Assembly: GCA_964417755.1 (NCBI GenBank)
Contig: CAYQJH010000003.1
Span: forward strand, 1 to 60,573
Reading direction: 5' to 3'
Length of the DNA stretch: 60,573 nucleotides
DNA from: an uncultured Planctomycetaceae bacterium
GTDB taxonomy: Bacteria; Planctomycetota; Phycisphaerae; SM23-33
Part shown: positions 1 through 60,573 of the stretch, in pieces
How positions within the stretch are numbered: position 1 is the stretch's first letter
How the letters are laid out: the number at the start of each line of letters is the position of its first letter
The notes under the pieces: model-generated
What the model was told of the DNA's origin: nothing
Seen by the model: the letters and a program-made list of their open reading frames with translations, nothing else
Database searches by the model: none
Made by a program: the position numbers and the translations under genes

Positions 1-2
1 GG

Positions 3-467
3 GATATTTGGTCCTTTTGTCGTTGCAGAGTTTACGGCGGAGATATGGCTCTGGATGTGGTCTCTGATGTCTTCTTGAAGCTTGTGGAGAAATACCCTTG
101 CTTGAGAACAAAGAGCGACGAGGAGATTCGCAACTGGCTATATGGAACAGCTCGCAACATGATGGCTCGCCACATCAAGCACATGAAGCGGCGGATGAAA
201 TTGCACGATCAGCTTGCTAAGGAAACAATATCTGGCAAGAATCACGATTGGACAAGCCCTGCAGACTGGCCAATCATGTTCACGGCGATCAGCAGACTCA
301 AACCATTGTTCCAGGACATAATCATTATGCGGTTCTGCCAAGGGATGGAAACTCTAACCATCGCCGAAATCCTTGGCCTGAATCACAACACGCTCCGCGT
401 GCAGCTTTCAAGGGCCTTGGCTCTCTTAAGACGAGAACTGGAGAAACCATTTGGTCAAGTGGAATGA
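3..467 (+). CDS. ECF-type RNA polymerase sigma factor (5' end outside window)
   Basis: The frame is open from base 3 (DIWSFCRCRVYGGDMALDVVSDVFLKL). It shows a region-2-like 'A.DVVSDVFLKL...WLYGTARN' and a region-4-like 'RLKPLFQDIIIMRF.QGM....IAEILG.N..T.RVQLSRAL'. Confidence 0.85.
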   Translation, partial: DIWSFCRCRVYGGDMALDVVSDVFLKLVEKYPCLRTKSDEEIRNWLYGTARNMMARHIKHMKRRMKLHDQLAKETISGKNHDWTSPADWPIMFTAISRLKPLFQDIIIMRFCQGMETLTIAEILGLNHNTLRVQLSRALALLRRELEKPFGQVE

Positions 468-1656
468 ACACGATGACGAAGGCTCTGCCAAGCAGATCTT
501 CGATCTCATCAAGCCAATCCAGGTCCCTCTTGCTTCTGGGCAGGAAGAAGAACTTTGCCGTCGGATGAAGGAACGATTGGAGGCCCTCTATGGACAGAGC
601 AACAACTTCAGCCGGCAAATCATCCCTGTACGCTGGATTTCGTCCGCGGCCGCAGTGCTTCTTATCGTTGCAGGCATTTGGGTCTTCTTCAATGGAAGAA
701 TGTCCGTGGCGTCCACTTCGTTCGGCGAGATGATCAAGCGGATCGCCCAAGCAAAGAGTGTGCAGTACGATCTGGTTTGCAGCGTCTCAGGCAAGCCAGA
801 CGAGGAATATGAGGTGGTCGCTGTGCCAGGGGGATCGATTCGGACAACGGGGCCAGAAGGCAAGGTTAACATTAGGAACGGCAAGACAAGGCTCACGTTG
901 TCGCCACAAAGGAAGCGAGCGTTACGGCGCACCGCAACTGCGACTTCTGATGATGATTACGTCAGTGCGCTTCTGAAACTCACTGAGCCTGATGGAGAAC
1001 TGGTTGAGCGGGTCGCGAAAGACGGTCAGGATCTTGTTGTGTTTAAGGTAAATCGGGAAGGAAAAAGCATGACGGTCTGGGCTAATGGCGTGACGTTATT
1101 GCCCTATCGCATCGAGGTGCGCGAGACTGCTGAAAAGTCATTTGATCTGGTGGTTCTCAGGAACTTTCGCTGGAACAAGGAAATAGATCCCTCGCTCTTT
1201 TCAATCGAGATTCCTCCTGGCTATCAGGATATCGAAGTGGTGGCAGACGAAGAGGAAGCACTTGTGGTTGTCCTAAGGACTTGCCTGGACAAAAAGGACG
1301 GCCAACTGCCTCAGCATTTGGACCGCCAGACCTTATTTGATGCCATTGCACATAAAGCTAAGACGTACCGGTCGGGTTCAGATCCAACTGGAAGACTAGG
1401 CATCGCCGAGCTTGACAAAGATGCTGAAGTTGAGTGGAGCAGATGCCTGCCGGGCATTTTGCTTATTGAACGCCTCCGGAATGCGGGGGCCTGGATCTAT
1501 GTGGGAGGCGAAGCGCCTCAAGACCCCCAGGCAATAATTGCCGTCTGGCGCACATCTGCAACTGGGATCTGGAAAGCGATCCACAGAGATTTGTCTGTTC
1601 ACCTTATCGATGATGATGGCGTAGATCGAATCAAGGCACGGTCTGCTCAACACTAG
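451..1656 (+). CDS. Putative membrane-anchored anti-sigma factor with a LolA-like periplasmic domain
   Basis: Overlaps the sigma factor stop codon. It has a short cytoplasmic N-terminus, one TM helix (AAAVLLIVAGIWVFF) and a periplasmic part 'SFGEMIKRIAQAKSVQY...TVWANGVTLLPYRIEV...NFRWNKEIDPSLFSIEIPPGY', typical of planctomycete anti-sigma/LolA-fold proteins. The TTG start is uncertain. Confidence 0.7.
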   Translation: MVKWNEHDDEGSAKQIFDLIKPIQVPLASGQEEELCRRMKERLEALYGQSNNFSRQIIPVRWISSAAAVLLIVAGIWVFFNGRMSVASTSFGEMIKRIAQAKSVQYDLVCSVSGKPDEEYEVVAVPGGSIRTTGPEGKVNIRNGKTRLTLSPQRKRALRRTATATSDDDYVSALLKLTEPDGELVERVAKDGQDLVVFKVNREGKSMTVWANGVTLLPYRIEVRETAEKSFDLVVLRNFRWNKEIDPSLFSIEIPPGYQDIEVVADEEEALVVVLRTCLDKKDGQLPQHLDRQTLFDAIAHKAKTYRSGSDPTGRLGIAELDKDAEVEWSRCLPGILLIERLRNAGAWIYVGGEAPQDPQAIIAVWRTSATGIWKAIHRDLSVHLIDDDGVDRIKARSAQH

Positions 1657-1808
1657 ATTAGCTAGGGCAATCAGGACAAACTTGTGGTGCCGTTCCGAAG
1701 ACCTCGTCGGCCGCCGTCAGCGTTGACCTGGAATTGCACCTGAGGTTTCATTTATGTCCGCGCTACGATCAATGACCTTTCCTGCCAGATCCAAGCATCC
1801 ACACATGT

Positions 1809-2549
1809 CTATGATCGAGTTGCGCAAAGAGCAGAAGAGGCAGTTGGCTCTTTCTTCTTTCGGCCAACCACAAGAAACCCGGCAGCAAGTAACAGTATGG
1901 TTGCTGGCTCCGGCACGGCGACGAACTTCGCACCGAGTTCCGCCGGAACACGTCCCCCGAAATCAGAACGAGTCCAGAAATCATAGGGAGCGGGCGTATA
2001 GTCCCAATAGTAGTCGTTGCCTAGACTGTTCATGATGTTTTGTCCGGGCGCCGGAAAGCTGCATGGCACCAGGCCTGCGTCCATGCTGTCCGCGGCAACC
2101 AGCCAGGTGAATTGGTCGGGCACCTCAACTCCGTCAATTGGCACCGAAAGGATGAACAAGCCGCCCGGAAGCGTCACGTTGCTCAACGTTGTGGACCAAA
2201 GAGCTGTGCCAGGCAACTTGTCGTCGTATCCATCATCGCCGTCGTTGAGATAGAATCCGACGTGAAGATCGGTGAGAGTTACCTCGCCTTGAGACATCAG
2301 GACAATGTCGAATTGCACAATGTTTCGATCCGTTCCCTCAAGGCGCACCTCGTCTCCCTGCAGTTCGTAAGGCAAGAACCGGCTGAATTCGAGAAAGCCC
2401 TTTGGAGTCCATGTGGGATCGGGCTGCACCACGTTCAATGAGTTATCGAAGACGACAGTGGCTGCCGATCCAACTTGAGCAAAGCAGACTACGGACAGAG
2501 CGATAGCACAGATTGAGCATACTACTGATTTGAGCACATTCTTCTCCAT
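1809..2549 (-). CDS. PEP-CTERM sorting domain protein
   Basis: Signal peptide MEKNVLKSVVCSICAIALSVVCFAQVGSA and C-terminal VPEPATILLLAAGFLVVGRKKK. Start moved to the ATG at 2549. Confidence 0.85.
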   Translation of the reverse strand: MEKNVLKSVVCSICAIALSVVCFAQVGSAATVVFDNSLNVVQPDPTWTPKGFLEFSRFLPYELQGDEVRLEGTDRNIVQFDIVLMSQGEVTLTDLHVGFYLNDGDDGYDDKLPGTALWSTTLSNVTLPGGLFILSVPIDGVEVPDQFTWLVAADSMDAGLVPCSFPAPGQNIMNSLGNDYYWDYTPAPYDFWTRSDFGGRVPAELGAKFVAVPEPATILLLAAGFLVVGRKKKEPTASSALCATRS

Positions 2550-2911
2550 TTCCAAGCTTGAGCGAAATGAGTTGTATACCAAACTTTTCGCAGTGTACTG
2601 AAAAATGACAGCCAGTCAAGCTATTTCGTCACTGTCTTTGGGCCGGCCTTATTTGCGGGTAAGGCTGAAACCCTGGGCGGAAGATCGAAGGATCGGAAAA
2701 TTTTACGAGTGCGTTCAACAACAGCTCCTGGGCCGATTCAAACCGAACTTGATCGCCTGCGGCATTCTTCCATTTGTCGCAAAGGGAACAAGTACTCTCT
2801 TCTGCCTCTACCCCAAGAAGACACCGTGGAGGGCAAACTCGCTGTTGGGGTATTTCCAAAGGCCTTCCCAGGTTTGTGTTCCGTTCCCGCACAGGCAATC
2901 GTTTCCGCGCG

Positions 2912-3646
2912 TCAGGGATCGACGCTTTGGCGCCAACTATCGCCGGCCAGATGCATCTGGATTGTTCGATACCCCAGCGGCGGATCTTGGCCCAGCGATG
3001 GCTGGTAGATCACCTGGGCATAGTCATCGAACGTGAGTGCTCCGCCGCACATGACCGCACCTCGAACACATGGGCTGTTCTTGAACAACACCGTGCCAGT
3101 GGCATGCACCAGGCCACGGATCTCATTGGGATACAGATCGAGGATCAGAATGTCCGATCGTCCCTGGTAGGAACAGGAAAATGGATTGAAGTTGGTCAGC
3201 CAAAGAGTCTCGGACAGGCCGTGCTCGCCAGACCGCAGGCGAATCTCGAGGTTCCCATCGACAATGAGAGTGGCGTAGTCTGAGCGATATGGCTCCATGA
3301 ACACCGCATCATCCAAGACAACCTTGTGACCGCTGGTGCGAATGACAAGCGTCCCCCAGAGGCGCAGGCCACGGATCGTGATATCGCGCCCGGCCGTGTC
3401 CATGTAATACACACCGTCAGGGCTGCCCAGCCCCCATGGGTTGGAGTTGGGTCCCAATACGGCTCTTTCCATCGTCCCGCCCGGGAAGGGAATCGTCACC
3501 GCCAAGCCGCGGTACGTGTCCAGCACCGAGGCGTCCGGAATTGCTTTGGTCTGGGCAGGGACCGTCAGGGTTCCGGTCACTGTACCGCCGCCACTTGTGG
3601 TCATGCCTTGGGCGCTTCCGTCAAGTGTGCCGTCAACACGGATGGG
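2912..3646 (-). pseudogene. 5'-truncated gene: C-terminal part of a beta-rich exported protein (possibly PilX-like, pilus-associated)
   Basis: The protein-like frame (PIRVDGTLDGSAQGMTTSGGGTVTGTLTVPA...YPNEIRGLVHATG...PPLGY...WRQSVDP) is bounded upstream by an in-frame TAG at 3647-3649. There is no signal peptide or RBS. The family assignment is tentative. Confidence 0.6.
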
Positions 3647-3948
3647 CTATAGCTCCCGGCCCTTCCTATCAGCACGCAATTGTTTGGACAGGCAGTGCCA
3701 CGGACTATGTTGATCTCAACCAGTTCCTGCCCGCCGGCTATTACTCGGCGCAGGCCACCGGAATCGACAGCGACGGCAACATTGTCGGCAGTGCCATTTA
3801 CGGTGGTTATAGCCGTGCCATCCTTTGGCAGGTTCCCGAGCCGATTTCGCTCCACTTCATCAGTTTGGCTATGCTATGTTTGTTGCGACGCCGCAGGTCC
3901 CAACGATGGCAGAGGATAGTGAAGAACAAGAGCGAGGGAAACCTGTAG
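3640..3948 (+). pseudogene. 5'-truncated PEP-CTERM gene (HAF/extracellular-repeat type)
   Basis: GWAIAPGPSYQHAIVWTGSATDYVDLNQFLPAGYYSAQATGIDSDGNIVGSA...RAILWQVPEP + hydrophobic stretch + RRRR. The upstream in-frame sequence is just the antisense of the neighbouring gene. Confidence 0.7.
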
Positions 3949-4367
3949 GCATCCAACCACAGCCTGCATAGCAGCGGAATCCCCTTGAGGCGCTTGCCAT
4001 CGACCGGAACACGGAGCGATGCCGGCATCGAGCCGATGGTCGCAATCATCTGGTATAGGCCTGGCCGGCCGATCGGCGTTCCCTTGGTCAGCACCTCCAT
4101 TACGGCCGACAGGCCGGGGATCATCGCGTTGTGCTCTTTCAGGACCTTCCATACCTCCGTCTGCGCGCAATCACTGTTGGCCCGGATCAGGATTTCCTTG
4201 GCCGCATCGACGGCCTGGGACACCTGGCCTTGCATGGCCAGCAGCTTTACCTTTCGCATGAGCACAAGGCTCGAGCGCGGAAAGAGTCCTTCTGCTTTTG
4301 CGAACTTATCGGGCGGGACCGCCCTGCAGTTAACCCCTTTGCAAAACTGGGGATAAGCCGGTGACAA
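3807..4367 (-). pseudogene. Possible TPR/helical-repeat gene fragment
   Basis: 'FAKAEGLFPRSSLVLMRKVKLLAMQGQVSQAVDAAKEIL' resembles a TPR. There is no clear start or RBS, and the 3' part overlaps the PEP-CTERM fragment. Confidence 0.35.
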
Positions 4368-4372
4368 CTGGC

Positions 4373-4402
4373 TTGACAGACCGATCAGAATATGGCTAGT
4401 AT
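4373..4402 (+). promoter_or_regulatory. Putative sigma70 promoter of the giant lyase gene
   Basis: TTGACA (4373-4378), an 18-bp spacer and TAGTAT (4397-4402), about 380 bp upstream of the ATG at 4784. Confidence 0.5.
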
Positions 4403-4783
4403 TCCGATGTTGTCATTTTCTTCGAGTGCTTCTCCCTAAGTATTAGCTGCACCGTTAGCGTCTGTGGACACCGCATTGTATTGAGCCAATGGCAGTAGAA
4501 GTGGGTGATAAAGGATTCAGCCCAATGCCATTTAGGCGAGAGAGCTTCGCTCGCTCTTCAACGCCGTTCCAGACAAGATCAACATGTCATGGCTTCGTTT
4601 CTGCAAGCATTTGAACATCGTCAATGACAAGGCCGCTATGGGTTCAATGTAAGAACAGCCATGGTCAGGCTGAGCTAAAGCTGTCTCATCGTCAGCAGGT
4701 CTTACGTGGCCTTCTATAAAGATCTGCAACATTTCGCTAAACATTTGCGTTGCACGAGACTCGAAACATCAAAGGAGAATCCG

Positions 4784-7700
4784 ATGAGTATTCTGCGAGC
4801 GGTTGTCATTGCTTCCGTAGTGGTAGCCACGTCGGCTGTCTTGTCGGCACAAACGGTGCGTATAGGCAATTTGGATGTGCCCGCGGACAGCGCCCTGGCC
4901 AGAAAAGAGCACCCGCGACTGCTCTTTACGACGGCCGACCTGCCGGCCATTCGAGCAAGGATTGCCAAGCCGGGGCTGCAGTCAATTTACAATCAGTTGA
5001 AGCAGACCGTGGACCAGCAGATGGGCCAGAACATGGACGCCACCCAGATGTCGGTCCCCCTGGGGCTGCTGTACCACATCACGGGCGATGAAAGATACGG
5101 CCAGGCCTGCCGCGCCGTGACGCTTGGGGCTACGTTTGGCGTCTACGCCACCGACGGCCTCTATGGTTATGACCTGATCTATAACCTGCTGACCCCCGCG
5201 GAACGCAGCGCATGTGAAGCAAAGATGCTTGCCCAAGCCCGGACGGGCAACGCAAACTCGACCCATCTGACGCCCCTGACCTATGCCTTGGGCTTATGGG
5301 GCAACGGCACGAATGATGCCGAGGTCGGAGGGATCATCTCTCAAATGTATCCAGCCATGGTGACGCGAAAGGCATACCTGGATCGATGGGCGGCTGACCG
5401 CGGTGGCGACGGCAACAGCCATGACTACCTCGGTCAGCATGAGTATGTCGGAACGATGGGAGTCTTGCAGGCCTGGAAGTCCTCCACGGGCCAGGACTTG
5501 TTCGAAGGCTTCAATTGGGCCAAGGCGATGGGCCCCTACTACATTTACAACATCCTGCCGGGAAGCACACGAACCACACACATTGGCGTCGATGGCTACG
5601 GATCTGCCTTCTATCCGTTCGAGACCGGCGCAGAGGCCTTTGTCTCCATCGCGCAGAACAAGTGGCAGGACGGCGTGACGGGATGGTGGGTGAGGAACAC
5701 TGTCTGCGGAGGCTCTCAGCCCTACTACTATATACTGTTCAAGTATTGGGGCATGGTGTTGTACTTTGACCCCGACGTGCCGGACATCGCCCCAAGCCAG
5801 ATGCCGCAGGACATGCTCTTCAAGACGCGCGGCTACATGTACTCCCGAAGCGACTGGGGTAACGACGCCACCTTCGTGAATTTCGCGTGCGGGCGTTTCG
5901 AGCTCGACAGCCGCAACTGCAATCACAATAACTCCTTCATCATCTATCGCAAGTCCTACCTGGCCTGCGATACCGGCGCAAAAATCGGAAACAATGAAGA
6001 AAACACTGTTAATTCCGATGGCCAACACTACTCGAAGTGGTTCCCGCAGACCATTGCACACAATTCGATCACGGTAGGCACCGCCAACAATCTCAGTGGC
6101 CTGGTCACCTCGATGTGCGGTGGGCAGGCTGGGCGAGTCCCGGATGAGTGGCTCACGATGTACGGGATGCCGGTCTCCGAGGAAAACAGGATGACTCGCC
6201 AGGCCGGTCAGATCACGGCCTACGAAACATCCCCCGAGTTCTCCTATGTCGTCGGCGATGCTCGCTGCTCGTATGACCCGCACGTGGTCAATGGCTTTAC
6301 CCGCCAGTTTGTATACATCCGGCCTGGTGCGGTCGTCATCTTCGACCGTGTCAATGGAGTCAATGCAAACGATCCCAAACGATGGTATCTGCACACTATG
6401 GAGCAGCCGACATGCACCGATGGCACGTTGAATGCTGATACCTCCATACATTCAAGCGGGCACTTCCTGGCTACCGGCACTACACTCCGTGCTGCGCATG
6501 GCGGCAGCGCGCTGTTTTCCAAGACGGTTCTGCCCGAAAGTGCTATAGTCCGCGTGCTGGGCGGCGCCGGTCACCAGTTCGAGGTCAACGGCGTCAACTA
6601 CGACATGTACGCTCCTTGGTATCAGACGGTCGGGACACCCGAATACCTGGAGAATATCGGCATGGGCATGTGGCGCGCCGAGGTCGAGCCACAGGTCAAG
6701 CAGGCGAATGACGTATTCCTGCACGTCCTGTGGTCCACGACGGACAGCGTCCAGAATATGTTTAACGTTACGAAGATTTTGCAGAACGGCCAGGTGGGTG
6801 TTTCATTCACCGCTGACGGCGTCGGAGTGGAAGTGACCTTCGCCCAGACCGGCACCGTAGCCGGACACATCAAGATCACCAAGAGCGGAAATGTGATCTG
6901 CGACCGTGCACTGGCAACCCAGATCGAGGACAACTATCAGAAGTGGAGCAGCGATTCGCGGTTCCAGAACTGGATGACCAGCCCGAATATGAAGTCCGCG
7001 ATAGGCCAAGGGCCTGTGCTGTCCTTCCTTCAGCCCAGCGGAACCACCGTTGTGCAGGCAGGAAGCACCCTGTATGTCAGCGTCACCGCCCGCGATTACG
7101 ACGGCACGATCGGGAACTTGAAGCTCTTCCATAATGGGCAGGAGCTCCCTCGTCAGGACGGCACTTACCCATACGAGTGGGGCGTTGGCAGCAATGATCC
7201 GCTCCTGATGAGCGTAACTGCCGGTGTCCATACCCTCACGGTTTCATGCATAGATAGTCTTGGGTATTCCGCAACAACCTCGATGAGCATTATCGTCAGC
7301 GGCGGTGCTCCAACCGCTGTGAATGACGCCTACATGGTAATGAAAGATCAGGTGCTCAATGTTGCAGCCTCCGGCGTGCTGGCCAACGACACCGGCACAA
7401 GTCTGACAGCTGTCAAGGTCACCGACCCCGCGCATGGGACATTGACCTTGAATTCCAATGGCTCATTCACCTATACACCCGCTGCCGGCTACACGGGCCC
7501 CGACAACTTCACGTATAACGCTCACAATTCCGGCGGCGATAGCAACCTGGCTACCGTGAACATTACGGTCTCTTCTGCGGCGCGTGCGGTGCTGGTGGAC
7601 TTTGGCGGCACGCTTACCAACAATCCTGGCGCTGATGGCCGGTATTGGAACAACATGCGGTATTTTGACCTGCCTGAAACGATCGCCAATCTGGTGGACA

Positions 7701-10700
7701 GCACTAACGTCTCAACTGGTCTTTCCTTGACCAAGGTTGTCAACTTCCCCTGGGCCGGCAATGGCGTATTGGCCGAGCCTTTCATCAACGGATATCCGAA
7801 TTCAGCCATTCGCGACAGTGTGATGTCAACATCGTCGGGCAACGGCAAGTACAAGTTCTACAACTTGGACACCTCAGGCAACACCACTTACAACCTGACT
7901 ATCTTTGGATCCTCCGGCGATAGCGGTGTTACGCGGTACAACGTGATCGGCTATTCGACCACCAACCAGCAGGTCAATGCCGAGAACAACAAGACGGTCT
8001 TCAATACCTTCAACAGCGTCCAGCCTGATGCCGGCGGCAATATCTATGTGGAAGTGGTTCTGGTATCCGGCAGCTATGCCCCACTGAACTTGATCCAGTT
8101 GGATATCAATCACAAGCCTGTTGCGACCAATGATTCCTACAGCGTGGCCGCCAGCCAGCAATTGAACGTGGCTGCGTCCGGCGTGTTGGTCAATGATACC
8201 GATTCCGACAGCCAGACGTTGACGGCCATCAAGGTCAGCGATCCTTCTCATGGCACGTTGACTTTGAATTCCAATGGTTCTTTCACCTATACGCCAACCT
8301 TCGGCTACTCCGGCAGCGACAGCTTTACCTACAAGGCCAGCGACGGTTCTACGGACAGCAACACGGCTACGGTGAACATCACCGTGACGCCGGCATCGGG
8401 AAGCCTGCGAACTGTCCTGGTGGACTTCGGCTGTTGGAACCTTACTGCCAGTCCTGGTGCTGATGGCAGGTACTGGAACAACATGCGGTATTTCGACGTG
8501 CCCGAGACGATCAGCAACCTGGTTGACAGCTCCAATGCCGCGACCGGTCTTTCGTTGACTAAGGTTGCCAATTTCCCCTGGGCCTGCGACACCCAGTTGA
8601 CCGAGTCGTTCATCAACGGATACCCCAACTCGGCCATCACCGACGGCTTATGTTCCACTTCAGCCGGCAACGGCAAGTATCGGTTCTATAACCTGGACGC
8701 CTCCGGCAACACCGTTTACAACCTGACGATCTTTGGCTCTTGCAGCAGCGGCGACGTCACGCAGTACAACGTGATCGGCTATTCGACCACAAGCCAGCAG
8801 ATCAGTGTTGCAAACAACAAGACGGTCTTTAGGACGTTCAACAATGTTCAGCCGGATGCCAGTGGCTATATCTACGTGGAAGTTGTGCGGGTATCAGGCA
8901 CCAACGCACCGATCAACCTGATCCAGTTGGATATCAACTCCAAGCCCGTTGCTACCAACGATTCCTATAGCATAGCCAGCGGCCAGCCGTTGGGTGTGGC
9001 AGCTCCAGGTGTATTGACCAACGACACCGACGCTGACGGCCAGCCGCTGACGGCCATCAAGGTCAGCGATCCCGCGCATGGCACGTTGAGCTTGATTTCT
9101 AATGGATCGTTTACGTATACGCCGACGACCGGCTTCTCCGGTAGCGACAGCTTCACCTATAAGGCCAGTGATGGCTTCATGGACAGCAACACGGCCACCG
9201 TGAACATTACGGTGACAGCATCAATGCCCGTGGCCATCGATGATGTCTATACGATTAACGCCAACCAGACCCTGAACGTCTCAGCCGCCGGCGTGTTGGC
9301 CAACGACACCGGGTCGGGCCTCACGGCCGTCAAGGTTATGGATCCTTCGCACGGCGCGTTGACCTTGAACTCCAATGGTTCATTCACCTATACACCGACG
9401 ACCGGCTATTCGGGCAGCGACAGTTTCACGTACAAGGCTCACAATGCCGGCGGTGACAGCAACACGGCCACCGTGAACATCATGGTGACGGCAGCTTCGG
9501 GAAGCCTGCACACGATATTGGTGGACTTCGGCTGTTGGAACCTTACTGCCAGTCCTGGCGCCGATGGCAGGTACTGGAACAACATGCGGTATTTCGATGT
9601 GCCCGAGACGATCAGCAACCTGGTTGACAGCGCCAACGCTGCGACCGGTATTTCTTTGACTAAAGTTGTCAATTTCCCCTGGGCCTGCGACAACATGTTG
9701 TCCGAGTCGTTCATCAACGGATACCCCAACTCGGCTATCACAGACGGCTTATGTTCCACTTCAGCCGGCAACGGCAAGTACAGGTTCTATAACCTGGACG
9801 CCTCCGGCAACACCGTTTACAACCTGACCATCTTTGGCTCTTGCAGCAGCGGCGACCTCACGCAGTATAACGTGATTGGCTATTCGACCACCAGCCAGCA
9901 GGTCAGTGTCGCTGGCAACAAGACGGTCTTTAATACGTTCAACAATGTTCAGCCCGATGCCAGCGGCTATATCTACGTGGAAGTTGTGCGGGTATCAGGC
10001 ACCAACGCACCGATCAACCTGATCCAGTTGGACATCAACCACAAGCCGGTTGCTGCCAATGACTCCTACAGCGTGGTCAGCGGCCAGCAGTTGATAGTGC
10101 CGATCTCCGGGGTTTTGACCAATGATACGGACTCTGACGGCCAGATGCTGACAGCCATCAAGGTCTCTAATCCGACACATGGCACAGTGACGTTGAATGC
10201 CGATGGTTCGCTGATATACACTCCGACGACGGGCTATTCGGGCAGCGACAGCTTCACTTACAAGGCAAATGATGGCTCTTCAGACAGCAACACGGCCACG
10301 GTGAACATTACCGTGACGGCGGCTCCGGCCAGTGCACGCACGGTGCTGGTGGACTTCGGCATTTGGAACCTGACGGGCAGTCCTGGAGCCGATGGCAGGT
10401 ACTGGAACAACATGCGGTTTTTCGACATACCCGAGACGATCAGCAACCTGGTTGACAGCAGCAATGCCGCTACCGGTCTTTCCTTGACCAAGGTTGTCAA
10501 CTTCCCTTGGGTCTGTGACAATCAGTTGTCCGATCCCTTCATCAACGGATACCCCAATTCAGCCATTACTGACGGCGTGTGTTCCACTTCAGCCGGCAAC
10601 GGCAAGTACAAGTTCTACAACCTGGATGCCTCCGGCAGCACCACGTACAACCTGACGATCTTTGGCTCTTGCGTTTACGGCGACGTCACGCAGTACAACG

Positions 10701-13099
10701 TGATTGGCTACTCGACTACCAGCCAGCAGGTCAGCGTTGGAAACAATAAGACGGTCTTCAATACCTTCAACAATGTTCAGCCGGACGCCGGCGGCAATAT
10801 CTATGTTGAAGTCGTATTGGTGTCCGGAGGCTATGCACCGCTGAACATGATTCAGTTGGACATCAATCACAAGCCGGTTGCTACCAATGACTCCTACAGC
10901 GTGGTCAGCGGCCAGCAGTTGAGCGTGGCGGCTTCGGGCGTGTTGACCAACGACACGGATTCTGACGGCCAGACGCTGACGGCTATCAAGATAAGCGATC
11001 CGTCACATGGCAGCGTCACGTTGAATTCCAATGGTTCATTCACCTATACGCCCACGACCGGCTATTCGGGCAGCGACAGCTTCACCTACAAGGCCAACGA
11101 TGGCTCTGCAGACAGCAACACAGCCACGGTGAACATTACCGTGACGGCAGCAGCGGGAAGCCTTCGCACCGTTCTGGTGGACTTCGGCCTTTGGACCCTG
11201 AGCGGCAGTCCTGGCGCCGATGGCAGGTACTGGAACAACATGCGGTATTTTGACGTGCCTGAGACGATCAGCAATCTGGTTGACAGCACCAATGCAGCGA
11301 CCGGGCTTTCCTTGACCAAGGTTGTCAACTTCGCCTGGGCCTGCGACAACCAGTTGACCGAGTCGTTCATCAACGGATACCCCAACTCGGCCATTACTGA
11401 CGGCGTATGTTCAAGTTCAGCCAGCAGCGGCAAGTACAAGTTCTACAACTTGGACACCACAGGCAACACCGTTTACAATTTGACGATCTTTGGATCTTGC
11501 AGCAGCGGCGGCACTACGCAGTACAACGTGATCGGCTACTCGACCACCAGCCAGCAGGTCAATGTCGTAAACAACAAGACGGTCTTTAACACCTTCAATA
11601 ACGTTCAGCCTGATACCGGCGGCAATATCTACGTGGAAGTTGCGTGGGTATCCGGTACGTATGCGCCACTCAACATGATCCGGTTGGACATCAATCACAA
11701 GCCGGTTGCTACCAACGATTCCTACAGCGTGGCAAGCGGCCAGCAGTTGAGCGTCGCTGCTGCGGGCGTGTTGACCAACGATACCGACTCTGACGGCCAG
11801 ACGCTGACGGCCGTCAAAGTTACTGATCCAACGCATGGCACGGTGACCTTGAATTCCAATGGTTCATTCACCTATACGCCGACGACTGGTTACTCGGGCA
11901 GCGATAGTTTCACCTACAAGGTCTACGACGGCTCTGCATACAGCAACACGGCCACGGTGAACATCACGGTAACGGCCACAATGCGCACGGTGCTTGTGGA
12001 CTTTGGTTGGACCGTTACTGTCAACCCCGCCGCTGATGGCAGGTACTGGAACAACATACAGTATTTCGACCTGCCTGAGACGATCAGCAACCTGGTTGAC
12101 AGCACCAATGCCGCAACCGGCGTTTCTTTGACCCGAGTTGTCAACTCACCTTGGGCCAGCGGCAGCCAATTGTCCGAGTCTTTCATCAATGGATACCCGA
12201 ACTCGGCCATTAGCGACAACGTGTGTTCAACTTCAGCCGGCAGCGGCAAGTACAAGTTCTATAACCTCGACGCCTCCGGCGACACCACTTACAGCCTGAC
12301 GATCTTTGGCTCTTACGGTGGTGGCGGTGTCACGCAGTACAACGTGATCGGCTATTCGACCACCAGCCAGCAGGTCAGCGTTGGAAACAACAAGACGGTC
12401 TTTAATACCTTTAACAACGTCCAGCCTGACGCCAGCGGCAACATCTATGTCGAAGTGGTGCTGGTATCCGGTACGAATGCACCGATCAACCTGATCCAGT
12501 TGGATATCGTTCCCGGTGGCGGTGAAGGCATGCAGGGCCAGCAGATGCAGGCGTTCGGCGGTGCAGAGCTTGCAGTTCTGCCCGCTGGCGGCAAGGTTTC
12601 CAGGAAGCCGGCCGCTTCTGAAAACAAGGCCATCGCTCCGGCGTCGGCTCCAGCCGCCCAGAGCGGCACGGCCATCAACGTCAACTTCCAGCCGGCCGGC
12701 GTTGCCTCGCCCGCGGGCTACCTGAGTGACAGCGGCCTGACCTATGGCAATCGAGCCGGTTACAGCTATGGCTGGGACAAGGACCTCTCCGGCTTTGCCG
12801 TCCAGCGCAAGAACGCAAGTTCGCCGGATGTCCGCTATGACACGTCGATCATGCTGCTGAAGGATGCGACGTGGGAAGTGGCCGTGCCCAACGGCATGTA
12901 CAACGTCAAGATCGTAGCCGGCGGCAACTCAGCCACGCTCAAGTCGCAGAAGTTTGCGGTAGAGGGCGTGCCGACCACGCAGGCCAAGGCCGGGCAGTAT
13001 CTTGAGGAGACCGTGACCGTGGTGGTGACCGACGGCAGGCTCACCATCAATGCCTCAGCCGGCAGCAGCATCTGCTTCATCCAGATCGCCGGAAGGTAG
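4784..13099 (+). CDS. Giant secreted heparinase II/III-like polysaccharide lyase with Ig/cadherin-like repeats, 6 unnamed ~173-aa repeats and a C-terminal CBM-like domain
   Basis: RBS AAGGAG before the ATG at 4784, then a signal peptide. Lyase-type motifs: EHPRLLFT, YMYSRSDWGNDATF, HNNSFIIYR, TIAHNSITV, YVVGDA, FTRQFVYIRP..VVIFDRV. One Big-like domain, 7 'P.A.NDSY...GVL.ND...HG.LTLNSNGSFTYTP..GYSG.DSFTY' domains, and a C-terminal 'INVNFQP...YGW...RYDT...WEVAVPNGMY' beta-sandwich. Confidence 0.9.
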   Translation: MSILRAVVIASVVVATSAVLSAQTVRIGNLDVPADSALARKEHPRLLFTTADLPAIRARIAKPGLQSIYNQLKQTVDQQMGQNMDATQMSVPLGLLYHITGDERYGQACRAVTLGATFGVYATDGLYGYDLIYNLLTPAERSACEAKMLAQARTGNANSTHLTPLTYALGLWGNGTNDAEVGGIISQMYPAMVTRKAYLDRWAADRGGDGNSHDYLGQHEYVGTMGVLQAWKSSTGQDLFEGFNWAKAMGPYYIYNILPGSTRTTHIGVDGYGSAFYPFETGAEAFVSIAQNKWQDGVTGWWVRNTVCGGSQPYYYILFKYWGMVLYFDPDVPDIAPSQMPQDMLFKTRGYMYSRSDWGNDATFVNFACGRFELDSRNCNHNNSFIIYRKSYLACDTGAKIGNNEENTVNSDGQHYSKWFPQTIAHNSITVGTANNLSGLVTSMCGGQAGRVPDEWLTMYGMPVSEENRMTRQAGQITAYETSPEFSYVVGDARCSYDPHVVNGFTRQFVYIRPGAVVIFDRVNGVNANDPKRWYLHTMEQPTCTDGTLNADTSIHSSGHFLATGTTLRAAHGGSALFSKTVLPESAIVRVLGGAGHQFEVNGVNYDMYAPWYQTVGTPEYLENIGMGMWRAEVEPQVKQANDVFLHVLWSTTDSVQNMFNVTKILQNGQVGVSFTADGVGVEVTFAQTGTVAGHIKITKSGNVICDRALATQIEDNYQKWSSDSRFQNWMTSPNMKSAIGQGPVLSFLQPSGTTVVQAGSTLYVSVTARDYDGTIGNLKLFHNGQELPRQDGTYPYEWGVGSNDPLLMSVTAGVHTLTVSCIDSLGYSATTSMSIIVSGGAPTAVNDAYMVMKDQVLNVAASGVLANDTGTSLTAVKVTDPAHGTLTLNSNGSFTYTPAAGYTGPDNFTYNAHNSGGDSNLATVNITVSSAARAVLVDFGGTLTNNPGADGRYWNNMRYFDLPETIANLVDSTNVSTGLSLTKVVNFPWAGNGVLAEPFINGYPNSAIRDSVMSTSSGNGKYKFYNLDTSGNTTYNLTIFGSSGDSGVTRYNVIGYSTTNQQVNAENNKTVFNTFNSVQPDAGGNIYVEVVLVSGSYAPLNLIQLDINHKPVATNDSYSVAASQQLNVAASGVLVNDTDSDSQTLTAIKVSDPSHGTLTLNSNGSFTYTPTFGYSGSDSFTYKASDGSTDSNTATVNITVTPASGSLRTVLVDFGCWNLTASPGADGRYWNNMRYFDVPETISNLVDSSNAATGLSLTKVANFPWACDTQLTESFINGYPNSAITDGLCSTSAGNGKYRFYNLDASGNTVYNLTIFGSCSSGDVTQYNVIGYSTTSQQISVANNKTVFRTFNNVQPDASGYIYVEVVRVSGTNAPINLIQLDINSKPVATNDSYSIASGQPLGVAAPGVLTNDTDADGQPLTAIKVSDPAHGTLSLISNGSFTYTPTTGFSGSDSFTYKASDGFMDSNTATVNITVTASMPVAIDDVYTINANQTLNVSAAGVLANDTGSGLTAVKVMDPSHGALTLNSNGSFTYTPTTGYSGSDSFTYKAHNAGGDSNTATVNIMVTAASGSLHTILVDFGCWNLTASPGADGRYWNNMRYFDVPETISNLVDSANAATGISLTKVVNFPWACDNMLSESFINGYPNSAITDGLCSTSAGNGKYRFYNLDASGNTVYNLTIFGSCSSGDLTQYNVIGYSTTSQQVSVAGNKTVFNTFNNVQPDASGYIYVEVVRVSGTNAPINLIQLDINHKPVAANDSYSVVSGQQLIVPISGVLTNDTDSDGQMLTAIKVSNPTHGTVTLNADGSLIYTPTTGYSGSDSFTYKANDGSSDSNTATVNITVTAAPASARTVLVDFGIWNLTGSPGADGRYWNNMRFFDIPETISNLVDSSNAATGLSLTKVVNFPWVCDNQLSDPFINGYPNSAITDGVCSTSAGNGKYKFYNLDASGSTTYNLTIFGSCVYGDVTQYNVIGYSTTSQQVSVGNNKTVFNTFNNVQPDAGGNIYVEVVLVSGGYAPLNMIQLDINHKPVATNDSYSVVSGQQLSVAASGVLTNDTDSDGQTLTAIKISDPSHGSVTLNSNGSFTYTPTTGYSGSDSFTYKANDGSADSNTATVNITVTAAAGSLRTVLVDFGLWTLSGSPGADGRYWNNMRYFDVPETISNLVDSTNAATGLSLTKVVNFAWACDNQLTESFINGYPNSAITDGVCSSSASSGKYKFYNLDTTGNTVYNLTIFGSCSSGGTTQYNVIGYSTTSQQVNVVNNKTVFNTFNNVQPDTGGNIYVEVAWVSGTYAPLNMIRLDINHKPVATNDSYSVASGQQLSVAAAGVLTNDTDSDGQTLTAVKVTDPTHGTVTLNSNGSFTYTPTTGYSGSDSFTYKVYDGSAYSNTATVNITVTATMRTVLVDFGWTVTVNPAADGRYWNNIQYFDLPETISNLVDSTNAATGVSLTRVVNSPWASGSQLSESFINGYPNSAISDNVCSTSAGSGKYKFYNLDASGDTTYSLTIFGSYGGGGVTQYNVIGYSTTSQQVSVGNNKTVFNTFNNVQPDASGNIYVEVVLVSGTNAPINLIQLDIVPGGGEGMQGQQMQAFGGAELAVLPAGGKVSRKPAASENKAIAPASAPAAQSGTAINVNFQPAGVASPAGYLSDSGLTYGNRAGYSYGWDKDLSGFAVQRKNASSPDVRYDTSIMLLKDATWEVAVPNGMYNVKIVAGGNSATLKSQKFAVEGVPTTQAKAGQYLEETVTVVVTDGRLTINASAGSSICFIQIAGR
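7589..12508 (+). repeat. Six copies of a ~520-bp coding repeat interleaved with Ig-like repeats
   Basis: Units at about 7589-8107, 8414-8935, 9515-10036, 10343-10864, 11171-11692 and 11990-12508. Periods are 825, 1101, 828, 828 and 819 bp. Confidence 0.95.
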
Positions 13100-13191
13100 A
13101 TTCCGACAATCCTGAAGCAGTGATGCAGTAGCAGCAGACAACAACAGGCACGGCGGCTCTAAAGGGCTGCCGTGCCTGTTGATTTCATTGC
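12804..13191 (+). repeat. Direct repeat copy 1 (388 bp, identical to 43797-44184)
   Basis: Matches the second copy base for base by eye, at an offset of 30993 bp. It covers the last ~98 codons, the stop and the hairpin. Near-identity extends upstream to ~12664. Confidence 0.93.
13142..13181. terminator. GC-rich hairpin, probable bidirectional terminator
   Basis: CAACAGGCACGGC...GCCGTGCCTGTTG is a perfect 13-bp stem, extended by wobble pairs, lying between convergent genes. U-tracts are weak. Confidence 0.6.
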
Positions 13192-14253
13192 ACGCTGATC
13201 AGGCTGCCTCACTGCGACCAGGTGGGCCTCGTCAGCCGCCAAGCGATGCAGATCACCGGTCATAATCTCGTGGGCTGCTTTCCTGGCTGCTGGACAAGCG
13301 TAGGCCAGTTTGCCCAGCAAATATGGGCCGAGGGTTCGCCCCGCCTGAGCGTATCGTCCGGAAAAGACGATAGCGTCCAGGCCGCCCAGGGCGGCAATGC
13401 CCATCCCGCAGGCCAGGAGAATGCGATATCGCAACAAGTCGCGTGCCAGCCGATGCGACGACGCAGGGCTAAGCACGCTGTCCAGATTGACGGCTGAACC
13501 GGCCAAGGCCGCGATGCCGCTGTCTCTCGTGAGCATCTGGTTGATCTGTTCAGGGCCCAGGTGCAGTCTGCTGCTCAAGGCCAGCACGATGCTGGGGTCA
13601 AGTTCGCCACAGGCTTTCTCGCCTGGCAGGCCCTCCATCGGCGTGGCGCCGCTGGTCACCATAAGGGGGCATCTGCCAACAACGGCAGCCAGTTCCGGCC
13701 TTTTGTCCAGGCAAATTGACAGCACGCGAGCAGGTCCTTGCAGATGTTCCTGGCAAAGGTGCGCTGCGTGCCGACAGGCAGCGGCGTGGAACAGGCCGTG
13801 ATAGCCGAATCGCCGCAAGCGGGGATGGCTTGATGCCTCCAGTCCATAGAACTGCTCGCGCGGAGGTAGGCCAACGAAGAAGGCCGTCTGGAATGACATC
13901 GCCACCGGCAGATGTGGAAAAGCTCCGCGAATTTCCTGCAGAAGCAGGCGGCAGACCGGCAGATGCAGGGGGGCCTGCTGCGCAAGGGCCTCCAGATCGT
14001 CCAGTGTCTGCGAGCCAGCCAGCACGGGCCCGGCGAAGCGCTCTCCGCCGTATGGCACAATGATGCTGATGAGATCGATCTTGCCGCCCATTGCGCGAGC
14101 GTCGGCCGTCAACTGAGTGAGCAATTGACTTATGGCCGTTGCCTCGCTGAATGGTCCATGAATGCTCGCCTGACGCAGTGCCTGACGCGATTGGTCGGCA
14201 AAATAGGAGCAGGCGATTGTTCGCAACGAAGGGGCAAGGACGAGTATGTTCAT
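13159..14253 (-). CDS. Acetate kinase-like protein with degenerate catalytic motifs
   Basis: Colinear with AckA (APLHLP, FQTAFF, RRFGYHGLFH, ATPMEGLPG..ACGELDP, GGLDAIVFSG) but lacks NxGSSS, HR.VHGG and TNEE. RBS GGAG before the ATG at 14253. Confidence 0.85.
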   Translation of the reverse strand: MNILVLAPSLRTIACSYFADQSRQALRQASIHGPFSEATAISQLLTQLTADARAMGGKIDLISIIVPYGGERFAGPVLAGSQTLDDLEALAQQAPLHLPVCRLLLQEIRGAFPHLPVAMSFQTAFFVGLPPREQFYGLEASSHPRLRRFGYHGLFHAAACRHAAHLCQEHLQGPARVLSICLDKRPELAAVVGRCPLMVTSGATPMEGLPGEKACGELDPSIVLALSSRLHLGPEQINQMLTRDSGIAALAGSAVNLDSVLSPASSHRLARDLLRYRILLACGMGIAALGGLDAIVFSGRYAQAGRTLGPYLLGKLAYACPAARKAAHEIMTGDLHRLAADEAHLVAVRQPDQRAMKSTGTAAL

Positions 14254-14286
14254 TGAAGACTCCTGCCGCAGGTCATCGGCCGCCAT

Positions 14287-15495
14287 TTATGCTGCCGCGA
14301 TAGAGGCCCTCACAAGGCGATGCGTCTGCCGCGCGATGGCCAACTCCTCGTTGGTGGCGATGACGAGGAGCCTGACGGGTGAATCAGCCGTGGCGATATC
14401 GGCCGGCAAGTTGGCTAAGCATTCATTCTTCCGCGGGTCGATATTGACGCCCATCGCTTCCAGGCCACTGCACAGGGCCCAGCGGACATTGCTGATTGTC
14501 TCGCCAATGGTATCCGTGAAGATGATTGCCTTTGCCCTGCCCACTGCCGCCAGGTAAGCCCCGAGATACTTGCGAATGCGCCACAGGTACACCTGCGTCG
14601 CGAGGCGGTTTTGGCCGTCGCCAGCCTCGCCAGCAGCTTTGAGCAAGGCATCGCGAATGTCAGAGGACTGCCCCGTCAGGCCCAGCACGCCGCTCTTGTT
14701 GTTGAGCAGCCTTTCGACCGCCTGGCAATCGCCCATCGCGCCGCAAAGCAATTGCAACGTGACAGCCGGGTCAAGATCGCCGCATCGCGTACTCATCACC
14801 AGGCCCTGCAGAGGCGAGTAGCCCATCGTGTTGTCAATGCTGCGCCCGCCGACGATCGCGCAGAGACTGGCTCCGCCGCTGCCTAAGTGGCACGACACGG
14901 CGTCTAGTTGATCCATCGGGCAATGCAGCAGCTTGACCGCCTCCTGCGCCACGTACTGATGGCTGGTCCCGTGGAAGCCGTACTTGCGGATTCCCAGCTT
15001 GCGGCGCACATCGCCAGGAATGGCGTACGTGCGGGCGTGTCGCGGAATGTGCGAGTGAAAGGCGGTGTCGAACACGACTACCTGCGGCAGCGAGGGATAT
15101 TGCTGCATGCATGCCTTGACCAGTGCGATGGACGGCGGATTGTGGATCGGCGCCAGGTCGGCCACCGCATCCAACTTCACCAGGTCGCTGGCGAAGATTC
15201 GTGCATGCTCGCTGAAGAGTTGCCCGCCGTGGACGAACCGGTGGCCGATCGCATCGATTGGCTGGCGGCCCTTGGATAGAAGGGCCATCACCTCCGCAAA
15301 GGCAGATGCGTGGCTGTCCATCGGCGTCTGGTGCGTGCTGCTCTGCCCGCCGGCCTTGTGAATGATCCTTGATGGACAAGCCGTCGGCGGGCCGATCCGC
15401 TGCGCTTCGCCGCCGGCCATTTCACGCTCGCTCGGCATATCGATCAGCCGATACTTCAGCGATGAACTCCCGCAATTAAATACCAGAATGTTCAC
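14287..15495 (-). CDS. ackA: Acetate/propionate kinase
   Basis: VFNCGSSSLKY, GHRFVHGG, LAPIHNP, FDTAFH, RKYGFHGTSH, CHLGSGAS, TRCGDLDP, ATNEELAIA. GTG start at 15495 after AGAGGA. Confidence 0.92.
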   Translation of the reverse strand: MNILVFNCGSSSLKYRLIDMPSEREMAGGEAQRIGPPTACPSRIIHKAGGQSSTHQTPMDSHASAFAEVMALLSKGRQPIDAIGHRFVHGGQLFSEHARIFASDLVKLDAVADLAPIHNPPSIALVKACMQQYPSLPQVVVFDTAFHSHIPRHARTYAIPGDVRRKLGIRKYGFHGTSHQYVAQEAVKLLHCPMDQLDAVSCHLGSGGASLCAIVGGRSIDNTMGYSPLQGLVMSTRCGDLDPAVTLQLLCGAMGDCQAVERLLNNKSGVLGLTGQSSDIRDALLKAAGEAGDGQNRLATQVYLWRIRKYLGAYLAAVGRAKAIIFTDTIGETISNVRWALCSGLEAMGVNIDPRKNECLANLPADIATADSPVRLLVIATNEELAIARQTHRLVRASIAAA

Positions 15496-15621
15496 GTCCG
15501 TCCTCTCTGAAAGCCTCAAAGCAGGGCGATGGACGTCCTTGTCCACCGCGCCGCCACTTCAGTCAGAAATCGCATCATGCGATTCGCAAACGCATCTACG
15601 GTCAAAACGCTGCTGGGATAG

Positions 15622-16830
15622 TTAAATCTCATCCGGCGTCCAGCCAAATACCGGTACGCCCACAAGGCTGTGCACGATGGCCGCCGTGCCGTAGACCGCC
15701 GTTGAAATCGCTTCCAGGGCGACCGATTCATCTCCGCGGTGAGCCGAAGCTTCCTCGCCTGGGCCATAGCCGATCGTCGGCACGGCGAAGTCGTTGACCA
15801 GCACCCCGCCAGCCGTGCCCATGCCCAGTTGCCCCAGCTTCCATCGCCCCGTCTTGGACGAGCACTGCGCCGCAGCCAGGGCCTGCCGCGAGCGCTCCAT
15901 CAGCGGGTGAAACGGGTCCGTCTGCCATGCGTTGACCATGCGGCGCACCAGCGTCGTCGTGCCGTTGTAGAGCTTGCGCTCCTCGTGGCGCACGGCCACC
16001 TCGACAGCCACATTGCCAATCGAATTAGCCACCAGGTTGGCGCCGTGCCGCAGGGCGTGAATGGCCTGCTTTGAACCTCCGAATTCGCTCAGCCGCCTGG
16101 TCACGCCGATGATCGCCTGACGCAGCCCCTGTCGCTGCGTAAAGGCGACGGGCCGAACCAGGACATCCTGCGACCCGCCTTCGCCGGCAGTACAATCGCG
16201 ATGAATCGCCCGGGCTGCGTCGTCGACCTCAAACGGATTGGCGCCCTCCACGCGGATGTCCAGCTCCGCCCAGCCGTCATGCCCGTAGTAAAGGCCCAGC
16301 CCGGTCGGTTCGCCCAGGACGGCGAAATCCGCCTGCAACTCCAGTTCGCCCAGCGTGTGCTCCAGCAAGTGGCGCACGCCCACGCTACAGCCATTCTCCT
16401 CATCCACCGTCGCCGCCACTACAAGGTTGCCCCGCAGCGGAAGCAGGCTTCGCTTAATCAGACAGCCGGCATAAATCTGGGCAGCCAGATTGCCTTTGGC
16501 GTCGCTGGCTCCCAGCCCCGTCAAGCGCCCGCCGGCGATGGTGGGCTGGTACGGGTCATTCGTCCACTGCTTCATGTCAGGAGCCACGGTGTCCATGTGG
16601 CTCACCAGCAGCACGGTAGGCCCGCTATCGCGGCCGAACATGGCGGCCACCACGTTGCCTGCCCCATCGCGGATGACCTTGTCGTAACCCAGTTCACGCA
16701 TGCGGCCCTCGACCACACCGGCCAGGGCCTGTTCCTGGCATGACACGCTGGGAATCGAGATCAACTGCTGTGCGAACTGCGCCACCTCGGCCGACATGCC
16801 TTCCTTCTTCTGCTGAAGCATCTGGTACAT
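15622..16830 (-). CDS. M20/M25/M40 metallohydrolase (ArgE/DapE/YgeY-like)
   Basis: Zn-ligand motifs SHMDTV, GLGASDAKG, VDEENG, GEPT and AHRGDE. RBS AAGGA before the ATG at 16830. Confidence 0.9.
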   Translation of the reverse strand: MYQMLQQKKEGMSAEVAQFAQQLISIPSVSCQEQALAGVVEGRMRELGYDKVIRDGAGNVVAAMFGRDSGPTVLLVSHMDTVAPDMKQWTNDPYQPTIAGGRLTGLGASDAKGNLAAQIYAGCLIKRSLLPLRGNLVVAATVDEENGCSVGVRHLLEHTLGELELQADFAVLGEPTGLGLYYGHDGWAELDIRVEGANPFEVDDAARAIHRDCTAGEGGSQDVLVRPVAFTQRQGLRQAIIGVTRRLSEFGGSKQAIHALRHGANLVANSIGNVAVEVAVRHEERKLYNGTTTLVRRMVNAWQTDPFHPLMERSRQALAAAQCSSKTGRWKLGQLGMGTAGGVLVNDFAVPTIGYGPGEEASAHRGDESVALEAISTAVYGTAAIVHSLVGVPVFGWTPDEI

Positions 16831-16882
16831 GAGATATTCCTTAAAATACTCGCGCCGCCGAAATTGGCGGCAACAGCCATAT

Positions 16883-16899
16883 AGCAATCGCCATGCCAG
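16883..16899 (-). promoter_or_regulatory. sigma54 (-24/-12) promoter for the M20-ackA-ackA2 operon
   Basis: The minus strand reads CTGGCATGGCGATTGCT, which matches YTGGCACG-N4-TTGCW with exact GG-N10-GC spacing. It lies ~55 bp upstream of the M20 start. Confidence 0.85.
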
Positions 16900-16989
16900 A
16901 ACCTGGCGAGGCCGCGCTCATAGCCGCAAGAGCTGCATCACCGCCGAATTGCAGTTTCACGGGGACATTCACGAGCGAGTGTGGTAGTA

Positions 16990-17024
16990 TTTCATATTGC
17001 AATGGCTAATATTGCATTATGAAA
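16990..17024. promoter_or_regulatory. Palindromic putative upstream activator (enhancer) site
   Basis: TTTCATATTGCAAT-N7-ATTGCATTATGAAA is an inverted repeat (13/14 match), 90-125 bp upstream of the -24 box and just before the activator ATG. Confidence 0.65.
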
Positions 17025-17033
17025 GACCCCTGA

Positions 17034-18656
17034 ATGAAAGCACAAGACCTGAAGCTCGATGAACTCGTCCGTTTTGCCGAGGGCAGGATCAGCCTGCATG
17101 GCCGCCGACTGGCACTGCATGACCTGAGAGCCTTTACGCAGTTGCGCCAGGACCTTCTGACGATGGTGGGCCCGGAGCAGGCCCGCCGAATCTTTACGCG
17201 GTTTGGCTATTTTTGGGGCGAAGCTGACGCCGCCGCCCTCAAACGCGTATTCAAATGGGACAGCCTGCGCGATTACCTGCTGGCCCTACCACGAATGCAC
17301 AGCCTCCAGGGCATGTCCCGCATGCTCGTCAAGCGTCTGGATGTCGACCCGCATGACAGCCAGTTCCGCATGGACCTGACCTGGCACGACAGCGGCGAAA
17401 TCGAAGATCGCCCAGAGGGCCTGCCGTCCAACGAGACCCTGTGCTGGCTGATTGTTGGGTACGCAAGTGGCTTCGCATCCTGGTGCCAGGGCCGCGAGAT
17501 ATTCTTTATTGAGCATAAGTGCTGCGCCCGCGGGGAGAGAGTCTGCGCAGCCATCGGCAAGGACCGGCAGTCCTGGGGCGATGAGATCAAGGAGTACCTG
17601 AGGTACTATCGCACCGACGACATTGTCGGAAAGATTCGCGACCTGTCGGCCCGGCTGCAGAAGGCCACCCGCGAACTGGCCGTCCAGCGCCGCCAGCTGG
17701 GTCTCTCGGACAGCGGCCCCCAGCCCGCATGGCCGGAAGTCCGCTCCAGCGGCTTTCAGCGGGTGCTGGAGATGGCCCATCGCGTGGGCCCCTACGATAG
17801 TTCGATCCTCATCACGGGCGAGAGCGGCGTGGGCAAGGAAGTGCTCGCACGGTACATCCACCGGCTCTCCATCCGATCCAAGCTTCCATTCCTGGCCGTC
17901 AACTGCGGCGCCCTTCCCGAAACGTTGCTGGAGAGCGAGTTGTTCGGCCACAAGGCCGGTGCTTTTACCGGCGCCATCGGCGATCGTGTCGGCCTGTTCG
18001 AGCAGGCCAGCGGCAGCACGCTGTTCCTGGACGAGATCGGCGACATCTCGCCCAACATGCAGGTCAAACTTCTTCGCGTGTTGCAGGAAAAGGAGATCAT
18101 GCCCGTCGGCGCCAGCAGGGTGCGAAAGGTAGACGTGCGGATCATCGCCGCGACGAACAAGGACCTCCATGCCGAAATCGCCGCCGGAAGATTCCGCGAA
18201 GACCTCTACTACCGCCTGAGCGTCATCGAGATCGACATACCACCGCTTCGCCAGCGGCAGGAAGATGTGCTGCCCCTGGCACGCACCTTCGTCAGCCGCC
18301 TGGCCCGCCGGCTGAAGATGCCTGCACTGCGTCTGGATGCCGCCTGCCTGGACTACCTGCTGAACTACGCCTGGCCGGGCAATGTCCGCGAACTGGAGAA
18401 CGCCATCGAGCGTGCGGCGGTGCTGTCGCGCGAAGGAACAATCCTGCCGGAGCACTTGCCGCCGGGCATCCTGCAGGCCAGGCAGCGGCCCGTCAAGGCG
18501 CTTTCCGTTCGACGCACGCTGGCCCAGGTCGAGAAGGAACATATCCAGGCGGTGCTGGAGTCCACTGGCGGCAACCGCACGCAGGCGGCGCAGATCCTGG
18601 CCATCAGCCCGGCTACGTTGTGGCGCAAGTTGCGGTCAGAGAATCAGCCCTCATGA
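17034..18656 (+). CDS. sigma54-dependent Fis-family activator with XylR-N/V4R sensory domain
   Basis: N-terminal 'GRISLHGRRLAL...TRFGYFWG' and V4R 'GYASGFAS...FFIEHKCCARGERVC'. AAA domain with GESGVGKE, ESELFGHKAGAFTGA, LFLDEIGD and FREDLYYRL. C-terminal HTH GGNRTQAAQILAISPATLWRKL. Confidence 0.95.
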   Translation: MKAQDLKLDELVRFAEGRISLHGRRLALHDLRAFTQLRQDLLTMVGPEQARRIFTRFGYFWGEADAAALKRVFKWDSLRDYLLALPRMHSLQGMSRMLVKRLDVDPHDSQFRMDLTWHDSGEIEDRPEGLPSNETLCWLIVGYASGFASWCQGREIFFIEHKCCARGERVCAAIGKDRQSWGDEIKEYLRYYRTDDIVGKIRDLSARLQKATRELAVQRRQLGLSDSGPQPAWPEVRSSGFQRVLEMAHRVGPYDSSILITGESGVGKEVLARYIHRLSIRSKLPFLAVNCGALPETLLESELFGHKAGAFTGAIGDRVGLFEQASGSTLFLDEIGDISPNMQVKLLRVLQEKEIMPVGASRVRKVDVRIIAATNKDLHAEIAAGRFREDLYYRLSVIEIDIPPLRQRQEDVLPLARTFVSRLARRLKMPALRLDAACLDYLLNYAWPGNVRELENAIERAAVLSREGTILPEHLPPGILQARQRPVKALSVRRTLAQVEKEHIQAVLESTGGNRTQAAQILAISPATLWRKLRSENQPS

Positions 18657-18889
18657 AATTCAAGCATTCGCAGCGGATCCAGCAGCAGGAAGACATCCCG
18701 GCTGGCCAGGTAGGCCGTGATTGCCTGCGCCATTCGCTGCTTGACCTGCGCAGTGGTCTGGCCGTACGCGACGCAGCCGACCAGCGAAGGACAACTGGCT
18801 CTGAATTGAGCCAGAGACAGCCTCTCGATGTTCACGGTCAGCCTGCCGTTTGGCGGCAGCAACAGCGTATCTTCAATCTGGCGGTTCAT
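18644..18889 (-). CDS. HicB-like antitoxin domain protein (orphan)
   Basis: 'FRASCPSLVGCVAYGQTTAQVKQRMAQAITAYL' matches the HicB RNase-H-like core pattern. RBS GGAGG precedes the ATG. Confidence 0.6.
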   Translation of the reverse strand: MNRQIEDTLLLPPNGRLTVNIERLSLAQFRASCPSLVGCVAYGQTTAQVKQRMAQAITAYLASRDVFLLLDPLRMLEFHEG

Positions 18890-19197
18890 GTTGCCTCCAT
18901 GACAGCCGTCTGTCCGCTACATCTTTGATCTCGGACTGCATATTCCGTAAGCAGCCGCCGGCGTCGTCGCTTCAACAGCCCAGCGCCCGCGCCTGAAGCG
19001 ATGGCTTCTTCAACTACAAGACACTCTCGATGCTGCCGGGTTAGGCCAATGACAAGGCGATGGGACCGTATTCGCCCGAAGCTGCGCTATGGCCATGCGG
19101 ATCGTCCATGCCGGCAAGAGCAAGTACTACGCCGCCTTCACGCCTTCAGCTACTCTTCGTCAACGCGTCTATGGTGGTCTGCAGCCGCGAAAACAGG

Positions 19198-21297
19198 CTA
19201 CTTGACCTTCCAATCGCTGTATTCCACCTCGAAGTAGAGGTCGTCGCCCGGCAGAGCCAGGATCTTCTCCAGAAGGTAGTGCTTGCCGTCGATCGGCAGA
19301 CGGACGCGGATCGGCGTGACACCAGCCGCCTTAGCCTCGTTTTCGACCCTGGCCTCCATCTGCTTCTGCATGCCGGCTGCCTGCTGGGCTGCATCGAGCT
19401 TCACCGGCTCGACGGTGCGATCCGTCGTCATCTTGGCAAACTCGTTCACCAACTGCAGCGGACCAGAAAAACCGCTTTGCGCCAGCGTGAACAGTCCGCC
19501 CGGCCGGCCGTACTTGCCCTCGGCTGGGGCATAGTAGTTCACCATCACGTGCATTGTCGGCGTGTCAAGCTTGGGCAGGTTCACCCGAAGCCGGCCCGCC
19601 GCCGGCGTTGGCCCTTTAGGCGTCTCGACGTACACCATCTCCACCGGGAAGCTGGAAAGCTCAGCCGCCGACGCAGCCGAGCGGATCAGCGGGATCAGCA
19701 CCTGGCCGGACTGCTCATCCTTCGCCGGGCTGACGGTCGAGCCGCTGACGGCGACCGACCAGATATCCGCCCCTTCGGGCATCATCACCCGCAGGAATTG
19801 GTTGCGGTTGTTGCGGACGGTGTAGATTACGCGGGTCATCCGCCTGCCATCATCGAGCTGCATCGTGGTGAACAGCGCCGAGTCGGAGATTGTCACCAAG
19901 GCTGGCACCTCGCCGTGCTTCTTGACGGCCAGGGGGATATCGAACTTCTCCGAGACATAGCGGAAGGCCAGCAGCACCGGCTGCTTGGTCATCGTGACGA
20001 TCTCAGAAGGCAGTTCCTTCACATCGATGATGGTCGCACCCTCGACCTTGCCGGGCATAATCTCAACGTTAGCAAGCGCGATTACACCAACAAAACCCTT
20101 CTCGCGTTCCACGCCCACGGTCCGCAGTACCGCCGCGCCCCCTGCCTGCGGGATCGGCGCCTCGTACGAGATCCGCAGGTTGTACGGGCCAATGATCTCA
20201 CCGCGCAGCGTCACCAGGATCTGGCCTTCTTTATCCACTCGCCAGTCCTGGACGTTTCGCCCGGTGACCTCCAGCACGCTCACGCCGGCCGGCGCGGTCA
20301 GTTTCAGCTCTCGCACGGCCGTGTGCAGGATGTTCAAGTCCACAAGCTCCTGGCAGACGAGGATGCCCTCGGCCACCGCGATCAGCGTCTTGGTCTCCGC
20401 ATAGAGTTTGGGCGGGACGGCCTGGGCCTTGGGCAACGCGCGCTCCCACGCGATGTTCAGCGGCTGGCCTGGCGGCAGGGCGGCAGCGACGTGCGTCTGG
20501 TTTTTCTCCTTATCCACCTTGCTCAGCAGCGACAGCGAGCCGGCAATCTTGGCGTCGATCTGCGGATCGTTGACTGTCAGGTCGATCACGCTGCTGCCAG
20601 GAGCGGTCCGCTCGAACGAGATCGTGCTGATGCCCAGGTTCTTGCTGACCAGCACCGAGAACTTCAATGATACATCCATCGTTCCGGCTTTATCCGTCAG
20701 CAATTCATAGACATTCCCAGCCAGGTTCAGGTGAACGCCCTCGGGCAGTTTCGATTCGACCATCGCAACGCTGGCTGGCAGAATGGGAATTCGCTTCCAG
20801 CCGGCCTTGCGCAGCACGTCGAGTTTGAGGTTGAGGGTGAAGTCGGCTGCGTCGGCCCCGATGACGCCGACGTACTGGCTGGAGTTGATGATGAAATCCG
20901 TCGGTGGCGGCGTTTCGACCTCTGGCCGCTTCTTGATCGACCACTCCAGCAAGGCCTTGAAGTCTGACCAGGGCAGATCGACCATGGTCCGATCCATGCC
21001 GACCTTGCCCTTGAGCTCGACGCCCAGCAGGCTCTCGACCTCGCTCCAAGGAATCGTCAACACCTGCGAGCCCTTCCTGGTCGGGTCGTAGCCGGTGATC
21101 TTGACGAACTCGTCCCAGCTAAGCGTGACGGTGCCCTTGCCCTCGCCGATCAGCACTGGCGCGCGCGGTGCCGGGGCCATCGCGGACGCCGATGCCCGCT
21201 GCGTGGCGGGGGCTGCATCTTGCGCAGCCGCGACTTTAAAGAGAACGCTGGACATCATCAGGCCGGCCATCAGCATCATCAGGCATGCACGCTTCAT
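19198..21297 (-). CDS. Exported protein of unknown family (paralogue of 21419-25588)
   Basis: Signal peptide MKRACLMMLMAGLMMSSVLFKVAAA, strong coding bias, and shared motifs with the upstream gene. Confidence 0.85.
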   Translation of the reverse strand: MKRACLMMLMAGLMMSSVLFKVAAAQDAAPATQRASASAMAPAPRAPVLIGEGKGTVTLSWDEFVKITGYDPTRKGSQVLTIPWSEVESLLGVELKGKVGMDRTMVDLPWSDFKALLEWSIKKRPEVETPPPTDFIINSSQYVGVIGADAADFTLNLKLDVLRKAGWKRIPILPASVAMVESKLPEGVHLNLAGNVYELLTDKAGTMDVSLKFSVLVSKNLGISTISFERTAPGSSVIDLTVNDPQIDAKIAGSLSLLSKVDKEKNQTHVAAALPPGQPLNIAWERALPKAQAVPPKLYAETKTLIAVAEGILVCQELVDLNILHTAVRELKLTAPAGVSVLEVTGRNVQDWRVDKEGQILVTLRGEIIGPYNLRISYEAPIPQAGGAAVLRTVGVEREKGFVGVIALANVEIMPGKVEGATIIDVKELPSEIVTMTKQPVLLAFRYVSEKFDIPLAVKKHGEVPALVTISDSALFTTMQLDDGRRMTRVIYTVRNNRNQFLRVMMPEGADIWSVAVSGSTVSPAKDEQSGQVLIPLIRSAASAAELSSFPVEMVYVETPKGPTPAAGRLRVNLPKLDTPTMHVMVNYYAPAEGKYGRPGGLFTLAQSGFSGPLQLVNEFAKMTTDRTVEPVKLDAAQQAAGMQKQMEARVENEAKAAGVTPIRVRLPIDGKHYLLEKILALPGDDLYFEVEYSDWKVK

Positions 21298-21418
21298 GTG
21301 AGTTCCTTTCTGAAAGTCACTTCAGTGTTCAGACTATTTTGCTGTGTTAGGGTAATCACTGCTTCTCTTAGCTCCGGACTCCGGGCTTCGGGCTCCGGGA
21401 ACGGCAACGGCAAAGACC

Positions 21419-24400
21419 TTATTGCTTCCGCTCCTCGTAGCCCGCCCGGAGCGTCAGATCATCCGTCGGCTCGAGCAGTCTGGCCTCGAACTTGACCACC
21501 TGCCCCAGGCGGGGCACCTCGATGTTCTGCGGCACGTCCACTGCCAGGACATCCTTTGCGGCTTCGGTCCAAAACTGCATGGGCGCCGCGCCGACGGCCG
21601 TCAGGCTGTCGCCGTTGTCCATCAGGATGTACTTGTCGTGCGGCAGATTGAATGTGTTGCCCTCGATGATCAGCCCGTTGTACGTATCGCCCGCGAACAC
21701 CGTGTTGCTGATGACATTGTTGGCCAGCAGGGCGTCGCTGCCGACAATCGTGTCCTGTCGCCGCTTGCCCCAGGCGCCCTGCCCGCGCTCGGCCTGTAAT
21801 TCGATCAGCGAGCGCAACTGCGCCTCATCGATGATGGCCGTCGCCCTGCCATTGGCGCTGGGCTGGAAGCTGATGCCCAATGCCGTAGCCGCCCCGGCCG
21901 TCAGTGTGAAGTTGACGCTGCTGACGCTGACCTTCTGGCCGAGATTCCGCTGGAGCTTGTCGAGCAGGTCCACCTGAACGTCGTCCATGAATGCGCCGGC
22001 AACAGGCTTCCTGCCGTCGTCGTGGAGTTGCCAATCATAATTGCTCTCGACAAAGCGGGCGAATTCGCGGCGATCCACGTCGGGAACTTCGCGGGCTTGC
22101 TGCCAATCGATCTGCGAGCTCGATTTCACGCTGTCCGGGAACCGCGAGCCCCCGGCCCAGCCGTCACCTGCCGCGTTCTGCCCGCTGTTCTCCAGCTTCA
22201 GCCCCTTTGCCTGCTGCTGGGCGAAATTAAAGCCCTTTTCCACTTGCGGCCCGCGCGTCTCTTTCAGCCCGCGAAGAAGATAGGCAACCTTTTCATGATT
22301 CTCGCCAGTTTGAATAATCGTGAGCGTGCCGCCGTCTAGTGTGATGCTCCCCTGTTGCCACGATTGAGGGTCAATGGCGGAGGTGATGCTCTTAATGATG
22401 TGGTCAGCATTGCTGCCGGCGTCGGTCCCGTCCGTTAAGATAGAGCCATCGCCCTGCGATCCATTCACAAGACCGCCCAGATCCTTTACATTCGTGATCA
22501 AGTCGCGGATGTCATATCGCCGAACCACCGGCGCGAGGCGATCCCGAGCTCTAATTCGTGCGGATGTCCCGGGGGCGAAAGCCACGTGTACTGTGCCAAA
22601 GGTTTGTCCCGCAGGCGACGGCTGTGATTGGGCTATGTCCGCCTCCCAGTTCGCCTGGGCGTTATACGACGTGATTCCATCAGCGCTCCAGGCTGACACC
22701 TTGCCGCCGGAAACCGGCTGGCTTGCCGCGTTAGGCGCGGGCTGCGCACCCCGTTGATTCTCCGGTGACCGCACTGACTCCACTGCCAGTTCATCCAGAT
22801 CCTTCTGGGACAGGGCCGACGGGTCCAATTCCCGCAATTGCCTGCCGATCTTCATCGCCTGGGCTGCCTTGCCAGATCGCTTCAGGTCCTCGAATTCTCG
22901 CCTGTAACCCGTGGCCCGCTTCTTACTGATTGCCCGCACCGCCTCCAGGCTCGCGATAATCTCATCCTTGGCCTTGCTGTCGTTGAGGCTGTGCGCGATC
23001 TCCTGTGCCGCTATCAGAGTGTTCTTCGCCTCGTTCAGCCGGCCAGATGCCGAAAGCTTCTTGGCCTCTTCGAGGAGGCCCTCTTGCTTCTGCTGAATGC
23101 CGCGGCTGATGTTGGACATCTCCTTGTCAACCTCGAGCTTGGCCAACTTCTCACCGGCACCGCCTGGCCTGGCTGCGGTCACGCCGCTGGAATCGCTGCC
23201 GGGGCCGCCGGATGGCGCAGTGGCTGGCACCTTCTGTCCACCGGCCATCACTGTGCCGGAATCTGGAATCACGAGCTTGGAGGCATCCTCGTCCGAGCGG
23301 GCGTTGGTCCACATGTTCCTGGCGTTGGACCAGTCGTTGGACTCGGGCGCAAGCTCGCCCACCTTCTTGAAGTTCTCGATGGCTTTGTCGTATTCGCCCT
23401 TGTCATAGAGCTCGACGCCCTTGCGGTAGTAGTTGCGCGCCAACAGTGCCGCGCCCGACTTGTTGAGATTGCTGTTCGCTCCGGCCGCAGACGACGAAGC
23501 GAGCGCGGCGCGGGACATTTCCAGCGACGGCCGGGCCGGAACGCTAACGACAGCCAGCGGCGCACCGGCAATCGGCTGACTTGCCGCATGTTCCGCCAGC
23601 GCACCATCGTGATTCGCGAGAAGGCCGGCCAATGGCATGTTTCCTGCTGCAGTCGTAAAGCTTTGGGAACCAGCAGCAACACTGACCTGCTGCCCATTAG
23701 AGAGCGCGAGCATCGGCACTGTGGCGGCCATAGCCGCCGCAGCTTCGGTTGGCCTAGGCGCGGCCTTCGGGCTGACGACATGGCTGATCGCCTCGGCCAG
23801 TTCACCGTAGCCGTAATCCAGGCTTGCCTTGGCAATCTGGCTGCTGAACTGCTCCACCGGCCTCATGGGTCCCGACCACTGCCGCAGGTCCAGGTTCCTG
23901 GGCAGGTAAGCCTCGCCCCAGGCGTAGGCAATCGGCAGGTCGATGCGAGGCAAGGGCACCGCCAGTTGGCTATCGCGCATTGCCGCATCAGCGTCAGCCA
24001 GATAGACGATCTCAACAGGAAAGCTCACCAGGCCAAGCACGCCCGAGCGCGACTTCTCCAGCGGCAGCAGGTAGCTGTTGAGCGCCGCCGGGCCGCCCTC
24101 GCCAGCTATCGGGGAAATGGGGCAACTCTTGTCGCTGACGCGAGCCAGCAGGATCATTGCCCCAGCCGGAAGGTCCACACGCAGAAACTGCCGCGTGCGA
24201 TTGCGGATCTCGTAGCGAACGCGGCAAAGCGACCGGCCGTCCTGCTGGGCGAAGACTTCGTAATGGGCGAGGTCGGCCAGCGTCTGTCGCAGCGCGCCGG
24301 CGGCCAGGCTCAGCACCTCCGCCGAGGCGGTGAATTCGCGAGATATGATCTCGTACGCCATGACAGCCGGGCCGCTTAATATAGCCGCCGCCGATGACCG

Positions 24401-25588
24401 GACCTCGGAAAGTGCCAGTTCCTTCAGGCCGCTGGTGGCGGCTGGAAAGATCTCGCTGGAGCCAGCCGTATTGGTGACGGTGAGTGTCCCTTCCGTCCAG
24501 CGTCCGTTCTCCACGTTGAGCGTGCCCAACTGCCGCATATTGCCTTCGCCCAGCGGCAGTTCGTACTTCAGCGTCAGCGGCGTCTGGCCAAGCACCTTTC
24601 CGCGCAGCGTGATCGTCGCCTGGCCAGGCGCGATCTGCACGTCCCTGACCTCCGGGCCGGTGACGGCCGCACGCTGCGTCTTGTCGGAAAGCAGCAAAAC
24701 TATCTTGTCGGTCGCACTGCCGGCGATGCGGACCTTGAGGGCGGCAGTGACCTGCTGCACGTCGGCATCGATGTTCCAGGCTACATCACCGCTGAGCTCG
24801 TAGCGCACGGGCTTCTCGCTCTGCACTTGCGGGGCGGCGTAGTCTACCTGCAGCGACGAGCGGGGCGAGAGTGCGATCTGCCCGTGTGTGCCGGCTCGGC
24901 TATCGCCGACAATCTGCCGCGGCCAGGCAGGCTCGGTAGAGACCTGCCAAGCCTTGGGTGAGTCAAACACGAAGAACGTTTGAGCCGTTCGCGGGATGGT
25001 CATCTCGAATCGCCCGCCAGGCAGGCTGGCGGTCTGGGGCTTGATCGGCGCGGAGACAGTGATTCTATAAAGGCCGGCCTCGGCAGAGGCATCCAACACC
25101 AGGCAAAGTTGGCCCGCGAGGACAGCAAGTTCGGCCGGTTTGCCATTGACCTGAATATCCTGCCAGGCCAGGTCGGCTCCCAGGAGCGGCAAGGGGCCTT
25201 GCCTGCGCACGCCGGCTGGGTCAAAAACACGCAGCTCGATCTCGGCTGTCAGCCTGGCGGCGCCGTCTGCGGCGACTTCCATATGATACCTGCCGCTGTC
25301 AAGCGCAAAGGCAACCGGGCATGGCCTTTGGGCGGTGCCTCCAGCTTGCGTGTCCAGCAGGAACTGCCGGTAAAGGTCAGCCGGTATGCGGAAATGCGAG
25401 TCCTGCAGCATCCGGCTTCGTTCGAGGAGGGCCTTGACCAAGGCGGCATGCGTTCCATCTGGCGTGAAGACGATGGCCGAGGTTTGGTCCGCAGACCGGG
25501 CCGGCGTCGCCGAAGTGGAAACACGAGCAGCCATGGCAATGGCAATCGTGACTGATAAGGAAGCAGCTATCAGCAGTCCTCGAAGCAT
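21419..25588 (-). CDS. Large exported protein of unknown family with an inserted TPR and a secretin-N-like segment
   Basis: Signal peptide MLRGLLIAASLSVTIAIAMAA after GAGGG. TPR 'ARNYYRKGVELYDKGEYDKAIENFKKVGELAP'. Segment 'VRRYDIRDLI...IIKSITSAIDPQSW...GTLTIIQTGENHEKVAYLLRGLK'. Confidence 0.85.
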   Translation of the reverse strand: MLRGLLIAASLSVTIAIAMAARVSTSATPARSADQTSAIVFTPDGTHAALVKALLERSRMLQDSHFRIPADLYRQFLLDTQAGGTAQRPCPVAFALDSGRYHMEVAADGAARLTAEIELRVFDPAGVRRQGPLPLLGADLAWQDIQVNGKPAELAVLAGQLCLVLDASAEAGLYRITVSAPIKPQTASLPGGRFEMTIPRTAQTFFVFDSPKAWQVSTEPAWPRQIVGDSRAGTHGQIALSPRSSLQVDYAAPQVQSEKPVRYELSGDVAWNIDADVQQVTAALKVRIAGSATDKIVLLLSDKTQRAAVTGPEVRDVQIAPGQATITLRGKVLGQTPLTLKYELPLGEGNMRQLGTLNVENGRWTEGTLTVTNTAGSSEIFPAATSGLKELALSEVRSSAAAILSGPAVMAYEIISREFTASAEVLSLAAGALRQTLADLAHYEVFAQQDGRSLCRVRYEIRNRTRQFLRVDLPAGAMILLARVSDKSCPISPIAGEGGPAALNSYLLPLEKSRSGVLGLVSFPVEIVYLADADAAMRDSQLAVPLPRIDLPIAYAWGEAYLPRNLDLRQWSGPMRPVEQFSSQIAKASLDYGYGELAEAISHVVSPKAAPRPTEAAAAMAATVPMLALSNGQQVSVAAGSQSFTTAAGNMPLAGLLANHDGALAEHAASQPIAGAPLAVVSVPARPSLEMSRAALASSSAAGANSNLNKSGAALLARNYYRKGVELYDKGEYDKAIENFKKVGELAPESNDWSNARNMWTNARSDEDASKLVIPDSGTVMAGGQKVPATAPSGGPGSDSSGVTAARPGGAGEKLAKLEVDKEMSNISRGIQQKQEGLLEEAKKLSASGRLNEAKNTLIAAQEIAHSLNDSKAKDEIIASLEAVRAISKKRATGYRREFEDLKRSGKAAQAMKIGRQLRELDPSALSQKDLDELAVESVRSPENQRGAQPAPNAASQPVSGGKVSAWSADGITSYNAQANWEADIAQSQPSPAGQTFGTVHVAFAPGTSARIRARDRLAPVVRRYDIRDLITNVKDLGGLVNGSQGDGSILTDGTDAGSNADHIIKSITSAIDPQSWQQGSITLDGGTLTIIQTGENHEKVAYLLRGLKETRGPQVEKGFNFAQQQAKGLKLENSGQNAAGDGWAGGSRFPDSVKSSSQIDWQQAREVPDVDRREFARFVESNYDWQLHDDGRKPVAGAFMDDVQVDLLDKLQRNLGQKVSVSSVNFTLTAGAATALGISFQPSANGRATAIIDEAQLRSLIELQAERGQGAWGKRRQDTIVGSDALLANNVISNTVFAGDTYNGLIIEGNTFNLPHDKYILMDNGDSLTAVGAAPMQFWTEAAKDVLAVDVPQNIEVPRLGQVVKFEARLLEPTDDLTLRAGYEERKQ

Positions 25589-25820
25589 ACCGCCCTCGAC
25601 ACGGAAGTCTGGCAACAGTGATACCGTCTGTCAGACGAGCGGCAAAGAGAAAAGTTCCCGCAGCAACAAGCAATCCTTCCGCTGATCAGGCGCCGCCTGG
25701 TGGCTGGCGAGGCCGACCGCCATGGAGCCACGAGAGTCTCGCGACTCCAGGTGCGTCTGCCCTGCCATGTTTGGGCGTGGCCAATTGACAGAGCAAGGCC
25801 ACTGGAGTAAGGTATCGGCC

Positions 25821-26639
25821 ATGAGGCCAAAATGGCTTTTCTCTGTCCGCGGGCGGGTTTCCTTCCCATTGAGTATCGCGATGGGAATCGCACCGATCCT
25901 GGTCCTGCTAGCCGTCTGGTTTCTTCTCACCAGGGGTCCAGTCGAAGAGCGCGCGATCAGTCCGAGTATTCTCCCCAGTCCGTGCGAGGTCTTCAGCCCC
26001 CCCGAGAGTATCCTGCCCCTCTTTCAGGACCGCAACCTGATTCACCATGTTCTTGTCAGTCTCAAACGGGTGGCCGTCGGTTACCTGCTGGCTGTGGCAA
26101 TCACTTTGCCCTTGGGCATCCTGATGGGCAGCTTTGGAGTCGCGCGGGCCATGGGGTCTCCGCTGGCCACCGCCAGCGGCTACATCCCCATTGCCACGCT
26201 GGTGCCATTGACCATGTCCTGGTTCGGCACGGGCGAGCAACAGAAGATCGTCTTCCTGGCCTTGGCGTTCGCAATCTATCTGCTGCCGATGGTGGTCAAG
26301 GCAATCGATGGCGTGTCGGATATCTACGTTCGTACAGCCAGAACGCTAGGCGCGTCGCCATGGCATGTCGTTTGGCGAATCCTTATTCCCATCGCGCTAC
26401 CTGATATCTGGCACGGCATGAGGCTGGCCTTTGGTGTGGGCTGGACGTACCTCGTGCTGGCCGAGGTTGTCGTGATGGCAGATGGCCTCGGGTATCTCAT
26501 AGCGTTTTCGCAGCGGCGCGGACCTCGCGAACATATCTATCTCGTCATCCTGATGATAACGCTGGTGGCTTGGATAGCAGACTTGGGCTGGACGCTGCTG
26601 GGCAAGATATTGTTCCCGTACAAGAGAGGTGAACGATGA
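25821..26639 (+). CDS. ABC transporter permease, NitT/TauT (SsuC-like)
   Basis: 'ISPSILPSPCEV', 'HVLVSLKRVAVGY', the EAA-like loop 'YVRTARTLGAS', 'IPIALPDIWHGMRLAFGVGWTYLVLAE'. Start moved to the ATG at 25821. Confidence 0.92.
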   Translation: MRPKWLFSVRGRVSFPLSIAMGIAPILVLLAVWFLLTRGPVEERAISPSILPSPCEVFSPPESILPLFQDRNLIHHVLVSLKRVAVGYLLAVAITLPLGILMGSFGVARAMGSPLATASGYIPIATLVPLTMSWFGTGEQQKIVFLALAFAIYLLPMVVKAIDGVSDIYVRTARTLGASPWHVVWRILIPIALPDIWHGMRLAFGVGWTYLVLAEVVVMADGLGYLIAFSQRRGPREHIYLVILMITLVAWIADLGWTLLGKILFPYKRGER

Positions 26640-27460
26640 TCGCCGAGACGCCTCTGCCTATTGTCGAGGGACGCGATATCTGCGTCCGCTTTGGGAACTT
26701 CACCGCGCTGCTGGACCTGAATTTCTCCATTCCGGCGACCGAGAAGGGGAATTTCATTACGATCATCGGTCCCAGCGGCTGCGGCAAGAGTACGCTGCTG
26801 AACCTCATCGCCGGCCTGAATGCACCGACTTCCGGCAGCCTGCTGGTTGATGGTCGGCCCATCGATGGTCCCGGCCGTGAACGGGGCATGATCTTCCAGC
26901 AGTACAGTTCGTTTCCGCATTTGAGCGTGTTGCGAAACGTCCTGTTTGGCCTGGAGATCAACGCCGGCGACCTGAAGCTCTCCGCCTCACAGCGCATGGA
27001 CCGCGCGATGCATCTAATCGACGAGGTCGGCCTGGAGGGCCATGAGCACAAGTATCCGCATCAACTTTCGGGCGGCCAGCAGCAACGAGTAGCCATTGCC
27101 CGGACGCTGGCATTGGAACCGCGCATTCTGCTGATGGATGAGCCCTTCTCGGCGCTCGATGAACCGACGCGCCTGGAGATGCAGGAACTGATCGTGGATT
27201 TGTGGGCCCGCATCCACCCGACAATCTTCTGCGTGACGCACAGCATCGCCGAGGCTGTATACCTTGGCGAGCGAGTGTGGATCTTCAGCTTTGCGCCCGG
27301 CCAGATCGCGTACGATATCTCGGATTGTATTCCTCCCTCGCCGGGCGTGCCGCCAAAGGCGGCCCAGGAACAAAGCAATTTCAAACAGGCTGCCGCGATC
27401 GTGGCGGAAGCCTTCAAGAAGGTTTGCGAGATGCGGGCTGCGCCAAGCCGCGCAGGATAG
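26636..27460 (+). CDS. ABC transporter ATP-binding protein, NitT/TauT (TauB/SsuB-like)
   Basis: GPSGCGKST, LSGGQQQR, LLMDEPF, FCVTH. Confidence 0.95.
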   Translation: MIAETPLPIVEGRDICVRFGNFTALLDLNFSIPATEKGNFITIIGPSGCGKSTLLNLIAGLNAPTSGSLLVDGRPIDGPGRERGMIFQQYSSFPHLSVLRNVLFGLEINAGDLKLSASQRMDRAMHLIDEVGLEGHEHKYPHQLSGGQQQRVAIARTLALEPRILLMDEPFSALDEPTRLEMQELIVDLWARIHPTIFCVTHSIAEAVYLGERVWIFSFAPGQIAYDISDCIPPSPGVPPKAAQEQSNFKQAAAIVAEAFKKVCEMRAAPSRAG

Positions 27461-27467
27461 TAATACG

Positions 27468-28367
27468 ATGATGCGAAAGCTCATGGGCTATGTCAGAGCC
27501 GCCTTCAGCGCACGCCCGATAGGGATGCTCGTGCCGCCCAACTGGATTGGCTTAACAGCCTTCGGCCTGCTGGGGTTTATCACGCCGGGATTCTGGTTGT
27601 TGGGGCTGGGAGCGGAGATGGGCTATCTGTATATGATGACCTCCAGCCCACGTTTTCGGCGCTATGTCGATGCAACCTCGCAGGCTAGTGCGCAGCAACA
27701 ATGGCAGAAGAAACTTGCAATGCTGCTGGCACAGTTGAATCATCAGGAGCGCCAGCAGTACGAGGCCCTGGAGGCTCGATGCCGAACGATTCTATCCCAG
27801 CAGATCGATGACCCCGCCAGCGCCGCCCAAGGGCAGGGCCTCAGCCGGTTGCTCTGGATCTACCTGCGCCTACTGCTGACACGTCAATCGATCAAGCATA
27901 TCGTCAGCGAAGCTCAGAGCGCGAGGCCCGGCAACTCTCTCGAAGGGCGCATTGCCAGCCTCCAGAAGCAGTTGGAGAACCAATCGCTTGGCGATGACCT
28001 TCGCAAGAGCCTCACCGGCCAGGTGGAGATTCTGCAACAGCGCCTGGAAGGACAGGAACAAGGCCGGCAGAAGCTCACGTTTCTGGATTGCGAGTTGACG
28101 CGGATCGAGGAACAGGTGGAACTGATTCGTGAACAGGCAGCGCTTTCAGCCGATCCGCAGTCGGTCTCGCAAAGAATAGACCAGGTGGCCGCCAGCCTGG
28201 GCGGCACCACCCAGTGGATTCGCGAGCAGCAGCGGATATACGGACGTGTCGAGGACCTGCTGGTTGAGCCGCCAATGCTCATCAAGACCGAGCCACCACA
28301 TCGTAACCAGGTAACTCCGCCGCCCCTGCCGGCATCGCAGAGGTCCAAAGAAGCCTCCCAGGAATAA
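27468..28367 (+). CDS. Membrane protein with an N-terminal TM hairpin and a long coiled coil
   Basis: Hydrophobic 'NWIGLTAFGLLGFITPGFWLLGLGAEMGYLY' followed by Q/E/L-rich heptads. Coupled to both neighbours (7-bp and 5-bp gaps). Confidence 0.8.
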   Translation: MMRKLMGYVRAAFSARPIGMLVPPNWIGLTAFGLLGFITPGFWLLGLGAEMGYLYMMTSSPRFRRYVDATSQASAQQQWQKKLAMLLAQLNHQERQQYEALEARCRTILSQQIDDPASAAQGQGLSRLLWIYLRLLLTRQSIKHIVSEAQSARPGNSLEGRIASLQKQLENQSLGDDLRKSLTGQVEILQQRLEGQEQGRQKLTFLDCELTRIEEQVELIREQAALSADPQSVSQRIDQVAASLGGTTQWIREQQRIYGRVEDLLVEPPMLIKTEPPHRNQVTPPPLPASQRSKEASQE

Positions 28368-28372
28368 GACCA

Positions 28373-30109
28373 ATGACCACACCTCTTCCCGCATGGGCGC
28401 AGGAGATGGCCGACCTCTTCAGGAGCGGCTCGGTTTCCCAGTTCATTATTCACGGCAACGTCTTTGACCTGGTTCCAGCGACGCTTGGAGAGCCTTCTTC
28501 GGGCAAAAAGATGCTTCCTCTCAAGACATTCCTGAATGACGTCATGTTCGCAGGCTATGACGTGGTTCTCCACTATGATCGCGGCAAGGGGATTCGTGCC
28601 GCTCGTGGCCAGGATGACTGGAATGAATGGTTGAATCAGCTCGGCGGCGATATGCAACTGGCCAGTCAGATTCGAGAGCCAGGCAAAGCGATGGAGTTGA
28701 TTGACCGTTATTTGCTGCGCAGCTTGAACCTGCAGGCCATCAATCCGGGCGGCAATCCACCGCGGAAGATCGCTGTCATCATTGATTTCGCCGAGTTCGT
28801 TGTCCCGCAGGGGCAGGCACTCCAATTGGGTGGCGAATTCAGCGCGAACGTTGTCAAACTTCTAGGGTGGGCGAACGACCCGGCCATCCTCCAATCGAAC
28901 ATCGTCACCGTCCTGCTGACCGAAGGGCTGCACGATCTCAACAGCCTGGTCATCGAGAACCCGCACTCTTCGAAGCTGCGCATCGCCTTGCCCGACGAGC
29001 AGGACATGCTCAACTACCTCAACCTGCTCGTCAGCCAGAATTTTCCCAACCTGCCTGATCAATGCGATGTGCCGCTGGAAGCTTTGGCCAGGCGGCTGAC
29101 GGGGCTTAGCCATGTTGGCGCGCTGACGCTTATCAGCAGGGCCTTGAACAATGGAAAGCGCCTTACGGATGCATTTCTGCGGCAGGTGAAGAAGGACATG
29201 ATCGAGAGAGAGTGCCAGGGGCTGCTGGAGTTTCTCGAATCGCCCTTCACGCTGGACAACGTCGCCGGTCATGCCGCGGTAAAGCAATGGCTGCGGGAGG
29301 ACGCGGCACTCCTAAAGCGAATGGCCTACCATGCATTGCCCATGGGCTACCTGATCTGCGGGCGGATCGGCACGGGCAAGACGTTCATCGTGCAATGCTG
29401 GGCCGGAGAACTCGGCGTGCCTTGCGTGGTATTCAAGAACTTCCGCGACCGCTGGGTTGGCGCGACCGAGTCGAACCTGGAGAAGATATTCGCGATCCTT
29501 CGGGCCTTGGGACAAGTCGTCGTGTTCGTGGACGAGGCCGACCAGGCCGCCGGCAAGCGAGAGGGTGATGGCGGCGATAGTGGTCTATCCGGCCGCGTCT
29601 ATGCCATGCTTGCCAAAGAGATGTCCGATACGCGCAATCGCGGGAAGATCGTGTGGGTCTTTGCAACGAGCCGGCCGGACTTGCTGGAGGTGGACCTCAA
29701 GCGCCAAGGTCGGCTGGATGTGCATATTCCGTTGTTCGCGCCCGAGACATCCGCGGAAGTGAGAGAGTTGCTGCTTTCGGTGGCCAGGAAGCTGAAGTTT
29801 CCCCTGAAGGAGAGCGACCTGCCGGACTTGGCAGAGAAGGTGGTACTCGGGGGCAATGAGATTGAGGGTATGCTCGTCCGTGCTCTGCGGAACTACGAAC
29901 TATGCCCCGAGCCGCGGAAGGCTTTGCGCGAGATTCTGGCCGTCGTAGCGGCCGAGATTCGGCCAAGTGCTCATACGCGCAAGCTGGAGTACATGGATCT
30001 GGTAGCTGTAAGAGAATGCACCGATGGCAGATTTCTTCCCGAGCGATTCTCATCCTTCACACCAGAGGAGATCGAGAATCGCATTAATGATCTACGAAGG
30101 TTTGCGTAA
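28373..30109 (+). CDS. AAA+ ATPase (classical clade) with a degenerate N-terminal AAA-like domain
   Basis: Walker A GRIGTGKT, pore loop RDRWVGATE, Walker B VVFVDEAD and SRH 'ATSRPDLL..DLKRQGRLD'. The N-terminal half has decayed motifs (IIHGNVFD, VIIDFAE). Confidence 0.93.
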   Translation: MTTPLPAWAQEMADLFRSGSVSQFIIHGNVFDLVPATLGEPSSGKKMLPLKTFLNDVMFAGYDVVLHYDRGKGIRAARGQDDWNEWLNQLGGDMQLASQIREPGKAMELIDRYLLRSLNLQAINPGGNPPRKIAVIIDFAEFVVPQGQALQLGGEFSANVVKLLGWANDPAILQSNIVTVLLTEGLHDLNSLVIENPHSSKLRIALPDEQDMLNYLNLLVSQNFPNLPDQCDVPLEALARRLTGLSHVGALTLISRALNNGKRLTDAFLRQVKKDMIERECQGLLEFLESPFTLDNVAGHAAVKQWLREDAALLKRMAYHALPMGYLICGRIGTGKTFIVQCWAGELGVPCVVFKNFRDRWVGATESNLEKIFAILRALGQVVVFVDEADQAAGKREGDGGDSGLSGRVYAMLAKEMSDTRNRGKIVWVFATSRPDLLEVDLKRQGRLDVHIPLFAPETSAEVRELLLSVARKLKFPLKESDLPDLAEKVVLGGNEIEGMLVRALRNYELCPEPRKALREILAVVAAEIRPSAHTRKLEYMDLVAVRECTDGRFLPERFSSFTPEEIENRINDLRRFA

Positions 30110-30115
30110 GAAGCC

Positions 30116-30763
30116 ATGGGACTACTGCAGAATTTGACGAAGATGGGTGGGCGGCTTGGCATCCTGAAGATCGTCTCCACAACGGCTACGGCGCCTCCGG
30201 GCAGGATTCCGACGCGCAAGCTGACTCTCAAGGAATTGATGACCGAGATCCGCACGCAACAGGTTGAGACGCTCGCGCAGTGCCCGGCGGAATTGTCTGT
30301 CGATTTTGCCAGGCTCTTTGAGTCCGCGGGCATCAAGACGCCTCCGACGGGCTGGACGATCCAGAAGCTGATCGAGACATTGCGATCAGATGCATGCAAG
30401 GGCCTCAGTCGCGAAGAAACTCAGAAGGCCATCCTCGCCGAAATCTCAAAAGACCAGGCGCATGTTCATGACGTGGTGGCCGATGGTATTGCACGCGACC
30501 AGGCCTTAGATGCCTTCGAGGTCTTTGCCCGCAAGAAGTTTGACGAGCGCGTGTCCCTTTGCCAGAGCAGGAAAGCGGAACTGCAGGCGCAGATTCATGA
30601 TCTCCAGCAGCAGATCGAACGCCTGGATGGCCAGGCCGCGAGCGACAAGGCACACTGGAAACAGTGGCATGATCACAAGATCCAATATGAAAAAGATATG
30701 GCCTGGGCCATCGGGTTCCTGCTCGATAAAGCCACAATTACTGTTGATCATGATCATGCGTGA
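30116..30763 (+). CDS. Hypothetical helical/coiled-coil protein
   Basis: Starts 6 bp after the ATPase. Amphipathic N-terminus MGLLQNLTKMGGRLGILKIV and a C-terminal heptad stretch RKAELQAQIHDLQQQIERL. Confidence 0.8.
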   Translation: MGLLQNLTKMGGRLGILKIVSTTATAPPGRIPTRKLTLKELMTEIRTQQVETLAQCPAELSVDFARLFESAGIKTPPTGWTIQKLIETLRSDACKGLSREETQKAILAEISKDQAHVHDVVADGIARDQALDAFEVFARKKFDERVSLCQSRKAELQAQIHDLQQQIERLDGQAASDKAHWKQWHDHKIQYEKDMAWAIGFLLDKATITVDHDHA

Positions 30764-30892
30764 GATGACAATGCGCTGCGTCTTTGCGGCGCCGGCGTGC
30801 CACTGTAGCCCAGCCGCTCCCGGCTGGGCAGGGATGCAATAGCATCCTAGTCAGCCAGCGCAGATCGATTCGCAAGAGGAAAGGAAAGCATT

Positions 30893-31639
30893 ATGGGGCT
30901 TTTTTCGCGTGTTGGACGGCTGTTCCGCGGTTTCTTTGGTTTGTTCATCAGCGGGATAGAAGATCGCAATCCAGAGGCTTTGATGGAAGCAGCCAAGCAA
31001 GACTTCCGCACTCGCATGGCCCACTACAACGAGGCATTGGCGCGAATGGCCGGAATCGCCGAGCGGCTCAAGAGCCAGATTAAAATGAAGACAGTCCGCG
31101 CCCAGGACCTTGAGCGGCGAATCATGGCCAACCACCAGGCCGGCAATATGGAACTGGCTGGCAGCCTGGCCAGAGAACTCCAGGAACTCAAGGGCGACTT
31201 GAGCACTGATACACAAGAACTGGCTGAGACCGAGGAGGCCTACCAAGCCAACCTGCGCCAGGCGAAGGTCGCTCAGAAGGAATTCGAGGACAAGATCATC
31301 CGCTTGGAGCGGCAGCTTTCCCAGGTGAAAGTAAAGGAAGCGCAGAGCGAAGCTGCCGCCGGGCTGAACAACGTCGCCTTTAGCGTCGGGGACCTGGGCG
31401 ACACGATGAAGACTGTCGAAGAAGTACTCAACAAGCGATATGAGATGTCCGCCGGCAAGGCGCGCCTGGCGAAGGACATGGTCAACATGGACAAGGTCCA
31501 GGAGAAAGAGAACGAACGCAAGGCCCTCGAGCAGTCGGCACTGGCGGAGTTTCTGGCCAGCCAAGGCATCGCCGCAACCGCCGCTGTCCCTCAGGCCGCG
31601 CCGGCAGTCAAGGAGATCGGGCCCATGAAACAGGGGTAG
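30893..31639 (+). CDS. pspA: PspA/IM30 (Vipp1) family protein
   Basis: Amphipathic helix 0 MGLFSRVGRLFRGFFGLFIS, an 'EDRNPEALMEAA' motif, a long helical hairpin with 'AGNMELAGSLAREL', and C-terminal 'ALAEFLASQG'. RBS AAGGAAAG. Confidence 0.9.
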   Translation: MGLFSRVGRLFRGFFGLFISGIEDRNPEALMEAAKQDFRTRMAHYNEALARMAGIAERLKSQIKMKTVRAQDLERRIMANHQAGNMELAGSLARELQELKGDLSTDTQELAETEEAYQANLRQAKVAQKEFEDKIIRLERQLSQVKVKEAQSEAAAGLNNVAFSVGDLGDTMKTVEEVLNKRYEMSAGKARLAKDMVNMDKVQEKENERKALEQSALAEFLASQGIAATAAVPQAAPAVKEIGPMKQG

Positions 31640-31777
31640 GCTCGGCACGCGAGGCACAGCTCTTGAGGCCGGGGGCAACTGCTGCTTGCATATCTCCCGC
31701 CGCAGGGCAATGCCTCGAATATCGGGAACCAGGTCTTTTCAGAATATTCATCCACCACGGCAATCACGAGGTGAAAC

Positions 31778-33493
31778 ATGGCAGAGGAAGGCGCTCGTTT
31801 AACAATGTTTGGAAAGCTCCTGTCGATCGTGCTGATACTTGCGCTGGTCGGCGGCGGGTTGTACATGGTCCTCAACAAGTTCAACATCCTGGGCAGATCG
31901 CAACAGGCTGCCGCTCCGCAGGCGCCGGCTCCGGTGGTCGAGGCTGCCGATACATCCGGCGTGACCACGGTGCGCGAGTACAAGTACATCCCGGCAGAGC
32001 GCCTGCCGGCGGTCAAAGGCGTCAGCCAGTACAAGTGGGACAATAACAACAAGATCGTCCGCTTCTCGTACAATGTCTGGGCCGGGTGGCTGCCAATCAT
32101 CGCCGCCAATCATGGCACCAAGCCCAACCCTGAGAGCATCTTCGCCAAGAAGTACGGCTTCCAGGTTGAACTGGTACTGATCGACGATCCAGTGGCCGCC
32201 CGTGACGCGTTTGCAGCCGGTGACGTTCATACGTTGTGGGGCACCGAGGACATGTTCGTCCTGTTCGCTCCGGAACTTATGCGCGATTCGCGGTCCTCGC
32301 CGCGCATCGTCCAGCAGATCGACTGGTCCAACGGCGGCGACGGCATTGTCGTGCGCTCTCACATTAAGTCCGTCGCGGACCTCAAGGGCAGGACCGTTGC
32401 GTACGCGCTCAATTCACCCAGTGAATACTACCTGACCTCGCTCCTGCTCTCGGCGGGCCTGACACCGGCCGACATCAAGTCCAAGCACACGGCCACGGCC
32501 TTTGAAGCGGCTGCGGCATTTGTTTCCGACAAGAGCATCGACGCCTGTGTTTCCTGGGCGCCGGACATCTATCGCATACCCGAGAAGGTGCCCAACACCA
32601 AGATTCTCTCCAGCACGGCAGACGCCAATAAGCTCATTGCGGATGTCTACGCCTTCCGGGCCGATTTTGCCAAGGATCATCCCGAGATCGTCGAGGCCAT
32701 GGTGGCAGGTGTCTTCGAGGGCATGGACCTGGTGAAGGCAGACCCCGAGCAGGCCTGCAAGTGGATGGCGGAAGCATTCGGCATAAAGGTCGAGGAAGCC
32801 ATCTCGATGCGCAATGACGCCCATCCCACCAACTTCGCAGAGAACGTTCAGTTCTTCCTGAATTCCTCGAACCCGACTAACTTTGAACGAACGTGGAAGA
32901 ATGCCACAAACGTCTATCAGCAGTTGCGGCGAATCGACAAGGTCATCCCGTTCGAGCAGTTGATGGATTTCACGCACATCCAGGCGATAGACAAGAAGGG
33001 AACCTTCGCCCACCAGCAGGATGAGAGCGTGGCGAAGTTCACGCCGGGCAGTTACAAGTCCATCAAGGCTGAGTCGCCTCTGCTGACGCAGACCATCCGG
33101 ATCAACTTCTTCCCGAATTCATCCAACCCGTTCGAGGCAGCCCGCGACGAGCGAGGCAATGCGGTAGCCGGCAAGCTCTATGACCCTAATGTCGCAGCCA
33201 CCCTGGAAGAGGTCGCCCGGCTGTCGGGGCAGTTTGCGCGGGCCGTCATCCTCATCGAAGGCCATACCGATTCCAGCATGAAGGGGCGCGTGCCTGTCCA
33301 GGCGGTGAAGGATCTTAGCCTCTCGCGAGCGGAGGCCATCCGAAAGGCCCTGATTGAGAAGTACAAATTCGATCCGAACAAGTTCGTCATTGAAGGCAAG
33401 GGATGGGACGTGCCAGCCGACGCGAAAGATGCCGAGAATCAGGCTCTAAATCGGAGGGTGGAGATCAGTGTATTCCCGCCCGAACAACAGTAA
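31778..33493 (+). CDS. Membrane-anchored NMT1/THI5/SsuA-type substrate-binding protein fused to a C-terminal OmpA-like domain
   Basis: N-terminal TM (LLSIVLILALVGGGLYMVL). SBP motifs WAGWLP, DWSNGGDGIV, SVADLKGRTVA, SPSEY, ACVSWAP, LIADV. OmpA-C motifs 'IEGHTDS...LSLSRAEAIRKAL...GKG...NRRVEI'. Confidence 0.9.
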   Translation: MAEEGARLTMFGKLLSIVLILALVGGGLYMVLNKFNILGRSQQAAAPQAPAPVVEAADTSGVTTVREYKYIPAERLPAVKGVSQYKWDNNNKIVRFSYNVWAGWLPIIAANHGTKPNPESIFAKKYGFQVELVLIDDPVAARDAFAAGDVHTLWGTEDMFVLFAPELMRDSRSSPRIVQQIDWSNGGDGIVVRSHIKSVADLKGRTVAYALNSPSEYYLTSLLLSAGLTPADIKSKHTATAFEAAAAFVSDKSIDACVSWAPDIYRIPEKVPNTKILSSTADANKLIADVYAFRADFAKDHPEIVEAMVAGVFEGMDLVKADPEQACKWMAEAFGIKVEEAISMRNDAHPTNFAENVQFFLNSSNPTNFERTWKNATNVYQQLRRIDKVIPFEQLMDFTHIQAIDKKGTFAHQQDESVAKFTPGSYKSIKAESPLLTQTIRINFFPNSSNPFEAARDERGNAVAGKLYDPNVAATLEEVARLSGQFARAVILIEGHTDSSMKGRVPVQAVKDLSLSRAEAIRKALIEKYKFDPNKFVIEGKGWDVPADAKDAENQALNRRVEISVFPPEQQ

Positions 33494-34262
33494 TATCCGA
33501 GCGTTGGCCAAAGTTGCATTGTTCTGCCTGGCGTTGGTGATCTTCCTTATCGTCAAGGCCATGGACTCAAATGGACCCCAGACCGCGAGCCATCGATCTT
33601 CAGTCAACCCAATCGAACAGGAGCTTCAGCCACGAGGATCAATCCAACGGAAAGAAGGAATCGCGGTCGCCGTCCTGATTGATTCATCCGGGAGTATGAG
33701 CGACAGTGTTACGGGCTCAGGCGGGCAGCCGACCCAGAAAATGGAAATAGCCCGGCGCTGTCTGCTTGCCCTTATCAAACAGGCAGACGACTTCGCTTCC
33801 AATAACGATGAACGTCCCTTACTTCTAGGCGTCTACGAGTTCTCCAGCCGCGATCGCGGCAGTGTCTGCCGCAATGTTGTCCCGATTGGCCGCCCAAATG
33901 CTGCTGCCGCGCTACCTCTTGTTCGATCAATGTTCCCACAAGGCAACACGCCGATTGGCGATTCCATGATAACTGCCTATAAGGACCTCGCCGCCACTGG
34001 CATGAGCCGGCTACACATCCTTGTGATAACCGACGGCGAAAACAATCATGGCTATGCTCTGGCGGATGTGGTTTCGGCGATAAGCCGACTGAACGAAGTT
34101 GACCGCCCGGCCATGTATTTCCTGGCCTTCGATATCGCAGAACGGTTATTCGCGCCGCTGCGTGATTCAGGCGCCATGGTTCTGTCGGCATCCAATGAAG
34201 CGGATCTCCATCAGACCCTGAATTACATTCTTACTGGCAAGATTCTCGCAGAGCAGCCATAG
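33468..34262 (+). CDS. Membrane-anchored von Willebrand factor A (vWA) domain protein
   Basis: TM 'VALFCLALVIFLIV', MIDAS 'VLIDSSGSMS', 'QGNTPIG' and 'ILVITDGENN'. Start uncertain. Confidence 0.85.
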   Translation: MYSRPNNSNIRALAKVALFCLALVIFLIVKAMDSNGPQTASHRSSVNPIEQELQPRGSIQRKEGIAVAVLIDSSGSMSDSVTGSGGQPTQKMEIARRCLLALIKQADDFASNNDERPLLLGVYEFSSRDRGSVCRNVVPIGRPNAAAALPLVRSMFPQGNTPIGDSMITAYKDLAATGMSRLHILVITDGENNHGYALADVVSAISRLNEVDRPAMYFLAFDIAERLFAPLRDSGAMVLSASNEADLHQTLNYILTGKILAEQP

Positions 34263-34342
34263 AAGTCCAGACGCAGTTGGAGCACTGTAGGCTTGCCTGT
34301 TGACTCACCTTGGCGAGGACTTTTCCGAAGGGGTGAACACAG

Positions 34343-35116
34343 ATGGCTGAACCAACACTGGCGATGCACGCCCTGACCAAGCTATACGGCGGCTTTACAG
34401 CCGTCAGCGACTTGCATCTGGAGATCGCGCCGGGTGAGCTTTTTGCCCTTCTGGGGCCCAATGGCGCTGGCAAGACCACAACTATCCGGATGCTGATGGG
34501 GATATTAAAGGCCACGTCCGGAACGGCGAGCGTTCACGGCCTGGATTGCTTCCGCCAGCGAGCGCAGGTAATGCGGCACGTCGGCTATGTGCCGGATGAG
34601 CCCATCTTCTATGACTACCTGAAGGGCCGCGAGATCATCCAGTTTGTCGGCCAGATGCACGGCCTGGCGATGGAGACCATCGCGGAGATAGCTGATCCGC
34701 TCAGCAAGCAACTGAGCCTGGATGATGCGCTCGATGAATATGCGGTGAATTATTCCCGCGGCATGAAGAAGAAGCTCGCCATCATCTGCTCGCTGCTGCA
34801 TGAACCGACGCTGTGGGTTCTCGACGAGCCGACCAACGGCCTGGACCCGTTTGCTACTCGCCAAGTGCACGCACTGATGCGCTCCAGGATTGCGGCTGGG
34901 CGAAGTGTCTTCTTCAGCACTCATCTGCTCGACCAGGCGCAGAAGCTCTGCGACCGCGTAGGGATGTTGTTCAAGGGCCGTCTGGCGGCCATAGGACGGC
35001 TGGACGAGTTGCAGTCCGCTTCGCAGAACACGTCGCTTGAGGAGATCTTCTTTGCGGTGGCCGACGAGGCCGGCGGCAGCACCAATGGCGGCGACAAAGG
35101 GCCAACCGTAGCGTGA
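34343..35116 (+). CDS. ABC-2 type exporter ATP-binding protein
   Basis: GPNGAGKTT, YSRGMKKK signature, VLDEPTNGLDP, FSTHLL. Confidence 0.93.
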   Translation: MAEPTLAMHALTKLYGGFTAVSDLHLEIAPGELFALLGPNGAGKTTTIRMLMGILKATSGTASVHGLDCFRQRAQVMRHVGYVPDEPIFYDYLKGREIIQFVGQMHGLAMETIAEIADPLSKQLSLDDALDEYAVNYSRGMKKKLAIICSLLHEPTLWVLDEPTNGLDPFATRQVHALMRSRIAAGRSVFFSTHLLDQAQKLCDRVGMLFKGRLAAIGRLDELQSASQNTSLEEIFFAVADEAGGSTNGGDKGPTVA

Positions 35117-37785
35117 ACGTCCAGCCTCCCAGTCCGGTGAAAGTTCTGCGGCTGCTGGCCCGCCAAGGTTGGCGGCGGCTGTCGCGCCGGTGGGCGCTGC
35201 AGATCGCGATTCGGCGGGCGAAACGCAAAGCGGCCGCCGGCCGGCAATCGACACGGCGAGTCAACATGCCGGGGCAGGTCTGGTCGATCCTGATGGGCCT
35301 GCTGATGATGGCGAGCGTAGCAGGCGTTTCTTATCAATTCTGCCTTGCGCTCTGCCTTCAGGAGCGTCCCGATAGTGCCGGCCGGATCGGCATCGACCGC
35401 TACACATACGAGCAGATGCTTTCGTTTGAGAAGCTCTGCGCCACCTCAAAGCCCGCCGACTCTTCGACTCGTCCCACCAGCCAGACCGAATTCGACTCCG
35501 CCGATCTTAGGATGGAGATAAATCCTGTGCCGGCCACATCACCCACAAATCCCCAGGCCCGCTTGATCGCCCAGCGAGGGTTGGTTCATTCCCTTCTGCA
35601 GATTGAGGGCCAAGACCGGGTGATGAGGAATCTGGAACCTGGCAGTTTCAGCGCCAAGACTGAACAGGAATGCCAAAAGCTCAAGGATCAATTTGATCGA
35701 CTCGGCTCGGCGGGGTTCTTCATCAAGGAGAAGAAGCCGTTCGCGATGCACCTGAGCGTTGACGATGCACCGTCCGTCGCGTGGATGCTGCAGATCATTG
35801 CACTGGGGCTGCTGCTGTTCTTCTTCGGGATGCAGAACCAGGACCTCGGCAAGGTGGGCTGGAACATGGAGTGGCTCTTCAGCTTCCCCATAGAAAGCCG
35901 CGTCTTGCTGGGCGCACGGATCATGGAGCGCACGCTCGCCAGCAGCGGCTGGATCATCATCTGGCCGTTCCTGTCCACTGTCTTGTGGCTCGCAGGTCTG
36001 GGCGCGTGGGGCATCCTGGTGGCAGCCGCTGCCACAATTTACATCAACCTGCTGGTTGCCTGCGCCGAACTTCTGATCGAGACGTGGCTGCGGCGGACGT
36101 TCTCACTTGCCGCAATCAAGAACTTCCAGGCCCTTTTCAGCATCGTTGCCATGGCCATGATGCTAATAGTGTACGTTCCATTTGCGCATGCCAAGCTGGC
36201 GCACTTTGCGCGGGCGCTGCCCGGCATTTGGCGAGAAGTACCGATGTGGCTGCCGGCGGGCCTGCCGGCGGTGTTTGTCACCGGCGCCGGCCAGGCATTG
36301 CCGGCGGTCTTGACGATCATCGTCTGCGGTGTGGTCGCCTTCGTGGCAGCAACCGAGTGCAGCCATCGCATGATCCTTCCCGGCTTGATTAGCCAGACCG
36401 GGCCTCTTCAGGGCCGTCGTGGGCGAGAAGCCCAGCCCGCCAGGCGCATGCCAGTTCTACGCGGCATCATCGGCAAGGAACTGCGCCTGCTGCTGCGCGA
36501 CCGGAACTTCTTCGCCCAGGCGATCATCGTGCCGGCCATGATCGTGCTGATGCAATACTTCCTTAATCGCGGGCACATGGCCGCCATCAGTAACGACTTC
36601 CGCCACGTCGCCGCCATGGCCTTTGCCATAAGCGGCTATGTGCAGTTGTTCGGGGCCTCCCGCGTGCTGGTGGCCGAGGGCAGCACCCTTTGGCTGCTGT
36701 ACACCTTCCCGCGCAGCCTGCACGAGCTGCTCAGGCGCAAGGCCCGCCTGTGGGCGGTCGTGGGGGCGTGCTTCACGCTGGCTGTGCTGGCGGCAGGGTG
36801 GGCAGGGTCTCCTACGCCCACCTGGCAGAAGGCCATCTTCTGTGCGGTGGCGCTGGGTGAGGCCTGGATCTTCTCCTTGATTGCGGCCGCCCTCGGCACG
36901 CTTGGGACCAATGCTTTCGAAGAGGATATCCAGCGAAAGTTGAAGACCGGCATGGTGGCTTCGCAGATGGCAGTGTTGGCGATAATGACGGGTAGCTTCT
37001 ACGTCCCGACATGGTTGCAGTCGGTCGCGATGCTCGTCCTGTGCCTGGTGCTGTGCAAGGCTCTTTGGGACAAAGTCGCCGACCGCATTGCATATCTGCT
37101 GGAGCCGGCGGAACGCCCGCCGCCGGCCATCTCGCTGTCAGACGCCTTGACGGCGGCCTTCGCATTCTTTGCCCTGCAGGTCTTCGGATTCATCCTGCTA
37201 CGCCATGGGATACAGCTCGACGTCGATGTCTCGGTCGTGCTCTCGTACCTGCTGGCGGCAGTGATAGCGGTAGCTGCAACGCAGCTCGTATTTCGCATGA
37301 GGGGAATTGCGCCGACGATTATCCCCAAGGCGACGCTCAGGTCCATCTTGAGCGGGCTGGCATGGGCTGCTCCGGCCATCATTGCTGCCGTCGCATACCT
37401 CGCACTGGTGCATCAGGTACCCGCCTTTCGAACGTGGCTGGAGCAGACACAAGACATAATCGGCAGCCTGAAGCCCGGCAGCATCTACCTGGCGGTGCTG
37501 GCTGTCATCATCGCGCCTCCACTGGAGGAGTACATCTTCCGAGGCCTGGTGCTGAAGGGCATGCTGCGAAGGATGAAGCCGCCGGCCGCGATTGTGGGCA
37601 GCGCCGCGCTCTTTGCAGCCGTACATCCTTCGATCTCCATCATCCCGGTCTTTGGGCTGGGGCTGGCGACAGCCATTGCGTACCACCGAACCGGCCGCCT
37701 AGCTGCACCCATCGCTGCACACATGCTCTACAACGCTGCCGCGATCGCAGCCTCGATGTGGTTTGGGAATCTTCCCGTTCGATAA
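35113..37785 (+). CDS. ABC-2-type permease fused to a C-terminal CPBP (CAAX/Abi) intramembrane metalloprotease
   Basis: Many TM helices and a second permease half starting 'IIGKELRLLLRD'. C-terminal EEYIFRG, FAAVH and HMLYN motifs. Overlaps the ATPase stop by 4 bp. Confidence 0.85.
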   Translation: MNVQPPSPVKVLRLLARQGWRRLSRRWALQIAIRRAKRKAAAGRQSTRRVNMPGQVWSILMGLLMMASVAGVSYQFCLALCLQERPDSAGRIGIDRYTYEQMLSFEKLCATSKPADSSTRPTSQTEFDSADLRMEINPVPATSPTNPQARLIAQRGLVHSLLQIEGQDRVMRNLEPGSFSAKTEQECQKLKDQFDRLGSAGFFIKEKKPFAMHLSVDDAPSVAWMLQIIALGLLLFFFGMQNQDLGKVGWNMEWLFSFPIESRVLLGARIMERTLASSGWIIIWPFLSTVLWLAGLGAWGILVAAAATIYINLLVACAELLIETWLRRTFSLAAIKNFQALFSIVAMAMMLIVYVPFAHAKLAHFARALPGIWREVPMWLPAGLPAVFVTGAGQALPAVLTIIVCGVVAFVAATECSHRMILPGLISQTGPLQGRRGREAQPARRMPVLRGIIGKELRLLLRDRNFFAQAIIVPAMIVLMQYFLNRGHMAAISNDFRHVAAMAFAISGYVQLFGASRVLVAEGSTLWLLYTFPRSLHELLRRKARLWAVVGACFTLAVLAAGWAGSPTPTWQKAIFCAVALGEAWIFSLIAAALGTLGTNAFEEDIQRKLKTGMVASQMAVLAIMTGSFYVPTWLQSVAMLVLCLVLCKALWDKVADRIAYLLEPAERPPPAISLSDALTAAFAFFALQVFGFILLRHGIQLDVDVSVVLSYLLAAVIAVAATQLVFRMRGIAPTIIPKATLRSILSGLAWAAPAIIAAVAYLALVHQVPAFRTWLEQTQDIIGSLKPGSIYLAVLAVIIAPPLEEYIFRGLVLKGMLRRMKPPAAIVGSAALFAAVHPSISIIPVFGLGLATAIAYHRTGRLAAPIAAHMLYNAAAIAASMWFGNLPVR

Positions 37786-37878
37786 CCTTCAATCGTTCTT
37801 CATGCAAGCCTCCAGCCTGTTGTTGCCGTCTCGGAAATAGCGCTAAGAGAGATCAATGAGTGCAGGTCATTCACACAG

Positions 37879-38070
37879 ATGCCTACGATTGTCTCGATGG
37901 CTGCACCGGTGCTGGGCGGGCTGCTGGTAGCCGATGAGGTGATCGACCTGCTTCTGCCGGTGATCTTCAACTGGTATCAGTTGCGCAAGTGGAGAAAGCT
38001 GCACATGACGATCTCGCAATCCAGAACGAACGGCGACCTATTGCCAGTCGGGGTCGCCGCGGCCGTCTAG
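37879..38070 (+). pseudogene. Remnant resembling the last TM helix of a CusA/CzcA RND transporter
   Basis: 'MAAPVLGGLLVADEVIDLLLPVIFNW..RKWRK' resembles the terminal 'P.A.P..GG....L...PV.F' helix of heavy-metal RND pumps. The rest of such a gene is absent. Confidence 0.5.
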
Positions 38071-38584
38071 CAGTACTTCAACATTGTCTTTGCATATAGC
38101 GAGCGGGGGAACAGTAGAGCAGGAGACCGCAGGCTCGATCCCGTTTCGTTTCCTGTTCCACTGCTCGCCTGCTCTGCAGCTGGGCACCGCGCTGATTCGA
38201 TCACCCGCCCGAACGTCTGGCGCGAAATATTCATCTGCCGGGCGGCGTTTGCATATTCCCTAAAAAAAAATCTTTGGTTTATTCGCGAATCCTATTATTA
38301 TCGAGGCCTCAACTCGTAGAGTCAGATCTCGTCTGTTGCAGACGTGCGCTTTGTGGAGTCAAAGACGTTTCGTTTGTTCCTTTGAATAACGGCAGTAAGG
38401 CCCGCGGGCGATAAGGAGATCCAGCGCAGGCCCGCGCCGTTGCAGCTCGTCTCGCTTGCGTCCTTGCGCAAGACAGAAGAGTCATGTCCTATATTTGTCC
38501 GCACTGGGCACCGGCCCTTAAGGCTTTGGTGAGAATCGTGTACGTGGTCGAAACACTGGGCAAACAGAAGAAAGGAAGACGCCG

Positions 38585-41500
38585 ATGCACCCTCGAATCC
38601 CCAAATCTGCAATCGCTGTCTGTCTGATGGTCTTGCTGATGGCATCGATGGCCTATGGAGGAGTGCTCTTCTCCAGCAACTGGCGCAGCGGCCTGGGAGG
38701 TTCCGAAACCGCCCTCCTGGACAACGGCCTATGGGACGAAGACCACAATACCTCGCAATTGGACGTAAAGAGAGGTGCTCCAGGTGGGCATAACTACCTG
38801 GCCGTGTCTTTGCAGGACATGGCCTGGACCGGCGTGATAGAGAACAACCTCTATTACAATCAATACTCTGATATGTATTACCGGCTGTACGCTCGCATCA
38901 ACCCAATCAATCCGCCAAGCTTCACTTACTATGGCTATCACGGCACCGAGGACCATGAAGCCCCCGGGGCTGAGACGATGGTCTTCTTCGGCTACCTGAT
39001 CCCAAGCGGCACCAATGGACTATATCAGACGTACATCTACTCCTACGTCCAGGGGCCAACCGGCGGAGATTTTCGCACCGCGATCGACATGGAGATGGAC
39101 AAGTGGTACCGCGTCGAGGGCCACATGCAGTTCGTGGACCACGACAACCCCGGCCACACGAAGTGGCACATGCGGATATATGATGACAACAACAGTCTCA
39201 TAAAGCAGGACACCGAGTTCTACGGCATTTCGTACTACTATCCACACTCGCTGGACTATCTCTACAGCGTCGAAAACGGCAGCATCCATTACAATGGCAC
39301 CAGGAAGTCATGGATGGTCGGCAACAACGGGCCTGCCGGCGCCTCGGGCTCGGGACGAGGCCCGGACCATTCCGCCCTGGAAGTTCGGACGGACAGCTGG
39401 TGCGGGCCTGTGCAGGCCATCGGCCTGTACTACGACTTCCAGAACAGCAGCACCACCGGCTGGACGCCTGCAACACCTTCGCGCTGGACAGCGGGGCTGC
39501 AACTGGGCAGCACGACCAACAGGGGCTATTACATCAACACCAGCAGTTTCTCGAACCTCTCGGGCAACCGCCTGGGTGAGCTTTCCTTCATCACCAGCCA
39601 GACCTACGGCGATTTCACCTACACCTGCAAGGCTGCCACGCTGGAGGCAGCAGGCAATTCAACAGCCGATTATGCACTGGTCTTCGGCTACCAGGATGCC
39701 AACAACTACTACTATGCGAATTTCAATCGCACAGCCGGTCAGACTGCGTTATACAAGGTTGTCGGCGGCACGCGCCAGGCAGCCTTGGCGACGTATGGCA
39801 CGGCGCTGCTGAGCGGCACGGCCTACCACGACATCGAAGTCAGTCGAAGCGGCAACGCAATCACAGCCAAGTACGACGGCACGACGGTATTGTCCGCCAG
39901 CGACTCGACGTTCATGACCGGCAAGTTCGGCGTGGGCAGCTTTGACGATGCAGCCACCTTTGACGAGATCTGCATCACGCCGCCAAATCGCGTCCCGACG
40001 GCTACCAATGACAGCTTCACCGTCACCGGCACGTACTACAGCAACACCATCCTGACCAACATAATGACCAACGACAGCGATCCGGACGGCGATCCGCTTC
40101 GCATGATGAGGCAGACCTATTGCTCGCACGGCAGCATCATGAGCAACACAGCCGGCATCATCACCTACTGGCCGACGCCGGGCTATACGGGAAGCGACAG
40201 CTTCACCTACAAGGTCAATGACGGCCAGGCCGACAGCGCCGCAGCCACCGTCACGTTCAATGTGACAGCCGCCGAGCCGGCCGTTCGCACGGTGCTGGTG
40301 GACTTCGGCAACTGGTGGACGAACAACCCGGCAGCCGACAGCAGGTACTGGAACAACCTGCAGTATTTCGACGTGCCGGAGACCATTGACAACCTGGTTG
40401 ATAGCACCAACGTCGCAACCGGCATATCGTTGACCCGCGTGGTGAACTTCCCCTCGCGCAGCAATCTTCAACTTACTGAAGAGTTCATCGACGGATACCC
40501 CTACACCGCCATCAGCGACAATCTCTATTCAACCGCCGGCGGCAGCGGAAAGCTGAAGTTCTACAACCTGGCGACCTCCGGCACCACGTACAACCTGAAG
40601 ATATTCGGCTCGACGGGTCTCAGCGGCGTGGCGCAGTACAACGTCACCGGGGCAACGACCACGAGCCAGCAACTGAATTGCCAGAACAACAAGTCCGCAT
40701 ACGCAATATTCAACAATGTTCAGGCCGATGCCAGCGGCTGCATCTATGTTGAAGTGGTGCGGGTCTCCGGCGACTGCGCGCCGATCAGTTTCATCCAGAT
40801 GACGATAGGTTCCACAACACCGGCGCCAACGGCCGTCGCCGACTCGTATTCAACCTATGCCAATCAAGCACTGAATGTCTCAGCACCCGGCGTACTGGGC
40901 AATGACACCGGTTCCAACCTGACAGCTGTCAAGGTCAGCGATCCCTCGCACGGATCACTGACTCTGAACTCAAATGGCTCGTTCGTCTATACGCCGACCA
41001 CCGGTTACAGCGGAAGCGACAGCTTCACCTACAAGGCCCATAACAGCGGCGGCGACAGCAACACCGTAACGGTGAGCCTGACGATAGCCCCAACACCCTC
41101 CGGCACTCTGCGCACCGTTCTGGTTGATTTCTGGAATTATGTGACCCCCAGCCCGGGCGCCGACGGCAGATACTGGAACAATATTCAGTACTTCGATCTG
41201 CCCGAGACGATTGCCAACCTGGTTGACAGCACGAATGCGGCGACGGGCATCTCTTTGACCAAGGCCGTCGTGTTCCCGTGGGCGGGCAACCTCTTGTTGT
41301 CCGAAACATTCCTCAATGGCTATCCTTACACCGCCATCAGCGATGCCGTATATTCATCAGCCTCCAGCAGCGGCAAGCTGAGGTTCTACAACCTCGATAC
41401 CTCCGGCAATGTTACCTACAACCTGACGCTCTTCGGGTCTAGCATTGATGGCGGCCTCACGCAGTACAACGTGATCGGCTACTCCACGACCAGCAAGCAG

Positions 41501-44092
41501 CTCAACGTCGTGAACAACAAGACGATCTTCCCGACGTTCAATGCCGTCCAGCCGGATGCCAGCGGGAATATCTATGTTGAAGTCGTCAGGGTCTCCGGGA
41601 CGTATGCCCCGCTCAACCTGATCCAGATGGACATCAATCACAAGCCATCTGCCACTAATGATTCGTACAGCGTGGTCAGCGGCCAGCAGTTGAGTGTTGC
41701 GGCCACCGGCGTGCTGAGCAATGACACGGATTCGGACGGCCAGACACTGACGGCCGTCAAGGTCACCGACCCATCGCATGGCTCGGTTACCCTCAACTCC
41801 AACGGTTCATTCACGTACACGCCATCAGGCGGCTACGTCGGCAGCGACAGCTTCACATACACAGCCAATGATGGCTTCATGGACAGCAACACTGCCACGG
41901 TGAACATCACCGTAACGTCAAGTGCTCCAACGGCAGTGGCCGACTCCTATTCCACCTACACCGACCAGGCGCTTAATGTTTCAGCCCCAGGCGTCTTGTC
42001 CAATGATAGCGGTTCGAGCCTGACGGCCGTCAAGGTCAGCGATCCCTCGCATGGTTCTCTGACTCTGAATTCCAATGGTTCGTTCGTCTATACGCCGACA
42101 ACCGGCTACAGTGGCAGCGACAGCTTCACCTACAAGGCCCACAACAGTGGCGGCGACAGCAACACCGTAACGGTGAGCCTGACGATAACGGCTACACCAT
42201 CCGGCAGCCTGCGCACCGTCCTTGTGGACTTCTTCAACTACATAACGCCCAGTCCAGGCGCCGACGGCAGATACTGGAACAACATCCAATACTTTGACGT
42301 GCCTGAGACAATCGCTAATCTTGTCGATAGCACGAACGCAACAACAGGCATCTCTCTGACCAAGGCTGTGGTATTCCCCTGGGCCGGCAATCTCATTCTG
42401 TCTGACACATTCCTCAACGGCTATCCATACACAGCCATCAGCGATGCCGTCTACTCGACAGCATCCGGCAGCGGCAAGCTGAGGTTCTACAACCTGGACA
42501 CGTCCGGCAACACCACTTACAACCTGACACTCTTCGGCTGCATTAATGACGGCTCCGACCACACGGCGCAGTACAACGTGATCGGCTACTCGACGACCAG
42601 CAAGCAGCTTGCCGTCAGGAACAACAAGACGATCTTCCCGACGTTCAATGCCGTCCAGCCGGATGCCAGCGGGAATATCTATGTTGAAGTCGTCAGGGTT
42701 TCCGGAACGTACGCCCCGCTCAACCTGCTCCAGATGGACATCAATCACAAGCCATCGGCTAGTAACGATTCGTACAGCGTGGTCAGCGGCCAGCAGTTGA
42801 GTGTTGCGGCAGCCGGCGTGCTGAGCAATGACACTGATTCGGACGGCCAGTCGCTGACGGCCATCAAGGTCAGCGATCCATCGCACGGCACGGTTACGCT
42901 GAATTCCAATGGTTCATTCACGTACACGCCATCCGGCGGCTATGTCGGCAGCGACAGCTTCACCTATAAGGCCAGTGATGGCTTCATGGACAGCAACACC
43001 GCCACCGTGAATATCACCGTAACGTCGTCCACGCGTACCGTCCTTGTTGACTTCTGGAACTATATAACGCCCAGCCCCGGCGCAGACGGCAGATACTGGA
43101 ACAACATCCAGTATTTCGACGTGCCAGAGACCATCAGCAATCTTGTCGATAGCACAAACGCCGCGACTGGTGTTTCGCTGACCAAGGCTGTCGTCTTCCC
43201 GTGGGCGGCCAATCTCATTCTGTCCGACACATTCCTCAACGGCTATCCATATACAGCCATCAGCGATGCTGTGTATTCAACAGCCTCCAGTAGCGGCAAG
43301 CTGAGGTTCTACAACCTCGATACGTCGGGCAATACCACCTACAACCTGACGCTATTTGGTTCCAGCGCTGAAGGCGGCATCACGCAGTACAACGTGATTG
43401 GCTATTCCACGACCAGCAAGCAGCTCAACGTCGTGAACAACAAGACGATCTTCCCGACGTTCAATGCCGTCCAGCCGGACGCCAGCGGCAACATCTATGT
43501 TGAGGTCGTCAGGGTCTCCGGCACGTACGCGCCGATAAACCTGATCCAGTTGGACATCATCCCCAGCGGCGGGGAAGGCATGCAGGGCCAGCAGATACAG
43601 GCAACCGGCGGCAGTGAATCGACGTCGGCTGCCCCGTCGGCTCCACCCGCCCAAACCGGCACGGCCATCAACGTCAACTTCCAGCCGGCCGGCGTAACGT
43701 CACCCGCAGGCTATCTGAGTGACAGCGGCCTGGTATATGGCAATCGAGCCAGCTACAGCTTCGGCTGGGACAAGGACCTCTCCGGCTTTGCCGTCGAGCG
43801 CAAGAACGCAAGTTCGCCGGATGTCCGCTATGACACGTCGATCATGCTGCTGAAGGATGCGACGTGGGAAGTGGCCGTGCCCAACGGCATGTACAACGTC
43901 AAGATCGTAGCCGGCGGCAACTCAGCCACGCTCAAGTCGCAGAAGTTTGCGGTAGAGGGCGTGCCGACCACGCAGGCCAAGGCCGGGCAGTATCTTGAGG
44001 AGACCGTGACCGTGGTGGTGACCGACGGCAGGCTCACCATCAATGCCTCAGCCGGCAGCAGCATCTGCTTCATCCAGATCGCCGGAAGGTAG
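38585..44092 (+). CDS. Large secreted protein: unknown/ConA-like head + DUF1080-like domain + 5 Ig-like and 4 unnamed repeats + C-terminal CBM-like domain
   Basis: RBS AAGGAAG and signal peptide ...LLMASMAYG. A 'YGDFTYTC...YALVFGYQDANNYY...HDIEVSRSGNAITAKYDG...GKFGVGS' ConA/DUF1080-like domain. The stalk and C-terminus are the same as in 4784-13099. Confidence 0.9.
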   Translation: MHPRIPKSAIAVCLMVLLMASMAYGGVLFSSNWRSGLGGSETALLDNGLWDEDHNTSQLDVKRGAPGGHNYLAVSLQDMAWTGVIENNLYYNQYSDMYYRLYARINPINPPSFTYYGYHGTEDHEAPGAETMVFFGYLIPSGTNGLYQTYIYSYVQGPTGGDFRTAIDMEMDKWYRVEGHMQFVDHDNPGHTKWHMRIYDDNNSLIKQDTEFYGISYYYPHSLDYLYSVENGSIHYNGTRKSWMVGNNGPAGASGSGRGPDHSALEVRTDSWCGPVQAIGLYYDFQNSSTTGWTPATPSRWTAGLQLGSTTNRGYYINTSSFSNLSGNRLGELSFITSQTYGDFTYTCKAATLEAAGNSTADYALVFGYQDANNYYYANFNRTAGQTALYKVVGGTRQAALATYGTALLSGTAYHDIEVSRSGNAITAKYDGTTVLSASDSTFMTGKFGVGSFDDAATFDEICITPPNRVPTATNDSFTVTGTYYSNTILTNIMTNDSDPDGDPLRMMRQTYCSHGSIMSNTAGIITYWPTPGYTGSDSFTYKVNDGQADSAAATVTFNVTAAEPAVRTVLVDFGNWWTNNPAADSRYWNNLQYFDVPETIDNLVDSTNVATGISLTRVVNFPSRSNLQLTEEFIDGYPYTAISDNLYSTAGGSGKLKFYNLATSGTTYNLKIFGSTGLSGVAQYNVTGATTTSQQLNCQNNKSAYAIFNNVQADASGCIYVEVVRVSGDCAPISFIQMTIGSTTPAPTAVADSYSTYANQALNVSAPGVLGNDTGSNLTAVKVSDPSHGSLTLNSNGSFVYTPTTGYSGSDSFTYKAHNSGGDSNTVTVSLTIAPTPSGTLRTVLVDFWNYVTPSPGADGRYWNNIQYFDLPETIANLVDSTNAATGISLTKAVVFPWAGNLLLSETFLNGYPYTAISDAVYSSASSSGKLRFYNLDTSGNVTYNLTLFGSSIDGGLTQYNVIGYSTTSKQLNVVNNKTIFPTFNAVQPDASGNIYVEVVRVSGTYAPLNLIQMDINHKPSATNDSYSVVSGQQLSVAATGVLSNDTDSDGQTLTAVKVTDPSHGSVTLNSNGSFTYTPSGGYVGSDSFTYTANDGFMDSNTATVNITVTSSAPTAVADSYSTYTDQALNVSAPGVLSNDSGSSLTAVKVSDPSHGSLTLNSNGSFVYTPTTGYSGSDSFTYKAHNSGGDSNTVTVSLTITATPSGSLRTVLVDFFNYITPSPGADGRYWNNIQYFDVPETIANLVDSTNATTGISLTKAVVFPWAGNLILSDTFLNGYPYTAISDAVYSTASGSGKLRFYNLDTSGNTTYNLTLFGCINDGSDHTAQYNVIGYSTTSKQLAVRNNKTIFPTFNAVQPDASGNIYVEVVRVSGTYAPLNLLQMDINHKPSASNDSYSVVSGQQLSVAAAGVLSNDTDSDGQSLTAIKVSDPSHGTVTLNSNGSFTYTPSGGYVGSDSFTYKASDGFMDSNTATVNITVTSSTRTVLVDFWNYITPSPGADGRYWNNIQYFDVPETISNLVDSTNAATGVSLTKAVVFPWAANLILSDTFLNGYPYTAISDAVYSTASSSGKLRFYNLDTSGNTTYNLTLFGSSAEGGITQYNVIGYSTTSKQLNVVNNKTIFPTFNAVQPDASGNIYVEVVRVSGTYAPINLIQLDIIPSGGEGMQGQQIQATGGSESTSAAPSAPPAQTGTAINVNFQPAGVTSPAGYLSDSGLVYGNRASYSFGWDKDLSGFAVERKNASSPDVRYDTSIMLLKDATWEVAVPNGMYNVKIVAGGNSATLKSQKFAVEGVPTTQAKAGQYLEETVTVVVTDGRLTINASAGSSICFIQIAGR
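40292..43558 (+). repeat. Four copies of the same ~520-bp coding repeat as in gene 4784-13099
   Basis: Units at about 40292-40806, 41117-41635, 42218-42742 and 43040-43558. Periods are 825, 1101 and 822 bp. Confidence 0.95.
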
Positions 44093-44184
44093 ATTCCGAC
44101 AATCCTGAAGCAGTGATGCAGTAGCAGCAGACAACAACAGGCACGGCGGCTCTAAAGGGCTGCCGTGCCTGTTGATTTCATTGC
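43797..44184 (+). repeat. Direct repeat copy 2 (identical to 12804-13191)
   Basis: Same sequence as copy 1. It diverges at 43796 and at 44185. Confidence 0.93.
44135..44174. terminator. GC-rich hairpin, probable bidirectional terminator (second copy)
   Basis: Same stem-loop as 13142-13181, again between convergent genes. Confidence 0.6.
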
Positions 44185-44285
44185 GGCGAAAGCGAAATTG
44201 AGGCGGGCCTTCTGGCTGATCCAGACGCATCCTTGAGCGCAGCCGGCTATTCGGAATGCTGTGTCGCTCTTCCGGTAGAAATTAG

Positions 44286-45953
44286 TCAATGATCGTGGCT
44301 GGCGGCTTCGAGGACTTCGTGTGCCTGGAAACTGCTGCGGACAAAGGGGCCGGCAGCCACCGCGGCAAAGCCTATTTCCAGAGCCTGCAACTTCCACCGC
44401 TTGAATTGAGAAGGCGGAATATACTCCGCCACCGGCAACTTACTGGCTGAGGGACGAAGATACTGGCCGATGGTAAGAATGTCACAGCCGGCTTGGCGAA
44501 GGTCGCACATGACCTCGAGCACTTCATTGTCGCGCTCGCCCAGGCCGACCATCAGGCCGCTCTTGATGTGCGCGGTACGGTTCGCACTCTGTGCCACCTG
44601 CCGGGCACATCGCAAGACGCCGAGGCTTTGCTCATAATCCGCCTGTGGGCGAACCTGCGCGTAGAGGCGCGGCACGGTCTCGATGTTGTGGTTGAACACA
44701 TCGCAGCCGGCGCGAATTACCACTTCAACCGATTCAGCCCTGCCTTGAAAATCCGGCGTAAGAACCTCGATTGTAACGTGAGGCTTTGCGGGCGGGACGC
44801 CCGCACCACAAGCAGGCGAGACGCCTGCGCCACAATTGTGTCGAACGCCTGCACTACACCGCCGCACGGCATCGATTACCGAGGCGAATTGGCCTGCGCC
44901 GCCGTCGGGCAGGTCGTCCCGCGTGACGCTGGTGATCACCACGTGTTGCAGGTGCAGCGCCTGGCAGGCGCGGGCGACGGCGGCCGGCTCGTTGTCATCA
45001 ACCGGCTCGGGCTTGCCCTGCTGCACCGCGCAGAATTGGCACGAGCGCGTGCACGAGCGGCCGAGGATCATAAAGGCTGCCGTGCCCGCAGCCCAACAGT
45101 CCGCGCGATTGGGACAGCGAGCCTCGCCGCAAACAGTCGCCAGATTGAGGTCTCGCAAGATGCGCTCGACAGCCGGCCGGCGCGCCAACGGTGCAATCGG
45201 CTTGGCCAGCCAGGCCGGCAAACGCTGCCGTGCCGTTTGAATCCGCTGGGCACTTGTAACGGGCTGGATGGCATGACACTGTTCAACATCTTCAAAAGCA
45301 CAGGTGCGGATGGACTGAAACTGTGTCGCTTGTGCGAAGGCTTGCACTGCTGCCGAGAGCACTTGCCCAACTGCTATCGCTCTGCCGAGGATGCCCGCCA
45401 TGCTGGCGACCTTTCGGCCGCGCAGGCCGCACGGGATGATCAGGTCGAAATGATCCATCTTCGGGCAGACGTTGATCGCCAGGCCGTGATAGGCGACCCA
45501 TCGGCTGACGGCAACGCCAATGGCGGCAATCTTTCCCTGGTCTGTCCAGACGCCGGTGAGCTTGTCCATTCGCCGCCCGGCAATGTTGAATCGGTCAAGT
45601 AAGACGATGACAGCCTGCTCCAGGTTGTGAATGTATAGCCGCAGGCCGCCCCGACGGTCGATCCGCATGATCGGGTAGAGCACCAGTTGTCCCGGGCCAT
45701 GATAAGTCACGTCTCCGCCGCGTGAAGCAGGGCGAACGGAAATGCCCAGTTCCGCAAGGCGATTCGGCGAAGCCAGGATGTTTCCGTGATTCGCATTTCG
45801 CCCAAGCGTGATGATCGGCGGGACGTGCTCGACGCTCAGCAGGAATGCCCGACTAGGCTGAGCCTGTACCATACCGACCAGCCGCTGCTGGATATCAAGT
45901 GCGGCATCATAGTCCAGACGGCCCAGGGGAATGTGGATGAGTTCGTTGAGCAT
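44286..45953 (-). CDS. lipB-lipA: Fused lipoyl(octanoyl) transferase LipB - lipoyl synthase LipA
   Basis: LipB: EHVPPIITLGR, RGGDVTYHGPGQLVLYPI, KIAAIG, HGLAIN, IIPCG. LipA: VCGEARCPNRADCW (CX4CX5C), CTRSCQFC (CX3CX2C), HNIETV, KSGLMVGLGE, TIGQYL, GPFVRSS. Confidence 0.93.
   Translation of the reverse strand: MLNELIHIPLGRLDYDAALDIQQRLVGMVQAQPSRAFLLSVEHVPPIITLGRNANHGNILASPNRLAELGISVRPASRGGDVTYHGPGQLVLYPIMRIDRRGGLRLYIHNLEQAVIVLLDRFNIAGRRMDKLTGVWTDQGKIAAIGVAVSRWVAYHGLAINVCPKMDHFDLIIPCGLRGRKVASMAGILGRAIAVGQVLSAAVQAFAQATQFQSIRTCAFEDVEQCHAIQPVTSAQRIQTARQRLPAWLAKPIAPLARRPAVERILRDLNLATVCGEARCPNRADCWAAGTAAFMILGRSCTRSCQFCAVQQGKPEPVDDNEPAAVARACQALHLQHVVITSVTRDDLPDGGAGQFASVIDAVRRCSAGVRHNCGAGVSPACGAGVPPAKPHVTIEVLTPDFQGRAESVEVVIRAGCDVFNHNIETVPRLYAQVRPQADYEQSLGVLRCARQVAQSANRTAHIKSGLMVGLGERDNEVLEVMCDLRQAGCDILTIGQYLRPSASKLPVAEYIPPSQFKRWKLQALEIGFAAVAAGPFVRSSFQAHEVLEAASHDH
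44787..44858 (-). repeat. In-frame REP-like palindromic insertion in lipA (72 bp)
   Basis: TGTAGTGCAGGCGTT..., TGTGGCGCAGGCGTCTCGCCTGC and TGTGGTGCGGGCGTCCCGCCCGC encode CSAGVRHNCGAGVSPACGAGVPPA. The same element occurs intergenically at 54242 and 59233. Confidence 0.85.
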
Positions 45954-46253
45954 ATACTGCTATCCATCAATTTCTTGTCGGACAGACAAGATTTCTCGGC
46001 GGGCATACAAAACAATGCCTTAGAGGTCAAAGGCATTGTTAAGATTCCAGAGGCCTGCTCAGGAAAGCCATGCTCCAGATGGCCGGGACTTTCATCGTGC
46101 TGAGTTCAACCTATGCCCGCTGAGAACCTTCCCGTCGACTTCGCTGGCTGCGCTTTGAAGATGAAGACTTGCTTCCGCATACGACAAAAACGTGGAAGCG
46201 TGGCACCCATTTGGGGGCGCTCTCGTCAGCGGCCATTTCAATGCTTCAACTGT

Positions 46254-46640
46254 TTACCCTTGTTGTTCATTCAGGAATCGCTCGTACTGCAGGCCGTCCA
46301 TCAGGTTCTCAAGCTCGATAGGGTTCTCGGGGCGGAGCTTGACCATCCAGCCGGCACCGTACGGGTCATTGCTGATGAGCGTCAGGTTGGTGGCGACGGC
46401 CTGGTTAGTGTCGGTAACCTCGCCGGCCACCGGCGCGAATATCTCCACAGCCGCCTTCACCGACTCGATCACGCCAAGGACGCCGGCGGCAGCGAGCTTC
46501 TTGCCGACGCCGGGCAATTCCACGAACACGATGTCACCCAGTTGCTCAGCGGCATATTTGGTTATGCCCATCGTGACGACATCGCCTTCCAGGCGAACCC
46601 ACTCGTGCGTCTTGGTGTACTTCAAGTCTGTCGGGATCAT
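46254..46640 (-). CDS. gcvH: Glycine cleavage system H protein
   Basis: YTKTHEWVR, GITKYAAEQLGDIVFVELP, lipoyl-Lys motif IESVKAA, NDPYGAGW. Confidence 0.97.
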   Translation of the reverse strand: MIPTDLKYTKTHEWVRLEGDVVTMGITKYAAEQLGDIVFVELPGVGKKLAAAGVLGVIESVKAAVEIFAPVAGEVTDTNQAVATNLTLISNDPYGAGWMVKLRPENPIELENLMDGLQYERFLNEQQG

Positions 46641-46676
46641 GGTCTTCCTCTTCTATCGAAGCGAGACTGCCGCTGA

Positions 46677-47837
46677 CTATGCTTTGCTCGTAACCTGGCT
46701 ACGGTAGCGCCGACCTCGCACTTCAACTTCTACCATCTGGCCGCTGCCAAGGCGGCTGTCGATCAGTGCCAGTGCAATTGCTCGTAGCTCTATTCGGCCG
46801 CTTTGCCAGACCGGGATAGCTGTGCCGCTGGTAACATAGCCAACCGGTTCTTGCCCATTGTAGACGGCTGAGCCACGGCGAGCGACAGCCTTATCCAGAA
46901 GCACCAATGGCATGATCCTCCGCGGCAGGCTGGCCAGCAGCGAGTAATCGCCGATGGCCAGACGGCGGAAGGCCTCGTGCTGCCGGGCCAGTGCCTCGCG
47001 GCCTACGAAGTTGCCCTTCTGTGGCGAGAAGCTGACGGCGAATTTCGCCAGGCTGCACGCGAAGATCGGAATCTCATTGCCCTCAAGATCGTTGCCAAGC
47101 TCGTGGCCATAAAGAGGCAGGCCTGCCTCCAGGCGCAGGGTATCGCGTGCGCCCAGGCCTACCGGCGCCGCACCGCGGGCAACGAGCAGGTCCCAGATAT
47201 CGCCGGCCTTTTCCGGAGGGATGAACAATTCAAAGCCGACCTTCTCGCCCGCGTAGCCAGTCCTGCCGGCCTGCACGCGCGTGCCGGCAATGGCCATAGT
47301 GCCCAGGTCGTTCCGCCGTGGCCCGATAGCCAGCTCATGACCATCGGCAATGTCTGTCAATATCTGGGCCGATGCCGGCCCCTGGAGCGAGATCATCGCC
47401 ATGTCGGCTGAGCGGTCGAGCATCTGCACGTCGCCGAAGCCCTCCATCAGCTTGCCAAAGTGCTGCAAATCCTTCGCTCGATTGGCTGCGTTGACCACCA
47501 GCAGGTATTCATCTTCGGCAAACCGGTAGAGGTACGCATCATCAACCGCGCCGCCGGAGGCAGTGGGAATCAGCGTGTACTGAGCTCGCCCAAGTTCCAG
47601 TGCCGCGGCGTCATTGGTCAGCGAGTGCTGGAGGAACCGCAGGGCATCGCCCCCGCGAAAGACGAGCCTGCCCATGTGCGAAACATCAAACAGGCCCGCG
47701 GCGCGGCGGGTCTGGAGATGTTCCTGAATGATGCCGCTGGAATACTGCAGCGGCATCTCCCAGCCGGCAAAGTCGACCATCTTTCCGCCACAGCGGATGT
47801 GATGGTCATACAGAACTGTCCGCACCAATTGGGCCAT
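46677..47837 (-). CDS. gcvT: Glycine cleavage system T protein (aminomethyltransferase)
   Basis: MVDFAGWEMPLQY, GLFDVSHMG, LLVVNAAN, SLQGP, RTGYAGE..GFE, GLGARDTLRLEAGLPLYGHE. Confidence 0.95.
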   Translation of the reverse strand: MAQLVRTVLYDHHIRCGGKMVDFAGWEMPLQYSSGIIQEHLQTRRAAGLFDVSHMGRLVFRGGDALRFLQHSLTNDAAALELGRAQYTLIPTASGGAVDDAYLYRFAEDEYLLVVNAANRAKDLQHFGKLMEGFGDVQMLDRSADMAMISLQGPASAQILTDIADGHELAIGPRRNDLGTMAIAGTRVQAGRTGYAGEKVGFELFIPPEKAGDIWDLLVARGAAPVGLGARDTLRLEAGLPLYGHELGNDLEGNEIPIFACSLAKFAVSFSPQKGNFVGREALARQHEAFRRLAIGDYSLLASLPRRIMPLVLLDKAVARRGSAVYNGQEPVGYVTSGTAIPVWQSGRIELRAIALALIDSRLGSGQMVEVEVRGRRYRSQVTSKA

Positions 47838-47840
47838 GTC

Positions 47841-49970
47841 CTATCCACCCAGGTTCAGCCTGCGGAACGTGTCCTGGAACGATCGCAGGATGTGCTGGGG
47901 CAGGTTGCCGCCAGTGTTGGCTGCCTGGCGGAAGAAATCCAGCGCAGCCTGGCTGACATCTTTGAGCGGTTCCTTGCGGATCAGCCTGGCGGGCGGATCC
48001 GTCCACTTGCCTTTGACGTGCAGTCGAATCAGATGATCGTGAAGATTAACAAACAGGTTCGCCAGGGGCAGGTCCAGCAGCAGGCCCTTGACCCGCCGCA
48101 GCGGCACAGCCACCGCGTAAAGGTCGACCTCTTGCGTCTGAAGATTCACCTTTCCGCCGCGTTCGACCTCGATGGCTGCCAGCGGGTTGGTCAGTTCGCC
48201 ACGATTGATGGTCACTTCCGCGCCGGCCATCTCGATGACTCCGGCAACGTCCGTCATGCTGAGGTCCTGCCCGCTAAGCAGGCCAAGCATGTCGTAAATC
48301 TGCGGCAGCACCGGCAGGTTGATCAGATTCGCATCGGTCAATTGCACCAGGCCGCTGGCCCGCAGCGTATCCCAATCGCCGGCGCGAAAGCTGAAGTTGC
48401 CCTTGGCATCGAGAGTGCCCTGGTGGATCTTCTGCTGCGGGAAGAATTCCTCCGAAAGCTCCGAGAGGCTCACGTGCGAGAGGCCAAGCTCGCCGGCCAG
48501 CGCGGCTGGCGCATGCTCTTTCTGGCGACCTGTTGAGATGCTGATGGAGCCGCTGGCCTTGCCGCCGAAGGCGTCGGCCTGCATTACTTGCAGACTCACG
48601 ATGCCTTCGCCCAGAACCAGCCTGGCGTTTATGTTCTCTAACCTGGAGGCGGTGCCGCCGCGGGCTGTCCAATCGCTCAGCAGCACCTGGCCGGTGGGGA
48701 TGAGCGAATTGGCATCGCCCAGCCTGCCGTCAATCCGCAGGTTCATCCGACAACTGCCCTGTGCACTGCGAAGCCAGGGCACGGAAAACATTCTTGTGCA
48801 TGCCTGCACGTGGCGCGGGGTGGCCCGGTAGTCGCCCTCAAGAGACAACTTCAGCGCCAAGTCGTCGATTCCAAGCTGGCCGCTTCCGCGCAAGCCGCCT
48901 TCCCGCCGGCCCGCCTGGGCGAGCGTCAGCAGCAATTGACGATCTTGCCGGGCAGCCTGAAGGTCCAGGTCCGTGATTGCCTGCACATCTTTGTATGGCC
49001 CGCGGACGGCCTCCAGGATTACCGAAATCCCGCTCAAGTCCAGTGACTGCGGGTCGAAGACGCTCTGCAACTGGGCCAGATTGAATTGAATCTTGCTCGC
49101 GGCGGCATAATCTTCTTGTGCGCCGGCTGGGCCATGCCCCGCCGGCGCGGGCAAGAGGAGCCTTCGTCCGATGTGGATGTCCAGCCCGCGGCCACGGACT
49201 TGCCGCACCTGTGACGAAGACCATGGCTCGCCTGCTGTTGCCAGATGGAGTTGTTCGAACCGGAAGGCGAAGTCCTCGCCGTGCGTCAGTGCCAAGCTAG
49301 TCAATGCAAAGCCACTGCGGTCAGCCTCGATATGCGGGCAGTCAATATCCAGGCCTTGCACCCCGATATGCAGATCATCCACGCTCAGGCGATCTGACTT
49401 ATACCGGCCTGCCAGGCGCACGCCAGAGACCATCGGCTGGCCACCCTGGCTATTGCGTAGACTTTGCGAGACATCGATGAGATATGCCCCTTGTTCCTTT
49501 CGAACGGCGAAATCCACGCCAGATAGCAGCAGCGAGGGACCTTCAGTGCGATGCAGAACGGCGCTTAGTCCGTTCATCTTGAGCGTTCTGAGGTCGATTC
49601 GCGCAGGCTCCTGGGCGGCCTCCTGTCCGGCCTCGGCAGAAGGCTGCTTCAGAGGCGACTTGCCTGCATCTGCCGCGTAATAGTCAACCTGCAGCCCCTG
49701 GGCGGTTATACCCGTCAACGCTGGACTGCCCGAAAGGATATTCTCCAAGTCCAGCTCCAGATCATGCACCAGCAGCCAGTGCCGCCCCTGCTGATCGACA
49801 AGCTCGAAATCCTGCAGGTTCACGCTGCCAAGCCAGCCGACACTGACGCTGGCGGCGCGAACCGCCCCATCCCACTGCTGGCTCACCTGCGCGTGAATCT
49901 GCCGCCAGGCATAGCGGGGGGCGACGTAAAACTTCACCAGGCAGACAGCAGTGACGAGCAACGCAGCCAT
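47841..49970 (-). CDS. AsmA-like family protein
   Basis: N-terminal TM anchor and beta-rich body. The C-terminal 'DAFGGKASGSI...GTLDAKG...SGLVQLTDANL...GGKVNL..Q.VDL...LHVKGKWTDP' resembles the AsmA-like C-terminal region. The true start may be slightly upstream (open frame RRIRRLAIV). Confidence 0.7.
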   Translation of the reverse strand: MAALLVTAVCLVKFYVAPRYAWRQIHAQVSQQWDGAVRAASVSVGWLGSVNLQDFELVDQQGRHWLLVHDLELDLENILSGSPALTGITAQGLQVDYYAADAGKSPLKQPSAEAGQEAAQEPARIDLRTLKMNGLSAVLHRTEGPSLLLSGVDFAVRKEQGAYLIDVSQSLRNSQGGQPMVSGVRLAGRYKSDRLSVDDLHIGVQGLDIDCPHIEADRSGFALTSLALTHGEDFAFRFEQLHLATAGEPWSSSQVRQVRGRGLDIHIGRRLLLPAPAGHGPAGAQEDYAAASKIQFNLAQLQSVFDPQSLDLSGISVILEAVRGPYKDVQAITDLDLQAARQDRQLLLTLAQAGRREGGLRGSGQLGIDDLALKLSLEGDYRATPRHVQACTRMFSVPWLRSAQGSCRMNLRIDGRLGDANSLIPTGQVLLSDWTARGGTASRLENINARLVLGEGIVSLQVMQADAFGGKASGSISISTGRQKEHAPAALAGELGLSHVSLSELSEEFFPQQKIHQGTLDAKGNFSFRAGDWDTLRASGLVQLTDANLINLPVLPQIYDMLGLLSGQDLSMTDVAGVIEMAGAEVTINRGELTNPLAAIEVERGGKVNLQTQEVDLYAVAVPLRRVKGLLLDLPLANLFVNLHDHLIRLHVKGKWTDPPARLIRKEPLKDVSQAALDFFRQAANTGGNLPQHILRSFQDTFRRLNLGG

Positions 49971-50163
49971 TACGATGGCCAGTCGCCTTATCCGCCCTGT
50001 TCGAGAATGTGAAGTTGGCGAGATAACGTGTCTCCTTCTTCCACGAGAAGAATCCTACACAGTTTATGCGCAACAATGCCTTTGACCTCAAAGACTTTGT
50101 CTGTATGCCTGCCAAGGAATCTTCCAGGCTGGACAAGAAATGACAGATGCAATATCGCGGAGT

Positions 50164-50943
50164 CTACTTGTTCAGGTATTCCCACGCCCGCTGGAAGAAC
50201 AGGCAGCCGTCGGCTCGCTTGACCTTGCCGGCAGTCCAGCGCGGGTGCTGCGTGACGTCCACGAACCGCTCCGGGTGCGGCATCAGGCCCATGATTCTGC
50301 CCGTGGGGTCGCATATCCCGGCGATGTCGTCAATCGAGCCGTTGGGATTGATCGGGAACGGCCCGCTGTTGCCGGCCTCATCCACGTAGCGCAGGGCCAC
50401 CTGGTCATTCTGGCGAATCTGCTCCAGCACAGCCTGGTCGCGCGGGACGAACTTGCCTTCGCCGTGGGCCATCGGCAGCGTGATGATCTCGCCTTTGGGC
50501 AGGAAGACGCACTTGTCGCTGTCGCTACGCATGTGGATCCATCGGACCTCGAACCGCCCGATGTCGTTCCAGGCAAGCGTCGCGTCGCGGTGAGCGATGG
50601 CTGACTCGACTTTCGCCCATGGCAGCAGGCCGCTCTTGACCATCACCTGAAAGCCGTTGCAGATGCCCAGGGCCAGCTTGCCGGCTGCGATGAACTCGTT
50701 CAGCGGCTCAGCCAGCCGGTGCAGCATCTGGTTGGCGAGGATCTTGCCCGAGGCAATGTCATCGCCATAGCTGAAGCCGCCCGGAAAAACCAGGAACTGG
50801 AATTGCCGCAACTGCTCCGGCTGCTCCATCAGCCGAAAGACGTGCAGCCGCTGCGTCTCGAAACCCGCCTGCTGAAGGGCGAATTCGGTTTCGACATCGC
50901 AGTTGGTCCCGGCTGATCGTATGACTAATGCTTTTGCTGGCAT
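50164..50943 (-). CDS. purQ: FGAM synthase glutamine amidotransferase subunit
   Basis: AGTNCD, PGGFSYGD, GICNGFQ (catalytic Cys), AHGEG, NPNGS, MPHPE. Confidence 0.95.
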   Translation of the reverse strand: MPAKALVIRSAGTNCDVETEFALQQAGFETQRLHVFRLMEQPEQLRQFQFLVFPGGFSYGDDIASGKILANQMLHRLAEPLNEFIAAGKLALGICNGFQVMVKSGLLPWAKVESAIAHRDATLAWNDIGRFEVRWIHMRSDSDKCVFLPKGEIITLPMAHGEGKFVPRDQAVLEQIRQNDQVALRYVDEAGNSGPFPINPNGSIDDIAGICDPTGRIMGLMPHPERFVDVTQHPRWTAGKVKRADGCLFFQRAWEYLNK

Positions 50944-50983
50944 CGGAAACCTCTGAAAACGGCATGTGAAATCTTGAACGGCA

Positions 50984-51009
50984 TCTGAAATTTGAAATTT
51001 GGAATTTCA
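50984..51009. repeat. Short AT-rich repeat (TGAAATT units), related to 55776-55790
   Basis: TCTGAAATTTGAAATTTGGAATTTCA. A reverse-complement relative ATTTCAAATTTCGGA lies at 55776. Both are next to TTGAACGGCA. Confidence 0.45.
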
Positions 51010-51032
51010 TATCAGCCGCCATGGGCGGCCCT

Positions 51033-54038
<3,006 letters not shown>

Positions 54039-54065
54039 CTAGCCAAGTCCGTTCCATTCGTTTGG

Positions 54066-54311
54066 TGTTGCGGGCGTCTTGCCCGCGCGTAACGCCAATG
54101 CTTGCGCCCCATCTGGTAAAGAACTCATGAGGGGCGGAAAAGGAGATTTTAGCGAACTGCCCCCCGATAGACAATCACATAAGCAGCCACGGCGTAATGC
54201 CGCAGTCACAGGACAAACATTGGAAGGGCCGTTGCCGTTGTTGTGGTGCAGGCGTCTCGCCTGCAGATCTTGATCGTGCGGACGGCATGCAGCCGAGACG
54301 CCCGCACCACA
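54066..54311. repeat. Cluster of REP-like palindromes (TGTGGTGCRGGCGTCTCGCC family)
   Basis: Copies at 54066-54086, 54242-54265 and, inverted, 54289-54311 (a BIME-like pair). Confidence 0.8.
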
Positions 54312-54452
54312 AACAGCTACGGCCTGTCAGCCTTTGCCCTCATGACTGGGGCTATTGCATCTTCGTGTCGCGGACATTCGCAAGCGGGCCGCGGAAAACA
54401 TGGGGCCCAGAATTCTCAGCTTACCCGGCGGCATCAATACGAAAACTGGAGG

Positions 54453-54896
54453 CTATTCAAACATCTTTCCGGACTGCTTTGGTGCACATTCCTTCAACAT
54501 ACGTAGGATATTCACCAACATTATGACCGTAATCATCAATAGCAAGAACAGCCATTTGACTTGGGAACCGCCCCAATTGAATTCCCATTGCGGAATCCTT
54601 CCGCTAGCGCTGTCGATCATGTTTCCAACATAGCGTGCGTGCGGACAGACGGCGATAAACACAACAGGTATCAGCCAAGCGTATTTAAGATGATAATCAG
54701 GAAACAGGACTCGCATTGCCTTGTATATGCGATACAGGATGACGGAGGCGACAATCAGTAAGACTCCGACACCACCACCCATTCCAGGAAAGTCCCAGCT
54801 CCAATCATGACCATTGAATTGAAGTTCAGTGCAAGCAGCAGCAATAAGCACTAACAGAAGGCCCTTGCCCAAAGACTTGCCCATGAGTGATCCCAT
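54453..54896 (-). CDS. Hypothetical membrane protein (about 4 TM), lower GC
   Basis: Hydrophobic segments GLLLVLIAAAC, GVGVLLIVASVILY, AWLIPVVFIAVC and WLFLLLMITVIMLVNIL. The start is ambiguous (54911, 54896 or 54884). Confidence 0.5.
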   Translation of the reverse strand: MGSLMGKSLGKGLLLVLIAAACTELQFNGHDWSWDFPGMGGGVGVLLIVASVILYRIYKAMRVLFPDYHLKYAWLIPVVFIAVCPHARYVGNMIDSASGRIPQWEFNWGGSQVKWLFLLLMITVIMLVNILRMLKECAPKQSGKMFE

Positions 54897-55029
54897 TCTG
54901 GCACCTTTCATGCTCGCCGTATGGAAAACATGGACGCACCCGATCGTGTTCGGAATACAGATTGAACCACAATGTCCAGCCGCCGTCAACGTGGTTGCTG
55001 CGAAGCATGCCATCGTCGCGAGAATACAA

Positions 55030-55178
55030 CATGCTTCCGCACACAACGCGGAAGCATGGCACCCCGATCTGTCGTTGTGCGCATAAAGAATGCGGCGGGA
55101 GTTATGCCCGCCGCATTCACGAGACAACGCATATCTTCATCCGCTAGCCGGCGTTCCGCAGTTATGGCGGCGCCGGCT
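55030..55178. repeat. Three hairpins (REP/terminator-like)
   Basis: CATGCTTCCGC-N7-GCGGAAGCATG+GCACCC (55030-55064); GAATGCGGCGGG-AGTTATG-CCCGCCGCATTC (55088-55118); AGCCGGCG..CCGC-AGTTATG-GCGGCGCCGGCT (55146-55178). Confidence 0.75.
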
Positions 55179-55195
55179 GCGGTTAGAGAGCTATT

Positions 55196-55588
55196 TCACG
55201 CCGAGCGACGCGTCTTGCGGGCGCGCCTGCCGCCGGCGGCGTTTTCCAAGGCCGTCACCATGGCAACCTGCAAGTCATGCGTATGGAAGATCGGCTTCAT
55301 CAGGATGTCGTCGCCGCCCTTTTGCCACGCCCGCCAGACACAGTCGTACTGGTCCAGCCGGCCTGCCAGCACGATGGCTGGGCGATTCGGCAGCTTGTTG
55401 ATGGCCTCCAGCATGCCCTTTTCCGCCAGCTCGGCCGAGAGGATCACCAGCTCGCACTGCCAGTGCTCGATGGTGGCCAGGGCTTCCTTGGGCTTGGGCT
55501 GATGCACGACCAGGTGGGCCTTGGATTCGAGGTACTCGCCAGCCTGCTGTGCAAAACGCCAATCATTGTCCGCGATCAAAACCTTCAT
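55196..55588 (-). CDS. Single-domain response regulator with an atypical receiver
   Basis: MKVLIADND...CELVILSAEL...PAIVLAG...GGDDILMKP. RBS AAAGGA 8 nt before the ATG at 55588. Confidence 0.8.
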   Translation of the reverse strand: MKVLIADNDWRFAQQAGEYLESKAHLVVHQPKPKEALATIEHWQCELVILSAELAEKGMLEAINKLPNRPAIVLAGRLDQYDCVWRAWQKGGDDILMKPIFHTHDLQVAMVTALENAAGGRRARKTRRSA

Positions 55589-55775
55589 GACAGCCATCCT
55601 TTCGCCAACTTGTAAGAGCGAGATGAGTTCTATGAACATTTCTATCGGCACTATATCCGCGCGACCTGAATATCAATTGGCCAGACAACAACATCTGACT
55701 GCAAATATCGCGTTTTCAGGGTTTTCCCGGCGCGAGGGGCCTGATGGCCGCCTATGAAATGATTTAAAATCTCGG

Positions 55776-55923
55776 ATTTCAAATTTCGGATTGAACGGCA
55801 ACGACATGACTTCATTTCGCACGCTTCCGCTGAAGACCCGCAACAGCCGTTGTCGCTTGCCGCGCCCCGAATTCTGAAGTCTTTTGCCGCTTTCTGTTCT
55901 TCGTGTCTTCGTGTCGTTGTGGT
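55776..55923. repeat. Short intergenic repeats downstream of nadA
   Basis: ATTTCAAATTTCGGATTGAACGGCAACG and the tandem CTTCGTGT-CTTCGTGT-CGTTGTGGT (55899-55923). Confidence 0.4.
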
Positions 55924-57062
55924 TAAAGTCGTTCCGTTGCGTCTGTCTGGGCCTTGATGCCTATCATCCGTTCCAGGGCGATGCGGGCCTGGCTGGCTGT
56001 CTCCGCCGGCACGCTCACGCGGTTGACCATCTGGCCTTGGGCTATGCCGTCAAGCACCCACAGCAGGTGCCCAAGCGTGATGCGGGCCATCTGCGTGCAA
56101 TGCGCACGGCGGTTGCCCAGCAGGCGAACCGTCTTGTTCGAGTGCCGCCTGGCCAGCCGGCTGACAAGGTTCGCCTCGGTGCCGATGGCCCACTGGCTGC
56201 CTGAAGGCGAGTCGTCGACGGCCTTGATGATCTGTTCGGTGCTGCCGGCCTGATCGGCTGCGGCTACCACTTCATGAGAGCATTCGGGATGAACGATTAC
56301 GCGCACAGCCGCCATGGCAGACCGCGCGGCGCCAATATCCTGCGGGCGAAAAACCTGGTGAACGTAGCACTGGCCTTGCCACAGGATGAACTTGGCGTCG
56401 GCCAATGCCTGGCGGTCCAGGCCGCCGCATTGAAGCTTCGGATCGTACAGAACGCACTGCCGCGGCGAATAGCCCAAGGCGATGGCAGTGTTTCGGCCGA
56501 GATGTTCATCCGGGATGGCGAAGATCTTGTCCGCGCCGGCTCCGCCGCGGTCGGCCGGGGCCAGCGCCCACCTGAAGACATTGGCGACGTTGCTCGACGT
56601 ACAACATGCCCCGCCGAACCGCGCGGTGACAGCCTTGGCTGAGGCAGTGGAATTCACGTAAGTGATCGGGACGATCCTGGCCCCGCCAGAGAGTTCCTGC
56701 ACTTCCTCCATGGCTGACTGCATCGCGGCATCGTCGGCCATGTCGGCCATCGCACAGCCGGCAAGCATATTCGGCAGGCATACCGCCTGCTGCGGCGAGG
56801 TGAGGATCTCGGCGGACTCAGCCATGAAATGCACGCCGCAGAAGACAATGAACCGGGCCTGTTTCTGCGAGGCTGCGTACTGCGAGAGCTTCAGGCTGTC
56901 GCCGACGACGTCGGCGAATTCGATAACCTCATCCCGCTGATAATGATGCCCCAGGATGCAAAGGCTGTCGGCAAGGGCCGCCTTCCGCGCGGCCACGCGC
57001 CGGCGCAGGGCCTGACTGTCCAGTTGCAGATATTGCTCAGGCAATGAAAGAGTCTGGCTCAT
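55923..57062 (-). CDS. nadA: Quinolinate synthase
   Basis: ILGHHYQRDEVIEFAD, FCGVHFMAE, AGCAMADM, YVNSTA, CTSSN, PDEHLGRN, GQCYVH, HPEC, IGTE, C.QM. Confidence 0.95.
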   Translation of the reverse strand: MSQTLSLPEQYLQLDSQALRRRVAARKAALADSLCILGHHYQRDEVIEFADVVGDSLKLSQYAASQKQARFIVFCGVHFMAESAEILTSPQQAVCLPNMLAGCAMADMADDAAMQSAMEEVQELSGGARIVPITYVNSTASAKAVTARFGGACCTSSNVANVFRWALAPADRGGAGADKIFAIPDEHLGRNTAIALGYSPRQCVLYDPKLQCGGLDRQALADAKFILWQGQCYVHQVFRPQDIGAARSAMAAVRVIVHPECSHEVVAAADQAGSTEQIIKAVDDSPSGSQWAIGTEANLVSRLARRHSNKTVRLLGNRRAHCTQMARITLGHLLWVLDGIAQGQMVNRVSVPAETASQARIALERMIGIKAQTDATERL

Positions 57063-57145
57063 GGAAAGTCTCAAGTAATGCATCAATTATATCAAATACG
57101 TTGAGCTGATGGCATTGGCATGTCGGCTCCATCGTCTATGTCGTA

Positions 57146-57391
57146 AGCCCCAAAGGGGTGCAATGTGGAAGCCCAGGCCGGAGCAAAGCGGAGGCCTGGG
57201 TCAAGACGAACAGAGAACCAAGCCCCGAAGGGGCGAAATCAATCAACCGGAATATGGTAATTCTGCAAACAATACCGGGTTGATTCCGCCCTTTCAGGGC
57301 TTGTTCTTATCCAGGACTTTAACCCAGGCCTTCGCTGCGCCCTTCGGGCTGCGCTACGGCCCGGGCTTCCTTATTCCGCCCCCGTGGGGCT
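57146..57391. repeat. Composite ~246-bp inverted-repeat element (REP/MITE-like)
   Basis: The left arm AGCCCCAAAGGGGTGCAATGTGGAAGCCCAGGCCGGAGC..GGAGGCCTGGGT (57146-57201) mirrors the right arm (57322-57391). There is an inner pair AGCCCCGAAGGGGCGAAAT / ATTCCGCCCTTTCAGGGCT. Confidence 0.8.
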
Positions 57392-57455
57392 ATCACCATG
57401 CTGGGCTGATACATGCCCGCGCCACTGTTACGATGCACAATGCATAATGCGATTA

Positions 57456-59096
57456 TCATGCAGGCCGTTTCCTCAGTGCGCCAAAGAGTTCGCCCAGTTC
57501 CGGGCTGCGGAGCAGCCAGGCTGTCAGCACGAACACCCCGCCGCCGAAGGGGACGCAGAGGGCCACCGTCTTCCATGCCGCCACCGGGCCAAGCAGCCAT
57601 CGCAGTAAGTAGATGCTGCCAGCCATTGCTGCGCAGGATGCAAGCGTTCTGGCCACGCTCATCGCGAGCTTGCGCCCGCCGAACCGGCCGAGGCGCTTGC
57701 GCAGCATGGCTGCCAGCGTAAGGACGCTGATCGACATGGTGATCGCCGTCGATAGGCCCACGGCCCCCGAGCCGAGCCCGGGCACCCATATAAGCGTCAG
57801 CACCAGTACGATGTTCAGCACCGCCATCGCCGAGACCACCCGCAACGGCCGGTTGGGTTCCTTCAGCGCATAGAAGGACTTGAGGAATATCTGGAAGACG
57901 CAATACGCCCACATCCCCAGCACGTAAAGTTTGAGGATGAAAGCGGCGCTGGCGGCGTCGTCGAGCGTGAACTTGCGGCGGGCGTAGATCAGTTGCACGA
58001 TGGGCTCTGCCAGGACGAACAGGCCCACGCCGCTGGCCAGGCCCTCCATGAAGGCCAGCCGCAAGGCCCGGTTGATGCTTTCGCGCAGATTGGCCATATC
58101 GTTGCGGGCGGCATATCGGCTAAGCAGCGGAAAGACCGCCACGCCCAGCGATATCGCAAGCACGCCCATGGGGAACTGGTACAGTTGCCCAGCCGCGTAT
58201 ACGTGCGTCTGTGCGCCAGCCGGCAGCGGCAGCGTGTAGCTGTGGCCGAAGATGCTGCCGGTCATGACCGACTGCCCGGCGGAGAACGTCTTGATGATGA
58301 TGCTTTCCAGGAAGGACGAAATCTGCGGCAGGCTCATGCCAAGCAGCATCGAGGCCATCACCGGCAGCATGGTCCTGATGCCCGGCTCGACCGGCCGCAA
58401 CCGCCATCGCAGGCTAAAGCCCGTGCGCCTCAGCATCCACAACATGCTGGCCAGTTGTATCGCCCCAGCTATCAGCACGCTCATAGCCAGCGTGGTCAAC
58501 TGCTTGTCTATATTGCCGCTGAAGTAACTGCCGCCCCACCAGGCCGCCGCGATCATGCACACGTTGAGGATGATAGGCGCAGCGGCTGGGAACGAAAAAT
58601 GCCCGCGGCAGTTGAGCGCCCCAGCCCCCACGCCCAGCAGGCAGATTGTAATCGTGAAAGGCAGCATGATCGACGTGAGGGTCACCAGGCGGTTGGCGTC
58701 GTGGATTTCCATCGCCTGGCCGTGCCGGCGGCCATAGAAGTAGTACCACAGCAGCAAGCCCGCCCAGACCAGCAGCGTCAGGCCCATGAGGATCACCGTC
58801 AGCAGGCCCAGGACGTTTGCGACAAATCGCGAGGCGCTCTGCTGGCCCTCGTTCTTCTCCGTCTCGGCCAGCACCGGCACGAAGGCGGCTGAAAGAGCCC
58901 CCTCGCCAAAAAGCCGGCGGAAAAGATTCGGAATGCGGTACGCGACGATGAATGTGCCAGTGGCTTCGTTGGCCCCCAGCGACGTGACAGCCATGTCGCG
59001 CAGCATCCCCAGCAGGCGAGATACCAGCGTGATGCCGGCAATCAGCTTGGCGGCGCTGAAGAAGTGCTCACGTTCCTTGTGCTGTTTGTCATCCAT
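57456..59096 (-). CDS. murJ: Lipid II flippase MurJ (MviN)
   Basis: TLVSRLLGMLRD, AYRIPNLFRRLFGEGALSAAFVP, FSFPAAAPIILN, LYQFPMGVLAISLG.AVFP, FYALK. Confidence 0.95.
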   Translation of the reverse strand: MDDKQHKEREHFFSAAKLIAGITLVSRLLGMLRDMAVTSLGANEATGTFIVAYRIPNLFRRLFGEGALSAAFVPVLAETEKNEGQQSASRFVANVLGLLTVILMGLTLLVWAGLLLWYYFYGRRHGQAMEIHDANRLVTLTSIMLPFTITICLLGVGAGALNCRGHFSFPAAAPIILNVCMIAAAWWGGSYFSGNIDKQLTTLAMSVLIAGAIQLASMLWMLRRTGFSLRWRLRPVEPGIRTMLPVMASMLLGMSLPQISSFLESIIIKTFSAGQSVMTGSIFGHSYTLPLPAGAQTHVYAAGQLYQFPMGVLAISLGVAVFPLLSRYAARNDMANLRESINRALRLAFMEGLASGVGLFVLAEPIVQLIYARRKFTLDDAASAAFILKLYVLGMWAYCVFQIFLKSFYALKEPNRPLRVVSAMAVLNIVLVLTLIWVPGLGSGAVGLSTAITMSISVLTLAAMLRKRLGRFGGRKLAMSVARTLASCAAMAGSIYLLRWLLGPVAAWKTVALCVPFGGGVFVLTAWLLRSPELGELFGALRKRPA

Positions 59097-59232
59097 GATG
59101 GGCGAAGATTATGACGGCCCCGCCAAGCTAAAGCAATGGAGGCACATTTGTGCAGTAAGGCCCCAGTTACAGGAGGCAATTGTGGTGCCCTTCGACTTGG
59201 CTTGGGGCAGATCCTGATAATGCCAGGGATGT

Positions 59233-59254
59233 GCAGCGAGACGCCCGCACCACA
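59233..59254. repeat. REP-like copy (same family as 54242)
   Basis: GCAGCGAGACGCCCGCACCACA, followed by AAACGGCAACG. Confidence 0.7.
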
Positions 59255-59334
59255 AAACGGCAACGACCCGTCCATGTTTGCCCCCTGTAACTGAGCCTTG
59301 CGTGGTGAAGGCGTCAGCGTGGTTGCTCCGCTGC

Positions 59335-59374
59335 GCTTCGCAAACCACGGCACCAGCTTCGCAAACCACGGCAC
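59335..59374. repeat. 21-bp tandem duplication
   Basis: GCTTCGCAAACCACGGCAC occurs at 59335 and 59356. Confidence 0.8.
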
Positions 59375-59385
59375 TCAACTTCTCC

Positions 59386-60417
59386 TTAGTCTTCCAGTGC
59401 ATCCAAAATGGCGGCCGCCAGCCTCCCCAGGTCTGGCCCGGCGCTTAGGCGGAAGGTCTGGCAGGTCTTGATGAGCTGGGCCAATGTGCCGAAGGCTGCG
59501 CCGGCGGGGCCGTCGGCCTGCGGATCGATGGCGCGAACATTCTCGCGCGTCAGGCGCTCCAGGGCCTGAACCTTGTCCATTACCATAGTCTGATGGCCAT
59601 CCGCATTGGGCGGCTCCAGGAAGAAGATCGCCTTGGGGCAAGTGAGGACTTGCGGCGGCCGATGAATCGACGAGACATCCACGAGGTATTCATGGCCGGT
59701 GCTGGCCGGCCGGCGCGGCAGAGCCTTAAGGTGCGGCAGCATCGCCAGCGTCCGATCATCCACCTTGCAGGGCAGCCGCAGGCCCCATGATAGAAGACCC
59801 GTCGAGGACTGCTCAGCCGGCCCGGCGAATGACGTATCATCCGAAATCAGTTCCATGCCGCTATTGGCCAATGCAAGGGCGGTAGTCGTCTTGCCCCGGC
59901 CGCTGGCGCCCGAAAGAAGGATGCCGCGCCAGGCTTGCCCTTGCTGAATCGCCAGTTGTGCGGCGTGGATGACGTGCTGCCCGCAACGGCTGAGAATCTC
60001 GCACAGCATCGGCACGATGCAGGCGTGGTTGATGCACCACTGTGCCTCCGGCACCGCCAGTATCTCGGCTCGATGATCCGCAAAATTGATGTCCAGCCGG
60101 GCGTGGCCGTCAATAATAATCCGCCGGCCTTGCTGGGCAACGTGATACTGGACAGGCAGGCCATCGGCCAGCTTGCCCTGCCAGCGGAGCGTAAAACCGG
60201 CCTGGTCGGACTCTATCGCCTGCGCCGATGCCAGCGAAAGGCGAACGGCATATATCTGGGGAAATGAAAGACCGGTCGTCCAGGCGGCGGGCGGGTTTTG
60301 TCCGTCTTGTCCGCGGAACAGCCCAAGCACCTGATCCATCCGCTTCAGCAGGCTAGCCTCTGTGGCATGGGCCTCCAGAACCAGTCCGCGAAGGTAATAA
60401 GTGGCAGATGGATTCAT
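59386..60417 (-). CDS. HPr kinase-like P-loop protein
   Basis: 'GQHVIHAA...GILLSGASGRGKTTTALAL...ELISDD' is an HprK-type P-loop plus DD motif. The likely start is the ATG at 60417. Confidence 0.7.
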   Translation of the reverse strand: MNPSATYYLRGLVLEAHATEASLLKRMDQVLGLFRGQDGQNPPAAWTTGLSFPQIYAVRLSLASAQAIESDQAGFTLRWQGKLADGLPVQYHVAQQGRRIIIDGHARLDINFADHRAEILAVPEAQWCINHACIVPMLCEILSRCGQHVIHAAQLAIQQGQAWRGILLSGASGRGKTTTALALANSGMELISDDTSFAGPAEQSSTGLLSWGLRLPCKVDDRTLAMLPHLKALPRRPASTGHEYLVDVSSIHRPPQVLTCPKAIFFLEPPNADGHQTMVMDKVQALERLTRENVRAIDPQADGPAGAAFGTLAQLIKTCQTFRLSAGPDLGRLAAAILDALED

Positions 60418-60460
60418 GCAGCCCTGCCGTGCTGAAGGATACTCCGTCAAGGTCAGTGGG

Positions 60461-60571
60461 CTAGAAGGGGGCGCCGACTTCCTCGTCATCGCCGCCGCCG
60501 GAGGTGGTGACGTTGACGGCGTCGGCTTCGGTGATCTCAAGGGGTTGAGGGCTAGTCAAAAGAGATGGTTC
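60461..60571 (-). CDS. 3' end of an ORF running off the window; possible RiPP (lasso) precursor
   Basis: The open frame EPSLLTSPQPLEITEADAVNVTTSGGGDDEEVGAPF* stops 43 bp before the kinase-like gene. It is not in the ORF track. Confidence 0.4.
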   Translation of the reverse strand, partial: EPSLLTSPQPLEITEADAVNVTTSGGGDDEEVGAPF

Positions 60572-60573
60572 GT

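Follow-up and report, generated by a model that had tools for sequence, protein, structure and literature searches.

A predicted heparinase II-like enzyme head on a long stalk of cadherin-like repeats and a rare beta-sandwich domain in an uncultured planctomycete

Overview

The stretch of DNA analysed here (60,573 nt, referred to as the window) encodes a giant protein in which a heparinase II-like head is followed by a long stalk of cadherin-like repeats and copies of a rare beta-sandwich domain, here called U. The giant is best read as a Sec-exported, multivalent and multimodular lyase of acidic polysaccharides, born by duplication of a head gene and its fusion to a stalk cassette, and a probability of about 60% is assigned to this reading. 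It represents an unusual build of a familiar enzyme kind, not a new kind of system. In fact, multimodular lyases carrying CBM arrays for insoluble or gel-like glycans are familiar, and the principle is not new.

Gene and domain architecture

The reading frame is open without a break from 4706 to 13099 on the forward strand. The start codon at 4784 is an ATG, with the ribosome-binding site AAGGAG located 8 nt upstream. The product of 4784-13099 is one protein of 2,771 aa, predicted to be secreted, whose first 23 residues (4784..4852, +) read as a Sec-type signal peptide, MSILRAVVIASVVVATSAVLSA, followed by Q; a stand-alone paralogue of the head on contig 238 begins with nearly the same peptide. 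Next comes the head of about 720 aa (aa 24-743; 4853..7012, +), a heparinase II-like toroid plus beta-sandwich delineated by AF2, Foldseek, phmmer, profile alignments and column conservation, and then a bacterial Ig domain of the Big_7 type (aa ~744-836; 7013..7291, +; Pfam PF17957, E 9.8e-9). The first cadherin-like repeat (Big_9/Cadherin_5/tandem-95) lies at 7295..7573, and repeats 2 to 7, likewise recognised by Pfam and NF012211, at 8117-8389, 8942-9217, 9218-9490, 10046-10318, 10874-11146 and 11699-11974, all on the + strand. Between and after them stand the copies of U, a beta-sandwich of about 178 aa mapped by genome search and AF2: copy 1 at 7580..8113 and copies 2 to 6 at 8405-8941, 9506-10042, 10334-10870, 11162-11698 and 11981-12514 (+). 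A linker rich in Gly, Gln, Ala and Pro, recognised by reading the sequence (aa 2578-2639; 12515..12700, +), leads to a YxiM-like, galactose-binding-like end domain (aa 2640-2771, with the stop codon 12701..13099, +; PF21254 and PDB 2O14). Downstream, a GC-rich hairpin followed by a T-rich run (13145..13178, +) is a probable intrinsic terminator.

Most of this layout had been anticipated by the first-pass annotation. The giant ORF was confirmed as a single open frame with a ribosome-binding site and a Sec-type signal peptide, and the stalk estimated at ~1,700 aa was found to span aa 838-2577, or ~1,740 aa. The predicted seven cadherin-like domains were counted exactly by Pfam (Big_9/Cadherin_5/Cadherin_4), as were the six unnamed domains by motif mapping and genome search, and the head does sit in a far bigger protein than characterised heparinases. 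Two details required correction: alternation of the two domain types holds overall but is broken once, where cadherin-like repeats 3 and 4 are adjacent, and the head does not pass directly into the cadherin-like array, since the Big_7 domain intervenes, while the remaining order stands.

Fold and family of the head

The AF2 model of the head is confident (pLDDT 90.2, pTM 0.91). It combines an (alpha/alpha) toroid, a central beta-sheet and a C-terminal beta-sandwich, the fold of Heparinase II/PL21, as seen by AF2 and Foldseek. The best Foldseek matches are the heparinase II (HepII) entries 2FUT, 3E7J and 2FUQ (E 4e-33 to 2e-32, TM 0.62-0.64), and all top matches are lyases or epimerases of the toroid-plus-beta-sheet class. 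At the sequence level, phmmer aligns the head with HepII 2FUQ over aa 336-689 at E 7e-19, and a profile of the head family reaches E 7e-56 against HepII. Both sequence and fold thus uphold the earlier designation of the head as heparinase II/III-like.

Membership in a named lyase family is another matter. The HepB equivalog model NF045571 scored 104.3 bits against a threshold of 600, over model positions 355-708 only. A Pfam scan of the whole protein gave no match in the head; when the head was scanned alone, Hepar_II_III_C (PF07940) appeared at 17.2 bits (E 0.0037), below its threshold of 24. Most homologues of the head have a precomputed PF07940 match. Because both thresholds were missed, "heparinase" here names a fold, not a substrate.

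Homologues of the head form a family of stand-alone proteins of about 750 aa in Planctomycetota, Kiritimatiellae and Lentisphaeria. No characterised member was found in the literature, and the head-related lyase families are unmentioned in a survey of Planctomycetota CAZymes (PMC11131199). Genes adjoining the stand-alone homologues encode GH9, a Pel9A-like lyase, GH78, a GCE-like esterase, a GH29 fucosidase and an FGE-sulfatase; such a setting among CAZyme genes supports the first-pass reading of the head. In the window, the neighbours of the giant are acetate kinases, an M20 peptidase, a sigma-54 activator, a PspA/ABC cluster and lipoyl synthase, with no adjoining gene for a sulfatase, a transporter or sugar catabolism. 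A PUL-like context in the window was considered and rejected, the neighbours not being glycan-related.

Catalytic residues

The residues of interest in the head are H161 (5264-5266), R206, H213, Y215 (5426-5428), H219 and R377 (5912-5914), together with C379, H381, D396, H426 and N427. They were mapped by HMM alignments and predicted secondary structure, from which alone the active-site geometry is deduced. In the profile alignment, Y365 of the PL15 lyase Atu3025 falls on Y215, a Tyr in 46 of 46 family sequences, and by way of PL15 this residue would be the counterpart of Y257 in HepII. The position of the beta-domain His (H406 in HepII, H531 in Atu3025, H555 in exoHep) is occupied by R377 in all 46 sequences, an alignment anchored by conserved D/F residues 4 and 8 positions downstream. 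The beta-domain His is listed as catalytic in PL12, PL15, PL17, PL21 and PL39 (PMC12088678; PMC7904915), and H531 of Atu3025 and H555 of exoHep are essential (PMC7904915). The third element, the toroid His/Asn (H202 in HepII, H311 in Atu3025, N201/H202 in PL17, in the numbering of PMC12088678), precedes the Tyr by 52-56 residues in PL15, PL17, PL21 and PL39, as computed from the residue numbers of that paper. In the giant, H161 precedes Y215 by 54 residues and stands where the preceding inner helix begins; its loop is left out of the alignments with PDB sequences, and the closest homologues have E, D, W or N there. A check of the catalytic Tyr/His/Asn set therefore gave a divided answer: the Tyr is present and invariant, an invariant Arg takes the place of the beta-domain His, and the toroid His can be read either way, with H161 at canonical spacing and unconserved in the closest homologues.

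Other polar residues are equally constrained. R206, R377 and N427, with A425, are invariant in the family, and H426, D396, H213 and H219 are nearly so, a pattern that fits a conserved active site under selection. The giant and its closest relatives differ from the rest of the family at two motif positions, where N379 has become Cys and D381 His. The zinc site of HepII, the subject of work by Shaya et al. in 2006, is said to have H408, D425 and H451 as its ligands; the equivalent residues are C379, D396 and H426 in the giant and N, D and H in most of the family.

Stalk, end domain and localisation

The cadherin-like repeats score well above curated thresholds, with 390, 484 and 344 bits for PF17892, PF17963 and NF012211 against cut-offs of 26.5, 23.6 and 90, respectively, the last being the NCBIfam "tandem-95 repeat". 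Some carbohydrases that Saccharophagus degradans secretes are known to carry cadherin-like modules (PMC2386152), and such modules were reported as CBMs by Fraiberg et al. 2011, as cited in PMC3124978.

The six U copies of the giant are 74-93% identical to each other in protein and 79-86% in DNA, and a genome search found 10 copies in all, every one within the two giant genes of this genome. Searches with domain U gave no match among PDB sequences, in NCBIfam or, up to E 10, in Pfam. Its model is a confident beta-sandwich (AF2 pLDDT 95.5), and the best fold matches are CBM61, CBM35, CBM6, CBM16 and CBM11, all weak (best E 3e-4, TM 0.33-0.41). The stalk proposed in the first pass is an array of cadherin-like repeats and beta-sandwiches, the latter with a weak likeness to CBMs. 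The distribution of U is rare and patchy: elsewhere, U arrays belong to secreted SGNH esterases, to beta-helix enzymes and to proteins of the PEP-CTERM or T9SS type, and U-like domains are found in LRR/Ig-array proteins and small PEP-CTERM proteins. The idea that U is a diverged form of the YxiM-like end domain was rejected (hhalign probability 0.5%).

The end domain passes the cut-off of PF21254 (AGA-YXIM_GBD) with 31.3 bits against 27 (E 2e-7) and matches the N-terminal domain of B. subtilis YxiM (PDB 2O14, E 1e-4), so that the forecast of a terminal CBM-like domain proved right. A YxiM-like domain also terminates three other proteins of the same genome, and the proteins of this genome that end in it include one that is PL14-like and one of the DUF6298 type (TIM-barrel-like). 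In a relative (G015), it stands at the N-terminus directly after the signal peptide. A role as C-terminal sorting signal was rejected because of this N-terminal placement and of the match to a CBM-like Pfam family.

Searches of the giant with Pfam and NCBIfam revealed no PEP-CTERM, T9SS Por_Secre_tail, LPXTG or TM anchor, and its C-terminus, ...SSICFIQIAGR, lies inside a globular domain; a PEP-CTERM signal was scored in the upstream neighbouring gene. The giant has weak matches to the BapA/LapF and CshA adhesin models, and the BapA/Bap/LapF model NF045619 scored 118.5 bits against a threshold of 180, all of it from the cadherin-like repeats. Because no surface anchor was found, the description of the protein as a surface-tethered adhesin is unsupported; the sub-threshold adhesin model and an end domain that is no sorting tag likewise fail to bear it out.

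Paralogues and origin

A paralogous giant gene of 1,835 aa lies at 38585..44092 (+). Its head comprises an unassigned domain of about 280 aa and a CBM66-like module, and its stalk has five cadherin-like repeats, four U copies, and a linker and end domain as in the first giant. The end domains of the two giants are 96-100% identical. Furthermore, a block of 388 bp at 12804-13191, which covers end-domain sequence and the terminator hairpin, has a 100% identical counterpart at 43797-44184, downstream of the paralogue, and the longest exact repeat common to both genes is confined to this 3' tail, which is the product of gene conversion. An N-terminal domain in protein P0003 was compared with the PL14-like head on contig 10 as a possible relative, and no significant similarity was found.

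Paralogues of the head number about 8-10 in this genome and few in relatives. DUF1559 gave three hits in the genome, against none in 14 control genomes, in support of its phylum-level identity as a planctomycete. Because the stand-alone copy on contig 238, a protein of 757 aa, is 74% identical to the head of the giant over its full length, the giant arose by duplication and fusion; the joint lies within 7013..7291, where the stand-alone homologues end. The heads found on the cassette of cadherin-like repeats, U, linker and end domain are all enzyme-like (HepII-like, beta-helix, PL14-like and DUF6298). One may speculate that this unit is a transferable substrate-tethering cassette moved behind various heads by means of the 388-bp block as a recombination handle, that U is a new CBM family and that the head is a new Tyr/Arg lyase family, a combination that on present evidence is rather improbable.

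Proposed function and alternative readings

A mechanism can be proposed from the fold and the conserved residues. The head, a relative of heparinase II (PL21) and of the PL15, PL17 and PL39 lyases, most probably acts by beta-elimination on a polymer that contains uronic acid. Tyr215 could serve as both base and acid, while stabilisation of the carboxylate and enolate would fall to Arg377 and a neighbouring His (H161, H213 or H219). The natural substrate is more likely to be an acidic glycan from algae, plants or microbes than heparin. Joined at its native C-terminus to a putative rod of about 1,740 aa, in which Ca-cadherin-like spacers alternate with six U domains, the head may be kept at work on an insoluble or gel-like substrate that the U copies and the end domain would hold in a multivalent, high-avidity manner. 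In origin, one of many stand-alone head paralogues would have been duplicated and then fused to a stalk cassette that bears other enzyme heads too, in this genome and in relatives.

The most serious competitor, though an unlikely one, is that the head retains the heparinase II fold without being a lyase, and acts in uronate C5-epimerisation, in hydrolysis or in glycan binding only. The invariant R377 at the position of H406 in HepII and H531 in Atu3025, the variable toroid His, the sub-threshold lyase family models and the lack of a characterised member found would all suit it, as would the presence of human dermatan-sulfate epimerase 1 among the top fold matches. This epimerase, however, ranks ninth, below HepII and the PL15 lyases. 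DS-epimerase uses the same Tyr/His/His set as the lyases, and loss of the His would count equally against epimerisation. Moreover, an Arg stands beside the catalytic Tyr in the toroid lyases of PL5 and PL8, which weakens the case from R377; binding only is at odds with the invariant Tyr and several nearby polar residues, and the neighbours of the stand-alone homologues are degradative CAZymes.

Less probable still is that the giant is chiefly an adhesin or matrix protein of the BapA/cadherin type, surface-held through the end domain, with the head as a lectin-like tip or a matrix-remodelling accessory. Seven Ca-cadherin-like repeats, the weak adhesin-model matches, the U-like domains of LRR/Ig-array and small PEP-CTERM proteins, and the near-identity of the end domain in both giants, expected if there were one docking partner, are consistent with it. 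Yet the BapA-type model stays at 118 of 180 bits, no known anchor motif is present, the end domain is N-terminal in the G015 protein and CBM-like in its family match, every head found on the cassette is enzyme-like, and the head itself reproduces a stand-alone enzyme over its full length. It is very improbable, finally, that misassembly created the giant ORF by joining a stand-alone enzyme gene to an unrelated repeat protein, or that the number of repeats is false. The genome is a MAG of 285 contigs, several head paralogues stop at contig edges, and the 388-bp exact repeat links the 3' ends of both giant genes. Nevertheless, no stop interrupts the 2,771 codons, and the joint falls exactly at a domain boundary with Big_7 next; a second gene has a like organisation, and independent metagenomic proteins carry the same cassette of cadherin-like repeats, U, linker and end domain. 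Collapse of the repeats in assembly is unlikely because, without long exact internal repeats, they are too divergent (79-86% DNA identity).

Significance

The head belongs to a heparinase II-fold family common in Planctomycetota, Kiritimatiellae and Lentisphaeria, in which an Arg stands for a catalytic His thought to be universal. Characterisation of one member would define either a new PL family with a variant mechanism or a new activity on the scaffold. U is a candidate for a new CBM family, being rare and well defined in sequence, unnamed in Pfam and NCBIfam, and having no close solved structure. Within one genome, module shuffling can be followed through a stand-alone paralogue (74%), a fused giant, another giant whose stalk is the same but whose head differs, and a gene-converted tail. 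All this bears on how the poorly studied PVC bacteria degrade acidic polysaccharides of marine and soil origin.

Comparison with known systems

Heparinase II (HepB, PL21) of Pedobacter heparinus (2FUQ, 2FUT, 3E7J) is the best match of the head in both structure and sequence. The two have in common the three-part fold, the catalytic Tyr and a similar size (747 aa against about 720 aa), and the IAHNS segment, which holds the equivalent of H451, and the equivalent of D425 are conserved in the head. However, identity is only 18-19%, the HepB equivalog reaches 104 of 600 bits, H406, H408 and D410 are replaced in the giant by Arg, Cys (Asn in the family) and His, respectively, and the toroid His is unconserved in the head family. 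The head is furthermore joined to a non-catalytic tail of about 2,000 aa, and its substrate is unlikely to be heparin. The PL15 exo-lyases (Atu3025, 3A0O/3AFL; BIexoHep, 6LJA) and the PL17 and PL39 alginate lyases share the fold class of the head (Foldseek E 1e-19 to 1e-25). Tyr365 of Atu3025 falls on the invariant Tyr215 and the H-x-H-x-D motif region aligns, but the head has an Arg for the essential His, and identity is 13-16%.

Among larger architectures, the HepB-like proteins of Paenibacillus (P0274 and P0275, ~1,660 aa, with F5/8 type C, FN3 and other modules) were the only further proteins above 1,500 aa in which a related head was detected. They demonstrate that heparinase II-type heads on large multi-CBM proteins do exist, but they are 26-28% identical over half of the head, and their accessory modules differ altogether, lacking cadherin-like repeats and U. 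The carbohydrases of Saccharophagus degradans (PMC2386152) likewise carry cadherin-like (CHDL/CADG) repeats on secreted polysaccharide-degrading enzymes; there, one or a few repeats accompany recognised CBMs, whereas the giant has seven, in regular alternation with a novel domain. The nearest relatives of U (114-125 bits) occur in the metagenomic proteins P0124, P0126 and P0127 (681-1,159 aa). These have the same order of cadherin-like repeats, U, a similar Gly/Ala-rich linker, found also in the paralogous giant, and an end domain that is 65-68% identical, but they are much shorter, possess a single U, and bear beta-helix (pectate-lyase-like) heads or dockerin modules.

Domain organization of the giant protein and its paralogue

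A single open frame on the plus strand of the window (4706-13099) contains an ATG at 4784 that is preceded by AAGGAG and begins a typical Sec signal peptide (MSILRAVVIASVVVATSAVLSA, followed by Q), giving a product of 2,771 aa. The signal peptide is followed by the head (aa 24-743), a Big_7 Ig domain (aa about 744-836), and a stalk of cadherin-like repeats (Cad) and unnamed domains of about 178 aa (U) in the order Cad1, U1, Cad2, U2, Cad3, Cad4, U3, Cad5, U4, Cad6, U5, Cad7, U6; then come a Gly/Gln/Ala/Pro linker (aa 2578-2639) and an end domain (aa 2640-2771) matching PF21254 and PDB 2O14. The seven cadherin-like and six unnamed domains counted in the first-pass annotation were borne out by Pfam (seven Big_9/Cadherin_5/Cadherin_4 repeats) and by sequence mapping of six U copies between them, and the NCBIfam tandem-95 repeat model scored 344 bits against a cut-off of 90; that description stood except that Big_7 and one adjacent cadherin pair (Cad3, Cad4) had been overlooked. 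Collapse of the repeats during assembly appears unlikely, since the units are only 79-86% identical to each other at the DNA level and their comparison revealed no long exact internal repeats within the gene.

A paralogous gene in the same window (38585-44092, plus strand) encodes a second secreted giant of 1,835 aa with a different head, in which an N-terminal domain of about 280 aa without a Pfam match is followed by a CBM66-like module matching levanase 4AZZ (E 1.6e-8). Its stalk has five cadherin-like repeats and four U copies, with the linker and end domain as in the 2,771-aa giant. The stalk DNA of the two genes is about 75% identical, whereas a 388-bp block (12804-13191 and 43797-44184) is 100% identical and spans the final 296 bases of coding sequence with the stop codon and a further 92 bases downstream, in which a hairpin terminator lies (13145-13178 and 44138-44171). 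This difference points to recent gene conversion or tail duplication, an assembly join at the repeat being less likely. A minus-strand ackA-like ORF (13159-14286) ends within the block. Both giant genes are poorer in G+C (55-57%, at 4001-12000 and 38001-44000) than their flanks (60-63%), which could reflect Thr/Ser/Asn-rich repeats or foreign origin.

Fold and active site of the head

The sole PDB sequence match of the head by phmmer was heparinase II (HepII, family PL21; E 7e-19, aa 336-689), and neither the NCBIfam HepB equivalog cut-off (104 bits vs 600) nor the Pfam Hepar_II_III_C threshold (17 bits vs 24) was reached, so that by sequence the heparinase kinship appears real but distant. 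At least 145 homologues were found, almost all stand-alone proteins of about 730-810 aa and 76-30% identical, those with a named source coming from Pirellulales, Phycisphaerae, other Planctomycetota and Kiritimatiellae; one Armatimonadia MAG and one Lentisphaeria MAG in the genome collection also carry the family. An AlphaFold model built on an alignment of 46 homologue sequences was confident (pLDDT 90.2, pTM 0.91), with an alpha-helical toroid followed by beta-sheet domains. Foldseek ranked heparinase II first in the PDB (E 4e-33, TM 0.62-0.64), followed by PL15 (Atu3025, exoHep), human dermatan-sulfate epimerase 1, PL17, PL39, PL35, PL40, PL12 and PL33. The heparinase-II-type fold is secure, but membership of PL21 is not. 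Among 5.8 billion proteins, no other member of the 1,500-4,850 aa size class carried this head, the nearest being only two Paenibacillus multidomain HepB-like proteins with 26-28% identity.

Catalytic sets in this fold class comprise His202, Tyr257 and His406 in HepII; His311, Tyr365 and His531 in Atu3025; His337, Tyr390 and His555 in exoHep; Tyr258 and His413 with Asn201 and His202 in PL17 alginate lyase; and Tyr239 and His405 in PL39 alginate lyase (PMC12088678; PMC7904915). Based on alignment of the head-family profile to PDB sequences, Tyr215 corresponds to Atu3025 Tyr365 and is invariant (46/46 sequences), with its flanks His213, His219 and Arg206 invariant or nearly so. The position of HepII His406 and Atu3025 His531 is occupied by Arg377, also invariant, in an alignment anchored by a conserved Asp (+4) and Phe (+8) downstream. 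The HepII His408/Atu3025 His533 position is Asn across the family and Cys379 in the giant; that of HepII Asp410 is Asp across the family and His381 in the giant, an R-N-C-x-H variant common to the giant and its closest homologues only. Asp396 and His426 (IAHNS segment) match HepII Asp425 and His451 and are conserved. The loop holding the toroid His stays unaligned by HMMER; in the giant, His161 precedes Tyr215 by exactly 54 residues, the canonical spacing, and lies immediately in front of the inner helix before the Tyr, but its position is E, D, W or N in the closest homologues, and a W-R motif close by takes its place in most of the family. Of the catalytic Tyr/His/Asn on which the first-pass annotation had let its lyase assignment depend, the Tyr is thus present, one His is systematically Arg, and the other His is uncertain. 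We read the active site, its geometry taken from alignments, as conserved yet not canonical.

Stalk and end domain

Domain U had no sequence match in Pfam, NCBIfam or PDB. All ten copies in the genome lie in the two giant genes; U was absent from 60/60 relatives searched and present in 10/250 other genomes sampled across the phylum. A ten-copy profile retrieved only 264 proteins at E <= 1e-3 from 1.84 billion cluster representatives, the top foreign match reaching 125 bits where the copies in the window reach about 360. In the three closest matches the whole cassette recurs (cadherin-like repeats, U, linker and the end domain of the giants), and two of these proteins have beta-helix heads; remoter copies form N-terminal arrays on SGNH/GDSL esterases secreted by T9SS and also occur in LRR/Ig-array proteins and in small signal peptide-U-PEP-CTERM proteins. 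The AlphaFold model of U is a very confident beta-sandwich (pLDDT 95.5), whose best PDB fold matches (CBM61, CBM35, CBM6, CBM16, CBM11 and binary-toxin CBM-like receptor-binding domains) reach a TM of only 0.33-0.41. One Asp, a Trp-Asn pair and one Leu are invariant in 28 diverse copies, a pattern compatible with, though not proof of, a putative sugar-binding site. U1 lacks cysteine, whereas U2 and U3 have four apiece, U4 and U5 three apiece, and U6 a single one (U2-U6 at 8405-12514); the cysteine positions recur between copies, suggesting optional disulfides. No relationship between U and the end domain was detectable.

In Pfam, the end domain scores 31.3 bits on AGA-YXIM_GBD (PF21254; threshold 27), and in the PDB it matches B. 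subtilis YxiM (2O14) over the N-terminal domain of that protein. Two more secreted proteins of the genome, about 830 aa each, finish in the same domain (49-53% identical). The first combines it with a weakly PL14-like head, FN3 and dockerin type I (L026, 588-3083, contig C10), the second with DUF6298 and dockerin type I (L027, 602-3088, contig C107). In a relative's genome (G015), the same domain directly follows the signal peptide, which excludes a C-terminal sorting tag and indicates that it probably behaves as a binding module. Neither PEP-CTERM, T9SS tail, LPXTG nor a TM segment was found in the giant by Pfam and NCBIfam, and the NCBIfam BapA-type adhesin model was below threshold, leaving the proposed surface tethering unsupported; tethering could still occur by the end domain binding a cell-envelope glycan. 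The upstream neighbour (1812-2582, minus strand) is a small PEP-CTERM protein, so the genome uses this sorting system; PEP-CTERM is missing from both giants.

Origin and gene neighbourhood

About 8-10 head-family loci occur in the genome, several cut by contig ends, and a strong head match is missing from most same-family relatives. The loci lie on contigs C238, C197, C248, C20, C8, C22 and C109 (L037, L041 and L042 among the locus labels), with two copies in tandem on C238. A complete stand-alone paralogue of 757 aa on contig 238 shares 74% identity with the giant across the full head, and its signal peptide is nearly identical to that of the giant. Stand-alone homologues stop a few residues past the point at which the giant continues into Big_7. 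The giant thus arose by duplication of a stand-alone enzyme, whose native C-terminus became the fusion joint.

No glycan-related genes adjoin the giant gene in the window; its neighbours are acetate kinases, an M20 peptidase, a sigma-54 activator, a PspA/AAA+/ABC cluster and a lipoyl-synthase fusion. The two tandem acetate-kinase-family genes (13162-15546, minus strand) score 101 bits (downstream gene) vs 376 on the Pfam model, as expected of a degenerate paralogue. Stand-alone head homologues elsewhere sit among genes for GH9, a Pel9A-like lyase, GH78, a glucuronoyl-esterase-like protein, GH29 fucosidase and FGE-sulfatase. This setting lends support to a degradative function of the family and may point to complex acidic glycans from plants or algae, not heparin, as substrate. 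Three DUF1559 matches in the genome, with zero in 14 control genomes, are consistent with a planctomycete.

Interpretation

With a probability of roughly 0.6, the giant is a secreted multimodular acidic-polysaccharide lyase. Its HepII-fold head would perform lyase chemistry using Tyr215 with Arg377, while a rod of Ca-cadherin-like spacers alternating with six novel CBM-like modules would keep the head on its substrate and end in a YxiM-type binding domain. The invariant replacement of the beta-domain catalytic His by Arg377 and the variable toroid His among the closest homologues would also suit a head that keeps the fold for other chemistry or for binding only; the invariance of Tyr215 and several polar residues near it speaks against binding alone, and we consider this reading unlikely. 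A primary role as adhesin or matrix protein is more doubtful still, given the lack of an anchor signal and the sub-threshold BapA-type score, and the divergence among the repeats makes it very improbable that the ORF is an assembly artefact.

Three features give the protein its value: an uncharacterised family of heads in which Arg replaces an active-site His, a candidate new CBM family (U), and a clear view of heads being exchanged on a common stalk. The build is not new in kind, since cadherin-like modules on secreted carbohydrases have precedent (PMC2386152; also Fraiberg et al. 2011, as cited in PMC3124978), and the Paenibacillus HepB-like proteins, at the low head identity noted, likewise have a large multi-CBM build.

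Follow-up and report, generated by a model that had tools for sequence, protein, structure and literature searches.

A predicted sensor-switched, sigma-54-controlled cassette of an M20 hydrolase, an acetate kinase and a pseudo-kinase in uncultured bacteria

Judged from its sequence, the locus described here is a copy of a self-contained cassette of four genes, in which the gene of a sigma-54-dependent activator is divergent from an operon for an M20 hydrolase, an acetate kinase (cAck) and a degenerate kinase paralogue (PSK). The explanation as a whole, an autonomous sensor-switched cassette of M20 enzyme, kinase and pseudo-kinase, is considered fairly probable, its enzymology being the weakest part. 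The locus lies within a window of 60,573 nucleotides, i.e. the whole stretch of DNA analysed, from an uncultured Planctomycetaceae bacterium. An earlier note on this DNA had described a complete sigma-54 circuit at 14287-18656; the third operon gene, PSK (13159-14253), lies outside this range and had been overlooked. The regulatory part of that interpretation was strengthened by the orthologues, while the metabolic part had been inferred only and proved incomplete. The features of the locus are:

13142..13181, no strand assigned: long hairpin between convergent genes, overlapping the PSK stop codon (sequence recurs at 44135-44174)
13159..14253, minus strand: PSK, acetate-kinase-fold paralogue, 364 aa (Pfam Acetate_kinase, E 6e-29)
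14287..15495, minus strand: cassette acetate kinase cAck, 402 aa (TIGR00016, 364 bits, cut-off 293)
15622..16830, minus strand: M20 metallo-hydrolase, 402 aa, cytoplasmic, with intact di-metal site (Peptidase_M20, E 1.4e-22)
16853..16875, minus strand: stem-loop GCCGCC-AATTTC-GGCGGC where the operon mRNA is predicted to begin (window z = -2.5)
16883..16899, minus strand: sigma-54 -24/-12 promoter CTGGCAT-GGCGA-TTGCT (unique match and orthologue conservation)
16969..16998, plus strand: candidate sigma-70 promoter of the activator gene (inferred from orthologues)
16990..17024, no strand assigned: predicted tandem upstream activator sites, two 13-bp boxes (palindrome analysis and orthologues)
17034..18656, plus strand: sigma-54 enhancer-binding activator, 540 aa (Pfam, NCBIfam and PDB relatives)

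Distribution and conservation of the cassette

The order of a divergent activator gene and M20-Ack-PSK was found in about 110 public loci, complete or cut by contig ends, from at least 10 phyla. The cassette was kept in 80 loci each from genomes and metagenomes, and its order occurred on every sufficiently long contig, the sole exception being one locus (L150) with the kinase pair without M20 enzyme or activator. No conserved neighbours beyond the four genes were found across the compared loci, and the genes downstream were convergent in about 40 of 70. The -24/-12 promoter and the box pair were likewise kept, as was their arrangement. Pairwise identities of the four proteins correlated (r = 0.84-0.90), and the proteins co-evolve. 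The cassette represents an undescribed module with familiar regulatory logic, strongly conserved and patchy across phyla.

Unlike the DmpR/XylR group of activators, the cassette has as hosts mostly anaerobic uncultured bacteria of the PVC group (Planctomycetota, Verrucomicrobiota and allies), Omnitrophota and Myxococcota; according to record titles, their habitats were mostly anoxic, i.e. digesters, fens, groundwater and a sulfidic spring. The source genome, an assembly of 3.66 Mb, has rpoN and also encodes a canonical Ack and Pta elsewhere; the host encodes an H+-PPase and PPDK. The window copy deviates at residues that are invariant in the family (Cys111Ala in the M20 enzyme, Arg76Ile and Glu133Gln in PSK, Gly85Leu in the activator). 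Because of these changes and of the poor -35 of its activator promoter, this particular copy may work less well.

The activator and its sensor domain

The activator, a one-component protein of the cytoplasm, matched the Pfam profiles XylR_N (72 bits, cut-off 23), Sigma54_activat (E 4.5e-69), AAA_lid_14 and HTH_8 (E 3.8e-15) above threshold. Its Walker A motif is intact, as is GAFTGA at residues 309-314, which reads G[AS]FTGA across the orthologues; profiles and motif thus bore out the earlier claim of a divergent XylR/DmpR-type activator with intact GAFTGA. The sensor had been named V4R. The A domain is indeed of the XylR/DmpR type, but the V4R match itself was weak, with 22.4 bits against a 31-bit cut-off. 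The NCBIfam cut-off for MobR was not reached by the activator (368 vs 999 bits).

The closest solved structure was CapR/DmpR 6iy8 (residues 11-466, E 8e-101), followed by the sensor domains of MopR and PoxR, and the A domain aligned to the sensor domains of CapR, MopR and PoxR with E values of 1e-29 to 5e-21. The residues of the zinc site, C137, E160, C163 and C171 (spacing E-x2-C-x7-C), were invariant in all 62 orthologues, and the pocket residue W117 was kept in 61 of them. The phenol-type histidine, H89, was kept in 43 and replaced in 19; this position of the sensor pocket is His in phenol sensors and Tyr in XylR (bioRxiv 10.1101/2021.01.17.427014). DmpR/CapR, MopR, PoxR and XylR (PDB 6iy8, 5kbe, 5fru) are one-component sigma-54 activators of aromatic catabolism. 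The cassette activator shares with this group the A domain with a Cys-Glu-Cys-Cys zinc site, the AAA+ domain with GAFTGA and HTH_8, all in the same order, the conserved pocket tryptophan and, in most members, the phenol-type histidine. It differs in its target, which is the M20 hydrolase and acetate-kinase pair and not an oxygenase or aromatic pathway, and in a box sequence of its own, TTTCA-N3-TGAAA.

Promoter and activator sites

The promoter sequence cTGGCATggcgaTTGCT at 16899-16883 on the minus strand contains the single match to TGGCAY-N5-TTGCW in the 60.6-kb window (16883-16898; 0.16 expected). The M20 start codon, ATG 16830, follows 53 nt further downstream and has the Shine-Dalgarno sequence (SD) AAGGAA in front of it. 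The GG and GC elements are 12 bp apart, matching the sigma-54 consensus, and are conserved in orthologues: 46 of 61 orthologous intergenic regions contained a sequence with at most one mismatch to TGGCAC-N5-TTGC, compared to 0.3 expected from shuffles, and these promoters were mostly located 52-82 nt before the M20 ATG. The -24/-12 promoter of the earlier note was thereby confirmed as to its sequence, and the motif search upstream of orthologous operons that had been proposed there revealed promoter, activator sites and divergent activator kept together in about 60 intergenic regions.

At 16990-17024, a palindrome with 14-bp arms had been reported. An inverted-repeat site is present, but it resolves into two 13-bp boxes instead of a single palindrome, i.e. 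TTTCATATTGCAA in one box (16990-17002) and TTGCATTATGAAA in the other (17012-17024). Both boxes have the form TTTCA-N3-TG(A/C)AA, with centres 22 bp apart, and complementarity between the arms of the palindrome (16987-17003 and 17011-27) amounts to 88%. Relative to the -24 element, the boxes are situated upstream at a distance of about 109 bp, and 9 nt separate their end from the activator ATG. TTKCAN3TGMAA matched nowhere else in the window (0.23 matches expected), and the pair was unique in the 3.66-Mb assembly. Two or more boxes were present in 48 of 61 orthologous intergenic regions (0.7 expected from shuffles), with a start-to-start spacing of 21 bp in 28 loci, 22 bp in 10 and 20 bp in six. 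Across loci, the boxes are inverted repeats of 13 bp (TTTCA-N3-TGAAA) that are separated by two helical turns and located about 95-110 bp upstream of the -24/-12 promoter. The DmpR/XylR group, too, has a divergent target operon and, upstream of a -24/-12 promoter at a distance of about 100 bp, a pair of palindromic sites.

The boxes have a high AT content and include CATAAT, which resembles a -10, as would be expected if another factor bound them and they served the activator gene only as promoter/operator elements, the sigma-54 match being fortuitous. This is very improbable, as boxes, promoter and the spacing of about 95 bp travel with the activator across at least 10 phyla, no other regulator is conserved nearby and the promoter match is far above shuffle expectation. 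Taken as predicted sites of the activator itself, the boxes cover the activator SD and, in many loci, the activator -10, as the autorepression suggested earlier would need. In 16 loci, the distal box is preceded at 13-14 nt by a TTGACA with at most one mismatch, and in 28 of 45 loci such a sequence occurs within 32 nt upstream of the box (5.2 expected from shuffles). This -35 puts the activator -10 inside the distal box in many loci, which supports a putative autorepression of the activator via the boxes. In the window, the candidate promoter consists of a weak -35, TTCACG (16969-74), and a -10, CATATT (16993-98), inside the distal box; this -35 is poor, and a consensus promoter scan of the window returned nothing at this site. 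An overlap of activator sites with the regulator's own promoter is likewise found in XylR.

The M20 hydrolase

The start of the M20 gene was corrected to ATG 16830. The di-metal and catalytic residues H78, D110, E144, E174 and H364 were kept in 69-70 of 70 orthologues, and E145 in 58 of 70. DapE, ArgE and LysK-type deacylases were the PDB relatives of the protein. None of the NCBIfam equivalog cut-offs was reached, including those of YgeY (188 of 321 bits), DapE-ArgE (118 of 218) and ArgE (112 of 412). The earlier identification of an M20 enzyme was confirmed. The best partial family match was YgeY, which is an albizziin ureidohydrolase (PMC12507026). With YgeY and the ArgE/DapE/LysK-type M20A deacylases, the cassette enzyme shares the M20 catalytic domain, all di-metal ligands, the general-base Glu and a similar length, whereas it differs from them in scoring below every curated cut-off and in a family-specific motif, GA(A/S)DCKG. 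The M20_dimer domain was not detected by Pfam, and no substrate-indicating transporter or downstream catabolic gene was found around the cassette. Sequence comparison establishes superfamily membership alone; N-acyl deacylation would be plausible.

The acetate kinase and its donor site

The earlier identification of an acetate kinase was upheld by the TIGR00016 score, and the gene start was corrected to GTG 15495. Catalytic Asn7, Arg91, Asp148, His180, Arg241 and Glu384 and the PHOSPHATE1 motif were kept in 76-77 of 77 cassette kinases, and the acetate pocket is canonical (Val105, Ile/Leu134, Phe191, Pro). cAck forms a separate clade (support 100) apart from the host kinases, and HLGSGGAS, MSTRCGD and FTDTIGE set it apart from housekeeping kinases. 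Its donor site shows an extra Gly and Asn211Ser in PHOSPHATE2, Gly239Ser in LOOP3 and Asp-Thr in ADENOSINE. The ATP-contacting Asn211, Gly239 and Gly331 are thus replaced by Ser with an inserted Gly, by Ser and by Thr, respectively, in 95-100% of the 77 cassette kinases, whereas the host housekeeping kinases keep Asn, Gly and Gly. In the ATP-dependent Methanosarcina enzyme (MtACK), replacement of any of the three cuts ATP-dependent activity 6- to 200-fold (PMC4390882).

The closest known systems are the Entamoeba enzyme EhACK (PDB 4h0o) and four EhACK look-alikes of Anaerolineaceae, which are suspected to be PPi-ACK (PMC5517563). EhACK was the best PDB match of cAck over PHOSPHATE2-LOOP3 (ungapped, 29 of 46 identical), although full-length cAck is nearer to MtACK (328 bits) than to EhACK (247 bits). 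Common to cAck and EhACK are an extended PHOSPHATE2 loop with a second Gly, Ser/Thr replacing Asn211 (Ser for EhACK Thr201), Ser replacing Gly239, an identical LVMSTRCGD and, in ADENOSINE, Asp at 330/322 and a non-Gly residue at 331/323. In contrast to EhACK, cAck has Thr-Ile in place of Gln-Met (323-324) and no equivalent of Glu327, and its gene adjoins a degenerate paralogue under sigma-54 control. In EhACK, which has the extended PHOSPHATE2 loop, Thr201, Asp322, Gln323, Met324 and Glu327 occlude the ATP cleft (PMC5517563, PMC5931981). PPi-ACK has been described as known only from E. histolytica, and EhACK strongly favours acetate formation from acetyl-phosphate, with release of PPi (PMC5931981). 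The donor-site signature of cAck appears to be of the Entamoeba PPi type in resemblance; it does not prove PPi use, because published conversions of ATP enzymes with these residues failed. Of the earlier claim that the kinase conserves the acyl group as acyl-phosphate, the kinase remains but the direction is doubtful, since the site is of the EhACK type and EhACK runs preferentially the opposite way.

A Pta gene was found inside the operon in six loci, which ties the kinase to acetyl-phosphate and acetyl-CoA metabolism; most cassettes lack Pta. This gene, together with the Pta elsewhere in the source genome, the canonical acetate pocket and the deacylases nearest to the M20 enzyme in the PDB, would fit an assimilatory route, in which acetate is released from an N-acetyl compound by the M20 enzyme and turned into acetyl-phosphate by the kinase at the expense of ATP, Pta forms acetyl-CoA and the pseudo-kinase is accessory. 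Such a route is unlikely, as a canonical Ack and Pta are present in the source genome anyway, the donor site lacks the three residues on which MtACK activity depends (PMC4390882), an EhACK-type enzyme strongly favours acetate formation (PMC5931981) and the family that the M20 enzyme matches best is that of a ureidohydrolase (PMC12507026). Somewhat more doubtful still is an inducible energy branch from acetyl-CoA via Pta to acetyl-phosphate and, by the kinase, to acetate and PPi (or ATP), the branch supplying the H+-PPase and a PPi-dependent glycolysis whenever the effector reports stress or a certain substrate, with the M20 enzyme just feeding an amino acid into fermentation. The EhACK-like donor site, PPDK and H+-PPase in the host, Pta within some operons and the mostly anoxic habitats agree with it, but the need for an M20 hydrolase and a DmpR-type sensor is hard to explain, Pta is missing from most cassettes and PPi use is itself a prediction.

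The pseudo-kinase PSK

PSK starts at ATG 14253, its open frame extending to 14286. The PHOSPHATE1, PHOSPHATE2 and ADENOSINE loops and Arg241 are lost across 77 members: NxGSSS is missing, HLGNGAS is changed to CLEPRPE and GIGEN to SGRY, Arg241 to Thr/Ser and Asp148 to Glu, with an additional change of Arg91 to Ile in the window copy. In an AF2 model (pLDDT 83.7, pTM 0.82), the top Foldseek matches were all acetate or propionate kinases (TM 0.65-0.72), and the protein is predicted to keep the acetate-kinase fold of the ASKHA superfamily. At E<=1e-20, the family comprises 203 clusters, each either without a name or annotated as 'acetate kinase', and it forms one clade apart from the host kinases. 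PSK represents a well-populated pseudo-enzyme family with at least 200 clusters.

Proposed mechanism and significance

In the explanation favoured here, activator dimers would sit on the two boxes. A small, membrane-permeant and probably hydroxy-aromatic-like effector would bind to the zinc-stabilised A domain and free the AAA+ domain, which would lead to oligomerisation, looping to the sigma-54 holoenzyme and promoter opening. The same binding would keep activator synthesis low, since the SD and -10 region of the activator gene lie under the boxes. In the cytoplasm, the M20 enzyme would hydrolyse an N-acyl or N-carbamoyl amide, and the kinase would interconvert acetate and acetyl-phosphate. 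The kinase may do so with PPi/Pi instead of ATP/ADP as co-substrate, since its donor pocket shows changes like those of the PPi-dependent Entamoeba enzyme. PSK, which would keep part of the carboxylate pocket and be unable to bind nucleotide, most likely has no catalytic role and acts as the kinase's partner or regulator. The further proposal that cAck is a bacterial Pi/PPi-dependent acetate kinase with PSK as obligate non-catalytic partner, the module linking amide hydrolysis to the acetyl-phosphate/PPi pool, is tentative. If true, it would be the first bacterial, genetically contextualised case of an Entamoeba-only activity and could mark the bacterial lineage where that activity arose.

The module offers an operator/promoter model suited to in vitro testing. 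It also reveals a large bacterial clade of acetate kinases with donor-site marks of the PPi-dependent Entamoeba enzyme, and displays candidate partners (M20 enzyme, PSK and sometimes Pta) and an inducer-sensing regulator for an EhACK-like kinase.

Structures at the ends of the operon

The stem-loop at 16853-16875 is a local feature, because it was not found as a conserved trait across loci (mean z = -0.47). At the 3' end, the long hairpin at 13142-13181 is likely a terminator.

Organization and distribution of the cassette

The cassette comprised three co-directional genes on the minus strand, including one for PSK, a degenerate acetate-kinase paralogue, and a divergently oriented activator gene. 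The following features were assigned:

15622-16830, minus strand, M20 metallo-hydrolase; start ATG 16830 with SD AAGGAA in front
14287-15495, minus strand, acetate kinase; start GTG 15495, preceded by GAGAGGA
13159-14253, minus strand, PSK, acetate-kinase paralogue of 364 aa; start ATG 14253 with CAGGAG in front
17034-18656, divergent from the three minus-strand genes, sigma-54 activator of 540 aa
13142-13181, long hairpin overlapping the PSK stop and facing a convergent giant gene

A TTG at 16887 was rejected as the M20 start, since the longer frame would cover the promoter. The stop of the kinase gene and the start of PSK are separated by 33 nt. An earlier note on this circuit ended at 14287 and thus left out PSK, a conserved gene of the operon. 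The 40-nt hairpin at 13142-13181 has an exact second copy at 44135-44174, after a second giant gene, so that the final PSK codons sit in duplicated sequence, which may have overwritten the native 3′ end of the gene. A convergent ORF of 81 aa (18644-18889, minus strand) overlaps the activator gene at its 3′ end.

A search with PSK yielded 203 protein clusters at E<=1e-20, none of them with an informative name; the best 120 of the 203 were 38-97% identical. When species-representative genomes were scanned with the PSK alignment, 80 loci were obtained, nearly all of them in MAGs. The hosts belonged to Planctomycetota, Lentisphaerota, Verrucomicrobiota, Myxococcota, Omnitrophota, Sumerlaeota, Gemmatimonadota, Elusimicrobiota, Auribacterota, Spirochaetota and other phyla. 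Every genome locus with sufficient contig showed the same order, i.e. a divergent activator followed by M20, kinase and PSK, with identities to the window proteins of 49-63% (activator), 39-61% (M20), 52-65% (kinase) and 34-49% (PSK). The arrangement was also observed on 80 metagenome contigs, of which 35 were complete and the others were cut at contig ends. A single metagenome locus, L150 (3193-9098), was exceptional in carrying kinase and PSK without M20 or activator. Directly upstream of the pair at this locus lie two POT-family peptide transporter genes in divergent orientation, a weak hint of peptide-like substrates. A phosphotransacetylase gene was located between M20 and kinase at five genome loci and on one metagenome contig, and one Omnitrophota locus (L061, 4132-6635) had a second M20 gene, the tandem paralogues before the kinase being 47% and 39% identical to the window M20.

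Pairwise identities of the four cassette proteins correlated across 58 loci (r = 0.84-0.90). In the tree, the 77 cassette kinases and the 77 PSKs each grouped in a clade of their own with support of 100, and both clades were separate from 13 planctomycete housekeeping kinases; the window's genome itself holds a canonical kinase and Pta elsewhere. A PSK orthologue was found in just one of 400 other Planctomycetota genomes sampled, the other matches being ordinary kinases of about 30% identity, which indicates that the cassette is rare and patchy. All-against-all clustering of flanking ORFs revealed no further conserved gene, and together with Pfam analysis of the downstream neighbours it gave only shadow ORFs and unrelated genes, with no transporter or additional operon member among them. 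Downstream of the cassette, about 40 of 70 neighbouring genes were convergent; the Pfam content of these neighbours was unrelated. Literature searches found no published description of this gene combination, and the ESM Atlas returned generic names only. A role in anti-phage defence was rejected, the sole PADLOC match being to the activator's generic AAA+ part.

The window's copy deviated from the family at several positions. Its M20 has Ala at Cys111 (Cys in 69/70 family members), its PSK has Ile for Arg76 and Gln for Glu133, both nearly invariant positions, and its activator has Leu at Gly85 (Gly in 56/62). These deviations may reflect relaxed constraint.

Promoter and repeat boxes

The -24/-12 promoter proposed in the earlier note was confirmed as CTGGCATGGCGATTGCT at 16899-16883 on the minus strand, with canonical GG-to-GC spacing. 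No other site in the window matches TGGCAYN5TTGCW, for which 0.16 matches were expected, and a sigma-54 gene is present in the window's genome. The palindrome noted earlier is likewise real, with arms of 17 nt that are 88% complementary, but it resolves more accurately into a pair of 13-bp inverted repeats, TTTCATATTGCAA at 16990-17002 and TTGCATTATGAAA at 17012-17024. Their centres are 22 bp apart, and they are the only two matches to the box pattern in the window. A search of the whole 3.66-Mb assembly for further regulon members gave this single occurrence of the box pair.

Both elements recurred upstream of the orthologous operons. TGGCAC-N5-TTGC with at most one mismatch was found in 46 of 61 orthologous intergenic regions (0.3 expected from shuffles), usually 52-82 nt upstream of the M20 ATG, and at least two TTTCA-N3-TGAAA boxes were found in 48 of 61 (0.7 expected). 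The start-to-start spacing of the boxes was 21 bp at 28 loci, 22 bp at 10 and 20 bp at 6, and the box midpoint was mostly about 95 bp from the -24 element; in the window this distance is 109 bp. The sigma-54 circuit is real, dedicated and conserved, and the regulatory part of the earlier note is supported in refined form.

The activator-proximal box begins 7-16 nt ahead of the activator ATG, commonly against a GGAG SD. Upstream of the distal box, the one farther from the activator gene, TTGACA (at most one mismatch, in the direction of the activator) occurred within 32 nt in 28 of 45 regions (5.2 expected), and its distance to the box peaked sharply at 13-14 nt (16 loci). This spacing places a CATAAT-like candidate -10 element inside the distal box. 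As this is the geometry that autorepression requires, the earlier suggestion that the activator represses its own gene gains comparative support from the orthologues, although the activator -35 of the window itself is weak. A 5′ stem-loop in the operon leader (16853-16875) was significant in the window, with z = -2.5; a leader riboswitch or attenuator was rejected, the hairpin lacking conservation among loci.

Activator, M20 hydrolase and PSK

The nearest solved relative of the activator was CapR/DmpR (6iy8; residues 11-466, E 8e-101). The sensor part aligns to DmpR, MopR and PoxR. The Pfam V4R match was under threshold, so that the V4R sensor of the earlier note is better read as a DmpR/XylR A domain. 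Among 62 activator orthologues the zinc ligands were invariant, the pocket Trp was retained in 61 and the phenol-type His in 43. In DmpR, MopR and PoxR this His holds the phenolic hydroxyl in place, and XylR has Tyr instead (bioRxiv 10.1101/2021.01.17.427014). A small aromatic or hydroxylated compound is at most a reasonable guess for the effector, and we infer that a cassette without a transporter fits a permeant or endogenous ligand.

The M20 protein retained its complete set of metal ligands as well as the catalytic Glu, and reached none of the curated family thresholds. Its best partial family match was YgeY, an enzyme whose cleavage of the albizziin ureido group was demonstrated in 2025 (PMC12507026), and its PDB relatives were DapE, ArgE and LysK-type deacylases. 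PSK is devoid of PHOSPHATE1, PHOSPHATE2, ADENOSINE and Arg241. It retains part of the carboxylate pocket and the fold (AF2 pLDDT 83.7), with acetate and propionate kinases as top structural matches. That PSK might split an N-acetyl amide phosphorolytically to give acetyl-phosphate was rejected as thermodynamically unfavourable by our own estimate.

The cassette kinase

Each catalytic residue of the cassette kinase was retained in 76-77 of 77 copies. Compared with the housekeeping kinases of the host, PHOSPHATE2 reads HLGSGGAS (Asn211 replaced by Ser and one Gly inserted), LOOP3 reads MSTRCGD (Gly239 replaced by Ser) and ADENOSINE reads FTDTIGE in place of FT(A/G)G(I/V)GEN. Asn211, Gly239 and Gly331 contact ATP, and their replacement lowers activity 6- to 200-fold (PMC4390882). 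The altered positions are those that set apart the PPi-dependent acetate kinase of Entamoeba histolytica (EhACK), an activity described as known solely from that organism, in which the ATP cleft is reportedly blocked by T201, D322, Q323, M324 and E327 (PMC5931981). An extended PHOSPHATE2 loop with the ADENOSINE Asp has been reported only from Entamoeba and four Anaerolineaceae (PMC5517563). Over the 46 residues from PHOSPHATE2 to LOOP3, EhACK (4h0o) was the best PDB match, gapless and with 29/46 identical, whereas all ATP enzymes needed a gap in this stretch. At full length, however, the cassette kinase scored higher with the Methanosarcina enzyme than with EhACK, and it has Thr-Ile where EhACK has Gln-Met. 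Use of PPi is for these reasons a lead suggested by the motifs and not a finding. A PPi economy would be plausible in the host, which encodes an H+-pyrophosphatase and a pyruvate,phosphate dikinase. The metabolic account of the earlier note, i.e. deacylation of an N-acyl substrate with the acyl group conserved as acyl-phosphate, is unproven and may be wrong as to co-substrate and direction of the kinase. On contig C71 of the window's genome (9688-10443; 13327-15495), a housekeeping acetate kinase gene lies about 3 kb from the gene for the membrane H+-pyrophosphatase.

Follow-up and report, generated by a model that had tools for sequence, protein, structure and literature searches.

The window, a 60,573-nt stretch of DNA, carries a gene cluster that pairs PspA, a membrane-repair protein, with its own AAA+ ATPase. 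This pairing is real, ancient and very strongly conserved in bacteria. For this cluster, it is established which genes and domains it has, which catalytic motifs are present, that the genes are co-conserved and that their sequences are under extreme constraint. Across related loci, the core has the order g3 (membrane-anchored coiled-coil protein), g4 (AAA+ ATPase), g6 (PspA) and g7 (SBP-like/OmpA protein). To this core of four genes, accessory genes are added in two operon variants (A and B), which are new here.

The sequence-only reading described ten co-oriented genes with the domains given in Table 1; all ten were found in place as plus-strand ORFs, and Pfam backs the domain calls. Successive intergenic spacings from g1 to g10 are -4, 7, 5, 6, 129, 138, -26, 80 and -4 nt, and the gaps of 5-7 nt from g2 to g5 leave the core genes nearly contiguous. 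The same reading noted that pspB, pspC and pspF are missing from the operon. None lies inside it, the longest spacer being 138 nt, and no PspB, PspC, PspF, LiaI or PspM domain was detected in the cluster with Pfam and NCBIfam models. The 129-nt spacer between g5 and g6 features two hairpins, the first with a perfect 9-bp stem (30808-30829) and the second with a stem of 7 bp. These hairpins are without a T tract and without a match in the Rfam search, and folding of the whole spacer is not significantly better than that of shuffled sequences (z -1.58). Promoter and terminator scans of the locus yielded results at chance level.

Table 1 Features of the gene cluster in window coordinates
Feature	Position	Strand	Description	Domain match
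g1	25722..26639 (alternative start 25821)	+	ABC importer permease, NitT/TauT (taurine/sulfonate/nitrate) type	Pfam BPD_transp_1
g2	26636..27460	+	ABC importer ATP-binding subunit	Pfam ABC_tran
g3	27468..28367	+	Membrane-anchored coiled-coil protein, 299 aa	No Pfam match
g4	28373..30109	+	Two-domain AAA+ ATPase, 578 aa	Pfam AAA PF00004
g5	30116..30763	+	Helical protein, 215 aa	No Pfam match
Two neighbouring hairpins, g5-g6 spacer	30808..30848	+	Candidate structures	
g6	30893..31639	+	PspA/IM30 family (ESCRT-III superfamily), 248 aa	Pfam PspA_IM30
g7	31778..33493	+	Bitopic periplasmic protein	NMT1/SsuA-type SBP + OmpA
g8	33468..34262	+	N-terminally anchored vWA-domain protein	Pfam VWA
g9	34343..35116	+	ABC ATPase, DrrA type	ABC_tran
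g10	35113..37785	+	Multi-TM permease fused to Rce1-like/CPBP intramembrane protease domain	

The survey of orthologue neighbourhoods covered 80 related loci, which belong to Planctomycetota, Acidobacteriota, Gemmatimonadota, Binatia and Proteobacteria. Denominators (71, 65, 60, 51 and 43) vary by gene; 43 loci have long flanks, and the count for g9-g10 refers to 51 loci with enough downstream sequence. The g3 gene is located directly upstream of the ATPase gene in 66/71 loci, PspA follows the ATPase within 1.2 kb in 59/65 and g7 is retained in 53/60. Co-conservation of the core spans at least five phyla, which bears out the postulated tight linkage of PspA to three partners: a classical-clade AAA+ ATPase of its own, the coiled-coil protein of the membrane and the SBP-OmpA protein. 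The vWA gene g8 (33/51 loci) is a frequent accessory gene, and the trio of g1, g2 and g5 is accessory, being present in about 15/43 loci. Unbiased ORF clustering yielded the core, vWA, g1, g2, g5 and an amine oxidase as recurrent families, and no others. Four of the 80 loci contain the ATPase without any partner gene.

Contrary to the earlier assumption, not all ten genes belong to one operon. The conserved unit comprises g1-g8 only (about 25722-34262), an arrangement far beyond chance because it recurs across phyla. In contrast, counterparts of g9 and g10 were found in 0/51 loci, and in the two closest relatives, which lack both, g8 is the last shared operon gene. These two genes (g9: NCBIfam drrA, E 6e-62; g10: ABC_perm_CPBP NF041647, E 2e-19) are unrelated neighbours, a separate known exporter unit outside the PspA system. 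Their architecture is that of permease/CPBP units (NF041647) with a DrrA-type ATPase; they have no relation to the PspA module, which they merely border in this genome. Only about one third of the loci contain the first ABC pair and g5, which were earlier regarded as integral parts. Likewise, the suggested special interest for planctomycetes is not upheld, since the system is equally conserved in the other four groups surveyed.

Within the cluster, constraint is strongest on the ATPase and PspA rather than on the transport parts. Between phyla, the ATPase has 64-70% identity, and within most groups 70-80%; the related proteins compared with g4 across phyla span 63-78%. The g6 orthologues are 67-82% identical across phyla. 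As judged from these sequences, both proteins are under strong constraint with no recent transfer behind it.

The active classical AAA domain of g4 extends over aa 291-578 (Pfam PF00004 at residues 327-453, E 5e-23). Walker A (G330-T337, with K336), Walker B (D387-E388), an intact pore loop (W361-V362-G363), the sensor-1 position (S433) and the SRH arginines R444 and R447 were assigned from the sequence. The N-domain (aa 1-290, nt 28373-29242) is devoid of the Walker A lysine and looks like a degenerate AAA domain; it is colinear with AAA strand motifs, in a match that is statistically not significant. The best PDB matches are the D2 domains of VAT/Cdc48/p97 (E 1e-35), and Cdc48/VAT D2 and FtsH gave the top scores. 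This profile assigns g4 to the classical clade of AAA+ proteins, unfoldase type. The type II unfoldases Cdc48/p97/VAT share the tandem-domain layout of g4, but g4 has no double-psi-barrel N domain and its first domain lacks nucleotide-binding motifs; its score with the CDC48 model is 68 bits (cut-off 803). Membership of g4 in the Vps4 family was considered and rejected: MIT and Vps4_C domains were not found with Pfam and NCBIfam models, the closest relatives are Cdc48/VAT D2 and the CdvC model scored 36 bits against a cut-off of 650. The earlier likening of the ATPase to Vps4 thus holds at clade level only. Plasmids of Paenibacillaceae carry distant full-length relatives of g4 (26% identical) without an annotated PspA in the vicinity, hence the fold is not intrinsically PspA-specific.

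The g6 protein scored 39.7 bits with Pfam PspA_IM30 (gathering score 33.9) and aligned over its full length to Synechocystis Vipp1 chains in the PDB (E 9e-6). Its membership in the PspA family is confirmed. It has an N-terminal amphipathic helix (MGLFSRVGRLFRGFFGLF) and, behind a variable Ala/Pro-rich linker, the C-terminal motif K240-E-I-G-P244 (nt 31610-31624), which is present as K-[EDQ]-[IM]-G-P in 58/58 PspA sequences listed. The description of this conserved C-terminal motif is new here. A short conserved C-terminal motif behind a variable linker is also typical of ESCRT-III MIM tails.

The g3 protein is composed of an N-terminal amphipathic helix, a hydrophobic helical hairpin (aa 26-58, nt 27543-27641), which turns at N-P-G and in which Glu50 is conserved, and a helical domain predicted to be cytoplasmic. 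The hairpin is its best conserved region. The 299-aa start is consistent with homologues and with gene calls made elsewhere, and the family comprises 1480 cluster representatives at 50% identity. In g7, a TM helix (about aa 10-32) is followed by an SBP-like domain (about aa 95-350; Pfam NMT1, E 4.9e-12; NCBIfam SsuA_fam and urea-type SBP matches) and an OmpA-like domain of the predicted peptidoglycan-binding type (aa 470-556, nt 33185-33445; Pfam OmpA, E 1e-9). The TM helix is the most conserved part, even where the periplasmic domain has diverged to 27% identity. The g8 protein (VWA, E 2e-5) has a complete MIDAS-type DSSGS motif.

Variant A, represented by this window, contains the importer genes. 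The g1 gene (BPD_transp_1, E 2.8e-17; NCBIfam SaoP and TauC permease matches below cut-offs) was found in 15/43 loci, in every case alongside g2, g5 and a g7 of the high-identity form. The g2 protein (ABC_tran, E 3.6e-33; taurine-type ATPase match, E 1.7e-60, below cut-off) is 62-75% identical to its counterparts. The g5 gene co-occurs with g1, g2 and the variant A g7 in 14/14 cases and lies directly downstream of the ATPase gene in 26/71 loci. Its product combines an amphipathic helix at the N-terminus with a disordered linker, a small helical domain and a single helix of 84 residues (AF2, pLDDT 80); fold and family searches gave no significant match. The g5 protein is not a PspA paralogue. 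In variant B, a Tat-exported flavin amine oxidase is encoded beside the SBP-like protein in 21 loci. This SBP-like protein is about 27% identical to g7, has preserved the TM motif T-x-[LF]-G-[KR]-..-S-..-L-.-.-G-L-...-G-x-Y and barely matches SBP models. About 25 of the 43 long-flank loci encode an SBP-like/OmpA protein without any ABC transporter. The minimal form, in Gemmatimonadota, has g3, g4, PspA and g7 only, followed by housekeeping genes.

As the sequence-only reading presumed, such neighbourhoods had been listed before: comparative genomics by Ravi et al. (mSystems 2024, PMC11237479) includes the same operon type and gene set, e.g. for OGG56892.1 from Candidatus Handelsmanbacteria. 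Those operons share PspA, SIG+PBPB+OmpA, a TM permease, an ABC ATPase, a membrane-anchored helical protein and a two-domain AAA+ protein, described as inactive AAA plus classical AAA. Their order is circularly permuted relative to the window, which adds g5 and the vWA gene. Experimental work on the cluster was assumed to be lacking, and our literature search found none.

Compared to classical Psp systems (E. coli pspF-pspABC, B. subtilis liaIH, M. tuberculosis clgR-pspAMN), the cluster likewise has a PspA with an N-terminal amphipathic helix, in concept a small membrane anchor paired with it (PspB/C, LiaI and PspM there) and, as in Proteobacteria, an associated AAA+ protein. However, this AAA+ protein is of the classical-clade unfoldase type without a DNA-binding domain and not a sigma-54 activator. 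The ESCRT-III/Vps4 systems (CdvB/CdvC) of archaea and eukaryotes also encode a superfamily polymer protein beside a classical-clade AAA+ protein with a translocating pore loop. They differ in that the window ATPase lacks MIT and Vps4_C and carries the extra degenerate N-terminal domain, its polymer protein is of the PspA/Vipp1 and not the Snf7 type, and they have no counterpart of the peptidoglycan-anchored periplasmic partner.

We propose, giving it an even chance, that g1-g8 form one envelope-associated PspA machine, in which the ATPase disassembles, recycles or reshapes a PspA polymer at a wall-fixed membrane platform; its physical interactions and direction of action are what we infer. The core parts would be g6 as polymer former, g4 as hexameric two-domain classical AAA+ translocase, g3 as a coiled coil held by its hairpin on the cytoplasmic side of the inner membrane, and single-pass g7 with its periplasmic SBP-like domain and peptidoglycan anchor. 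Together, g3 and the g7 TM helix would create a platform in the membrane that is anchored to the cell wall and on which PspA may assemble via its amphipathic helix. The ATPase would engage PspA, plausibly via the K-E-I-G-P tail on its flexible linker, and thread or extract subunits through the W-V-G pore loop, with ATP driving disassembly, recycling or reshaping of the polymer. The SBP-like domain may couple the machine to solute or envelope state. In variant A it would also feed the NitT/TauT-type importer, with g5 as cytoplasmic adaptor, and in variant B the amine oxidase would stand in for the importer.

A different role, which we consider rather unlikely, is that the ATPase, tethered by g3, extracts membrane proteins or serves as an unfoldase in quality control, in the manner of Msp1, FtsH or Cdc48, with PspA sealing or stabilising the bilayer while extraction proceeds or regulating the ATPase. 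PspA binds and inhibits another AAA+ protein, PspF, an established precedent for its action on an AAA+ ring, and regulation could therefore run from PspA to the ATPase. The closer match to Cdc48/VAT D2 and FtsH than to Vps4, the missing MIT domain and the occurrence of ATPase relatives on plasmids and in four loci that lack PspA fit this role. Yet the neighbourhood contains no conserved protease domain, protease partner or obvious client, and extreme co-conservation and the PspA C-terminal tag would be explained most simply by direct PspA-ATPase contact.

The cluster could also be primarily a solute-handling system that takes up or oxidises an amine or sulfonate-type compound and to which PspA, ATPase and g3 are attached as an envelope-stress module protecting the membrane or regulating the transporter, and not as a general remodelling machine. 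The complete importer formed by g1, g2 and g7, the amine oxidase adjoining the SBP-like protein in variant B and the link between remodelling and solute transport noted by Ravi et al. (2024) are in line with this. We regard it as improbable, since about two thirds of the loci are without importer, the minimal form is made up of g3, g4, PspA and g7 only, the variant B domain hardly fits SBP models and constraint is highest on ATPase and PspA. Ravi et al. (2024) proposed a bacterial ESCRT-III pair, in which g3 would be a membrane-anchored divergent Snf7 protein that forms, together with PspA, a heteropolymer remodelled by the ATPase. The equivalent gene is annotated 'SIG+TM+Snf7' there, g3 adjoins the ATPase gene as mentioned above and its AF2 model is all-helical (pLDDT 82.5). 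However, Pfam and NCBIfam searches with g3 gave no match, and none of 26 + 65 family members had a Snf7 or PspA match in Pfam, even when E values up to 5 and 1 were admitted. The profile built from 65 diverse members retrieved no ESCRT-III, CHMP or Vipp1 chain from PDB sequences, hhalign against the PspA family of the operon gave 0.7-2.4% probability, equal to controls, and no ESCRT-III fold was among the best 50 Foldseek matches (all E > 0.4). The published assignment thus failed to reproduce, which is new here, and the pair is very doubtful.

For the proposed PspA machine, we count in favour the co-conservation of the core with no other recurrent families than those listed above, the strong constraint, the near contiguity of the core genes, the confirmed PspA family membership, the conservation of the g3 hairpin and g7 TM helix, the invariant PspA tail and the intact ATPase motifs. 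Against it count the missing MIT domain, through which Vps4 recognises ESCRT-III, the closer match to Cdc48/VAT D2 and FtsH, the four ATPase-only loci, the plasmid relatives, the PspA-PspF precedent and the chance-level promoter and terminator scans. A dedicated unfoldase is also not obligatory, since PspA rods show a weak ATPase activity of their own and Hsp70 handles Vipp1. ATP-dependent PspA/membrane remodelling, analogous to Snf7/Vps4, was proposed by Ravi et al. (2024), and we count this independently reached functional proposal in favour as well. The Vps4 equivalent for PspA/Vipp1 was an open question in Liu et al. (2021). A Vps4-like mechanism is plausible: if PspA subunits are extracted at the expense of ATP, the ATPase would correspond in function to Vps4 in its action on ESCRT-III.

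The ten co-oriented + strand genes g1-g10 and their spacing were confirmed by sequence and Pfam searches as the sequence-only reading had described them, and each of its domain calls was backed by Pfam. From g1 to g10, the gaps between consecutive genes are -4, 7, 5, 6, 129, 138, -26, 80 and -4 nt. The start chosen for g3 matches homologue lengths and independent gene calls.

Conservation of the neighbourhood was examined in 80 loci from one-genome-per-species contigs, which were searched with all ten window proteins. The loci derive from Planctomycetota, Acidobacteriota, Gemmatimonadota, Binatia and Gamma-/Betaproteobacteria MAGs, and counts were restricted to those with sufficient flanking DNA. 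Relatives of the ATPase g4 with 63-78% identity number in the thousands. The closest two relatives have ATPases of 78% and 74% identity; synteny shared with them stops after the vWA gene g8, and what comes next is a GGDEF/HDOD gene in one case and a transposase in the other. Because both the neighbourhood counts and this synteny stop after g8, the conserved unit comprises g1-g8 (approximately 25722-34262). The ten-gene operon proposed earlier thus holds for these eight genes and fails for g9 and g10, which were ruled out as members of the system since they occur in none of the 51 related loci and in neither closest relative. These two genes make up an exporter unit of their own, of a DrrA-type ABC/CPBP kind for which NCBIfam already has a model. 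Gene calling in the closest relative divides g7 into an SBP gene of 398 aa and an OmpA gene of 178 aa, which is either a true split or a frameshift.

Genes of the window with their Pfam assignments and occurrence near related ATPase genes, and further features. L numbers denote fetched related loci.
Feature	Position	Strand	Assignment or content	Place relative to ATPase gene	Loci	Identity
g1		+	BPD_transp_1 permease	near	15/43	49-68%
g2		+	ABC_tran	near (identity at least 55%)	14/43	62-75%
g3	start 27468 (299 aa)	+	no family	directly upstream	66/71	39-61%
g4		+	AAA PF00004, residues 327-453			
g5		+	no family	directly downstream	26/71	32-51%
g6 (PspA)		+	PspA_IM30, 39.7 bits (gathering score 33.9)	downstream, at most 1.2 kb	59/65	69-82%
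g7		+	NMT1/SsuA-type SBP + OmpA	downstream	53/60	23-79%
g8		+	VWA	downstream	33/51	33-59%
g9		+	ABC_tran	any position	0/51	
g10		+	multi-TM protein, Rce1-like/CPBP domain at C-terminus	any position	0/51	
g3 residues 26-58	27543-27641		hydrophobic helix pair			
g5-pspA spacer	30808-30848		9-bp and 7-bp hairpins			
PspA residues 240-244	31610-31624		K-E-I-G-P			
g7 TM helix	31805-31873		N-terminal TM helix			
2797-aa ORF	4706-13099	+				
Acetate kinase paralogues	13159-15546	-	two in tandem			
Sigma-54-dependent activator	17034-18656	+	XylR_N sensor domain			
1398-aa ORF	21419-25615	-	no Pfam match			
1835-aa protein	38585-44092	+	cadherin-like/Big_9 repeats			
LipB-LipA-like ORF	44286-45953	-	lipoyl/octanoyl transferase catalytic + lipoyl synthase radical-SAM domains			
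Low-G+C stretches	1-12000; 54001-56000		G+C 52-56%			
Closest relative	L081:5005-6737		SBP and OmpA genes			
Bat-like cluster	L082:1-3532		MoxR-DUF58-vWA			
Mobility genes	L082:15943-18824		transposase + serine recombinase			
Amine oxidase	L039:14354-15832		example			
Aneurinibacillus plasmid NZ_CP116888.1	L086:4989-6566		two-domain ATPase			
Paenibacillus thiaminolyticus plasmid	L087:4986-6602		two-domain ATPase			

Around a core of g3, g4, g6 and g7, two variants were distinguished. Variant A, the type of the window with an ABC importer, is found in Planctomycetota and some Acidobacteriota. It contains g1, g2, g5 and a g7 of 64-79% identity, all four of which co-occur in 14 of 14 cases; at three loci (L009, L018 and L027) g1-g2 are placed after the vWA gene. 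Variant B, found in Acidobacteriota, Gemmatimonadota, Binatia and Gammaproteobacteria, is without g1, g2 and g5, and its g7 is about 27% identical, with an SBP-like part scarcely matching SBP models. The Gemmatimonadota show a minimal form consisting of g3, g4, PspA and g7, after which come mutS2 and dnaG. Variant B and this minimal form do without the ABC importer, which is therefore accessory, and the SBP-like/OmpA protein has a role independent of transport. In g1, g2 and g7, the parts of a NitT/TauT-family importer are present (BPD_transp_1 permease, ABC_tran ATPase and NMT1/SsuA-type SBP); all matches are under the equivalog cut-offs, and no substrate is assignable from them.

All-versus-all clustering of the ORFs of the 80 loci yielded a flavin amine oxidase (about 490 aa, 21 loci) as the only further recurrent family; the remaining recurrent clusters, which overlap conserved genes in another frame or on the other strand, were taken to be shadow ORFs. 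The amine oxidase is encoded in L039 and 20 further variant-B loci (L024, L048, L049 and L062 among them). In many variant-B Acidobacteriota it carries a twin-arginine signal (TRREMLQ) and lies between g7 and the vWA gene. The presence of a Tat-exported amine oxidase in importer-less operons hints at an amine as the periplasmic cue. Four loci from Phycisphaerae/Tepidisphaeraceae MAGs (L037, L038, L053 and L078) encode an ATPase of 63-70% identity with zero partner genes in the flanking DNA that was fetched; these genomes may have a split operon. At a further locus (L082), the operon is preceded by a Bat-like cluster and directly followed by genes for a transposase and a serine recombinase.

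The C-terminal domain of g4 is a full classical AAA+ module. Walker A (G330-T337, including K336), Walker B (D387-E388), the aromatic pore loop 1 (W361-V-G363) and the SRH arginines R444 and R447 place it in the classical clade, and K336, D387/E388, W361-V-G, R444 and R447 are invariant across the family alignment. In the PDB, the domain matches D2 of VAT, Cdc48 and p97 best (E 1e-35), and no Vps4-named chain is found among the best 60 matches listed (E 1.1e-35 to 4.6e-20). NCBIfam models rank in the order CDC48, FtsH, PAN and CdvC, all far under cut-off, with 36.2 bits for the CdvC equivalog against a cut-off of 650, and Pfam searches for MIT and Vps4_C gave no match. On these grounds, membership of the Vps4 family was rejected. 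The likeness to Vps4 drawn in the sequence-only reading does not reach past clade level, and g4 is a distinct family inside the classical clade and no Vps4 orthologue.

Residues 1-290 of g4 are conserved on a par with the active domain. In a permissive local alignment (hhalign -mact 0.1), a statistically non-significant match, motifs of this N-domain are colinear with those of the C-domain: FIIHGNVFD falls at Walker A, VIIDFAEF at Walker B and VTVLLTEG at sensor 1, and LRIALP-DEQDM aligns with VHIPLFAP-TSAEV ('hIPLP-d..e' element). The N-domain profile had zero matches among PDB sequences, and hhalign of the N-domain against the C-domain gave a probability of at most 0.5%, also with 26%-identical Firmicutes homologues added. 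An AAA nature of the N-domain is suggested because of the colinear motif pattern alone, and the published label 'inactive AAA + AAA' is plausible and unproven by these comparisons. Full-length two-domain relatives are encoded on Paenibacillaceae megaplasmids. With 26% identity, they keep the same two-domain layout, the N-domain motifs and the C-terminal ECxD..FLP; their neighbours are SLT transglycosylase, ArdA and DUF262 genes, with no annotated PspA nearby. For Ycf46, a name in a JGI annotation string, the literature search returned nothing tying it to Vipp1.

Residues 2-216 of g6 match PspA_IM30 over the curated threshold, which makes it a member of this family. Its residues 1-234 align with residues 1-231 of Synechocystis Vipp1 sll0617 (E 9.4e-6, PDB chains). 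The N-terminal amphipathic helix alpha0 (MGLFSRVGRLFRGFFGLFISG), a predicted membrane-binding helix, is kept in all orthologues, and conservation spans the whole length, which is unusual for the PspA family. After a variable Ala/Pro-rich linker, the C-terminus K-[EDQ]-[IM]-G-P is present in 58 of the 58 sequences listed. This motif, K-E-I-G-P in the window, is a candidate docking tag. ESCRT-III MIM motifs are likewise short conserved peptides on a flexible tail; the similar layout of the PspA tail is an analogy and no proof of binding. Searches of the ten products for the PspB, PspC and PspF families (Pfam, NCBIfam) gave no match, and additional genes would not fit into the spacers, none of which exceeds 138 nt, so that the absence of these partners claimed earlier is borne out for the operon. 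An activator that is not of the PspF type is encoded about 7 kb upstream, and the intervening sequence includes the 1398-aa opposite-strand ORF.

In a library of 1.84 billion proteins, the family of the membrane protein g3 counts 1480 representatives of clusters formed at 50% identity. For g3, AF2 predicts an all-helical structure with confidence (pLDDT 82.5). Most conserved is the N-terminal region Y8..AAFNARP..M..PPNW, followed by two hydrophobic helices (aa 26-38 and 42-58) that are linked by N-P-G, are basic on both flanks and include Glu50 (89% conserved). We read this pair as a hairpin entering from the cytoplasmic side, which would place the coiled-coil domain in the cytoplasm beside the ATPase and PspA. 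Homology of g3 to ESCRT-III/Snf7 was rejected, as nothing rose above coiled-coil noise in HMM, profile-profile and fold tests. With E values set permissively, Pfam scans of 26 and of 65 members of the family detected no Snf7/ESCRT-III, and the only match of the family profile to PDB sequences (E 0.003) was the coiled coil of the unrelated pneumococcal surface protein A. Again, no relationship to the PspA family of the operon was found by hhalign, and no ESCRT-III fold by Foldseek with the AF2 model.

The N-terminal TM helix of g7 (T-x-[LF]-G-[KR]-..-S-..-L-.-.-G-L-...-G-x-Y) is kept in both variants despite the diverged periplasmic part, which points to a conserved partner within the membrane. 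Apart from this helix, the g3 hairpin is the core's sole conserved membrane element, and each of the two is the most conserved segment of its protein. With the buried Glu50 in g3 and Lys/Arg and small-xxx-small motifs in g7, their residues suggest an intramembrane contact between the two proteins. The C-terminal OmpA-like domain of g7 retains the NRRVEI signature. In g5, an N-terminal amphipathic helix is followed by a linker, a small helical domain and an 84-residue helix; no relatives beyond its own family were detected, and fold/family and PspA-family comparisons ruled out a known fold or a PspA paralogue. The vWA protein g8 is anchored at its N-terminus and carries a DSSGS MIDAS motif.

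Averaged over pairs, ATPase identity amounts to 64-70% between most phylum groups and 71-73% for Acidobacteriota-Gemmatimonadota pairs. Within groups it is approximately 70-80%, with 90% and 93% in the two-member Binatia and Gammaproteobacteria groups. This pattern fits an old, strongly constrained ATPase rather than recent lateral spread, which is disfavoured because identity is flat between phyla. A mobile element was also rejected on this ground, and the plasmid matches are distant relatives in other contexts. A defence system was rejected as well: PADLOC gave only generic IetA AAA similarity, and PspA had no phage match. An Rfam search for regulatory RNAs gave no match, and promoter- and terminator-like sites are about as frequent as expected by chance. 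In the g5-pspA spacer, a hairpin with a perfect 9-bp stem (GCCCAGCCG-ctcc-CGGCTGGGC) adjoins a 7-bp hairpin; the fold is non-significant and without a T tract, and the sequence occurs once in the window.

The operon is flanked by the 1398-aa ORF and the 1835-aa repeat protein, and the 2797-aa ORF is another of the very large flanking ORFs. The downstream acetate kinase paralogue (375 aa) is a weaker partial match than its neighbour (E 5.9e-29 versus 3.1e-112). An apparent LipB-LipA fusion is encoded by a single ORF. Compared to the 60-63% G + C across most of the window, the two low-G + C stretches may be foreign or compositionally distinct.

Co-occurrence of bacterial PspA with a two-AAA+-domain protein, the N-terminal domain of which is inactive, was described by Ravi et al. 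(mSystems 2024, preprint 2020; PMC11237479), who proposed ATP-dependent remodelling comparable to Snf7/Vps4. On comparison with Table S3, their gene set (PspA, inactive-AAA+AAA, helical membrane protein, ABC ATPase, permease and PBPB+OmpA) was recovered here, and it also recurs across variant-A loci; it is the same system. The Snf7 part of their label 'SIG+TM+Snf7', however, was not reproduced for g3. The operon is unreported in Popp et al. (2022). An ATPase equivalent to Vps4 for PspA/Vipp1 was posed as an open question by Liu et al. (2021), and a 2025 review regards a Vps4-like ATPase as seemingly absent from bacteria. Full-text literature searches returned no experimental study of the ATPase-PspA pair. 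The in-silico prediction of this operon type was thus already proposed, and the interpretation in the sequence-only reading, which agrees with it, is partly supported. New are the division into a four-gene core and two variants, the amine oxidase with its Tat signal, the C-terminal motif of PspA, the conservation of the g3 hairpin and of the g7 TM helix, and the doubt on the Snf7 assignment.

The best-supported reading is a single envelope machine. Co-conservation, motif-level catalytic competence, PspA membership and the conserved tail, hairpin and TM features are observed, and we infer every contact and the direction of action. The dedicated AAA+ translocase would remodel PspA polymers at the inner membrane, g3 would organise the machine, and g7 would link it with the wall and with a periplasmic cue. 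In the main rival reading, the ATPase would act on another substrate, and PspA would shield the membrane or regulate the ATPase. A precedent speaks for such a role, as PspA regulates the AAA+ protein PspF. The explanation as a system centred on a solute is weakened because the importer is dispensable. Likewise, a pair of ESCRT-III proteins formed by g3 and PspA is weakened by the negative tests on g3.

That the envelope machine is an ancient, dedicated, ATP-driven PspA (ESCRT-III-superfamily) machine of bacteria, in which an AAA+ unfoldase reads the K-E-I-G-P tag and recycles the polymer on a platform of hairpin-anchored coiled coil and peptidoglycan-tethered sensor, is a tentative proposal, possible but short of probable. 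If true, nucleotide-driven ESCRT-III-type dynamics would not be limited to archaea and eukaryotes, and their origin would be independent or earlier, with an ATPase that resembles Cdc48 and lacks MIT.

Among genomic candidates for a Vps4-equivalent partner of PspA/Vipp1, this operon family is currently the best. It is widespread (about 1500 g3 cluster representatives at 50% identity, several phyla) and under unusually strong constraint, and its compact four-gene core lends itself to reconstitution. We consider its interest moderate to high because the system renders an acknowledged open question directly testable. If the ATPase does not remodel PspA, a very conserved machine would have a different, equally uncharacterised envelope function; if it does, ATP-driven ESCRT-III dynamics would reach bacteria, with an MIT-free mode of recognition.
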